A stretch of DNA of 64,000 nt from Dimorphilus gyrociliatus (GCA_904063045.1 CAJFCJ010000006.1:4232408-4296407), one strand, 5' to 3'. Shown: positions 1 to 64,000, counted from the first letter of the stretch. Numbers and translations are program-made. Notes: generated by a model from the letters alone, not told the origin.

Positions 1-3000
1 CTGTTATCATTCTTTTCATTAATTCTACCCATAAGTAAGTATTCTAATAAAGTATTAGGATATAGATAATTAATTAATTTCAATTAAAAAACTAATTTAA
101 ACATGTTTTATTACCATTTTCATTAGTTGATAATCTTTGCCAATCTATTCCCTTCTCAGAATAGTCGCCGTTATTCATATAGTATCCACATAAACTTTTC
201 ATAAAATTACATGATACGTTGATTTCTATTCGTATTAATTAAAGCTATAATTAAGCAAATAAGGTAGATAATAAACATTTACTCTCTGGATGATTTATTG
301 GTGATGAACAATTAATATTATCAATTATTATTTCAGCTATTTTGAATATTGTACTATTAGATAGACTTGAAATAGCTTGAATAATTAATTGATTATCTCC
401 AGTATTAGACAAGATAGATATCTGCAAATTTTTCCACTCGTTTCTTTTAAAAGATGAAAGATTGATAATAGGAATTGTCTTATTATTTTTCTTAAAGTAT
501 ATCTAAGATTATTGCAGAATATTTATAATCCAGCCTAATCTAATATAAGTTTTTTTCACTTACTGATAACATTCCGCAATTTTGAATTATTCTATTATTA
601 GCATCAAAAATACTTAGATTAAAATTGATACATCGTAATTCTCTATTCAAATTTGGCGTTATTAATAAACTACTTTCACCCATGTTTGAATGAGAAGTAT
701 TAACAGTTAAATATCTCTTCTCTGGAATAAAATTGTTAATGTTAATATTCTAAAAATAATATTGAATTTTAGTGATTTTTTTTAATGATTCACCTCTTTT
801 TCTCAAGTTTTCTCCAAGCAAAAACCATTTGAAATGGGATTGTTCATTTAAATTTAATATCTTTAAGTCGTCTAGATTATCGTTAAAAAACCATGATAAA
901 GCTATAATTTAATAAATGTATATATTATATAGTATAAAGTATATAAAGTTATTAAAAATACCTGTAGAACAATTGGAAATTGATAGGCTAATTAATGATA
1001 AAGTTGCTTTAAAATGGTCGTTATTTGGAGATTTTGCATTGAAGTATATCTATGAGAAGATAATGATAAATTTTTTAAATGATTGTGTTTCTATTTCTTC
1101 CTTAATACCATTTCAGCCTTATCATTAATATAAGTTATCCATGTATTTCTATGAAATCTATCCATTACGTGACTATGTAATAAAGTAAGATATTAAAAAA
1201 ATCTTATGTAACACACTCAATGTTTACCTTTTTAATACAGATTTCGATTTACTTTTTAATGATATTGCCACAACATTCCATTCGAATTCCATATTAGAAT
1301 CTAATTTATATGATAAACACAATCTATTAGCCTTGGTTGTCTTTAATTTTGGGATTATTAGTAAAGCTTCGTCATCCAATTTTGAATATCCATTTAAATT
1401 GAATTGATATAGATTATCTGAGGATAAGAATTCAAGAGATTGATAATTAATTAATCTTTATGAATACCTTTCAAATTTCTATTAATCTCCCATTGAAAAG
1501 GCGATAATATGTCATTTTTAAAGCTATAACCGCAAAATACATCATTAAGTTTACAATCTGGAATATTTTGTTGTAAAAAGTTGAAGTTATTACAGATTTA
1601 TTAAAAATAGTATTACAAACCGGAAATTGCATTGGATATGAAAATGCTTGTACTGCATTTAAAATGAAGTAATATATTATCAATCGCAGCGTATGATACT
1701 CTCATTTTCAAACGATTTGTTTGAATTGCTTTAAATACAATCTAATAAGGAAAATGAAGGAAAGAGAGAGAGAGACAGAGAGAGAGAGTGACTGTTTATT
1801 AATTGTATTCTATGATTAATTTATATTACTTTATATTGATTTGGATAAAAGATATAAGATTGCTTCTTCCATAAAAACTTCCCAGAATCCGAAACAGATA
1901 GGATAATAGGATTTTCGTCATTGTTTTTATAAATATAAATCTAAGGAAAAAAGTTAAAATAAATGAATATTCATGAATAATTAATCATAGATTATGATAA
2001 TAAATACCGATAAGCGTGTATTAAAATTACTATAAGAAAATGTTATGCATTGTTTTTCGTGAATTATAAACTCTTTTAGAGCTACAACAGTTACCAGATT
2101 AGTTGAACTTGAACTATCAGCAATTAAAAATGATCCACCTGAATTATTAAAATGAATATTAATTAAATAAATAAATGAATAAATATGAATTTTATACATT
2201 TTTCAAATGATTTCAAACCGAAATATACATTTTTTGTTTTCCATTGAAATTTTTCATATTGAAATTTAACTTCAACATTACAATTATCCAAATTAAAATC
2301 GCACAGTTTCTTTGTCTTTATCCTACAGGGATTTGTCGATAATTTAATATTATCTAGATACATATCTTCCTTTAGCCTCTTCTCGAGAAAATAACTTTCA
2401 AATGATATTCGATTAGTAAATTGAGGTAGTTGAATAAATTTATTAGACAATAAGATTCTCTTCGTAAAATTCTTTTGGCTAAAATAATGAGAAAGTATGT
2501 TTGTAACAAATAAGAAATCAAAAATATAGGCTTAATATAATCTATTGTTTTACTTGTAGATTGTCACCACTAATGCGCAGTTATCTGTAATAGGTCCATA
2601 TTTTGAGAAGAGGTCGAATGTAAGGCATTTTGTTACATTTAATGATGTTTTAATAAAGGGTGATAATAGACGAGTAGGTTTTTCATTTATATCATTACTT
2701 GGAATGATTTTAAGAGCATAATTTTCGTCTGTAAAACGTTATAGTTTAGGGATATAAAATCATAAATAGAATAGATTGAAACCAAATATTTCGTCATTTT
2801 CATCGGAGTCGTATTCAGTTGTTGTTAATTTAGTTCTTATCCAATTTGAACGGTTATTATAATGATCTAATATTGTATAACCACATAGGTCATTGTTAAA
2901 ATTACAAGTGACAAAATTCTTGATGTTCATTGATGAATTAAAAGGAGTTGGAGTAAAATAATTTCCATTGTTATTATAGGTAAAAATTTCTGTTATTAAT

Positions 3001-4127
3001 TAATAAATTCATATAATTTGATTATTAATTATAAAATAGTAATACACAACCTTTAACTACAAGATTTTCAATATTATAATCAATCACTTTCATTTTAAAG
3101 ATTAAATATTGCTTCTTAGGAATTGATTGTTTAATGGAATTATCAATCTCATCCTTTTTAATATTAACATTTTCCTTTGTGTTATTCTTAAAGATCATTT
3201 GAAATGTTGATATGATGCTTCCTTCTTTAAAATGTATATTTTCAATACCAATAAGATTATGTAGCTTACTATTATTGGTATTTTTCATTATTTCAAATAA
3301 TGAGTCAACTAGATATTGTGAAAAGGTTTTATACTCTTTCGTATGAAAATATTTTAAATTTTCAGAGTATTTTTTATCAAATGTTACTCTCATCCAGACA
3401 GTAGCTGTATATATTGATCAAATATATATTGAAATGCATGTATACGGTTTCTAGCACAACTACTGGACAAACAAAAGTTATGAACAACAATTTGATTCGT
3501 GGGCGGTAATTTGTCTGAAAAGATATTGTGTAGGAGCTGAATTATACTCAACTTTTTTCAAACTTTCTAATCCTTAGTTCATTCTGTCTTATAACTAAAA
3601 TTGCTTATGGCCATAAACGCCTACCAGTCTTACGAAAAGGTGAAATTTTTTATTATCCGTATGCCTGTCTAGTAGTTGTACTTGTTATTGTAATATAATT
3701 TTTGTATACCTTTATATTCTCTTAGATATTCGTCATTAAGTGAAACTGATGAAATAAAAAGATCCTATTAGATCATTTTAAATGGTTGACAAAACTAAAT
3801 TAACCTGTTTTTAAGAAGTAGACACATAGAACAACCGTTATACTGATAAGTAATATAGATAATATTATAAATGCTAATAAACATTTTCTTCTTCTATTGA
3901 AGACTTTTTCTTTATCTTTACCATGCAAGTCATCATTGTCAGATAATTCTAATGGTACTACTTTAGACGAATTCTTTCTTGGAGATCCTTTACATTGATT
4001 CTTGGAATTTGAATTAACCTATTCAAATGTATATATTATAACAAATTATCCAGTAACAGTTTATTTACTGTAGATATTCTGAAAAAGAAGAAAATTGAAG
4101 AGAAAATACCTCAAGATTTGTAGACAT
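1..4127 (-). CDS. Type II transmembrane protein with SEA domain and tandem divergent MAM domains (multi-exon, 3' end runs off the window)
   Basis: Spliced minus-strand reading from ATG 4127: short cytoplasmic part, basic stretch plus TM (NRRRKCLLAFIILSILLISITVVLCVYFL, ~3810-3900), SEA-like segment (VTFDKKYSENLK...FKEGSIISTFQMIF, ORF 3025-3393), then repeated MAM-type starts: TCNFNNDLCGY...W (~2900), LCDFNLDNC...FQW (~2310), CKLNDVFCGY...FQW (~1550), SCNFMKSLCGY...DWQR (~190). Also RLLSPF...CLTF (~2650). The full exon chain was not resolved. Confidence 0.7.
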
Positions 4128-4551
4128 ATCTCCTGAAAAGTTAATATTTCAAATTCTTATATTCAATTAAAATGAGTATCTGAGTATTCTTTCTGTACGT
4201 ATGAACAGTAGGAAATGTTATAATTTCTACTGTATTGTACTATTTGAAAGACGAGCTAACATAAAATTGAATCCCAGTTATGTGTTTATATTATTAGAAT
4301 ATAAATATATATATAAATAACAATAGAACAGATATAATACCAATCAATATCTAATATAAAACAGAAATACCTATCTTTCTAAGTTTCATTCAATACAGTA
4401 TATTTTTCGATTGTTTACCTTATTGAATATAAAAAACAGTGTTACAAAATGTTATAATTTTATTAGAAATACAATAAGAGTTATATATTTTATATAATGT
4501 TTTGTTTATTGCTGCTGTAGTTTTGCTGTTGTATTTTTGCTGCTGCTAATT

Positions 4552-5868
4552 CTAAGTGTTACTACATTTTTTAAGATTTCTCAAAACTTCTTGTCCAATT
4601 GAAGTGCGTAATAGATTATTATTTGAGAATACCATTCCATGAAAATTTAAAACGTATACGCTAAATAGCTCTGGTAAATTGAAGTTGAACACAACTTCTT
4701 GATAATTTATTCCAGTATTCAAATTATTTGGTATTATTTCAATTTTATTCACAAGTTCTGTATTTACCATTTCATTTTGCATAAAGTCATTACTTTTTAT
4801 ATAAATTGGTAATGATTGACTTTTCTTTACAATTGCCGATACTAGTTGATTCTCTAGAAAGGTACTTTCTCTGTAATCTTCCTTAAAATACATATCAAAT
4901 TTACTAATGTTTAGAATATATTCTGATGTCTGAGTACAATAATATGATTTACAAGAGAATTCGGGCAATATTAAAATTCTTCCAAGCATTTTAGAGAGAA
5001 TTAATGCATTCAAAATCTGTAAAAATTCCATTTCACTATTTCTCTTTTGGTTATCTATAGCAAGATTCTTATAGGTTAAATACTTGTTTGTTGTACTTGA
5101 ATAATAGCTGTCAGTGTCTAATGTCCACATTAAATGTTCTTTAAGTCTATAAATCTTATTCAGCTTGTTCTTCGTCCAATTGTTATTAATGAGAATGCAA
5201 TTAGGGCATATGTTTTTACGATAGAGAGGATAAAGATTAAAAAAGTTGAATCCATTACGAGATATATTAGCGTCAAACGATAGAAACTTAATAATTCCTT
5301 TTCTTAGCAATAAACTCAAAGTTTTATTAATACTTTCTTTTGGATCTTTTTCAAATTTCGCTTTAAAAACTATATAATGAAACAAACTTTTACAAATTTT
5401 AGATGGTCTAATAAGATAAAATCCACTCTGGAAATTCTTACTACCATCAAGAGAAATAATATAATCGCAATCTAAACAAGAAATATATTTCCAAGGATTT
5501 TTGAGAAAGGAAACATCGGCATCACTTATTATTATTTCATAGTCATTTCTTATTGCTATGTAAACGATTCTAAATTTTATCTTCATTAATAAATCACTTC
5601 CAAATAAAGTGTCCTCGTTGGAATAGCTACTATAAGTCTCGTAATGAAAAATAGGAATATTTTTACTTTCAAAGTATTTACAAACATTCTCCTCTAAGCA
5701 TATTAACAAAAAATTCTCAATATTATTGCCTTTAATCGAAAAATAATAGAAATTCTCCGCTAACTCACTATTATTGTCATAAACAAATGTTAAGGTGATT
5801 TTCTTATCGTTTGAGAAACTTCTTAAAGCGTCGAGAAATTTGTTATTTTCAATCTTTGTATGGAGCAT
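4552..5868 (-). CDS. Nucleotide-diphospho-sugar transferase (PF03407 / GT77-like glycosyltransferase)
   Basis: Uninterrupted 438-aa ORF with DxD motif in IISDADVSFLKNPW, SGFYLIRP motif and C-terminal ALILSKMLGRILILPEFSC segment. An upstream TM exon, if any, was not found. Confidence 0.72.
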   Translation of the reverse strand: MLHTKIENNKFLDALRSFSNDKKITLTFVYDNNSELAENFYYFSIKGNNIENFLLICLEENVCKYFESKNIPIFHYETYSSYSNEDTLFGSDLLMKIKFRIVYIAIRNDYEIIISDADVSFLKNPWKYISCLDCDYIISLDGSKNFQSGFYLIRPSKICKSLFHYIVFKAKFEKDPKESINKTLSLLLRKGIIKFLSFDANISRNGFNFFNLYPLYRKNICPNCILINNNWTKNKLNKIYRLKEHLMWTLDTDSYYSSTTNKYLTYKNLAIDNQKRNSEMEFLQILNALILSKMLGRILILPEFSCKSYYCTQTSEYILNISKFDMYFKEDYRESTFLENQLVSAIVKKSQSLPIYIKSNDFMQNEMVNTELVNKIEIIPNNLNTGINYQEVVFNFNLPELFSVYVLNFHGMVFSNNNLLRTSIGQEVLRNLKKCSNT

Positions 5869-6809
5869 TGAAATTATTAATTTTATTTAGAATGATGGCT
5901 GAAAACGCTAACATGAAAACCGTTTAACATATCTTAACCTAAATAGTCTAGGTTAGTGATATTATACATTTTTATTGGAGGTTAGAATCATCTTCATATT
6001 GCTATGGAGTTTACATCAAGATAAAAATCCATTTTATGTTTCTGAATTATTATCTATTTTTCGTGTTAGCACCTTAAGCTATCATCCCTTACAAATTAAC
6101 TTACAGATTGCATCAGGAGTTTCACGTCCCTCTCAATAATATTCAAGTTATTCTGTCGACAATAACAATAATCAGCAAGCGCGTATACCTTTATGTACTT
6201 ATACCTTCTATACTTACAGATTTGCTTCTAAAGTAGTTTATATTTAAATCTAGTGGATAAAGCAGTAGTATAATGATAGGTACGCTTACTGACAAAACAG
6301 CTAGTCGAAATATTGGAGGTAAACGCATTATCTATCAGCTTTGCAACAATATTAACTATTAGAAAATCTTAATATTCTTCCTTCTTTTCAAGTCAATGCT
6401 AAAATGTTTTTCTTTAATATAAAGTACTCAGTAAAGTCCATAACCTTCGAACTAATTATGGTACCACAGTATTAAATATTCTCTAGAGCTATACTACATC
6501 GTCTGTCATAAAAAGAGGATAAAGATATACAATTTTACTTATAAAATTTGCTATTGAACTTTGTATGAAATAAAACTGAAAAGAAGTTGTTTATCCAATC
6601 TAGAAATATTGAACAAAGAACAAACTAATAAAAAAGCAAACAAAGTTTTTGAATGGCAAAAAAGGAAAAGTTTAGTCTTTTTGCCAAAAGAAAAAAAAAA
6701 TATTACTAAATTTTTGTCTCTTTAAATTTGTTAAATGGCAACAGAATATAATTAACAAAATAACAAAAAAACGTTGACTTTAAATCAGAAAAAAAAGGAA
6801 AAATGATTT

Positions 6810-9708
6810 TTAACGAATTTCCAAAATATCAATAATAAGAGAGAATACATCGTGATTTGTTGATTTTTCATTCATATCCTTCTTCAGCTTGTCTATAATT
6901 CCAGCTTTCTTTGCCAATGGAACGTAGATTTTACCTGAAAGTGTTATACAATTAAAAATGGCAAAGAATTTCATATAAAAGTTATATAATTACTATTATC
7001 TTTGCAAAAGTATCGTATAGTCCACAAAGCCCATAATTTTGCTGCTTTTACATCGGAATCCAATAGGGGGAGAAGACAATCGAAATTCTTGTACGAAACA
7101 AAAACTTTAATATCGCTTGTCCAAAATTCAATATTACGTAGCTTTATTAAACAATTTATTAAAATTATTAGTGCTCTCCATGCCAAAGATTTAATAATAC
7201 AAACCAAAAGATATTCATATTTATTATATGAAAATTCAGAAGGTAATCTCCTATCTCTATTTAAGTTACCTATATAAATAAATATTTATTGCTTATCTAT
7301 TAAAACTATCAACTTTTATTAAAAGTTCAATTTGTAACTTACGTAATACCAAAACGTGTGAAAGTATCCCTCCGGCAGCGTGAGAAATTGACACTTTATT
7401 ACTTTTAAGCGTCTCAGCAATATAAAATAATAATTCAGCGTCGTTAATCAATTCCCACCACGAATTGGAATAAACTAGAGCGTTATACTAAATTACAGAA
7501 AAAAAATTAAAGAATATAGAATACTCTAAAGAAACAAATTACCAAAATTCCAAGTACATTTCCAACTAAGCTCAAAAAATTTATTCGACCGTGTAAAACC
7601 TATAAAAAGTTGATTGTTATAAAAACAAGAAATTTTCATAAAAGTTCCCTTTCTACCTTTAATATCTCCAAGAGAATATTTCTTATATTTTTCCGAAGAA
7701 AATTATCTGCTATCTTTGGACTATCAACAGTAATACGTAATAAATTTTGAAACAATAATTCCATTTTCCATAGAATTTCAGTAATTCTACTATGCTCATT
7801 ATATGGCTGATGTAAATTCAACATATCTTTAAAAATGTTTAATATCCCACTACTTCCCTCAAAAGACGAAAAAATAGTTTGAACATCTTCAACAATTTCT
7901 ATTATTTCATTTCCTAACAGCTTTGTTAAAAGTAATGAATATATAAATATTATATAAAATATATACAGTATTTAAAATAATTACAGTTTTTTCATTAAAA
8001 ATTTTACAAAAATCAGCAAATATATCGGAAACTCTCTGACATCCCATCTTAAATTCTTCACTTTCAAAAAAGTTTCGCTTGCTTAATTTAATTTCCGGTA
8101 AATGCAAGATAAACTTTATGAAACATAAATGATATTTCTATTCGTTGTTAGATTTATAGTTAAAAAGAGAAAAAGAAACATTATTTGTACGTTTTCTAAA
8201 AGATAAATAGAAATTGATAAAAGAAATCGTTACCTCAGATAAAAGATGAATATTATCTTCTAGAATACATAAAAAAGAATCCGTGTTAATAATCATATTT
8301 TTTATGCACTTATTTACTATATTTCTCATAAGAGATTTGCTTATAGATGGTCCAAGATGACATATAATTTTATGAATACATGAAAATATTGCATTATCTC
8401 CATTGATAGATACGTTAACCAATCGCAAATAAGTAATATCTTCAAGTAAAATCTGTTGATTGAATATCAATAACAATAATTATTATTATATAAATATATA
8501 AACATTAAATATATTTAATGCATTATAGTTACATTAAGAATTTTTAAAAGACAAGTTTTATCGATACTGTCATAGTTTTCATTCAATTCTTGTTCCATAT
8601 AGTTGAAAAAGTTAGGCTCAAAAATCAGGCATTCCTTAAAAGTAGCAAGTGTGTTCAACTGTTGTACAAAGTCATTAACTCCTAGAATCTAATATTTAAA
8701 AAAAGAAAAACACAAATACTTAATATATTCAAGTCAATTCTATTGTAGTATACGTTACACTGATTTTAGGCCTATACTCGGGCGATTCAGGATTCATAAA
8801 CGGAAAATCTTCGTGGCCTTGAACAAAACCTAAACATTCAAGTCTATTATGCCTATCAACGAAAGATCTAGAAAATGGAAATAATTATAAAAAAGGAATT
8901 GGTTGATTAGTAGGTCAAATAATATTTACTTGAATTTTTCCGATTTAACAACATAGCATGTTGCTAAAACCAAAATTCTTAAACTTAAGTACGTTCTGTT
9001 CAGAATAGGATCAAGATCGCAACTCTCATTATTTAGCATAACCATCGCCTCTATCATATTAGATTCCGGAATATTAAGAACAAGAGTTTTAGACATAGCT
9101 GAGCAATTAATATACTTTAAATATTTCAAATTTTCCATGTATTCAAGTCTTGTCACTTCTGTAGCGGAAATGTTTAAATTTTCCAAATTTTTACATTCTT
9201 TACAAACAACAAGAAAATATTCATCATCGAAATCCGAAAAACTAATATTCAAAGTAGTTACTCCATTAAATCTTCCTATCCAATCGACATCCATAACTAT
9301 ATTCATATTATCATCTTGTTGGATGGCACCATAAAAGTTTACTTTAGTTAAAGTCAAATTGCTCAAATCGTTTGGTTCTACGTATTCTAAACATTGGCGA
9401 ACACTGCCATCTTCTATGTGCATTAATTCTAAATTAGTTAATAAGTGCCCTTTCAAGAAAGACATTGTAGAAAAATCGTGAATTTTTGAACAGTTTATCA
9501 TCACATTTTGTAGGAGGCATCTCTCTTTTTTGAAATATTGTAAATAATCTTCGGAAATTCCCTCATCCTCTGCGCATATACTATTTAATACTTTATCAGC
9601 ATAATAGAGCGGAGTAAGTAAATTATCCAGTTTTAAACTAAATATCTTATGTGAATTCAATCGAATAATTTCGATGCTCAAATCCTCTAAAGACGGAACA
9701 ACGGCCAT
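6810..9708 (-). CDS. ZYG11/ZER1-like protein (BC/VHL box, LRRs, ARM repeats; putative CRL2 substrate adaptor), multi-exon
   Basis: N-terminal VPSLEDLSIEII, LRR-type repeats (LTNLELMH, VTTLNISFS, LENLNISAT, LKYINCS), C-terminal VSYKNFDCLLPLLDS...LWALWTIRYFC resembling the ZYG11/ZER1 C-terminus. The last exon ends ...DILEIR* at 6810. Confidence 0.72.
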
Positions 9709-11216
9709 TTTCTCTAAAGATGATTTCTATGGATTACATAGACAATTCATTGATTAGCTTGATAATGAGATAACTGACAAGTTTATTAAGGTGGCCATCT
9801 TGGATTCAAAAAGCTAGGCTATTCAAACCAAATGTTACTTTCATAATTACTCTCGGCGACCATATTGATTTTGATACCAAAATCATTAAGTTAATTAACT
9901 AATAATATCTTTACTTACTAATAGAACAAAGTCGAAAATTCCAAAAGTTTCTAACAAGTAGTCAACACAAAAAAGAATAAAAATGGCGCTAATAATTCTC
10001 TTACATAGCTCAGTCAGTCACCCAAGTTACTTGAGCTCTATCAGAAATTGGCAACTTTCTATTGACCTCATTTATATGTCGCTTTTTTGTGGAAATGCAT
10101 GGTAGAAAGTCGATTTGACAGAAAAAATTGAAATCTATGCTATTTCCATGATTAACAGAAAATGATGATTGTTACAGTGTCAACAGACAAGCAGCATTTT
10201 GTTACATTCTGTACAAACAATCAAAAAATCTTGCATTATACGATTGTCATGGCAATATAAGTTATCTCAAACCACTTTGTTTAAGAGATAATGCATATAT
10301 TAGAAAATTTTATAAAGAAACTTTGTTTAGTTGTCTATCAATTCCAGTTTTTTTTAACTTATCAATTACAAAGTTCAGCTATAGTTGTATTACTAAAACA
10401 TTACGTTACATCAGTTAGCGAAAGCGATATTACTTGCAAAGAAAAACTTGTTTAAATACCTCTTAAATACAAAATTGTATTTAAAACAACTCAATACTTT
10501 GTTGAAGAAATTGTTATTGACTTGCAAACATACAACTTGAAAAGACATAATACTTTATATAAGCACACCCCATAAAATAACGTTTTATCCTGTAACAACC
10601 AAAGCAGATAAATCTTTAGAGTCAAATTGTAAAGTAAATTGTTAAGTAAACAGCTTGAAAATGGAATAAAATCGATTTTTCTACTTTTCCAATACTGATG
10701 TTGTTAAAGCGTATAACTTCTACTATAAGATAAGATTATTTCTGTAAAAGGAATACTTTTGATTTATTTAATATCTTAATTTTTCATAATTTCTTAATAA
10801 AAAACAAACGAATTATCATATAACAGTGTAAAATTTCAATTCTAAATAAAGTTGTTCTATATGAGTCAATGACTTACAAGAGATGCAAACGTAGAAGATG
10901 TAAAGATTCTTTCAATAATTGTTGACAATATTTTTACTTAAACTTTTAAGATCTGTATATTCAATATTATATTAATCGAAGATAAAAGAACTGCTCTTGT
11001 GTACATTGTGATCAAAAAATATATTAAAATATTCTATTTCAGAATACTAATTAACGTAATAAAGTTAATGACACTCCTTTGAAATCGCATTTTAGCTTTA
11101 CCACACCTATGTTTATAACAATTCTTATTGGACTAATATTCATGAGAAGTTTAGTATAAAAATTAATCCGTTCGTCTAATTCTTTATCATATTTTCTTCT
11201 ACAAGGAACTCTTTAA

Positions 11217-12302
11217 ATGATGAACAACTCTTCAAACGGTTCCACTAACGAAACTGTTGAATCAGAATCATATTTGCTGGGCCATGTTAAACATATTAAT
11301 GTGTCAGTTACTGTACTTTATTCCTTAGTATGGATTCTTGGAATTTTTGGAAATATTATGTGTTTTTTAGTAAATGGTAGACCAAAACTTAAACATACAA
11401 CAATGTCACTATATTTAAGAGTTATCGCCGTTTTTGACATCTTTGCAGTTTCTTTCCTTTGTATTTTTCAACCGTCTGAACTATACTTTGGCTTTTTCGG
11501 AGAAAACATTAACAAAGTTACTTTAAAATATCTATATTGCGTATTCTATTCCCATTGTTCATTTTTTACTGTGGTAGCTAGTGCATGGCTGGTTGTAGCT
11601 ATGACTTTAGACAGAAGTATCTACTTTTTCATACCTTTGAAGGCAAATAAGATTTGCACTAGATTTAGGGCTAAATTAATTTGTGGAGCAGTTATTGTAA
11701 TTAATTTTTTCCTTTTTATCTACTATTATCCCCTATATGGTCCTGGAAAAATGTCATACTTTATAAATAAAGAAAATAGATGGCTCTACTATTATGATTG
11801 TCAGGCAACATCGGAAAAAGGCACATTATTTGGACATACTATTATGTTGCAGTATATGATGTTTGTCGGATCTATAATACCGTCTGCACTCCTTATAATT
11901 GTTAATTCCGCAATTATAGTCACCTTAGCCAAATCAAATAAAGCGAGAAGTACAGTATCTTCAGCTAATACGGAAGAAGAATCTAAAAAACTTACTCAGC
12001 TTACGATTACTTTAGTAAGCATATCTTTGTATTACGTCTTCTCTACATTGCCACTGTATGCTAGTAACGTCTCACAGTACTATAGTGGTGCCTGGAGTTC
12101 TAGCTCAGAAGCGGATTTAAGATGGGTTATGTATTCTGGATATTTGGCACCCCTGGCGGCAAGCAACAATGCCTTAAATTTTTACCTCTATTGTTTAACG
12201 GGAGCGACTTTCAGAAATGAATTCAAGCGAATGATTGGTATAGCTAGTGATAAATCACATGCGACAGAAACTTCGAAAACAAATGTTTCAACAGTTTTAT
12301 AA
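11217..12302 (+). CDS. Class A (rhodopsin-like) peptide GPCR, FMRFamide-receptor-like group, intronless
   Basis: 361 aa, seven hydrophobic segments, N-terminal N-glycosylation sequons, GN in TM1, MTLDRS (DRY-like), NNALNFYLYCLTGATFRNEF in TM7/helix 8. Confidence 0.9.
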   Translation: MMNNSSNGSTNETVESESYLLGHVKHINVSVTVLYSLVWILGIFGNIMCFLVNGRPKLKHTTMSLYLRVIAVFDIFAVSFLCIFQPSELYFGFFGENINKVTLKYLYCVFYSHCSFFTVVASAWLVVAMTLDRSIYFFIPLKANKICTRFRAKLICGAVIVINFFLFIYYYPLYGPGKMSYFINKENRWLYYYDCQATSEKGTLFGHTIMLQYMMFVGSIIPSALLIIVNSAIIVTLAKSNKARSTVSSANTEEESKKLTQLTITLVSISLYYVFSTLPLYASNVSQYYSGAWSSSSEADLRWVMYSGYLAPLAASNNALNFYLYCLTGATFRNEFKRMIGIASDKSHATETSKTNVSTVL

Positions 12303-13286
12303 CAAAACAAAAAAATTCACTTACTATGTCACTACTTGTCTATGTTCCTAGCAATTGTAATACTGATTGTATTGTAAATTTACTAACGGAAAATATTCCT
12401 CCATTCTTTTCAATCAGAAAAATTATATTTAAAGAGTTTTTTATCAATAATTCAACTTTACGTTCATGTATATAATTGATAGTTTTTTTGAGAATAAAAA
12501 AGAGAAGAGTTGATCAATATCATTGAGTTGTTAAATGAAGATAAAATGAGTATAATATCAATTAGTCAGTAAATATTTCAGCTTACTTCATACTGCAATT
12601 TTATTGGTAATATTAAGAAAAGCTACTCTCCAGTTGCAGCTAATTTTCCTATTTTCTCAAAACAAATTTAACTTTAATCGAACTTGTAATACTAGTAGTA
12701 AATTATCTTGATTTTATGCTGAAAGTATAATGAAGATGTATTGGCTGCTTTCACACACGAAACATATACAGTAGTTTTAATTGCTATTTATAGAATTAAA
12801 TTTTTCACGTTCTATAAGAGTTTAAAGTTCGAAAAACGAATATGACTTTAAAAGGATTTATATTTCTCGTTTCCTCTGACCTTTTACTATTTTTTTAATA
12901 ATCTTAATAATATCCAAGTTATTATATTACTTTATCATATTCGAAAAGGTCACGAATTGCTTAATTTCTTATACTGTTTATTGGCTCCTTTCATTTTTAT
13001 AGAGTGTCACATGAACTCTTTCCTCATCATATACAGAATATAAATATGAAGAATTAGACTATAAAATACATTTTATTAGTATACAGTATATCATATAAAA
13101 ACTCATTCAGAGAACTTGAAAGATAAAATTGTTCTTTTACCACAAAATTTCTACCACTTCCGCATATTTTGTATTTGTTGTGAAAAAGCATCTGCCTTAA
13201 CCAGCACAAAGATTACAGATAAGGCTCCCTTCTCCCTTTAAAAAATTTGGAAATTACAATCATAGTCATTCTTTCTCAAATTGACA

Positions 13287-15108
13287 ATGAAGGTTTTAGC
13301 TGTGTGTTTAGCTTTATTTGCTGCTTCTCTCGCCCAAGTAGATTATGAAGGGTTAGTTGAAGAGTGTTGTTGTAAGATTCTCAATCATATTGAATTATAA
13401 TTTTCAGATATCATTTGGTGAATGTAGTTCCTGAAACTCCCGAACAAGTTGAATGGTTGCTTTATTTGGATGGTAAAGATGGTGTACGTTTTCTTATTCA
13501 TATCATTATTTTTCTATTGCCAACACCATCCTGTTTATTTTAGATTGACTTTTTGAAAAGTACTCATCAAGTCGGTAATGCCGCTGAAATTATCATCCCA
13601 AAAGATCAAGTTTCAAGAACTTATTATCTCTTTTCTAAGACCAATATGAGATACTTCACTGCATCAACCAATGTTGCAGAGTAATATATAATTGTTATAT
13701 TTATAAATTACCTCTCTCCTTCTTATCATATTAATCTTTCATCAGTGATTTGAAGAGAAATTTCCTTATGAGAAACGATAAACCAAAAGTTTTTAACATC
13801 AACGATTTCAATACTTTTGAAGACATCCTTGCTGGTTTGGATGATTTTGTTGCCAGATGCCCAAGCGGTGCTTCCTGTACTTTGGAAGATATCGGTGATA
13901 CTGTCGAAGGAAGACCAATCAGACTTTTGAAAATTACTAAGCCGGGAGATCGTAAAATTGTTTGGTTCGATTCCGCTATCCACGCCAGAGAATGGTTGGC
14001 TCCAGCTACCAATTTGAAATTGTTGGATGTCGTAAGTCAAAATTGAATGAAAATTAGATTTCCAACGTTGAATCATATTGGTACAATTTAAAAAAAAACA
14101 GATAATTTCCCAACAAGATTCCAACGCCGTCTCTCTATTTAACAAATACGATTTCTATTTCGTCATTATTATGAACCCAGATGGTTACGTTTACAGTTGG
14201 CAAGATTCCGATACTGTTTGTACTTTGATATATTTACAATTAACAATCATTTTCCATGAGATATTTTCATCTTTTAGAGATTATGGCGTAAGAATAGAAG
14301 CCCTAACGTTGGATCTTCATGTGTTGGTACTGATTTGAACCGTAACTATGATGCCAACTGGCTTAGTGAGTAATGACACTTTATAATACAAATATCATAT
14401 TAAATTTGAACTAAACTCAATAGGCGATGGAACTTCAACCAACCCATGTTCTTTTACTTATGGTGGAACTTCTGCTGCATCTGAAAAAGAAACTCAAGCC
14501 GCTCAAGTTTGATACTTTTAATTTTACTAAAATATTCATATAATAGTAAATGTGTCATAACCGTTTTTCTCAGAATTACCTAAGATCAATTGGTAGCAGA
14601 GTCCTTTCTTTGACATCTATTCACACAACTGCTGAAATGATCCTTATCCCTTATGGACACACTGATGACAACGGAGAGTGTGTTATTCCAGCAGATCATC
14701 AAAAACAAATGAGTGCAGCCAATGCTTTTGCAGATGCCATTGAAAACACCTTTTCCACCAGCTGGTAATGTTAAGTAAAATTTACCTTATTTATTTTTAA
14801 TAAAACAATATTTTCATTCATTGTCTAGGAAAAGAGGAACAGCTTGTCTTACCATCTGTATGTTTAATTTATTTCGATATTTTTCAATAAGATCTTTATT
14901 AATTTGTAAATAATTTAAAGATCCGGCCTCTGGAGCAACTATGGACTACGCCTACGACAAAGCTGGTATCACATACGCTTTCACACCTGAACTCCGTGGA
15001 CCTGGATTTGATCCACCAGCAAGTGCAATCCAACTAAGTTTCCAAGAAGTTTGGAATGGCGTTGTTGCTACTATTGCTAAAATCGAAGAATTAGAATCAA
15101 TGAACTGA
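13287..15108 (+). CDS. Secreted metallocarboxypeptidase (M14A, carboxypeptidase A-like), copy 1, multi-exon
   Basis: Signal peptide [16 protein letters not shown], prodomain, zinc ligands HAREW and SIH, NRN substrate motif, [10 protein letters not shown] (Tyr248; hydrophobic Met at position 255, CPA-type), catalytic Glu in PELRG, stop TGA at 15106-15108. Confidence 0.95.
13746..14367 (+). repeat. 622-bp near-identical block, inverted copy at 28163-28784
   Basis: Manual alignment with the reverse complement of 28163-28784: no indels, two introns (14032-14101, 14216-14277) identical, differences confined to exon codons. Confidence 0.93.
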
Positions 15109-15825
15109 AAAACTTTTAATATCTATAAATAGAAGAAAAATAAACTTTATACCATACTAAAGATATTCTTTTAAGAACACTTAAATATAGTAATTACGTA
15201 GAAGAATCATTACACTTCTCTTTTCATATGTATTTATTGATTTACATGGATTCTTATATCTACCTATTTCAAATTGAATAGATTAGATTTTTTCTAATTT
15301 ATCGATAGATGGAGCTATAATCTTCTTGCATTATATATTATCAAATAAGATAATAACACGCTCCAAGAGATTTGTCTATTTGTTTCCTGTTATTTAGTAA
15401 TTAACGTTAATGAGTTGGTATTCTTCTTAGGTACTTTGGTTCGGCGAATATAGATCATAAAAAAAGCAAACTAAGATCCTTTGAAGTTTACTTTGATGAC
15501 TAAAATACCAAAAAGACCAAATTCTTTTTTCTTACTAAATACTCTATAAAAAGCTTCATGATGATGATGAAAAGCCTATATATATATATATAAATTTAGA
15601 TGTTAATAACCTAAAGGAGCATTAGATTTTTCCACAAACGAAATATTGACGTTATCTTTTAAGGAATATGTGAAAGGAATTTTTTAATTTAATGAAATAT
15701 TTTAATAATTTACATTATTTGAATTTTTGTAACATTTTACATCAATTTAACATTTTTATAATATGATAGCTTTTTTGAACAGGCTTTAAATTGAAAATAT
15801 TTATGGCGGGAAAGAAAACGTAGAT

Positions 15826-15839
15826 GTTGTCATGACAAC
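15826..15839. promoter_or_regulatory. Perfect palindromic RFX X-box-like motif GTTGTCATGACAAC
   Basis: 14-bp palindrome matching the RFX X-box consensus (GTTGCCATGGCAAC type), about 300 bp upstream of the ZDHHC start. Function not demonstrated. Confidence 0.5.
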
Positions 15840-16132
15840 TAGTGTAATACTCCGCTTTGTATATTATTTTTTGATAGAATATTTTCTGTCTAAATTTTAA
15901 ATTAAAAAGTACTAAAAAAACTAGAAAAGTTTAATTTTCATTTGTCTGTAAATGCTTATATTTTCGAAAAATTATATAAGTATAAAAGGTATGGTGCACT
16001 ATATTAAAAATCTAGCGGAATGTTACGGTAATGCGGCATCTAAATTCGAATATGCTCTAAATCAATTACTTCAGAATTAAGATTAATGTTATTGTTGTCT
16101 AATTTTCTTGTCTGTTATAAAGGCATTTTAAA

Positions 16133-19100
16133 ATGGTAAGTTATTTTACAAGTTCTATCAATCATGGATTCACCGTTATTTTTGAACAAACGTGAACGAT
16201 AATATATATGTATTATCATTTCATTCATAAACAAATGGTTTAACAGCCCGATGCCCGCCAAAATCGAAGAAATGGATGGAGTTGGCCTCTTCATCCATTA
16301 CAGTTCGTTGCATGGATATCTGTCGTTTATTTATGCTTAGTTTACTACTTGACTATTATTCCTGGAGTCCTGGAAAGGTGGTCTCCAGCAGCATATGCAG
16401 TGAGTAGGCCTAAAATTTTTGAAGATAATAATATCTTTAAAGCTATAAAATATCAATGATGAATTTGTCATTTTAGGTATTCTCAGTTTTCTTAGTGGGA
16501 CATATCATTTCTCATATTGCCGCTTGTACAATAAATCCAGCTGATCCGGCAATATTAAAGAGGAATATAACTGAAGTACCGGGTAGCTTTGATAGGCAGA
16601 TTCATAATCACGTAATAGAAAATTGCTACTGTTATTTATGCGAAACAAAAGTGTAAGTTGAAATTAGCTATTATACAGTGTAAAGGAGAAATTATAAATC
16701 GAATACTTACTTATTTTCTCCGACATTCTTCTCTCCAGAGGTTCAAAGAGTAAACACTGTTCCGCATGCAACAAATGCGTTTCCGATTTTGACCATCACG
16801 TAAGTAATCATTCTATACTCTCTCGACTATGTACAAGTTTTATATTTCTTTTACAAACAGTGCAAATGGTTGAATAATTGTGTTGGAGATCGAAATTACA
16901 AGTTTGTCATATTTTTCTTATTATATTATCATATTTATCTCAACAATAACTCAACTCTTCCAATTCATAATTTTCAATTGATCCGTGGCAGCCATATTTG
17001 CGCTATAGAATTATGAATGTGAAACCGCTAGTTCACTTTTTAATTAATTATTTACTTAATATCTAATATAATATAGTCTACATTTTTTACAAAATTTAAA
17101 CTGTAGGCCTACACATCTTAGAAGTATGTATACACAAAAAATTTATTCTCTATACGTTTCATTATACTCCTTTCTCTATGAAAAGTATGCGAGAATAATA
17201 AAAAAAAGCACTTAGTAGTCTATTTTATTAGTTTTATATGCAGTATATCTTTAAGCGTATAGGAGAAATTGAATTCCCAAATGTTTATGTCTTTTAATAT
17301 TAGAATAAAGGTGAAAAAACTTAATAAAAACAAAAGTAGTACTATGTTAATGGAACGTGGGAAATATTGAAAAGAGAGATAATATTTATATTGTAAAATA
17401 CTTTACGTTTTTTAGACACGATTTCATATTTTTAGACTTTACTTGTTATAACTTATCCACTGTATATATTATGTCACCATTTATTAATACTAATAAATTA
17501 CAACAGGTTGTTTATCGTGGTGCTAGTTACAAGTATTGTTGGTTGTTTATACGTATTCGCAATTTGTTTGCTCCAATTTATTGCTTATTTTACGGATAAA
17601 GGAGAAGGCAAAATACTTCGATTTTACGCTGGTAATAAAAATTATTTCTTTATTATTTACAAATTCTTAGGAAATTTCTGTTTTTCTTCTTTTTTTGATT
17701 TGCTAATTTTTGCTTTTTAAAAAAAGAAATACATTTTTACTTTATTTTTAAATGATTTGCTTTTTAATTAACAGAAAGTGTCGCTGGTAACGCTAATATC
17801 GATTCGGCAGTGTTGAAACGCTGTTCGTGTATTCTTTAGAAATATTTTTAACTAAACCTATATAATTAAAAAATCTTTTCTCATTGCTAAGAATAACCCA
17901 TATCCTTACCCCTGCAGCAGATGGCGTTTCGCAGAATATAACTAATGGAAGTAACCCAGAATGTAAGTAATCCGAATAAAAATAAAAGACATACATACAT
18001 ACATATATATACTAATATATATATATGTATTTATATATTAATGGAGATAGTTTTCAATTGAAAAGGGATTTTTTTAATATATCTTTCTATATAATGACAG
18101 AAAATTATAGTTTATATAACAAAGTGTATATTTAAAAAACAACAACAACAAAAAACAAGATGAAAAAATAAGAAAGAGATAAAATAGCTTAATGATATTT
18201 GAAAGAAAAGACTATACAAGGCGTATACTTACCTGAAAAGGAAAATGCTTTCCTTTATATAAAATGGGAGGAATGGATTGTTTAATTTTCACTTTGTTTT
18301 CTTTTTCTACTCTTTTCTAGATGATTTTAAAATATTTTATGCGAAAGTACCGGGTCCTGCTTGGTTATCAGTTATCGCCATAACGGCTTGTTTAACAATA
18401 GCTGGAATAGCATCTATCAGTCATCTTTTCATCTTTCATGTCTTCCTATACTGTAAAGGTTTATCTACGTATGAGTATATTGTACAAGAAAGGAAAAAAT
18501 CTGAGGAAAAGGCTAGAGAGAAGAACGTTGAGATTAACGCTTCCGAGTTAGAAATGAATAAACGACCAGTAAGTCTACTTGATTTTCACATCACGTTCAT
18601 TACGCTTATACAACTCTTCCTTAGAAAAATAAGGTTGTTCCGGAGACAAGTATTGATGAAACAACTTGTGATGGAACGGCGCGAATATCTAAGAAATATA
18701 GAACAGGGAATAGACCAAAGTTAAAAACGGATGCGAGTATTTTTAGGGAACAAAAACAAATAGAAGAAGATGAGAAGGGTATGGACGATAATTTTGATAT
18801 CATTGATAAAAAGACCAATGTAAGTGACTGAATGGAAATAGCAAATCTCTTTCTATATATAATGACTATTTCTGTATTATACTTACAAAAAATATCCTCC
18901 TTTTTAAGTCAAATTTGCTAATGCAAAAGCTAATTATCCTCTAATGATACATATGTATGTATATTTTAATATAGGACAAGGTCGAGGAAACTGAAATAGT
19001 TAATGAGATTAATGATGATTGTAAAGTGCTTGTCAAGGGAAAGAAAAAGCGGAAGAGGAAGAAGAAAAAGGTTCCTGATATAGTAGCTTCAAATTTACCT

Positions 19101-20470
19101 GCCTTACGTATGTATCTATATTATATACCTTTACAAATATGAATATTGAATATCTGTATTATGTTATTTACATATTTATATATTTATTTCGCATTTTAAC
19201 TTCCCTTCGTATCCAATTAATAATTAGATAATTATAATTTTCTATTACGCAACTCTTACTTAAAAAGCGAATATAAAACAAGAATAACTATACAGAAAGT
19301 GAACGTGAAGGGGAAGTTACCCTTCAGCCACCAAGGACGATTCTTAATCCAGGCGGAGATAATAGATCTGACTCAGGTGAAGGATAATAAAAAGTGTACT
19401 AATACTGTTATAGCTTTAAAGAGATCTATACTCAGCTTAATGATTATCTGGCTAATACTAAAAATACACTGTATGTGCAAAACTTTACTGGCAGATACAA
19501 GTATATACTGTATTTATCTGTATAAATCTTATTTCTTATAAACTATTAGACATATCTTCTTCGTTAGGTTAGCAACTAGTAAATGCTAATTATTCAGTTT
19601 GCACAGAGATAACAATATCAACTAGAACAACAAACTTATTTATCTTTTTCATAATCTTTGTTTCTCCCTCTCTATCTCCTCCTCTCTTCCCACTTATCTG
19701 TCCGTAGACCTTTTATTTAACTTATTGTTTTATTAGCATCACTCTCCAAAAAGAGATATATATCAAAAAAAATTTTCCATCTTTAACCTTCCCGCCATCT
19801 TCTTTTCTTTAGTCTAATTGTTTAACTAACACACTTAATTTTAATAATTAATAATGGAAAATTCCTAGGAATTTTCTTTAACAATTTAATAATGTACTGT
19901 TCTTTTCATCTTTAATATTTTTGGGGATTGATGATTCTACTTTAAAATACGTCATTCTTCTTTATGAGAATGCAATGTTGTGAGCTTAATTGTTGATTCT
20001 AAATGCTTGTTTTCTTTTATTATTTGCTTCTAATTTTTCAGTTGAAGTGGTCGTTTGATATATTCATCAATTTTTCTTTTAAATATAATGCAGGTGTGTC
20101 GACAGTCTACTCGCCGAAAGGATATGAAAAGGTACCTCCGCTAAATCTTTCACCGTCTCCAAGACCACCAAAAGCTATAAGAACAGAAGATTATCATTCC
20201 GGTAGTGCTGAAAGTTTAAGAGAGATTAAACCAAAACCTCAAAATCCACTATTAGCGAGAGCACTTGATGGGACAATAGCCAGTATAGACTCATTCGAAG
20301 GTGAATACATAAGATCAGCTAGGAAATCTTCCATTAGTGCCAACAACGAATTAATGGACAGCCAATATTTAAGAAATGCTGCAAAAGAAAATCATAGTAT
20401 TCCCCATTTGGATCTCTCGACATTAGATAGTGATGAAGAAAGGAGAAGAAGACGTTCCACCCAAAAGTAA
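16133..20470 (+). CDS. DHHC palmitoyltransferase, ZDHHC1/ZDHHC11-like, multi-exon
   Basis: RRNGWSWPLHPLQFVAW N-terminal motif typical of ZDHHC1/11; Cys-rich domain SKHCSACNKCVSDFDHH|CKWLNNCVGDRNY with DHHC split by an intron; LSTYEYIVQER after TM4; long disordered C-tail ending at 20470. First coding exon appears to be only ATG (16133-16135). Confidence 0.87.
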
Positions 20471-21354
20471 AAAGACATACGTCAATATTGCTCAAAAATG
20501 AAATTACACAATATAAAATCTACATTTAATGTTTTTATATACACTATACAAATATATACATATTTTATTATTTGATTTATTACTCTTCATTTATTTTTTT
20601 TTAAAAAAACAAAAAAAATAAAACTAAGAAATAATCTCATGTTAGTCGGCAAACAAATCAATTTTTCATTAAATCAAACAATTACATTGTTTACAATATT
20701 TTCATAAATTACATAAAATAATTAATAAACTATTTATTCATTTCTTTTTTATATTAATTAAGAGTCTTTGATATTCGTGACATTAGTGAAAAGATTTGAA
20801 TTTGAGAGAAAGGAAGAGAGAATGTAAACGTTAAACAAAGTAATAGAAAACAATCAGGAGGACAGAGAGAGAGAGAGAGAAATAATAATAAATAGGAACA
20901 AAATAGCAAATTTTACCACACCCTTAGGTTTAAAAATGTACTGAAATTTGACTTTGAGAGAAGACTATCAATTATAAACTCTTCTAACATTTTCAAGGAT
21001 AATTGATGCAATAAAATATTCCTTTTCATGTTGAGTAGTATAGGCCGTAAAAATAACATATTCAACTGTAGTATATTAAATCATAAGATAAATTATCTAA
21101 CTGTTAATTTTCTTATGAAAAGCACAAACTTGATGGGGAAAAATGGAGAAATTTGCTTAATCCTGGATATTTTCACAAGGAAATGCCACATATCCTCATC
21201 AGCTCTACCCTTCTCTCCTTCTTACCCTTTTTGTACTAATATTTTATCTTTTATATCGCGTATATAAAGCGTATATACAGTGTGTATTATATATTCTTGA
21301 TGTATCTATAAGTACATATACTATTATATACCCTCAATTTCTTTTTCTTTCTTG

Positions 21355-21379
21355 CTCTCTCTCTCTCTCTCTCTCTCTC
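21355..21379. repeat. (CT)n microsatellite
   Basis: Direct reading; similar tracts at ~1763-1788 (GA)n, 22265-22292 (CT)n, 22678-22701 (TA)n and ~54158-54190 (AT)n. Confidence 0.95.
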
Positions 21380-22256
21380 CTTTCCGCTTTTCGATTTCAC
21401 CTCTTTGTCATTTCTCAAAAAATATAAATTAAGTGGTTAGTGGAGGGGATAATTTTTTTAATATTTCTATTAGCGATACAAAAATCGATCCAACCGATTT
21501 ATATCGAACAAACGATTTCAAATTAAGCAGAACACTCCTTCCACCAAAAAATTCTTGTATATTTTCCTAACATGTTTTTTCTTTCTCTCTTTTTGAACAG
21601 AAACATTCTGATCTAGATAATGAAGAAAACACTTCAATTATCAATTCATTTCATTTACAGACTGTAAATTTTATTGATATAATGAATGACAAGTAAAAGA
21701 ATAAAAACTACTATTGATAAATTTTCCTTAGGAACCTTTATAATACAAAAGACGTTGTCATCTAATACCAATCAACTCACAATAACCTTTATCTATGACA
21801 TTTTACGTTCTCTTTATCCATATCTGTTTATTATTGATAATTTATTAATTATCTTTTCTCCTAATTAATTTGTTCAATAATATATTTGGTTATAAGAGGA
21901 GAATTCTTTTGTTTATCATAAAATTGTAATAATAATAAATGAAAAGATAGAAATATTCAACATTATAGCCTAGCTATAAAAAACCATAGGGAATATAAAG
22001 AAATAATTACTTCGTTAAATAAGAACTTATCAGAAGTTATAAGATATTTTCAAATAAATCAACTTAATTAAGAAAGTAGTAGAGAGAGAAAGCAAAGAAA
22101 AAACAAAAGGAAAATGCAGTAGGTTACGTTATAAATGAACAAAAAATGTTACATTTTCTAATATATTGTACGCAAGATGGCATTAAACTTTGTGTATATA
22201 TAAATTTATATATATTTTTTTTTGTTTTCATTGATTTATTGAGTATATTCGTTTCC

Positions 22257-22293
<37 letters not shown>

Positions 22294-23939
22294 AAAATAT
22301 CATGTAAATTGAAAATTATATATCTTACAATAGTTCTCCAACGACAAATATGGATATAAAGAGAGAAAGATTTTAGTTGTATTTAATTCATACACTAAAC
22401 CTTTCAGTATTGTCACGAAAAAATATAATATTCCTATATAAAACATATATAATAACATTTGAATTAATTATTTCAATATCATAAATGATAATACACAAAA
22501 AGGCTCTTTTTCATGTTTTCTTTTTTCTCTTAGCGTTTGACAAACTATAAGTTTTCTAAAGCAAGAAAAAATCAATGATCTAGCATTGATTATCATCTAA
22601 ATTTTTTATTAATAAATTGCTTATTCTCACTTATCAAGTAGCTAAAATAAACTAGAGTTATAATCTTCACAAACTATGTATATATATATATATATATATA
22701 TAAGCACTTAAAGAAAATAAATATTATCAGTATTAACTAACTTAGCTTTGAAAAATATGGCAGGTTTAAAAAATTTTTGGTTAAAGGATTAAGAGACCGA
22801 AAGGATTACTCAAGCCTATATAATAGGCTAATTGAATAAAGAGTGTCAGTATTTTAGTTACATGATCTTTTATATATAGTTTACAAAGATACTGCTCTAT
22901 TTTTAGATTTACTTGTATATTGAGATTATTTATAAGCCTAACAATTATGTTTTGTTTGTAGTATAGTTGCAAAAAAACAAACTAATAATCACCTATTGTC
23001 AAAATATAACAACGATCGGCTGTAAAAACTCATTTAGACTTATTTTTTAAGTGATTTATTAATCGCTTATCAACGTATGACATAGCTACAAGTTATAAGT
23101 TCCTATTAAAAGTATAAGCATAAATCATATATTGGAAAAAATTATCCTTAATTTAAAAATATGTCAATCATTCTAATTAATAATAAAACAAGAGTAAAAC
23201 AAAAAAACAAACAAAAAACTATAAACCTAATCTAATTAGCTTAATTTAATTTCGATGAACTAGATATAGGTTGAAATTTAGTAAGTATACAAAGTTTTAT
23301 TCTCTCTTAAATGAACTCTCGATTTTTGTTTACGCTTATTATATAATGAAAGAAGATAGAGTAAATATAAACAAGCACGAAATATAAAATGTTTGTATTT
23401 TCATTGTTTTATTATATATTTATATAAAAGAGATATTTACTTAATCTTTTTGTTTTAACATTGATTAATACTGAAGGAAGTAAAAATACAGGATTTATAG
23501 ATAAACAAAAATTTGCATATATTGTATTTCACATACCTAAAAGTTCTCTTTCTCTCTTTTTAGTTTAAACAAACAAATGATATATTTAGTTCAATTGTAG
23601 AATTCCTCCGTATCAAGTTAATTCTGGTATTTTTTTTATATTTTATAGTTTTGAACTCTATATGAAAAAATACTTAGGACTAATACTGATACAGTAAAAA
23701 TGAATTATGACAATAGAGATATAAAAAAAACTAAGTGTAATAAAATCAAAAGAAAGAGAGGATACTTTTTCATTATTTCTTTCTGTTGCTTTTTTTTTAA
23801 TAAAAAAAAAACATTTATTAATAAAAAGTTGAAAAATTTATAAGGCTTGAAGAGTTGAAAAACGGGGAGTGAGTTCTTTTTGTGAGTGTTTGTGAGGGGA
23901 GGAGGGGGGGAGTGGAAGGGTGGCGTAGGGGATTTAAAC

Positions 23940-24509
23940 CTAGTATGCTGATTCAACTTTTAAGCCGGGTATTCCAGAACGTGAATAAAACGTATCCCTT
24001 ACTAAGCAGGTTCTTCCATGTATTGGTTTCGGTGGACTAGGTATATTCTCATTCATTTTCCAACCATATTCCCATGACGAGCAAACTTGGTAGTGATATT
24101 TTACATCGGGACCTGGTATGGTTCTCTCTCTTAGGTACAACCACCTACCTTTAGATTCTTTTGAAATACCATCGTATAATAAACCTTTTACCCGAGGTTG
24201 AACATAGTTCATTGTTTCGTATTGTTGAAAATCACTTCCAGGTTTAGCTGTGTCAATACTTATCAGTGGAGGTCGGCTTTTCTTTTTGTTAAATCGAGCT
24301 TCTGGGGCGTCCTTTACTCTCTGCATAGCTGGACCAGGTTTAGGGGCGGCTAATTCCAATTTCTTCTTGTAAACTTCGAATTGCCTAGACCTTACTGGTC
24401 CAGACTTTTGCCTATCTTCAAAAGCTGATAAACGGGCTGCTCTTTCTTTATCATAAGTTTCCGTCATCGACGAAATAAGAGCCGTAGTCATTGGTTTTTT
24501 ATCCCTCAT
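23940..24509 (-). CDS. SPMIP1: Sperm/ciliary microtubule inner protein 1 (ATP6V1FNB family)
   Basis: 189-aa single-exon ORF with LLYDGISKESKGRWLYLRER...YHYQVCSSWEYGW, matching the family signature LLYEGIS...GRY.YL..R...P..SF.YGW. Confidence 0.8.
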   Translation of the reverse strand: MRDKKPMTTALISSMTETYDKERAARLSAFEDRQKSGPVRSRQFEVYKKKLELAAPKPGPAMQRVKDAPEARFNKKKSRPPLISIDTAKPGSDFQQYETMNYVQPRVKGLLYDGISKESKGRWLYLRERTIPGPDVKYHYQVCSSWEYGWKMNENIPSPPKPIHGRTCLVRDTFYSRSGIPGLKVESAY

Positions 24510-26177
24510 CCTCTTATTTATGTTTTCAATCTATTTTCATTTAACTTTGTATTCGAACTGTTCAAATCTTTTTGTTGAACTCCTTAGAAACCGTGACGCT
24601 GTGGATCACATGACTAATATCACGTGACTAGAGGCTATTGGCTTGTTGGCTAAGAAGAGCATACAGCTTGAAGTAATCTATTATTGCTATCTTTTGTAGA
24701 CCACTTTACCTGCATGAATGGATCAAAGAGATCAATAAATATTGATTTTCTCTCATCGATTATCCCATAATATTCAAATAAGATATTCTGAATATCTTGT
24801 TGACTATAATTACATCTATTGAATGTACATGTTTTTTATTATTAATACAGCTCGGTAATACAAATACTATCAACTTTTAACTGAAAGAAACATTCAAAGT
24901 ACAGTCGAACAGCTAGTTAATTAATAAGAGTCACCTTACTTGATTACTATTTACCTTTCAAATACTTATATAAATAATCATAAAATATTATAAAAAGAAA
25001 TGTATAACATTAACAAAAGAAAGTCACTGTTAGGTCATTAAAGGGAGTAATCTGTCTCTTTTCATGAAATACACGTTAATTGAGTTCAATCAATATATTT
25101 AAATATCCCTAACTTCATCTTTTTCTCTGATATTTTTCATCCTTCTTTTCGTCATTTTAGATATTTGAAAGGGGATGAGGATGACGGGCTAAGAGTAGGA
25201 AGAAAAAAACTTAAGCTACTATCAGTTACGCAAACAAAAAGACTTAATTTTATCGTTTAGAAGCTGAGATAACAATAGGAGACATCTGAAAAAAGATATC
25301 CCAATGGAATAGGATGTTTGAGCTCGAAAGGCAGACTATTTCTAGGAAATTGAGCAAAAGTAGCTAGCTAAATTAGCTTAATTATAATTGCTCTTCCGTT
25401 GAATTATATTAATTATGATAGCTATCTTATTAAGAAATATAATCGATTAAGATGACACCTAGCGGATATAAATAAATATTCTATTATAACTGAATCTGTT
25501 TTATAAATTTTCTGTATAGATTTTAGTCTGAGACAAATGTCAATATGAACCTATTGCCTAGATAAAGATAGTTCGGCCTTGCTCTAATAGTTTGCCGATC
25601 AAGATCAACGTTCTCTGTGTCATCATCCTAACATTCATGATCTCTTTACAACTATGTCTATATCGAGACGATACGCTATCGAGATAAGGAACAATCATCT
25701 TTCTATTATTCTTTATAAAGAATAAACAACAAATAGACTCCTTTGTTGTGCATTGTTCTATTAACCTTATCTAAACTCATTCGGACAACTAATTAAATTC
25801 ATTTTTCTTCTCCTTGCTTCTCTCTTAAATAAAATAGTCCAATTTATATGTATATAAACTATGTACAGTTATCGATCTTTAATAATATCATCGTTTCGCT
25901 CTTCGTATAACTCTCGTGCAAAAAAAAACAACTTTCGAATTCTAAATGATTGCTATTGTTTTTTTAATAAAAGAAATTATAAGAGATGTTATCTCTCTCA
26001 ACAATACCTGTGTGAAAAAGTAATTTCATTGTCTAGGCTTACATTTTGATGTTCCATATATTCTCACAAATGCAATTAACTTTATCGTTAAAATATTCTT
26101 TATATAAATTAATTGTCTAACCTTCTAACTCTAACTTGGTAGAGGATCTCGATAGTAGATAGATCAAAAAAGAAAGA

Positions 26178-27404
26178 ATGGAAGATTGTGTTTATACTAC
26201 AATTACTGGAGCAGCTGGAAATGCTGCTTATTCTTTTATTCCGTTATTAGCTCAAGCTAATCCTTTTGAAAAGGTTTTTATATTAGATATTTCTTACTTA
26301 GAAAGTAACGAAACGTCATATTATATTCATTTCTTTTAACAATTAGCCTATGTATCTTTCTCTACTTGGATCAAAAGGTACTGTAGAAAAGTTAGAGGCA
26401 ATTAAAATGGAAATAGAAGATTGCTGTTTCAATTCTATTAGAGGTTAAGATATTTAAACTTACTTTACGACTCATCTCTAACCAATACATAAATATATTT
26501 TTTATAGGAGTATATGTGACTGATGATCCGGATAAGGCCTTTGGAAATAGTCATTGGATTATTATGATGGCATCAATTGCCAAACCAAAGACAGTACTTG
26601 AGCGAAGTTACCTTTTAAAGCAGAATGTTTTAATATTTAGGGAGCACGCAATATCCTTAAATAAATACGCAAGACAGGATGCTAAGATAATAGTTGTTTC
26701 TAATCCTACTAATACACTGGCGATGGTCTGTCGGAAATTCGCTCCAAATATAAAAACAGAAAATATAACATGTATGAATAGAATTGAACACAATAGAGCT
26801 GTGGGTAAGATTCTAAGAGCTTTTCCAAATGCCCATCTCGACTTAAATAAACTGACTTTATGGGGAAATCATTCAGAGAGTGTTGGAACTGATGTTAGTC
26901 GAATTGAATTGCCTTCATTATATGACATAAATACCTTCAAAAAAGATCTTATTGAGGTTAATTGAATAGTTTCATATTGTTTGCTAAAATTCCCTATAGT
27001 TTTTATTATTTTATTAGTTTGTCAGATTCAGGGGACAAAATGTGCTGAGAGCAAGAGGCGAGCCCAGCTGTTTATCCGCAGCGAAAGCTGTTCTAGACCA
27101 AATTCAAACTTTATTGAGGCCATCAAAATATGTAAGATAAGAGGTTTTAATTAGATAATAAATCTAATAATTTTGGTGATTTTAGGGCGAATGGACTACC
27201 TTGGGAGTCGAATCTAAAGGATACTATTCCTTTCCCAAGAACCTATTTTGTTCCTTACCAGTTCAAGTGAAAGAAAATTCTCAATTCGAAATAATAAAAG
27301 ATCTAACAATACCGAAAGAGTTGGAAGGCTTGTTTCAAACATCAATTCAAGAGCTGATCAACGAGCGTCACTTAGTGGAAGAAGTTTTAAATAATAGCGA
27401 ATAA
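26178..27404 (+). CDS. Divergent cytosolic-type malate dehydrogenase (MDH1-like), multi-exon
   Basis: ITGAAGNAAYSFI Rossmann motif, KMEIEDC, VVSNPTN, NRIEHNRA, LWGNHSES, RGQNVLRARGEPSCLSAAKAV and C-terminal SLPVQVK all align to MDH1. Confidence 0.85.
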
Positions 27405-27483
27405 ATTTTTTAATGAAAACATTTTTATATAAATACTTTATCACAGTTTTTTATTTTTTTAAATACAACACCAATTGGTTTAC

Positions 27484-29277
27484 TTATTGTTTACCTTCAA
27501 GTGTTTCAATTTGGGCCATAAGATCTACAACGCCATTCCAAACTTCGTCAAAACTTGGTTGAATTGCACTTGCTGGTGGATCAAATCCTGGTCCGCGAAG
27601 TTCAGGAGTGAAAGAATATTTAATTCCAGCGGTATCATAAGCAAAATCCATAGTGGCACCAGAAGCTGGATCTGTAAATATAATTTTACCATGAAAACCT
27701 TAGTCCCTATAATAGTATTCATGAATACTAACAGATGGTAGTGCATACTGTTCCTCTATCCCATGAGGTTCCGAAAGTGTTTTCGATACCATCGGCGAAG
27801 GCATTAGCGGCGGCCAATTGATCTTGATGGTCAGATGGGTAAGCACACTCTCCGTTGGCATCAGTGTGTCCGTAAGGGATAAGGATCATTTGAGCAGTTG
27901 TGTGGATTGTAGTAAGAGAAATAATATTACTACCGATGTTACGAAGGTAGTTCTGTAGAGAAGAAAAAATATGTTTTAATTATTTTAATAACTATTGAAT
28001 AAGTTGAAAATTCTTACTTGAACGGCTTGAGTCTCAACTTCAGAAGCTGCAGAAGATCCACCATAGGTATCAGAGCATGGATTGGTTGAAGTTCCATCGT
28101 CTTTATAATAAATAGATTTTCGTGAACATTTAAATTATTGAATTAATAATCTGCTGTAACTTACTAAGCCAGTTGGCGTCATAGTTACGGTTCAAATCAG
28201 TACCAACACATGAAGATCCAACGTTAGGGCTTCTATTCTTACGCCAGAATCTCTAAAAGATGAAAATATCTCATGGAAAATGATTGTTAATTGTAAATAT
28301 ATCAAAGTACAAACAGTAGTGAAATCTTGCCAACTGTAAACGTAACCATCTGGGTTCATAACAATGACGAAATAGAAATCGTATTTGTTAAATAGAGAGA
28401 CGGCGTTGGAATCTTGTTGGGAAATTATCTGTTTTTTTTTAAATTGTACCAATATGATTCAACGTTGGAAATCTAATTTTCATTCAATTTTGACTTACGG
28501 CGTCCAACAATTTCAAATTGGTAGCTGGAGCCAACCATTCTCTGGCGTGGATAGCGGAATCGAACCAAACAATTTTACGAGTTCCTGGCTTAGTAATTTT
28601 CAAAAGTCTGATTGGTCTTCCTTGGGGACTATTACCGATATCTTCCAAAGTACAGGAAGCACCGCTTGGGCATCTGGCAACGAAATCATCCAAACCAGCA
28701 AGGATGTCTTCAAAAGTATTGAAATCGTTGATGTCAAATACTCTTGGTTTATCGTTTCTCATAAGGAAATTTCTCTTCAAATCACTGAAAGAAAGCATTT
28801 GATATATTAAATGAAAATTATGTGAAAATGGATAGGTAGGATAAAAAGTAAATCTTACGCAGCAGCATTCTCAGTAACTGTAAAGTATCTCATTTCGAGC
28901 ATAGAGAAGAGTTTGTAGCTGCTTGAAACTTGTTCCTTGGGAATAATAATTTCAGCGGCAACACCAACTTTGCGAGTGCTTTTCAAAAAGTCAATCTAAA
29001 TAAATCGCAAAGAAAGTCAAATATATTCAAATGGTTAAAAAGTCAGAATAAGAAAAATAGCGTACTCCATCTTTTCCTTCTAATTGCATCAGCCATTCAA
29101 CTTGATGTTCAGTATCAGGAATCACATAGACGACATGATATCTATATAATATAAGTATATTAATGAAACAAATAATAGATGAAAGAAGACTTGAATAACC
29201 TACCCTTCGTAGTCTGGTGTATCTTGAGCGGCAAAAACCGCAGCCACAAAAGCTAAACAAATCGTAAGCAACTTCAT
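27484..29277 (-). CDS. Secreted metallocarboxypeptidase (M14A, carboxypeptidase A-like), copy 2, multi-exon
   Basis: Signal peptide [52 protein letters not shown]; stop TAA at 27484-27486. Confidence 0.95.
28163..28784 (-). repeat. Inverted copy of the 622-bp block at 13746-14367
   Basis: See partner block; same length, identical introns. Confidence 0.93.
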
Positions 29278-29628
29278 TCTCTAATGCGCAGAGATACACC
29301 AACGTCTGTCACCTTTTTATACGTTTATTAAAACATTATTATCTATTTTGAAATATAGCAAATGTTATATTCTCATATGTTCATTCTGTCAAAATATTTT
29401 TATTTTCCTCTATTAATTATTTTTTTAATAGAATATTAGAAAACTTTTACAAATAATCTATAAAGTAAAATGATATCCAACTGTCTATTCACAAAAGGTA
29501 AATGCCGACAAAAGTATTTTGGGAATTTCCATTAATGTTACTATATACTTACGCAAAAGAAATTTTACTCTCTTTTTTCACCTAGATAGTATAGTTTGTA
29601 AAATTTAATGTAAATTTAATATAGAATG

Positions 29629-30506
29629 TTACGTAGAATTATTCGTTCTCTTTAGGAAGTTTGTGGGTATTTCTCGGTTAGAAATTCGTCTTATACCTTC
29701 CTGAAGCTGTATAGATGTATTTTCTTGGGTGTTGTTATCAGATGAATTGATGGGGCTTTGTCCAACACCTGAGTTCCTATTTCCTATTTGTATCTGATAC
29801 TTAAGTCGTTTATTAAGCTCTATAAACCTTGGAAATTCTATTAGAAGAAACACGACTGAGAGAGTAAGAAAAACTTCTGTTGCGATAAACATATAGAAGC
29901 CCCAACTAAATGACTCTGCAAAAAAACTTGGTCTCATCTGTTTGCCATTTGCTGCATATATAATAACGGCACTTAATCCAAAAAACACTGTAAATTAATA
30001 ATTTCATAGGATAAAGTAATATTTCATATTAATTTATTTCGGTTACCTGCAGCAATATTGCAGCATAAAGTAAAAAAAACCATTTCAGAATACCCTCTTA
30101 ACTTTCTAGAGAATGTGTAGCTAACAAAGACTAAACTAGCAACTATTGTAAATATAAGGGATAACGTTACTGTTGCCTGAAATCCTTCAACCCATTTTTT
30201 TGCAAATTCTAAAAACAGATAAGTTTAATTGGAGCAGTCGATTATTAAATTTTTCATACTTATTTCTATTTCACTTTCTTGTATAGAGCTACAATAGATA
30301 TTTTGAGAGGTTTTCTTATCATGAAAACAAGCCTTCCAAACTCCAGAATTAACCATCCGTTCAAGACTCTCCCCTATTGTCCATGTTGTACTAGAGAAAC
30401 TAACTAGAAATATAATGGCACCGGAGACTAAAAAAGTCAGAGAAATGCTTCCCGCAATTGATATAGCGTCACAAAATCCCTTCAAAGGGCGAGTATGACT
30501 GCTCAT
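29629..30506 (-). CDS. Claudin/PMP22-like four-TM protein, multi-exon
   Basis: TM1 followed by W...SGVWKAC...YC (W-GLW-C-C signature variant); TM3/TM4 FGLSAVIIYA...FSWGFYMFIATEVFLTLSVVFLL. Confidence 0.68.
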
Positions 30507-30909
30507 AATTCCGTACGAAATACTTTGAGAAGTCAATATTTCATATATTATCGTAATCTCTGGTGATTTAAGAATAAGATATCTAAATGATAAGCTTATA
30601 AACACATACATAAATATATATATATATAGTGTATAAAATTTATGTATATAACACTTTGTGAACTCTTGATAAGGTTTTATTGAAAGAGATAATCGAAGAG
30701 CAGTGATTTAAGTGTTTTGTTTAATATTAAAAAAGACCAATAAATGATTAATCAATATTAATTTTCTTTCTATTTGTTTCAAAAACAGTATATAGAAAAA
30801 AGGAAAAAAATACTGTCTAACATAAAATAATGAAAAAGAGAATATATTCTCTTCCAAACATAAATTCACTATCTTCAAAGAGAAGAATAAAGAACAAATA
30901 TATGAAAAA

Positions 30910-33112
30910 TTATTCTTTAACTCCGTATTCCTTATTTAAGACATCTAATTTTCTTTGATCACAGGCTTCATACATATCACTTCTCCCTTGCAAGGAAACA
31001 GCCAATCTCAAAGTGGTCCAAATATTTTCACTTGTTACAGTTCTTTCACCTTTGGGTCCTTTTGAATTATGTTGTAAATTTAATGCTGCTAGAAAGTGTT
31101 CAACTGCCTCTTTATATGCTGATAAGTTTATGCAGGCCACTCCCAAATTAAATCTTGTTCTAACGTACCCTGGAGCCAAATTCAATGCTCTACTATAAGC
31201 TTCGATTGATTGTTCAGATTTCCCACTATTTGCCAGAGTTGCTCCGAGTTTATTCCATAATAGAGCATCTCCGTCGCGAATTTGTAAAGCCGCTTGAAAA
31301 CAGTCTACAGCTTTATCATATTCACCAGTCAAATTAAAAATAATTCCTAAGCCTATTTGTACGTCGGGGTCGATTTGAGCTGAATTTTGCCTAACGGCCT
31401 GAATGTATAAATTTTTTATCTTGTCTCTCTTAGATCTGTAAAAAGTTTACACGTAAAATTATTATTCTTATAGCATAAACAAGACGAGATATACTTACAA
31501 AGGAACATAGCTGCTGGCGTCTCTATGATCTCCTAACTCGGGCACCAAACCACGATATTTTTCATTGTGAAATAGCCATCTTTCTAGAGCTTCACAAGCC
31601 TTGGATTGCAAAGATTCATTTGTGTAAGAAACAGCTAGAGCTAGTAGGGCTGTTAAATTGTTAGGTTGGATTTCTAAACATTTCTTCAGAGCCGCTATAG
31701 CAGCTACTTCCTGTTCATTATCAGCCATTGTTGTACCAAGATATTGCCAAGCTTCAACATGATTTGAATCTTTTTGAACGGCTGCTTCGAATAACAGAAC
31801 AGCATTAGAGATATCTCCTTCCTTTAGTCGCTTCAACCCCTCTTCAAATGGAGCAGGATGCTCTAAGAGGGGGTTATCTTCTTCAAAATTATACTCATTG
31901 TATTTAGCAGGCTCAAAATTTTCAAATTCGTTTAACCAAGGATGTTCTCCTTCTTCAGACCTATTAAAATATAGATTATATATATATATATAATCAAGCT
32001 CTTTATATAACTACTTCATTAGATCATCCCACTCCTTTGTTAATTTATCCCAGTAGGCGGCGCCATCAGCAGGTTCAGTCATTTCTCTTGCGGCCTAAAG
32101 GATTTATAAACATAGATGCTTTATAACATGCAGAATAATTTACTTGAACTACCTTTTGACTACTTTCGAATTCTTTAGCCCAAGTATCACTTTCTCTTTC
32201 CTGACCTTTCAAAAACTCTTTATTCCAATCAGTTTCCTTTAATAAATCAGCTTCACTTTCTTTTGCAACCCTATTCTCTAAAAAATTTTTAAATTCAGAA
32301 TATTCGAATCTTTCATCTTTCATTCCTTGAGCCAAATCCAAGGCAGCTTTTTGCAATTCGGTGGGATCAGAGCTCTCTATTTTTTCATCGTCTAATCCTA
32401 CAGTTTGGATATATTCATTTTCCCAATTTGAGTGACTTTGAAACGCAGGCATAGGAGATACATGATGCATAGGTTGTATAGCATTTATGTTTGCACCTGG
32501 ATTAATAACTTGATTAGAAGACTTTGGTCGAGAGCTCAGATAATCATCAACCCATTGAGATGATTGAACAGGTTGATTAAAATGTTTAGGGTGATCAAGA
32601 TTTTGAACTTGACGCATTAACTCTCCCATGTGAAATGTACCAGGTGCCATTGGATGACTACCCCGTTCATTGTGAAGAAATTCTGTGACCAGCTGAAAAC
32701 AAAACAATATATAAATATACATTATATATATATGTATATATAGTTTTTTTTAATCCAATGATTCATATTTCAAAGCATAACCAGATGTCTGATAAAGCTT
32801 AATTTGATTAAATAACAAATTTATGACTGAATTTAAAGAAGCAACTAAATAAACTAAATGCAAAATGAATTTACCTCTTCTTCATGAGCTTGGCCAAAGG
32901 GCTTTGGTACAAATGCTGTAGCGCCTCTTGCCCCTCGTAAATCCTTTGAAACAAATAGTTTATAATTTATTCAGAATGTTTTAAAAACAATTGAAATATT
33001 AATTAGAATAACTCACTTCTTTTCTGGCTAAATCTTGTGTAAAATGAGAGGTTAACTTCATTAGTGGATTTGCTCCACCGCAATCTCGATCAACTAACTC
33101 TTTCATAGACAT
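30910..33112 (-). CDS. PEX5: Peroxisomal targeting signal 1 receptor, multi-exon
   Basis: N-terminus [26 protein letters not shown] with the conserved Cys; WxxxF/Y motifs (WVDDY, WENEY, WNKEF, WAKEF, WLNEF); TPR domain [46 protein letters not shown]. Confidence 0.96.
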
Positions 33113-33830
33113 CTTCGACGCTTTGTTACTAGGATGTTTATTTAGTGAAAAATCAGTAGAGGGTAAAGTCAATGAAATATTATAAATCTTGCAAAAAGAA
33201 TATATATATATGTATTAAACAAGACTATTAAGCAGACAATGTGAATATATGGGACAGTTTTTCAAGACTACCGTCCACAACGTATTTGACCTAAAGTAAA
33301 AATTTTCAGTTACCAGTTTATTTTATATTTACTTCAAATAGCAAGTACAAAATGACCTACAACTCACTAACAGCCAGTCATAGAGAATAATTTTTGATAT
33401 ATGCTAAAAGTACAAAAATTGCTTATCGATAATTAACTGTTAAGGTGAGTAAACATACATGGTTTTGCCCATAAACTCGAAGCTTAAACTATCCACGCAA
33501 CCTCGCTCTTCAATTATTCTCGTAAAACCATTAAATCAAAAAGGAAAAATGCTGATTTTATATATTTAAAAGTCATTGAAACAGAAAAATATTTTTTATA
33601 CGAAGATGTTTTTAAAATTCTATGAGGGAAATTTTTGTTCTGGGGCACCAGCGCCACCGTCCGTCCCAGTATACTTTATATATAAGATTGGAAGATTATT
33701 AATATAATCTTATGAAAAGCTTATCAATAATAAAACTCAGGTTATAACATTGTCCTACTTACATGTTATTCAATTCTCAGACTTTTCTAACTTATTATTC
33801 GAAATATCGCTCATCATATCATTCTCTCCA

Positions 33831-36281
33831 ATGGAAGGATCTCGTGAGGAGGTTTCTCTAAAGGCTACAGTTATTAAATCGGAGACTACTATTCCTGGTA
33901 TGAATTATGCAATTGCTACTGAAAATTACAAGTGTGACAAATGTGAGTTTGATACTATTTATTCTAGAGCTTATCTAGAACATAAAAGTGAATATCATGG
34001 AGAAAAGCTCAAGATCTACCACTGCCATTATTGTAATTACTCATCTGAATATGAACATTCATTGAAAAAGCATATGAGTATAAAGCATACAGACCTAAAA
34101 TATAATTATACCTCATCGTCAGAAACCGTCAATAATTTCATTGGAATTCCTCATAATAATTTGATGACCAATAATAATAATAATAATATTAAACCTAACC
34201 ATATTAATAAAAAGAAGTTTAGCTGTACATATTGTGAAAAATTTTCAACGAGTGATATTACCAAAATTCGCAAACATATTCGAGGACATCTTCAAAACAA
34301 AGGTGATGGCTCTTGTAACTACAGTAGCTCGAACGAGACTGGAAATGAAAGCTCTGTCACTCCAAAGAAAAGGCGATCTCCGACGGAATTTTCAACGTCC
34401 AACAAAAAATTTTGTTCAATAACTAGAAGAGCTGAATTCGGAACTGTTTTACGGAAAAAACGTCGAAAAAGCTGTAATATAGAAATTGGGAAAAAACCCA
34501 ATAAGAAGACTAAAAGGCGTAATTCAATTCAATTTGGACCCAAAGAAGCAACAACTCAAATTCACTGTATGTATTGCGAATATTCAAGTGTGAATTGGTC
34601 TAATTTTTTATGTCATAAGAGCAATCATCAACCAGGTCTAGGACAATTCAAATGCATTGAATGCTCATTTAACAATCCTAAGCAATACGTAGTAAAAAGG
34701 CATTACAATACATATCACAAATCAAAAGGTATTCAGTTAGGACCAGATTCATCTGTCTGTATAGTCAACGAGGAAGATGTAAATAAAAAGGAGGCAACGA
34801 AAGATATCAATGATGAGAATCTGAAGAAAGAGGAAGAAGAATCTTCACCTAATAAAGAAGTTTCAAATAACGAGCTACATCAAAATGATGTATTTAACTT
34901 TCAAATGCAACTTTCTGAACCTGAGGATGAGAAAAAAGTTAATGAAAAATCGATTAATAATATACGCCGGGACTTTTTTCGCTGCAAACTATGCTATAAA
35001 GTTAAATTTGGTTGCTACTCTAATGCCTTAAACCATGTCAGAACGAAGCACAACAACAATAAAAATCTAATCACAAAGCACGAGGACTTAAGTCCGAAAA
35101 AGCAAAATCTTAACTGCCTAGAATGTCCATTTGTTGCTCGTACGGCTGTACAGCTCTCAAAACATAAGGAACTGCACAAGAAAATTCCAGGATATATTAA
35201 ATGCAGATATTGCTCATATAACGTTAAAGTAAAATATGCTTTGTATGTTCATGAGCAACTTCACACGACAAGTGATACGGAGCAGGAAGAATCGAATGAA
35301 GATCAAGAAACTGATGTATATCAAGAAAATAAAGATTCTGTTGAAAAGCTGGATGAAGATGATAAAGTGGGTTATTCTAAACAATTCTCAGTGAGATTAA
35401 GAGCAAAAGCTAGAACAATTGGAAAAGTAACAAAAATTGAAAAGCAATATTGCTCTAATTGCCCTTTCTCAACCATCGACGCAGAAGCTTTTGAAGATCA
35501 TATACTGCGTCATGAAAACGAGCTTGCCTCTGAGTTTGAATGTAGCGATTGCTCATATGCAGGAAAATCACGACAAGACCTGACGAAACATTCGAAGCTT
35601 CATGAGAAGGAGTTTAACGCAAACAATGGTGAATTTGCCTGTGAAAAGTGTCCTTACGCAACGAAAATTCAAGAAAGAATTATTAGACACTGTTCGTTGC
35701 ATGGTGCGACGTCGTTACGATATGGATGTCAATTTTGCAGCTACTTCTCCGTCAATATTCAATTTCTGAAGGAGCATAGCAAATTGCATTCAAAGCCTTC
35801 AGATCATTTGGTATATACTCATTCAATAGAAGCTTTAAAGAATGCCGCTAAGAGAGCTATGATATACAATAAAGATGATAAGATGTTTCATGACGAGCTA
35901 CAGCTATATGAACATAGTTCAGTCTATAGCAGACCAACTACAGGTGTTTCTCAGGCATGTACTCTATGCCCTTATATAGCAATTGATTCAAGTGATCTTG
36001 TTGAACACCAGAAAGGCCATAGTTTGGATACTACTTCACCTTTTAGATGCTTCGACTGTAATTTTGGTGCAACAACCAGATCAAGTTTTCTAAAACATGT
36101 CCTTTGTCATTCCATTTGTGATGTTGATCGTTTATATGACCTTTTGATGCAGCAGGAAATCTCGGGTATATCTAAACCTATCCCACCCTTTAAAGCTTAT
36201 CAAATGGGTAGAGCCGCAATGGCACTTTCGGAAAATCATTCAATGGAAGATTGGATTGTAGCAATGAAAAAATGTTATTAG
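33831..36281 (+). CDS. Multi-C2H2 zinc-finger protein, single large exon
   Basis: Many CxxC...HxxxH units (e.g. CDKCEFDT...HKSEYH, CHYCNYSS...HMSIKH, CLECPFVA...HKELH). The likely ATG is 33831 (MEGSREE); the ORF-track start at 33750 is a TTG. Confidence 0.9.
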   Translation: MEGSREEVSLKATVIKSETTIPGMNYAIATENYKCDKCEFDTIYSRAYLEHKSEYHGEKLKIYHCHYCNYSSEYEHSLKKHMSIKHTDLKYNYTSSSETVNNFIGIPHNNLMTNNNNNNIKPNHINKKKFSCTYCEKFSTSDITKIRKHIRGHLQNKGDGSCNYSSSNETGNESSVTPKKRRSPTEFSTSNKKFCSITRRAEFGTVLRKKRRKSCNIEIGKKPNKKTKRRNSIQFGPKEATTQIHCMYCEYSSVNWSNFLCHKSNHQPGLGQFKCIECSFNNPKQYVVKRHYNTYHKSKGIQLGPDSSVCIVNEEDVNKKEATKDINDENLKKEEEESSPNKEVSNNELHQNDVFNFQMQLSEPEDEKKVNEKSINNIRRDFFRCKLCYKVKFGCYSNALNHVRTKHNNNKNLITKHEDLSPKKQNLNCLECPFVARTAVQLSKHKELHKKIPGYIKCRYCSYNVKVKYALYVHEQLHTTSDTEQEESNEDQETDVYQENKDSVEKLDEDDKVGYSKQFSVRLRAKARTIGKVTKIEKQYCSNCPFSTIDAEAFEDHILRHENELASEFECSDCSYAGKSRQDLTKHSKLHEKEFNANNGEFACEKCPYATKIQERIIRHCSLHGATSLRYGCQFCSYFSVNIQFLKEHSKLHSKPSDHLVYTHSIEALKNAAKRAMIYNKDDKMFHDELQLYEHSSVYSRPTTGVSQACTLCPYIAIDSSDLVEHQKGHSLDTTSPFRCFDCNFGATTRSSFLKHVLCHSICDVDRLYDLLMQQEISGISKPIPPFKAYQMGRAAMALSENHSMEDWIVAMKKCY

Positions 36282-36560
36282 AATCTTTTAGATACAAATT
36301 TTTTGTTTTATAATTCTGATTTGTTATTGCCATTATCAATTTTCTAAAACTCAATGTCTTCAAATTTTGACAAAATCTTATTCCTTTTTCTAACGATTAA
36401 GAGTACTTTCTTCCTAACTTTTGTTAACATGTTTGTTTAATCTATATTCTTCTTTTTCTATGCAGGAATAACAACCTTCTCAATGATTCTTAATATATTA
36501 GAAATAACAGCGACAAAAAATTGATCTTGCATATTAGATCTAATAATCTAATTTAAAAAA

Positions 36561-37860
36561 TTAAAGAGCGGCCGATTCTTCATCACCGTCATGCTCCAAT
36601 TCACCATATTTGTCGTGAGCCCATTTGTCATTATCTTTTGTATTGACCTTTGAATCATTCCATCTTCTTTTCATATTGTTTCTCGGCTGCCAAGATCTCA
36701 TACCTCCACGATTATTTCGATGAGAATGATTTGAATCCATTCTATTATCATGCTGTTAAACAAAAAAATTTAAATATGGAAATACTCTTGTTTGTTAGTA
36801 CCTCATAATAACTTCTTCCCTTAGGCACAACATCTGGATTCAATTGCCAAGATTCAACCCTACCTTTGTCACGTCTCTTTCCAAAATCAGGCAGATTTCC
36901 TCTCCTGTTAGACGGATAGTTCTGTCTTTCGCTTAAAGTAAAACGACGAGTCAAATTTTTTAATTTATTATGAACTTATATTCAAATTACCTTAATTTAA
37001 CATCAAAACGCCTCCTTCTATATAAACAAAAAATATAAAGTATTTTCAATTGATATTATAACTTCTTACTAACCTATTTTCTCGTTTACTATCTTTCCAT
37101 CCGTCGCCGGTTGAGTGTATAACAGATGATACTACAGATGTTGGATCTATTGCTCCTGCACGCTTTTCATCCTCAACTTCAATATCATTTTTAAATTCTG
37201 GTCTTTTACATAAAGGTTTATCACCGTCGTCTCTCTTTCGGAAGACAACTACGGCTGAAGTGTCAATAAACGGAGGAATAACGGCTGGAAAGTTTCCTTG
37301 AATGTTTCTCTCGATACCAATTGTAATATTATCTTGAGCGACAAATTTTTCCTTATTTGAATTAGAAAATCGCTCATTAAAGGACATTGTTGTGTGTTTC
37401 TTTCTTGTTTCTTGCCGACTGTTTAAACAATAATAATAGTAAAAAACGTTTACTATTGTATAAGTTTACTACTCCTCTAACCTGTTCCTAACTACTTTGA
37501 AACTTTCATAACTTCCAGATTTGATTATTTCCTTTAATGATTTTCTAGACGATGAAATTCCTGATTTTCTATCCCGAGAACGTCTGCGGGGACTTCTGCT
37601 CCTTCTATTTCTTATGTTATCATGACTTCTTGATCGACTACGTCGATATGTGCCTTTGGACGGGGATCTACTACGCCTTGGCGACAAACGACGTTTTCTG
37701 TGTCTAACAGAAAATAAAGAAATCAACTTTTGATGTAATTCTCTTTCGTAATAAAGCGTAGCAGGATTATCGTTGGAAAAACGATGTTTTATTTTCAAAT
37801 AACCTGCAATTATCGCTCGAAACAAATAAATTACTACCACTCTTCAACATACCTATCCAT
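36561..37860 (-). CDS. RS-rich protein with Btz/CASC3-like motif pair, multi-exon (5' end uncertain)
   Basis: RSRSPS...RSRSRS region; LNPDVVPKGRSYYE|.DNR and DKWAHDKYGE resemble the Btz domain motifs (NP.YIPR.G.FFEHD.R ... W.HDKF). Stop TAA at 36561. Confidence 0.55.
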
Positions 37861-38119
37861 TAATTATTATAAAATTCTAAAAAGCTGGAAATGGGTGAAA
37901 TCACTGCAAAAGTAAGTATATTGCAGAATTATGCTTTTTATAGTAAAAAAAACATTAGATTGCAACACCCCAAATTTTTAATCTGCTAGTCGAAACAACT
38001 TCTATATCAGTTCGGTGTCCACAACTGAGTAAAGATCTGCAATTTGTAAATAAGAATAAAAAACAACATAAATTACTCAATTCTTTGTAAAAATATATAT
38101 AAGCCTAAAATAAATCAAA

Positions 38120-39949
38120 ATGCAGTTTTCTCCGGATGTATCTTCAGAAGAAGAAACTTACGAAGCACCATCAGCTCTCTCTACTATCAGCGATCTTCTT
38201 TGCGCTCTGGTTGAACGAAATGAGAAAAATCAGCTGATAGATTTGTTAAAGCTTCATTTAAACTTGGATGAAACTAATATAATTAAAGTATTGAGGTACT
38301 TAAAAAAGTCACGTGACCTTTTATTGCGAAATTCTCATCCGTCATTAGTAAGACAAAACAATTGTGAATAAAATAAGATATTTCACCCCTTATTTATTTA
38401 AATATTTAAAAGGCAGTCTTTTTTAAGTACTTCAATTGATAGTATTTGCGTGAAAAGGAGAAATCTTGATTATTTTCATACTATATGTTATTATTTCTCG
38501 GAAAATGGGTGTCATCAAAACCTATCACCCAGATCACGGGACTCACGAATAAAGCATGTCTTTCCAATAATAAGGAAATTAATAAGATATGGTAGAGACG
38601 ATCTACTTGAATTATTTTTAAATTGTTTCAAAGACATAATTAATTCAAGTTTTATAAACAAATACGTAAATTACGGAGGAGAATGGATAAAAATTGAACA
38701 GATTACAACAAAGAAAGAAAGATACGGCTGTTTATTATTGCTAATAAGACATAATCAATTTTTAAAACCAAATACAGATCCTCTATTAGCAACAATCGTC
38801 AATTCAACATACGAAAAGAAAATTGAATTATTTTTCGCCATATTAAATCAATATGGAATAAATGAAAATACTGTGAGAAAGTATTGCGGCGTTGTCTTTC
38901 TCCTACTACAAAATCATGTTCCTTTTGATACGATTTGCACAATACTTACTGAGGCAAAGATTGTAACTGCATTTGAGAAATTTATGGTAAATCATCGTTA
39001 CGATTGTATGAAACATCTAATAAAATTTCATCTAGTTGATGTAGTTGATGAAATTTCTAAGAGAACGGGTCTTGGGTTTAAAAAAGAAGATGTTATTCAT
39101 TGTTTACTTTACTGCCAAAATTTTGACTTTTATATTAATAAATATCCGAATTTTTTCAGAACCTACTTTCTCAGTATAACACAGGATATAGATTACTACG
39201 AAGAGTCAATAATTCGGCGAAGAATGACTTTTGTTCATAAAATGATATCTCATCCTATTTTTAAGGATAGTCTAACTGAAGTTTCAAAGGTTTTATCATA
39301 TCTCTGCGCTTGTCAACTATCTTCTTTATCCTTTGATGTTACAACAATAGAATCTTTGGGTCTCTTGATTTTTACAAGCGATATAGGAGATGGTCTAAAC
39401 GAGGAATTTCTAAGGCAACTACTAAACATTCCCTTCAATCTTGATTCAGAATTGTGTAATCTTATTATCGGAACATTGATAATTTTCGGCTACAATTTTT
39501 CGACGAGAATCTGCGACCGACTAGAACTTTTACGGAATCATCCATCTACGCTATCTTTGTTAGCATCCGCCGCAGATAATAAACTTTGGTCTTCAATAGT
39601 CAAAATTTATTCAGATTTCAGGCAAACTCTGTCTCTTAAACGTTTAGCAATTTGCCAGATAAGAAGATCAATGAAAAGGCCATTTGTAAACAATATTGAA
39701 AGTCTTGTAAACAATTTTAAACTTCCAAGGTTATTTAAAGATATGTTAGAGATGAGATCGTATGTAACATCTGTAACAGATGTGATACCGATAACACAAA
39801 CGGATGAAGGTCCGTTAGTATTGGAAAAATTTAATAAGAGACTAAACAAATTCGAAGAAAAGAAAACAACTGAAGAATTAACTTTTGACATTCGATTTAC
39901 ATATGATGAAGGTGATAAATATCATCATGGATTTATTTGCACTCAGTAA
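38120..39949 (+). CDS. Helical protein with C-terminal SOCS box (putative Elongin BC E3 adaptor), two exons
   Basis: RQTLSLKRLAICQIRRSMKRPFVNNIESLVNNFKLPRLFKDML (~39620-39750) fits the SOCS box pattern; the upstream part is helical with no clearly recognisable domain. Confidence 0.6.
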
Positions 39950-40289
39950 GCAGAGACTAATGAAAAATCGTCTATTAAACATATAAATGCAGCACTTGCT
40001 AGCATAATCCGTTTCCAATTAATAATGATCCCTTTGGTTCTAAATCTTATTTAAGCTTTTATAAAAAGAAAATAATTGTATTATAAAACAAACTGTACTT
40101 TTATAGTTTATACAATGAAAAAATAAAAAAAATAACGCATCCTTTTTATAATAGACTATAAAAAACCTAGTTGTCATATAAAACTGTAATAAACAATTAT
40201 TAAATTTCTATGTAGATAAACAATATTAAATAAGTATAAAATTTTTAAAGAAAAGAAAACAATATACATTCTTCACATGATAGATTTCT

Positions 40290-41712
40290 CTAATGAATTA
40301 GAGTAGCAACAAAGAAGGTGAGAAGAGTAATTGAGATGGAAGAAATTGATTGATTTATATTAGCAGAGGCTCTTGGTATACCCCTCTTTATAGACGGCAT
40401 AGGAATTTCAGATTCCTCCAATAATATCTTTGCCGATGATTTTCCTTCAACGTTATTAATTTCGCATGTATATTCACCGTAGTCCTCTTGTTGTACTCCA
40501 TTTATTATTAGCTCATAGATAAATCGATTAAAAGCCCCTTTTACAGCATTAACAACATATCTAAAGAACAAATTACATAATTCAATATAGTTAATTTATT
40601 GGATTTTTCTATTTTACCTTCCACTGCTGACCGTAAACGTTTGAAGTGTACTTCCACTCCTCCTCTTCCACGACAAACCAATGGGATACGGATTTGTTTC
40701 AGCAAGACATTGCAATTCGATGACGTATCCAAGTTTTTGTTTCAAAATTCTATTTTGGACCCTGATTTCAGCTTTAAAACGAACTCCTACTGTAATATCT
40801 CGGGCTATTTCTCCCATAATATTCCACGATCTACACCGATACACTCCTCTATCTTGAGGTTTGATTGATTTTATTTCTAATGTTGAATTCTATAAAAAGT
40901 CATTAATAATAAATAATTTATTAAAGATGATTCATAGCTGAATGGTAATTATCCCTTACCTGGAATCTTTCTCTACCTATTGGCAATAGAGCATTTCCCA
41001 ATCTTGTCCATTCAATATAAGGTTTTGGATAGCCTGTAGTTGAACAATTCAAGATAACTTTATAGCCGTTCTTATATATCGAATCAGAAGTTGTTTGGTC
41101 ATTAACAAAAACGGGTGCAGCTGCAAAGATGACGAAAGAAATAGGAATTATTGTTTGTTTATTAAATTAATCGAACAATATCTTAAACATACCATTAACT
41201 AAGACATTAACGTATGCTTTGCTTTTGGAGTATTTGTCTAGGTAAACATGACAGATATAAACTCCAGAATCTGTCAGCTGAACAGCCTTTATTCTTAATC
41301 TCCAGGTAAACTCCTTGGGTTTTTCGATTGCTAATTATGGAATAATATTACTAATTTATATATTTCTAATAGATAATGTAGCGTACCATATCTCGTATTA
41401 TCTGAAGGATATTCATTTCTTGAAATAGACTTTACAGATGATGAGAACTCTTTTTCAAATCTAACATTTATGTTTTCTCGTAAATTCTCCACGTGACACC
41501 ATATTGTTATATCTTTTCCTCGTTGTGCTCTTATAACGTTTCCTCGTTGTTCCGGTTCTGTTCTTGTTATCCGAACTATTGGATCCTGAGCACTTGCTAT
41601 ACAAGAGATTAAAAAACTTGGATCTCTCTAATCTCATACTAAAATTATCAGTATAATCATATCACTTACCGAATGTTATCAACAATGTGAAAAGATAAAG
41701 TGATTTTTCCAT
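40290..41712 (-). CDS. Lachesin/IgLON-like three-Ig-domain cell adhesion protein, probably GPI-anchored, multi-exon
   Basis: Signal peptide MEKSLYLFTLLITF; three Ig domains (WCHV...DSGVYIC; LNCSTTGYPKPYIEW...DRGVYRC; LQCLAETNP...DYGEYTC); hydrophobic C-terminal tail. Confidence 0.82.
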
Positions 41713-42073
41713 ATCTTTATATTATACTTCACATTTATCTAGATTTGCCTTCTCTCTCACCTGTACTTTCATCAGTCGCGCATGCGCACTTGCCCAGGTA
41801 ACTAGATTTTTCAACAAGACAGGTTTGACTAAATACGGTATGGAAATACTACAACTGATTCATCCATACACACTATAACTGAAATTAACCGTCGGATTAG
41901 TAAATATCATAAACATCTCAAGATTTAAAGGTAATTAAGCGTTTTTTGCCTTGTTTTAATTAATTTTTATATTTTGAGTAAACGCATGATTACGTAATAT
42001 TTTTTTGAAGTTTTTTTTTAATTATTTTCGTGTTTTAATTTAAAAAATCTACCATGAAAGTTAAAATTATAGC

Positions 42074-43389
42074 ATGATAGAGATAAGCTTCCTTTTTATC
42101 TTCTTTTTCAAATACTCAATAGCAGGAACAAATAACACCGTATCATTTAATCAATCTATTGTATCAACTTATTCGATTGATAAACAATCAGTAATATTAA
42201 ATAATGATGTAGTTAATATAAACAATGATAATAGAGAAGAAGAAAATCTAAGAATTGGAGTAATAGTTAAAGTACTATCTTCAAGTAATACAATTGAGCA
42301 AATCCCATGTAAATATTCATTTTGCCAAAAAGATTTCTCCATTCGACTAAAACCTTTAGACAAAGATTTAAAACATGAGGCGAATTACTCTTCCAAAGAT
42401 TATATATGTTCTGTATTAAAGAAAGATAATTCTTCTATGAAATGTAAAAATCTTAACGTCTATTGTACGGAAAAAGCTAGAGAATTGGAAGTGGAGATTT
42501 ATGCCAAAGATGATATCGAATTGAATGATTTCTTAGAAATTTCATTAACTCTATTTAACTGCTCAAAAGTTTATATAAATGGAAATAACTACACTGGAAC
42601 TATTAGAAAGTATGGACTAAATATACAAAGTAGATCATTCTTCGCTTATCAACCATGTTTCAAAGCTGTCAAATCAGGAAATCTCCACTATTTTTCCTAT
42701 TTCGAGCAGATTGAGTTGTTTGATAATAGCCTTCTATCTTATCCGAAAGACGATGAATGCCATCCCCTCGGCAGCAATAACGTTCATATAAATTTCAATT
42801 CGAATCAAGAGACAAAAGGCCTTGTTAAATTTAATGTTGAACAATTCTTCAAAAGATATCCCCAATCGAATAATTTAACCATTTTAGCGCCTTTTCGAAC
42901 AATTCTATTCGATGGAGAAATAGAATATATAACAAAGTTGAAAGATGCTACAGAGGGTAATTTTAATAATATGAGAAGGTGCGTTATTTGTACAAACAAC
43001 ACGTTGTCTCTATCAAAAGGTCGGTGTTTCCTTGATATTCTTTATATTTTCTACGAAAAAAATCACTTGTAATTGTATATACAGTATATTTAAATATATA
43101 TATATATATATATGTAGGAATAGAAATGAATATTTGTGAAATGGATGAAAATATCTGCAAAGAATTCCTTGCTCAAAAAAAAGGTGTTGAAGTCTCTTCC
43201 AACTGGTCAATCTATTTATTTGTAATTCTTACCGTAACGTCAATAGTGATAGCTGCCTTTTTTATAAAAAATTCATCCAAGTTTAGAAACTATTTTAATA
43301 AATCAGCATCAGGTTATTACGGTTCGTATAAGAGAAAACCTCCAAGAATACTCCATTGGGACGTTATAAACGAAGAAACATTTGAATAA
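42074..43389 (+). CDS. Uncharacterised type I membrane protein, two exons
   Basis: Signal peptide, Cys- and N-glycan-sequon-rich ectodomain, intron (~43021-43118), TM WSIYLFVILTVTSIVIAAFFI, short cytoplasmic tail. No family recognised. Confidence 0.6.
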
Positions 43390-43745
43390 AACTTCATAAA
43401 TTAATTAAACTAAATATAAATATATAGTAATTTTCGTTTGTAATAAACCATAGAAAAGAAAATCTAGCTAATGAAAGAAAGCTTCATTAAAACGGTTCTA
43501 AGTTCATTTATATCGTAGAGATTATCTGAATTAGAAATCATCAATCATTTGATACGAGAATATATTTCTATATACTGTATAATTTATTTTTTATATATTG
43601 CATATATATATATATAAAGCTCTTATTGACTATATCACACAATTAAACTCATATGAGAAACAAAATGAAGATAATGATGTGTTCAAAAAGATTAACCAAA
43701 TTCAAATATTAGCTGTTCTGTATTTATTTATTCAATAATTTTATT

Positions 43746-46278
43746 ATGGAAAAGGACGTTAAAACTGGCGTAAAACATATTAAGGAAACTAGGAAAAAAG
43801 CTCAAAAAATAGCGAAAAAGAAAGGTAAAAAAGCCATCAAATTTGCTGGTAAAACTCTAAAGAAGAGTAAACCACTTCCTCTCTTTTCTATATTTGAAAG
43901 TGGCCGAACGAATCTATTGTTCTTACTATTAATTGGCAATGGTATATTTTTTCTTCTTAGCCTTGTGCAAATAATTTGGGGTTCTATAGCTGGAAAAGAA
44001 TTGAACGAGGCGCTAAAAGTTCCTCAATTCCAAACTGCTCAAAGGGTAAATCTAGCGACTCTCATGGGAGTTTTAGCTGGATTTCAAATGACTCTAACCC
44101 TATTTAGTAGTTGGATCAATTATTTTGTCTATAAGGGCGGTGAGACTAGAAGAAACTGGGCTCGTACCAATTATTTTTTAAGCTGGGCTGAATTATTAAA
44201 CATAATCGTACTTTTAATATTCCTGATAGTCATTACTGTTGCTGTTGATCAAGTTCAAACAGTTGTCGATGAAATCTTTGAAAAAGGAATGAAATCTGAC
44301 AAATATTTAAAAATGAAACCTGTATTAGATAAAATGCAATTTACTCATCAATGCTGCGGTAAAAATAGCCCAGATGAATGGTTTACTGTTGGTTGGCAAG
44401 AGGCCCTGCAACAGTGAGTGTCAAAGTTTTTTACTATCCATCATACTATTTAATAATATAATCGAGACGTCACTTTTAATAAATTAAATTTAAAGTTCTT
44501 ATTGCCAGGGATGGAAATATTTTCCAAACTATAGAAAACTCTGTACCAGCAAGTTGTTGTATGAGAGACGCTCCATCTCCCTGCATCAATAAAAATGTTG
44601 TTGAGCCAGGGATCATTACTGGTTATAATTGGAAAAATGGCAATAAAGTCTCTGTCAATCAGATCGGTTGTTCAAAAATAATAGGCTCCTACATGAACGA
44701 TAGATTTATTTACCCCTTCAAATGCTATATAGGCATACTATTAGCTTTATCAGTTCGTTACAAAACTAATAAATACTATAGCCATTACTCTTCACCTTAT
44801 ATATACAGGTCATCAAATTTCTTCTTCAGCGAATATTAGAAACTTCGATAACTGAAGCTTGTAAATATGACTTACCATTTTCAGCCGACGATCCAGCGTA
44901 TGGCTACATATTTAAGGGTTGGGGTTCAACGCCTCCTAATCTTTTAGAAGACGCTAGTAAAGTTTACGCTTATGAGTTATGTAAACAAGCCGGTGTAGAT
45001 CCGAGTATGATATTCGGTGAAGGCGAAACATTAGCAATAGTCATGAGTAATTTAGGTTGTAAAACTGCAAAAGAATGTTCGAATTTCATTAAAAAGTGTG
45101 AAGAAGATTTTAAGGAGAGATTAAACGAAGAATCAGATGAAAACCACAAATATAAAGAATTACTACGACTCGCTCAGGAGCTTGAATCAGAAGCTGTACA
45201 AGCTCAAATATCGGGAGAAGAGTCAAATGTTGATGATGAATCTATAGAACAGAAAGATGAAGAAGAGATTGACCATGTGGAAGAAAGTGACAAGGATGAA
45301 AATGATGACGAAGATGATGAAGAAAGTCACGACAATAGTGAAGAAGAAAAAGAAGATCCCGAAAGCGATAATGAACAAGAGGACGTAAAGAACGGCGGAG
45401 TCAACATTGATAAAGATCTCACAGAAAAGAAGTTAACGCCGAAAAGCAAGAAGAAAGAACAAACTATAAAAACTACTACCGATAAATCAAAAAGACAAGG
45501 CCAGCAGAAGAAGTTAAAGAAAACAACCGATGAACATCGTGACAAGAAAGCCGATAGGGAGACAAAAAAAAAGAAAGATTTAACAAAAGATGAGGAGGTG
45601 GGAAAAATCACTGAGGGAAAAAAAGCTAATCGTTCTAAAAAAGTTCAGAAGGAAGATAAAGAGGGGGAAAACCAAAAGATAAAAAAATCTCCTACGTCTA
45701 AGGGAGTTAAAGGGGAATCAAATGTACAAAAATCGCAAAAAGATATTAAAAGTAAGGTGAAAGCAACCCAGGAAACTACTCAAAAGAAACCGACAAATGA
45801 AGCTAGACAGGACAAGAAGAAACAAATTCCGCATAAAGATCAAGAAAATCGTCAAAAATTAAAAGAAACGAAAACAACCGACGCGGAAAGGCAACCTAAA
45901 AAGAAAGCTACGGCTGACGAAAAACAAGGTAAAAGTCTGAATAGAGCTCATAAAAAACAGGAAACTACAGAATCTAAAACTAAGCAGGAGGCAACGCCTA
46001 AACGTAAGAAGGATAGAGAAGCTAAAACAGATGGGAAACTCATAGAAAATCCCGCTCAAGTCAACACTAAAGAAAAGGCGACTAAAAGAGCCAAAAGTCC
46101 AAGAGGTCAAGGAAGAGACGAAGACGATAATGAAAGGGGCAAAAAACGACAAATTAGATTTTCTAGTCGGAAACTAAGCGACTTCGTAGGAAGTCCGTCA
46201 GTTCAATTTGGAGATTTTACGGTTCACGCTGAGGATGAAATTGTTCAGAGACTTAGACTAATAGGATCTAATCATTGA
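43746..46278 (+). CDS. Peripherin-2/ROM1-like tetraspanin with very long charged C-terminal tail, three exons
   Basis: Four TMs; EC2 QFTHQCCGKNSPDEWFTVGWQ ... VPASCCMRDAPSPCIN ... GC matching the peripherin pattern. The last exon starts at 44809 and reads in frame (66 codons) into ORF 45007-46278. Confidence 0.75.
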
Positions 46279-46955
46279 TTTGTTTTGTTGATATTTGTCG
46301 TTTAGATACGATATCGGTACGTTCAAGTTTCGCAATCATTAGTTGTTTAAGTTGTTTTTCATAGCAAACTAAACAAAGGTTATAAGTTGAGTATAAGTTT
46401 TCAGCTGTTTTTACTACTTGCACGTTTTAAATTTTAACGACAATATAGCAAAAAAAAAAGGAAATTTGATAGTTAAATGCATAGCTACTTAAATACAACT
46501 TCTACATCAACTAGCTGCTAAATATACAAAAAAGTAAGTAGTTTTTACGCTTCAAGTTACAAAACTTGCAAGGTATGAACACAAATATATAGATATCACA
46601 CCGGACGATAATGAGTGAAATAGGAGGCACTGACGTTGCAAAATATTCAGAGATATCAAGCAATAAACTTTATAGCAGTTTAATTAACACAAGTTTTAGA
46701 AAAAAAAGTATGTTATAAATATATAAGCCACACTTTGAACAACACTAATATACTGCTTTGGCAGGAGCAAAGAAATCTTTCTAATTTCATAATTTCATAA
46801 GCTACAACCTTTACTGCTCGTTTCAAAAGTATAGTAAACATCGTAGAAAAAAAAAAGGAATATGAACACAATTTACGCAAGCAAACAGATTAGAATCGCA
46901 TTTAAAAATCAGTGTTATAAGCGACACCGAGAATTAACAGGTTTTGCGAGTTTAT

Positions 46956-48501
46956 TTATGCTTCCTGTGGCTTAGCTTCAATAATCTCTGATTTTATTTT
47001 CTCTTTGTCTTCAGGTTCCATTTCTTTTTTTGGTTCTTCAATCTCAACTGAAAGTAGATTAATTAAAACAATATTTCACGGCAGTGCAAATATACAAATA
47101 TATACCATCTTTCTTTTCATCGCTCTGTTCTTTTTTTACATCTTTCTTCTCTTCTTCTTTGTTTTCTTCCTTTTCTTCTTCCTTTTCGTTGCTTTCCTCC
47201 TTTCCATTTTCTTCCAGTTTTTTCTTCTCTTCGGGAGGCGGTGGAATGGGAGCCTCTATTGGTTCAAAACCGTCCATTTTGCTGTAGCCGCCGCCGATTT
47301 TCCAAATAGTCTCCCACTTTTCCTTATCTTGAGTCTCAGCTGACGATTCTGCCTCAGTATTGTTTTGATAATACTTTCCAGAAACGCCTGTATAATAGAT
47401 AAATTAATAAGCCAATTTAAATTAATTACTTCATTTCTCATACCTTTGAATTTTTCATCGAGTACCAGTGAGTAAATAGCAGCAGCTCCTTGACTTACAG
47501 ATTTAGCTTGTTTAGAAACACGTAAAACGGGACCAATTACGTAACGATGTAGCAGTCTAACAGTTGTGCTTTGTTGGCGAGAAATATCTGTTGCTGGAAC
47601 AAAACCCGGACATACGCAATTGACAGATACACCAGTACCTTCTAATCGTTTCGCCAATTCGTATGTCATCATAATAGTGCAAGCCTTAGAATTTTTGTAT
47701 GCATTCATTCCGCTATAAGCTCCTTCTTTAGCCAAAAGAATATCTTCGAAATCTAAAGGCTGTACATTCCATTGTTTTCTACAGTTATTAACATCGTGAA
47801 GTCTTGTAACAACATTAACAATTCTGGCATCTCCACTGTCAGCTCCCGTAGTTTTGAGATCCTCCAAAAGCAAATTAGTGAGAAGAAAAGGTCCAAAGAA
47901 ATTAGTAGCCATAGTTAATTCAATGTTGTCCCCATTAAACTGCCTGTCCAAGTCTTTTTTATTGAGCAGAATACCCGCATTGTTAACCAAGACGTGTAAT
48001 TTCTTGCCTGTTGACCGGAATTCTTCAACGAATTTACGAATACTGGAGAAATCCGATAGGTCAACCTAAAAATACAGAGAAGAAATTGTTTAAAGAAAAT
48101 CGATACTAAATATATCCTATTTCTATTTCTACCTATTCGGCTCCTACCCACCCATCTTTCTTAAAATAAAAATATGAAACGCTACAGCTGTTGCAAGCTA
48201 TCCCCCTAGCAATCAAAGGCAAGTTGCAGTCGATTTCTACAAGTGTACTCGACGCCTTAGCACGTGTGAAGAATACGTCAGTTTATCTAAAAGGGGTATG
48301 GTGAAATATTGTTGTATATACCTTCATGAAAGTCGCTAGAGCATTGGGATTGGCGTTTTTTATCTTTTCAATCGCTGTTTTAGCCTTGTTTTCATCCCGA
48401 CAAGCTAAGATTGTATCATTTCCACCTTCACACAGGTATCTCGCTACCTCATAGCCGATTCCACTGCTGGCTCCAGTCACAATAATAGTTCGCCCAGTCA
48501 T
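46956..48501 (-). CDS. Short-chain dehydrogenase/reductase, retinol dehydrogenase 12/13/14-like, with acidic tail, multi-exon
   Basis: TGASSGIG, LVNNAG, catalytic AYKNSK, VCPGFVPAT; Glu/Lys-rich tail; stop TAA at 46956. Confidence 0.9.
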
Positions 48502-50339
48502 CGTGTCTGTAGGCAAATGGAAAATTAAATTACGTCCAGTAGACCCGGCTTATACTGGTCATCAACCAGTAGTGAAAAAATATAGAAAAGCCCTTAATAA
48601 ATATCATATATAATTCTATTTGGCTACCTTAAACAATAATAAAATATATATAAACAGCTGCTTGTGTTCCGGCTTCTTCCAAATTGATGAATAATTTGAC
48701 AACCGCCTTAGTAAAATTACAATGTGTTTGTTACATAAGACCGGAAATCGTTATCAGTTTAAAAAATAGACTCTTCCCAAACATTACCACCCCTATAAAT
48801 CTTACACTTTATCCCTTTATCGGTTCAGTATAATTTCTTTTAAAAAAACAGAGAGCAGACGAAAAACCTCTAAATAGGATGTCAGTTTGTACAGTACAAT
48901 TTAGAATGTATGTCAATTAAATAGTAATTTTTCTATTTATTTCCAATAGTCTATGAATTAAAAATTATAATGTACTTTTATAAATAGTAGAGCTATATAT
49001 AATTTGATAAAAGTCGTTTCATTCTGTTATTATACTTAATAAAAAAAACAATTAAGCAGTAAAGTCCTTATTCTTTTTTATTGAAACATTAGTAAGGCTA
49101 GAAGATGGATAAATTTTGGTAAGCAGACAATGGTATTAATCCCCATTATACTGTTTGTCACTTTTATCAAAACCTTGTTTCCTAGGGGAAGATATCCTTT
49201 AGGGTTTTTAGGGCAATAGAATGTTTCAAACTTCATTCCATTCCACCGATTGCACTTGAGAATATAACAACGAAATTCGCATAAACTAAATCTTTGCTAC
49301 GAAATTTCCGTATGTTACCATAATATCAAATCAAGAGGTATCTACCACTATTTTTCGATTTCTTTTTTTTCAAGGATAGAAGCCTTATTTCAATATTATT
49401 ATGCTATATTTAATATTTTTGTCAAATACTAAGAGTATAGTACTATGAATAAATTTACTAAAATCAATTTTGAAACACATTTACTAACAAAATGTTGGAT
49501 TCAGGGGTTAAACCCCAGTCAAAGTCTAGACACGCCTCTATCAAATATGCCATTATTCACTGCCGCAGTTTCGGCGTAATGTAACGATTTCATTAAAAAT
49601 TGGGTCACTGCTAAAAGTATAAAATAGTATTTAAGTGAAAGCAGTGCACGTTTGAGACGTCGTGGTGGCTTTTCTATCTAGTTAGTTCACACATTGTATT
49701 TCTTATTTTCAATTAAGTGCATAATTATTGCAATTTATCTTGAATTATATTTAGTACATAATGAACTTCAGCTTAAAATCAATCCTAAGAATAAAAAAAA
49801 ACTTACGCTTTCAATAAATGTAAAAATCCCGCCAAACTTCAGTAACCAGTGCGCGTAATGAGAACGAAAATGAGCACTATATAGTTCGTTTGTATTATAG
49901 CGCACGAAGTAATAACGGTTAAGAGAGAATGTTTTAAAAACTTTTTTAAGCAAAAGATTGTTTTATATTATAATTTTTTTTATACGATTAAAACAATAAA
50001 AGCATTTTTAGTTTGCACCTAAAAATTTTATATTTTTAAAAGGACTATTTTAAGATCGGTTCCCTATCACAACCTTAGATTTAATTTACCCTAGTGAATC
50101 GGAATCTGCACCCTCACTAAACCAACCGGCCATTTTTGAAGTTAGGAAGCTGATTGCGAAAGCAAATTTCATTCTTTTATTCATATTTTGAAGATATTTA
50201 GTAAATATTACTTATTATAACTGCTGAAAAGTCTTTTTTAACCATTTGAGATTTTATTTCAAGTTTTAAAGATTTAGTAAAACAAAATGATACCACAAAG
50301 TTTGATTCTCATTTAAAAATTCTTTATTTTCAGATTAAG

Positions 50340-52916
50340 ATGCCGAGACGCGCTGCCGCAAAAACCACTGTTAAACCTTCAAAAGCTGTAAAAAAAGTAA
50401 AGGGTAAAGCTTTAGTAGATGAGGTTGAACTGTCCAAGGAACAAGAGAATGGTGTAACAGAGAATGTCGACGCTTCGGGAGAAGGTTCCCAAGAAGAAAT
50501 GGACGAGAATGTTGTTACAAGAATACAATTGGAAGTAAATGGAAAGGATGAGCCCATCAAACGCAAAGCAGATGAGAATGATGAAGATGCCACAGAAGAA
50601 CCCCCAACAAGCCCAGTGAAAAGATCTAAAAGAACAATCAAGAAGATAGTTGATAAAGACGAAGATTCCATGTCCGAAAATACCGATAAAATTGAAGAAG
50701 GTGAGGAAAATCAAAAAACACCTCCTCCAAAGGGAAAAAAAGGAAGACAACCTAAAAAAGCACAGAAAAATGAAGAGAACGGTACTAAAGCAGTAAAGCC
50801 AAAAAAGGGCCAAACCACGAAAAGAACTTTTGAAAAGACCGAAGGTGACACTGCCGACTCAGATAACAACGAAAAAGAAGACATCGATGACGAAGTACTT
50901 GAAGCTAAGCCTAAAAGAGGTCGTCCTGCTAGAAAAGGCGCAAAATCATCAGAACAAAATGGGGTAAACGAAGAGACTCAAGCTAAAAGAGGTCGAGGTA
51001 AGGCTAATAAACAGGCACCTAAGAAAGGAAATAAAGTAGAAGAAAATGATGTTCCAGAACAGAACGGTCAAACTGACGAAAAAGAAGATGAAATAAAAAA
51101 ACCAAGAGGTCGTGGAAAAAAAGCTGAAGTAAATGAAGAACCACAGTCTAAACCCAAGGCAAGAAGAGGCAGGCAAGCCAAACCCGACCCAAACAATGAG
51201 AAAAGTGGTGATAATGAATCTGAAATCGCCGAAGAGCCCAAACCAAAGCCAAAAGGTAGGCGAGGAAGACAAAAAGCTCGTGAACCTGAGGAAGAAGTTG
51301 AGGAAACTGGTGACCATGAGTTGGAAACAATTGAAGAAGTGAAAGCTAAGCCCAAAGGTAGACGGGGAAGAGCGAAAGCCCGTGAATCATCTGAAGATCG
51401 CGAAGAAAATGAAGATTTAGGGACAGCAATGGTTGAAGAGGAAGTAAAAGTCAAACCAAAAGGTAAACGAGGAAGAGCAAAAGCCCCTGAACCTTCCGAG
51501 GAACCCGAAGAAAATAATGAGTTGGCGACAGATGTGGCTGAAGAAGCCAAAGCCAAACCAAAAGGTAAACGAGGAAGGGCAAAAGCCCCCGAACCATCTG
51601 AAGAAAATGATGAATTAGCAGCAGAAATGGCTGAGGAAGAAAGCAAAGTCAAACCAAAAGGTAAAAGAGGAAAAGCAAAAGCTCCTGAACCAGTTGAAGA
51701 ACCAGAAGAAAACGATGAGTTATCACCAGAAATAGCTGAGGAAGAAATTAAAGCCAAACCAAAAGGTAAAAGAGGAAAAGCAAAAGCTCCTGAACCTGAG
51801 GAAGAAACTGAAGAAAATGACAAGGAATCAGAAGCTGGAGAGGAAGAAGTGAAAGTCAAACCTAAAAGCAAGAGAGGTAGACCAAAAGCACGCGAGCTTC
51901 AGGAAGAACCTGAGGAGAATGGTGAACATGAATCAGAAACTGTTGAAGAAGAAGCGAAGCCGATAGAAAAAGAAGAATCAGAAACTAGTGAAGCTGTTTC
52001 TCACAATGAAAAATTAGATGATCAAAATGAAAAACAAGAAGATTCAAAAAAGGCAGCCAAAGGAGAGAAAAGATCTCGTAAACCAAAAAAAGAGGAACCA
52101 GAGCAGAATGGTAATGACAAGCCTAAAGTTCAGAGGAAGAGAGCACCAAAGCTTCTAAGTGACGACGTAGAATACACTAGAAAAAACGATTACGATATCA
52201 TCAAATACCTCACGGAAGAAACCTGGAAGGAAGCTTTAGATTCAGAGATGAAAAGGAACTACTTTCTATGCCTGCAAGACCAATTGGGAGAAATCAAAGA
52301 CTCAAAGTTCTTCCCCCCTGAGGAATTGGTATTCAACGCTTTTAAGTAAATTTTTAAATTAATATTTGGTGTTTTACTTATTGAATTTTCCAACAGCCTC
52401 ACCCCCTTAGATAAAGTTAAGCTAGTAATTTTGGGTCAAGATCCATATCACGATGATGGACAAGCTCACGGTTTGGCTTTTTCAGTACCCGAGGGAGTAG
52501 ACATTCCAAAATCGTTGAAAAACATCTATAAAGAACTCTCATCAGACATTGATGGTTTTGAAGCACCAAATTCTGGTTGCTTGACGAAATGGGCCGAACA
52601 AGGCATTTTTCTACTTAATACAGTCTTGACTGTCCTCCCACACGAAGCTAACTCTCACGCTCAAATTGGTTGGCAGGCTTTCACTGAACTTGTGATAAAG
52701 TTGATCAGTGATAAGTGCACCAACGTGGTGTTTGTGTTATGGGGAAAACAAGCTCACTTGAAAGGCGAACAGATTGATGAGGAAAAGCATTTGGTCTTGA
52801 AAGGGGCCCACCCTTCACCATTAAGCGTTACTAAGTTCATGGGCTGTAAACACTTTTCGAAAGCAAACGAATATTTGAAGGCCAATGGTAAAGAGCCAAT
52901 CGATTGGAAATTATGA
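50340..52916 (+). CDS. UNG: Family 1 uracil-DNA glycosylase with ~620-aa low-complexity N-terminal extension, two coding exons
   Basis: Catalytic GQDPYH and HPSPLS motifs intact, [17 protein letters not shown]. The catalytic-domain N-part ([10 protein letters not shown]...[11 protein letters not shown]) is at the end of the 669-aa ORF; intron 52348-52396. Confidence 0.95.
51150..51920 (+). repeat. Coding tandem repeat, about 8 units of ~33 aa (~100 nt), consensus [30 protein letters not shown]
   Basis: Read directly in the UNG N-terminal ORF: successive KPK(G/A/S)(K/R)RG(R/K) cores separated by acidic spacers. Confidence 0.9.
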
Positions 52917-54154
52917 ACTATCAACAGCAATTTATAAAGGGCTTCATTTTACACGAGATTTTAGTACGATGGAAAAATCATTTTGTTTTACATGTTCGTG
53001 TATTTTACATTGTCTTTATATAAGCACCGATATACACTAAACCTTTTTAGACATAATTCTCGTCTTGTTAACAGTTTAAATAAGCGACAAAATACTCTAA
53101 GAAAATATAATTCCCAATAGAATTATTTTCGCAGAAAAATCAAAAAAAAAAATGAAAATTAAATATTCCAAAATGAAAAAATGACAAAATCATTTTCCTT
53201 ACAATTTTTCCCTGATATAATCTAAAGGCCTTTCTCTTTGACGTAGAAACAATAATGTCATAAGCATATTCTTCTTTTAAGAAAAAGAATTAAAAGCCTA
53301 CCTCGAAGCTAGTATAAGCTATTTAATGAAGCATTTTAATTAATATTTAGAGTGCAGCACCATCGCCGTGGAATCGTCTACATTATCAGCACGACGCCGA
53401 ACGTTAACAGAGCTAGGTAAAATTTTTCTCTTCGTCTCTCTTACATAAAAAAAGAGGAAAAGAAATAAAGATGCTAATAATAAACGAACAGAAAAGCATT
53501 ATTCTTTCTTTCCTCTTTTCTTATCTAAATTTAATTTAATTTCTATATTAATTCCTTTTTCCTGTTTTTTTTCGTATTTCAATTAAATAAGCTTGATAGA
53601 AAAAAAACGTGAAAATTTAAATCATGGCAAGATTTGTCGTAAATTATAGGACAACTACAGGAATTATCATTTTTCCTATTTCTATACTATAAAGATATAA
53701 TAAATGAATGAAAAATGATCTTGAAAGGAAGTAGAGCTCAATAAAATTTAGCTATCAATTCTCTCTTTCATTAAAGCAATTTTAATATAGCTCTAAACTC
53801 TGAATAACACAGATATTGTAATTATATTCTCATTATAAGTAATACTTTGTGAAGTCTTTGTATTTGGAAAATAGCCCTACAACTGGTGTTTTTTTGGAAC
53901 GAGCTTTAGTTTTTGGTAATCAAAAAAAAAATCACCGTTCTTTAATTAACGTTCGTCATTCTGACTGGCTCTCGGCAGAAAGGTGATCTGATTGCTGATC
54001 TTATCATACCCAGCAGTCGGGTTTTCTTTCTTACCAGGCGTTTGTTATAATCGACGACTGAATTGCTGCTAACAAATGCATATGCTTTAATAATGACAAT
54101 GCTGTATTTTGTTCTTTCTACACAAGAAAATAATATATTTTAAATATACCATAC

Positions 54155-54192
<38 letters not shown>

Positions 54193-54735
54193 TGTATATA
54201 TATCTACATATCGTTGTATTCCAATGTCTTTTATTTATTTATTTATTCATTAATAAATCGAATTACTTATCTGTTTTCTTCTTGCATGCGTTATATAATT
54301 GGGGGGCAATTGAAGGAAAGTTACTTTCGGAATTGAGGAATGAGAGATAATTTCTGTAAATAGCGCGATATAAAAAGACATACTGTTCTTCTTTTAGACG
54401 CCTAGAGTGTTCTTTGTGGGAAAAGTACGCACAGCTCCGTACGGAACTTATTCATTAAGTTGCAATGTTGCTGGCGATACACCAGAAGTAAGTACAAAAC
54501 CTTACTTTCGCTTCAACAAGTCGACTTACGTATCTGCATAGATCATTAGGAGAGTTTCTAATTATCTCAGGCATTAATTGAAATAATAATTTTCTTTTTT
54601 AGATCATTTTTGCCAAAACCTTTTCGTTAAATTACGGCATTTTTACTTTCATAGAATAAATAACATTTTCAAGTATATCACTTAATTTTATTTGACGAAT
54701 GACGAAGCAAAAGCTGATATATAATAAAAAATATG

Positions 54736-57465
54736 TTAGATCAAAGAAAGTTTCTTTGTGTATTCTTCCAAAAATTTTGCTTCTTCCTCTAAAGTTAAAT
54801 CTAGATAGTCTTCTGCATCCCTAGATATATCTGGGAGGAGATCTTCGTATATTCTTTTTTTCATTTCTTTATTCTCTGTTGCAGGCGAAAAACAAATTTT
54901 ACTAATATATTTTTATTGAAAGAACACTATCGCCACCTGTACCGATGTCTAATTTTACATATCGTACGTACGCATTGTCTATATAATTGTCAGTAGCATG
55001 CGGCATTATATATTCTAAGTACATTGTATATAATATTCTGTGGACAAATTGTTTTCCTACCGTCTTTTTCCGCTTGTTTGCTCGTTGATGCCTCATGCTT
55101 ACAGGCGAAATGTCCAAGTCCTTTCTCCATAATGCCTTCAACAGCTTTTTCAATACTTCCACCGACCCCAGTCAGAATGCTTTTGGCTAATTTTTCGTCA
55201 ATTTCTCCAAGAATGTTTGTTAACTGCAGCGGAGAAAATAATAATATTTTGTAAAAACTTTGGACAAGTTTTTATTTATTATAAAAAGAAAAGAAACCTG
55301 CTCGATCATTTGAGTGCTAATACAATCTTCAGTAAATTCAGGATCGGGGACAAAATATAATTCGTTTCGTTTTTCTTGAAGTATCTGTAGAAAGATGCTC
55401 AAGGTTATTCTTTCTAAAGAGTAGCATTATCCTTGATAATAATACCTGAATAGCTTTATCAAAATTATTATTTGTTATTCTCAATGCCTCTTTGGCAGCT
55501 CCATTCGGTATACCGATTCCCTTCAATTGTTTATATAATGTCGCGTTGATCCTAATAGAAAATAAAAAGGTCAGTGAAAAAATTTGCCGTTGCAATACGA
55601 CTTCTCAACTAACTGAATATCATTTACAGTTTTACCCAACAGTTTTTCTAATTTTCTCTCCTCGTCCTCTTTATCTGCTTCAATTTGTCTCATTCTTTTT
55701 TTCTCTCTTTTCTGCATGATCTTCTCTACAGCTATATTCATATTCCCTTCGGCGTCTCTTAAGCACAAACGCGCCTCTCTTTCCGTGAAACCCATAGACA
55801 TGACTAATCAATAAAATGATGCATGTTATATATATACAGTATATATATCACGTGCAATTTTCACTTTACAAATTATACAATCAAGCATGCTTTCTCAATC
55901 AATTTCTTACATAATCTTTAATGAAAAATAATATAGATATTTCATAATACCTTCTGTTAGCTTTGAGTCCTCTACGTGCAGTTTGGACCATTCATTCTGA
56001 GCCTAAATTTAACAAGTGAGGTCTTATTAATGGTTATAAAATAACTTTCTCTGCTCCAAGATAAAATCAATCATACGGTAATTTTGTACCTGAGATAACT
56101 TGCACTTTGATTCATCGTAAAATCCTTGATGAAAAGCAAGAATACCTTGCATTAAATGCAATCTCATATAAAGAGCCTTTTCGTTTCCTGTTGATCCCTG
56201 AGGGTAAGACAAAGAATATAGCTTTTTTAGCACCATATCTCAATTTTAAATATTACTTTGAGTAATGATAATCTTTCCAAATTTGGACCGTAGCTCTTTC
56301 TAAAACATAATTCACACTTTTCTAAACGTTGTTTAGCATCTGGAAGGTCTTTAATACTTTTCAAGCACAAATAACACCATACGATATCCAAACAAAGATT
56401 TGCATAGTTATCAGCAACTTGAAGTAATTCGCTTCTACATTTTCTAATTGTTTTTATTTATTAATGATAAAATGTAAAATTGAATTATTAAATTTAATAC
56501 TTAAATTCAGCATCAGATTCAAGAAGTAACATAAGACTATGGGAATATTCCTTCCGCTTTAGTACAGTCCTCCCTTTTTCTTGCAAACTCATAGCTAATA
56601 TTAGACTCTGAAATAAAAAAATATTTATTAATTTCGAACTTCCTTGAGGTTCTTTTATTCTCTTTTCTCCGTGGGTAAAGAAAGAGTATTTACCCTCTTT
56701 TCATCTTCAGGTAATTTTAAACGTTTTCCGTTCTGATCAGTAATATCTAAGTTTGCATTTGCAGCTTCATGATCTGCTAGAAACTCTGCAGTAGCCCTAG
56801 TCATCTGTACATCCTTTTGTAGAGCAAAACTCTTTTCAGCTTCACTGACAGATTGGGGAACAATAAGCACCATTATCTGACTGAAATTCTGTAAAAGTTC
56901 AAAAGTGTTGCCTATTAAAAATATTAAAAATATTGAATAGATTTGTAGAATAACCTGCACTCCTTGGTTACGTAAGCTAAGGTCATTTTCTATCAATCTT
57001 CCACTACATATCATTTTTAAGCAATAAATATCTTTTCCCAATTTTGATGCTATTTTTTGCTTCAAGTCGATTGCATGATTATTTAAATTAATTTCGTATT
57101 GCTCAGTTTTTACTATATTAGCTTCGTCAGTAATCTTAATGTCAAGACAAGCAACACCCGTTTCCTGGAACTTTTTTCTGGCGATGAATTTTTTGTAAGA
57201 GTGTTGTCTTAAATTCTCCAAGCATTCTATCAGAATTTCTGTTTTTAAATTTGTCTCTGCTGCGTATTTCGAACACAATTCCTGTTGAATATTACTTTTA
57301 GAGATATTCATTTATATGTACAAAAAAAGCAATTAACAAGAATTCTCAACAATCTACCTCGGGCAATATTCCAAGCTCACCATCGTTTAGAGTATAAGGC
57401 TCCTCCCAGAGCTTAATTTTATCTCTATTTAACAATTTCTTCAAAATTTCTTGGTTAACATCCAT
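54736..57465 (-). CDS. NUB1: NEDD8 ultimate buster 1, multi-exon
   Basis: N-term NRDKIKLWEEPYT, UBL region (LKMICSGRLI), YANLCLDIVWCYLCL, YGPN, LYMRLHLMQGILAFHQG, UBA domains (SMGFTEREARLCLR), C-term YEDLLPDISRDAEDYLDLTLEEEAKFLEEY. Confidence 0.9.
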
Positions 57466-57810
57466 CTTGCAATATCCAGTAAAATGACAAGACAGAATTT
57501 ATTCTGTATTGCGTAACTACACTTTGAACGAATGAAATGGTTTAGTCGAAAGTTGGAATTTCTACTATATGGAACGGAGAACCATATTTTCTGCCAGCAG
57601 CTATTTCACATGCTCTTTCGAACATTTGCAATAAAAAAAATGGTCGAAGTTTTGATAACACTTTTTTAGCCTATAAATTCTGTCTTGTGAAAGGAACACT
57701 CTGTTGCTTTAAATGAATAACTTCCATAGAAATATACAAAGTTATACGTGAGATCTTTCACGAAAGAGTACTCTCAAGTTTATTTGAACTATCTTCAATC
57801 TATCACTTTA

Positions 57811-58049
57811 GTTGCCATGAAGATAATCCAATCAAATAATTACATTACAAATAATTAGCATTTTACGGCTTCTGTCGAAAAATAACAGCGAATTCATCAA
57901 CATGGCTAATCGAATTGTCTCTTTTTTATTTGAATTATTCATTTTTTCATATTTTTTTATGTATAGAAATTCGCGCGCAAAAAAAGCAAACAAAACATGG
58001 AAAATAAAGTGCGGTACCACGAAATAACATAGCAACCGTTGCTAAGCAG
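57811..58049. promoter_or_regulatory. X-box-like (RFX) motifs in the NUB1/TEKT1 divergent promoter
   Basis: GTTGCCATGAAGAT at 57811-57824; CATAGCAAC at 58028-58036 and GTTGCTAAGCAG at 58038-58049, just upstream of the tektin ATG. These are imperfect matches. Confidence 0.4.
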
Positions 58050-58156
58050 AAAACACTTTGAAAGAGCTGACCACTTTCAAAGGTTTCAGTTTAAGAAATA
58101 CCATTATATCTTCTTAAATAAGATTTTAAAGGAACTCAAGCCCTCCAGAAGATAAT

Positions 58157-59644
58157 ATGGCTCGACTTGTAGCCCCTCCAACTAAATTTGCGCATCCAGA
58201 ATGGGTTATTTCTAACCAAACCCAATATGCCAACGCCGAAGCTGAAAGGGCGGCAGCGGAACGTTTGTTTGATGAGAGTGGACGGTTAATAGAGGAAACT
58301 GACTCGAGAGCAAAAAGAACCCAAGCCGATGTTAACAAGAAATTAGGTTTGTAGAATTTAATCTATAGCTTTTTATAAGATTTTGACAGCTCTAAATCAA
58401 AATTGTTTGAATTTTTAAATTTACTTTTCCATTATCTATTCACAGATCAAAGAGTAAACGATGTTGAGTATTGGAACAAAGAGGTTGATGATAAGATGGA
58501 TGAGATGAAGAAAGAAACCGAGGCACTAGACGCATTCTTGGCCAGGATTGATAATGCCATCTTGGGTTGTAAGGAACCTTTACACATTGCTGAAGCTTGC
58601 TTAGCCAAGAGAAGAGCTAGACAGAATATCGAATTAGTTCATGATGATGCAGAAAAGCATCAAATTAAAGAAATGGAAGTTCTTCATGGCGTTATGGAAT
58701 TATTAACCAGATTGAAAGAGCAAACTGTAGAACAACTAAGGTTAGTAAGAAAACCAAAGAAATTCATCTATCTATAATATTCTTTTAAAACTAAATAAGA
58801 GATTTTCATTATGTTTATATTATTGGTGAAACATGAATATTATATTTGCAAATCAGATTGAACCGAAAGGCTGAGAGGCAATTGGAAAGGGATTTGGCTG
58901 ATAAATTTCAAGCTTTGTCGATTGATAAACATAATCGACAATTAACTGACCACTCTTCTGAAATTCGTTTCAAGAATGGAGCCGCAAGGATTGAAGGACA
59001 GTTAGTAATTTTTGAAAATGTTAATCAGTAGATTTTATTAACACATGCTAAAATAATTCTACAGTACAACTGATCCTGAACAATGGCAAAGCTTCTCCAG
59101 GGATAATATCGAATTCACTGAAAAGCAAAGACAAAATTCAGCGCAGCTTCGTTCTCAAATAGACAACTATCTTCAGGCTGTCGCTAATGATTTAGAGAAT
59201 CAGACAAGGGATACCAATCAAGCTTATGAAGATCGTATTGCTGAGGTTCGACAGGCCAAAGAAAAATTGGAGGAGCATTTAAACAAAGTTTTCGGTCAAA
59301 TTCGCGAAATGGAGGATAACAAAAGGAGATTGGAAAAAGCAATCTACGAAAAGGAAAATCCTCTAAAATTAGCCGAAACAAGATTGGACTACAGAACAGA
59401 ACGACCAAATGTGGAAAATTGTAGAGATAGCGCCCAATACAGATTGGTTGAAGAGGTTGGAGAATTGCACGCCAGTTTGGCTAGTTTACACGATAGACGA
59501 GCCAAAACTATAGACAGTTTGAAAGCTCTAAAGAGAAGGAAACTGGATTTGGAAGAAGACATTCAACTCAAAGGCGAAGCTTTGTGCCTAGATGAATCGG
59601 AATGTATGGCTATGAGAAAGAGCATTCATTATCGGGCTTATTAG
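58157..59644 (+). CDS. TEKT1: Tektin-1, multi-exon
   Basis: MARLVAPPTKFAHPEWVISNQTQY...DVNKKL.QRVNDVEYW matches the TEKT1 N-terminus; DLADKFQALSID; tektin nonapeptide RPNVENCRD. Confidence 0.9.
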
Positions 59645-60209
59645 TCAATTAAGTAAAAGAAAGAGAACATTTAATACATCATAAATCGCTAATGTTTTTG
59701 GATATTTTAAAATAATTACACGTTTTCATCACTGTGTAGAAGAAATAAATACAAAAAAAGCATAAAATCTCTCATCTATTGTTTCGCTAGCAATCATTTC
59801 GTACAAAAATAAGTATTAATCTCATTAGGCAAAATACGCTTGTGTTAACTTGCTAGCTAATTAATTAATTAGGAATAAAACATAAAATTCCTAGATTATA
59901 AGAGGGATAAGCGCAATACATTACGAAAAGTGTAGATGCAATTACTCTATTTCCTTAAATGGAAATTATCTTCAGTTATATCCTTAGTGTTAATGCTTTG
60001 TATCCTCTATACAGTTATGTTAATTACATATTATCACACCGAAGCTCATTATGTCAATATCCTATATTTCAAAAATATCCTCTATTACGGTAATTAACTC
60101 CCAGGATATATTTGCGGGTAAGATTTCCTAGAGCCCAATTGGTATTTCTGATATAAACAACTCACAGTTTATTCTGCTTATGTATTGATAAAAAGAAGAT
60201 CTTAAAATT

Positions 60210-61954
60210 TTATTCTTCACAATAAAAAGGTAATTTATTTATTTCTAAAGAATTTTTTACTCCTATAAAGCGGTAATTTTTAACCTCAGCTTCTTTCCTT
60301 CTAATTAACTGCCACTGTCCATTTTCTCTCTTTACAGCTACATTATGCCACTGAAATATTAAAGACTTTTTAATTAAAGGTATTCATATTTTTACTATGA
60401 ATTGTAAAGTTACAGGTGTTGCTGTATCTCCATCACCAAGTAGATTAATTCCAACTTTCTTAATTGAATCGTGTGAATGGATAGACAAGCGAATATGCGT
60501 TGGGAATAAATCTTCCATAAAATCACTATACACTTGATTTCTTTGCATCTGGGAATGAGAAAGAGGGAAATATATTTTATATGTTAGAAGGATCATTTAT
60601 TTATTATTTTTTATACCATTTTATAAGTGATACAATCGCATTCCTTATCGTCTGACTCATTAGATGCAAATTTCTTTTCTTCTTTCACAAATTGTTTAAA
60701 AGTTTCAAATACAACTTTTAAGTTTCCATTCTCCTTTGACAAAATAGAAAAGCAAAATATTACTCTGCTGATTTTCATGATTAATTATTTACAGATATAT
60801 TTTTCTTTGTCTCTTCTAAACTAGGTTTATAAACTAGATCAAGGAATTCTCTTTTAGCATCACTATTATAAATTTCATTAGGTAAGAAATCGTCTAATCC
60901 AACCCATGATATATTCTATTAAAAAAGAGAAAAAAGGATTTGTAGAATAACGAGTATTTTTGCAATAGTTACATTACTGGGAAGAAGATTAACAACAGCA
61001 TGTCTATACTGAAAAATAATAGAATCTTCAACATTTAAAAGCCGGCAATAGATTCTACCATCACTGCAAATAACGAATCTAACACCAGGAGGGTATATTT
61101 CCTTCACGCTTTCACACCTATAAAAGAATATTCACTAATCTAAGATCATGTATACTAAGTTTAAATTACCAGTCTTCTAGTCTTTTAAGGCAAACGTATT
61201 CTCCCATGTCAGGTAAATGGCCTATAACCTTTTCGTCGCTAGTCGATTTAAAAGGGAAACCAAGTAAAACAAAAGGTATTGGTAAGTTTCTTTTTGCGTA
61301 GGTTGAAACTTTAATTTTAAAGTTGCTTCTTGCCTCTTGACTAGACCATTTATCAACAGTTGGTCGTTTTCTAATTTCTTCAAACTTTTTAATGAATTTT
61401 TCTATTAAATCTTCATCAATATTGTCAACTTGAACAATTTTCGAACTTTTTATACTCTTCCATTTAAAATGATTAATAATTAATTGATTAATAAGAGTTT
61501 GAAAGCCTTTAATTATTTCAATTTCTGTATTATCGCCTATTTGAAGAATTCCAATTGTTCTATTTTGATATTCGATAGGATAGTCTAAAAAAAGTAATCG
61601 AAATTTTTAATTTTTTTAATCTCCTCTAAAAAATCAAGGTTAGAAAACTTAACCGTAAAATGTAAACTCATCATGTTTCCTGTGTTGTACATCAATTAAT
61701 TCTCTGATATCATTGCAGCAATCTGAAATTTACTTAATATTATTTTTTAAACTAGCTATACAAAATGTTTTCATTAACCATTTTCAGGTACAAGTTGAAC
61801 AAAGCAGTTTAGTCTTTTACTTAGTCTTTTTAATAGCTTTTCAATGGTTTCGTTAATATTTACACTTAGATAACTAAAGAGAAAAAATTTTCTATTAATA
61901 TTCATTTTTGTATTCTAATGGAAAAAGAATTTACCTTTCTATAGTATAAGACAT
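60210..61954 (-). CDS. Isocyanide (isonitrile) synthase, PvcA/IsnA/Dit1 family (PF05141-like), 9 exons, 419 aa
   Basis: Exons (minus): 61954-61935, 61873-61779, 61722-61654, 61584-61170, 61117-60973, 60915-60793, 60733-60617, 60548-60414, 60350-60210; total 1260 nt, open throughout. Motifs PIPFVLLGFPFKSTSDEKVIGHLPDMGE, IYPPGVRFVICSDGRIY, RNQVYSDFMEDLFPTHIRLSIH, KVGINLL, ATP|WHNVAV. Confidence 0.9.
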
Positions 61955-62506
61955 ATTTGCGATATGTTTTTAGCAATTATCTTGCGATTTTTTTCAAGAC
62001 AATAGTTTACTGTATGATAAGTTGTGAACGTGTGTGTCTGTGTTTATATACTTATGAAAGAACTGATAATGAAGGTGATCTAAAAGTTCTAAAATTTGAG
62101 TTTTAGGCCTACACAGGCACTTTTACTGGAAAAGTGGCATTTTGCCTGGTTTTTTCCCCCTCTTTTATGCTCGGTAGTAATAAAACTCAATTACCACTAC
62201 TAATAACATATGCTTTTTAATCAATAAACCGATAGTATGTATGTAAACATACCATAAAGATTAAATTTTACTTTTACGGAACAGGAAATGGAATTGTACA
62301 TTTGTTTACCGGTTTATAAAAAAAACCCTACAAAATATTGGCGGGTAATTGTACAGCATAATTTGTGTGCAACTTATCATAAAAATAGTGTTGTTTGACT
62401 TAAAACAAGTATTTTAAGGCTCCATCAGTAAGCTTTTATTCAGATAAAAGATACGTATTGAAATATCTGGATAAAAAAGGGATTAGAATTGATCTCTACT
62501 ACAATA

Positions 62507-64000
62507 ATGAGCGATAATCCAATACCTCCAAACTTTTTTCTTGCTGAAGTTCAAGCAGCTTGTAATGCTCTAGGTAAGATAATATATACTTTCCTGTTGT
62601 CAATAGCATATTTACAATCTATTTAATTCGTAATAAAATAATTGCTTTTTATAAAATAATATAGGTTGTGCAGAAGAGGATGGGTATCACAAAGAACCTG
62701 ATTGCTTGGAAACAGTAAAAGATCTCATTAGATTCTTGAAGCGTGAAAATGAGTATTGCGATGTTCGACGTTTTTTGGGAGAATGTCAAATTGTGCAAAC
62801 AGATTTAATACCTATCATAAAATATAACAAAGGAGATAAAGAATTATTGGAAACTACTATAAGGCTTCTAGTAAATCTAACTCAACCAGCCGTAAGCTGT
62901 TTTGATAATGAAGTAAGTAATTTCAAGTAGGAATGTAATTGATATTTACTGAAATAACTTTTTTTTCAGGTTCCAACACACAAAACGGTTTTAAAGTACT
63001 ATATAGAGGTACAATCTCACTTAAATCGATATAAAGAATCGTTTTGTGATGAGGCAGTAATGGCAATTTTGTCGGAGACACTTCAAGATATAATAAGCCT
63101 GGATTGGGAAAGTCAAAGAGAGAACGATCGTCTCTTGCTCGAGCGCATATTACTCCTGTTAAGAAACGTCTTACACATAGTTATAGATCATAAAACAGAT
63201 ATTCGCACGGATGACGACGCCAATATTCATGATCAACTTTTATGGGTTATGCACAAGAGTGGTATGGAAGATCTTCTATTGTATTTAGCTTCGGCAAATG
63301 AAGAAAGTTTCTGTATGCACGTTCTTGAAATCGTCTCACTTATGTTCAGGGAACAGAATGCCAAAGAATTAGCCACAGTTGGCGGAGATAAAAGTAAAAT
63401 TCATAAACGAAAAGAAGAGGAGGAATTGGCCAGACTTAGAATAACCGAAGAGGCTAAGAGAAAAGAGATGTTAGCGAAATTAGGATCGAGGCATAGTCGA
63501 TTTGCAGGAACAGTAATAATAAAAAATTTTAAATCTATCAGTGACAAAGATATGATACTTCATAAAAATATTAAGCATACAAAGGATATAAACTTTGATG
63601 CGCATAAAACTGCGAGAAGAGCACCTAAGAATAGAGCACCTATTAAAGATAGAGAAGTATCTAGGAGATCAACTTTAAGCATTCGATTATTTTTGAAGGA
63701 TTTCTGTTCGCAATTCTTAGAAAATGCTTACAATACACTTATGAGAAATGCCAATCATGCTCTCATGCGTTCAAAAGCTCAGGAGAACGATGATACATAC
63801 TTTCTTTGGGCAATGAGATTTTTTATGGAATTTTCAAGATGCGCGAATATGAAATTAGATTTCGTAAGCGAAACTATGAATATGTCAACATTTCACTACG
63901 TAGAAACTCATTTAATAAACTATCACGAAACAATAACCATTGATAAGAAAAACGCCATTCTATGGTCAAGAAGACTTCATTTGGCATTAAAAGCCTATCA
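62507..64000 (+). CDS. TIMELESS: Timeless (mammalian-type TIM/timeout), 5' part, runs off the window
   Basis: Exons 62507-62573, 62665-62912, 62970->64000: ACNALG...YHKEPDCLETVKDLIRFL...RLLVNLTQPA...LLERILLLLRNVLH...DDDANIHDQLLW...HVLEIVSLMFREQ...SRHSRFAG. Confidence 0.95.

Follow-up and report, generated by a model that had tools for sequence, protein, structure and literature searches.

Structure and transcription of the gene

In the 64,000-nucleotide stretch of Dimorphilus gyrociliatus DNA analyzed here (hereafter, the window), a gene of nine exons and 419 codons lies on the minus strand at 60210-61954, between a tektin-family gene (58403-59644, plus strand) and TIMELESS (from 62706, plus strand). 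The gene model was built manually and checked by translation and by comparison with RNA. Its exons are located at 61954-61935 (exon 1, 20 nt, with the start codon at 61954-61952), 61873-61779 (exon 2, 95 nt), 61722-61654 (exon 3, 69 nt), 61584-61170 (exon 4, 415 nt), 61117-60973 (exon 5, 145 nt), 60915-60793 (exon 6, 123 nt), 60733-60617 (exon 7, 117 nt), 60548-60414 (exon 8, 135 nt), and 60350-60210 (exon 9, 141 nt, including the TAA stop). Spliced together, they give 1260 nt without internal stops, and the ATG at 61954 is the first one after an in-frame stop. The eight introns measure 61, 56, 69, 52, 57, 59, 68, and 63 nt; all are GT-AG, and their GC content (18-25%) is lower than that of the exons. 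The published median intron for this species is 66 bp (PMC7854359), which fits these values. Furthermore, exon GC is 30.2% against 30.7% for the window, so the gene does not stand out in composition. An AATAAA polyadenylation-like signal, inferred only from the sequence, is found at 60168-60173 on the minus strand, about 40 nt after the stop. The original prediction of an intron-containing isocyanide synthase (ICS) gene was exact in its coordinates, exon count, intron sizes, and protein length.

Transcription and splicing are supported by a 5,868-nt contig from one public run, which aligns to the window with zero mismatches and skips introns 1 to 7 at exactly these coordinates. That contig starts at 60414, the last base of exon 8, and intron 8 (60351-60413) is therefore supported only indirectly, by introns at the same position and phase in an orthologue from a related species and in an annotated paralogue of the same genome (see below).

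Assignment to the isocyanide synthase family

The translated exon pieces were scanned separately against Pfam. Three of them exceed the 26.4-bit gathering score of PF05141 (DIT1_PvcA), in collinear order: exon 4 at 47.4 bits (profile positions 1-45), exon 5 at 39.7 bits (positions 48-93), and exon 8 at 41.7 bits (positions 195-244). Exon 9, with WHN and the C-terminus, gives a weak hit to positions 244-271, whereas exons 6, in the variable middle of the domain, and 7 give none on their own. However, the full-length relatives retrieved in an exhaustive search with exon 4 score up to 198 bits, and a profile built from 14 of them aligns to residues 13-419 of the spliced protein at 330 bits, a span that includes the exon 6 and 7 residues. 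The expected motifs are present in order, with FVLLGFPFKS and KVIGHLPDMGE in exon 4, IYPPG...SDG in exon 5, IRLSIH in exon 8, and TP|WH split by intron 8. These results confirm the family call of the original prediction.

Among 90 relatives, 29 columns are conserved at 85% or more, and 26 of them are kept in the worm protein. These include the five invariant residues (P172, K174, D187, D219, and R348) and the near-invariant E190, H352, K359, and W374. Since our literature searches found no structural or mechanistic paper naming the catalytic residues of this family, this result describes conservation rather than active-site integrity in the strict sense. The three exceptions (P to L169, N to S177, and A to T325) are shared with the orthologue, while the paralogue keeps the consensus residue at each. 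In addition, residues 1-150, whose last part is encoded by exon 4, have no detectable homologue apart from the orthologue, and the stem branch of the gene is long (0.83). Consequently, altered specificity or function is possible, and this copy could be a diverged paralogue with changed or lost catalysis, for example binding an amino acid or a sugar phosphate. We consider the latter unlikely, as all invariant residues are retained and the protein is constrained across its whole length, as shown next.

Genomic context and conservation

The gene belongs to the nuclear genome of the annelid. A 2,570-bp segment of scaffold CAJFCJ010000006.1 (5.53 Mb; GCA_904063045.1), fetched around a 189-aa SPMIP1 ORF (23943-24509), is identical to window positions 22940-25509, which by our offset calculation places the ICS gene at about 4,292,617-4,294,361 of that scaffold. 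The tektin-family gene lies tail-to-tail with the ICS gene and is supported by PF03148 hits of 96 and 135 bits on two exon ORFs; this confirms, at the family level, the neighbor that the original prediction had named TEKT1. TIMELESS lies head-to-head, and the divergent intergenic region shared by the two genes (61955-62705) spans about 750 bp.

A fragment 66% identical to exon 4 (P0001/P0096) led to an 11.9-kb contig of a related species, where the gene order is TIMELESS, two PF05141 ORFs, and tektin. The orthologue reconstructed there has the same nine exons with the same phases, GT-AG introns of 53-92 nt, and 420 aa. It shares 65% amino acid identity and 72% coding nucleotide identity with the window gene, with dN of 0.217, dS of 1.50, and dN/dS of 0.145. 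As dS is near saturation, the ratio is rough; nevertheless, an intact frame, identical architecture, and a sevenfold excess of silent change show purifying selection. Together with the spliced RNA, these observations rule out contamination, misassembly, and a decaying pseudogene, and the host integration proposed in the original prediction holds.

It could not be known from the window alone that this gene is one of at least two paralogues in the genome. The best named hit, DgyrCDS8449 (CAD5119865.1), lies among unrelated genes on scaffold CAJFCJ010000011.1. Its two phase-0 introns, after R206 and after P297, occupy the same columns of a ten-sequence alignment as introns 6 and 8 of the window gene, after S289 and after P373, both also in phase 0. 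Considering that the shared region holds five window introns across about 870 nucleotide positions, we estimate a chance coincidence at roughly 3 in 100,000. The duplication therefore happened after the gene already carried introns. A blastn comparison of the window with the paralogue locus found no shared repeats, which is uninformative.

Phylogenetic placement and origin

A maximum-likelihood tree was built from 61 domain sequences after removing long branches and redundant fungal rows. The window gene groups with its orthologue (100/100), then with DgyrCDS8449 (94/77), and then with P0012, an intronless ORF on a sparse, eukaryote-like metagenome contig (99/88), all inside a 16-row clade of mostly unnamed environmental sequences (98/89). 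Other members of this clade are RRM-ICS fusion proteins, short environmental transcripts, and ICS genes located next to MFS transporter genes on gene-dense contigs that look microbial, the two whose DNA could be read having 59% GC. The clade also holds P0080, an intronless 420-aa ICS on a contig that carries a rhodopsin-type GPCR with DRY and NPxxY motifs and a PDZ protein, so it is probably from another animal. The classical bacterial clade (cyanobacteria and Pigmentibacter PvcA), a phage-associated clade, the oomycete/protist clade, and the fungal Dit1 clade are all separate in this tree. The fungal XanB-type clade, pruned from this tree, was separate in an earlier 92-row tree.

Although the family is mainly microbial (PMC5974471), a recent transfer from a bacterium, like bacterial or fungal contamination of the assembly, is effectively refuted by the eight spliceosomal introns, the host-like GC, the spliced RNA, the position inside an annelid scaffold, and the synteny in a second species. 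In agreement with this, forcing the annelid genes together with the sampled PvcA-like bacterial clade costs 33 log-likelihood units (AU p = 0.023), although this test group was chosen after seeing the tree.

The gene is old, but whether it derives from an old transfer, as the original prediction tentatively suggested, or from patchy vertical descent is unresolved, since nearly all close relatives are unnamed and the clade mixes microbial-looking and animal-looking sequences. Vertical inheritance with massive loss would be consistent with the high intron density (8 introns in 1.26 kb), with the second, intronless copy on an animal-like contig in the same clade, and with the several clade members found on eukaryote-like contigs. 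On the contrary, the only named animal protein among the 30 clusters examined was this genome's own paralogue, the two animal-like lineages are not sisters in the tree, the clade also holds the microbial-looking contigs, and published surveys list no animals by name (PMC5974471). One further relative that had appeared intron-split (P0016) turned out to be a fungal-type dit cluster with a P450 and not an animal. Thus, an old transfer into a dinophilid or annelid ancestor seems somewhat more likely than ancient vertical descent, which we regard as doubtful without excluding it.

Predicted function and significance

Taken together, these results indicate that D. gyrociliatus carries a spliced, transcribed, and selectively maintained gene for a stand-alone enzyme of the DIT1/PvcA/IsnA family, and we assign this reading a probability of about 0.8. 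That it is a genuine host gene is almost certain, whereas catalytic activity, which is inferred and not shown by enzyme assay or metabolite data, is more likely than not. By analogy with the chemistry of the family (PMC7949033, PMC13005658), the enzyme probably condenses the alpha-amino group of an amino acid, most likely an aromatic one such as tyrosine or tryptophan, with the keto carbon of ribulose-5-phosphate, and then cleaves the sugar to leave an alpha-isocyano acid. That product may persist as an isonitrile or hydrolyze to the N-formyl amino acid, as in yeast Dit1. It has been argued recently that the Dit1-type product, tyrosine isonitrile, is a stable natural product and not merely an intermediate on the way to N-formyl tyrosine (PMC13005658).

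A search of the window with seven ICS-dioxygenase fusion proteins (tblastn) hit only the ICS exons, with no TauD-type (PF02668) part and no second ICS copy, and the protein ends after the ICS domain. Within the window, therefore, no PvcB/IsnB-type partner is present, as originally noted. Pfam scans of the larger neighboring ORFs showed a glycosyltransferase-like protein, a GPCR, a short-chain dehydrogenase, a ubiquitin-like protein, tektin, and TIMELESS, none of which suggests a pathway. With no fused or adjacent dioxygenase, P450, or transporter, the product would be a simple isocyano or N-formyl amino acid, unless unlinked genes modify it.

A variant of this reading, differing only in the end use of the product, is a structural role in which N-formyl-tyrosine or a similar compound is cross-linked by unlinked oxidases into a protective matrix such as the egg cocoon, eggshell, or cuticle. 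Yeast Dit1, of the same family, yields N-formyl tyrosine for dityrosine spore wall material (PMC5974471, PMC13005658), and the worm gene is likewise stand-alone. However, no Dit2-type P450 or Dtr1-type MFS transporter lies next to this gene or next to the paralogue, and the annelid genes fall outside the fungal Dit1 clade, so we regard this role as doubtful; there are no expression data by tissue or stage.

Isonitrile natural products bind copper and other metals and have antimicrobial effects, and their ICS-type biosynthesis is documented only for bacteria, fungi, and a few protists. The 2018 survey of the family lists fungi, oomycetes, one amoebozoan, and one moss, and mentions metazoans only in passing, without names (PMC5974471). 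Our full-text searches found no description of an animal ICS gene, and the D. gyrociliatus genome paper does not mention isocyanide or pyoverdine genes (PMC7854359). The enzyme family is well known, and it is the host that is new. The window protein itself was not returned by three protein searches, although its paralogue was found, and it may be missing from public gene sets; one of these searches, with a profile, missed even members of its own query alignment and is not a census, and another, with exon 4 alone in a 90%-identity collection, found only the fragment of the related species. It is about as likely as not that dinophilid annelids make amino acid-derived isonitriles, or their N-formyl hydrolysis products, with a small family of their own ICS genes. 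This would be the first animal-encoded isonitrile pathway, independent of symbionts and of the cyanide-derived isonitrile terpenes of sponges, and might serve metal binding, antimicrobial defense, or hardening of egg envelopes. An expressed, selected ICS gene family inside an animal genome would also add to the growing list of animal-encoded secondary-metabolite enzymes, in a culturable annelid with a compact genome. The gene may offer a dated example of how a microbial-type gene becomes a normal animal gene, with eight introns, a shared promoter region, a duplication, and synteny kept in a relative.

Comparison with known isocyanide synthases

The nearest named relative, DgyrCDS8449, is also stand-alone and without a dioxygenase domain, but it is a distant paralogue, separated by a path length of about 2.1 substitutions per site. 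It has 346 aa and 3 exons against 419 aa and 9 exons here, and it lacks most of the N-terminal extension.

The closest full-length relatives by score (160-200 bits) belong to the environmental clade (P0012, P0007, P0010, P0080, and the RRM-ICS fusions P0020 and P0102). Their lengths are similar (420-450 aa), but those seen so far are all single ORFs without introns; some are fused to an RRM domain, and some lie next to MFS transporter genes, in one case (contig L007) also a type III PKS gene.

Yeast Dit1 and fungal single-domain ICSs, such as A. fumigatus IcsA (PMC5974471), are also eukaryotic, stand-alone PF05141 proteins with an N-terminal extension ahead of the catalytic domain, and the predicted model of the worm paralogue (pTM 0.84) matches a fungal Dit1 cluster at TM 0.85. 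Nevertheless, fungal DIT1 is typically paired head-to-head with a P450 (DIT2) and lies near an MFS transporter, as observed on the fungal-type contig L010, whereas the neighbors here are TIMELESS and tektin.

Finally, bacterial PvcA/IsnA (PDB 3E59; 9DH4/9DHM/9DHN) shares the Pfam domain and the conserved motif set, and the worm paralogue hits PvcA at E = 3e-31 over about 265 residues. The bacterial enzymes are about 315-330 aa, intronless, and usually located in an operon with, or fused to, a TauD-type dioxygenase (PvcB/IsnB), while the worm gene has no such dioxygenase in the window and encodes an extra N-terminal region of about 150 aa.

Transcription and other coding features of the window

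At positions 61935-62100 of the window and beyond, the spliced RNA contig of public run X1 (5,868 nt) runs on unspliced from exon 1 of the ICS gene through the intergenic region toward TIMELESS. This continuity can be explained either by an overlap of the divergent transcripts at their 5' ends or by the assembler having joined two transcripts. Elsewhere in the window, an inverted duplication was found between positions 13539-15096 and 27496-29000, about 12-15 kb apart, with a 643-nt core at 96% identity (13742-14384 against 28146-28788). It carries what looks like a carboxypeptidase-type coding exon, with long antisense ORFs on the other strand.

Two intact single-exon ORFs, a 361-aa rhodopsin-type GPCR (11217-12302, plus strand) and a 438-aa nucleotide-sugar transferase-like protein (4552-5868, minus strand), are not on record as exact gene products. 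The search with the GPCR returned no copy of itself, only a 63%-identical protein from a relative, and these ORFs may be unannotated genes. Additionally, the uracil-DNA glycosylase gene (50340-52916, plus strand) has a very long lysine- and glutamate-rich repetitive N-terminal extension of about 600 aa before the catalytic domain.

ICS genes in other genomic contexts

An intronless 420-aa ICS gene lies at positions 1843-3105 of a 16-kb contig (L003; run SRR13325274, GC 38%), next to a DRY/NPxxY GPCR and a PDZ protein, and probably represents a second, independent animal lineage with an ICS gene. In a different context, a 424-aa ICS gene (positions 10001-11275 of contig L004) sits inside a phage-like contig of densely packed small same-strand genes, including a holin, and it may be a phage-carried isocyanide synthase. 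Furthermore, four environmental proteins (P0020, P0102, P0122, and P0142) fuse an RNA-recognition motif (PF00076) to the ICS domain, an architecture that we saw described in none of the papers we read. Finally, two groundwater metagenome contigs (GC 59%), L007 (positions 1921-8846) and L008, carry the ICS gene next to MFS transporter genes, and L007 also has a type III polyketide synthase gene upstream, representing a candidate biosynthetic cluster in the clade closest to the annelid genes.
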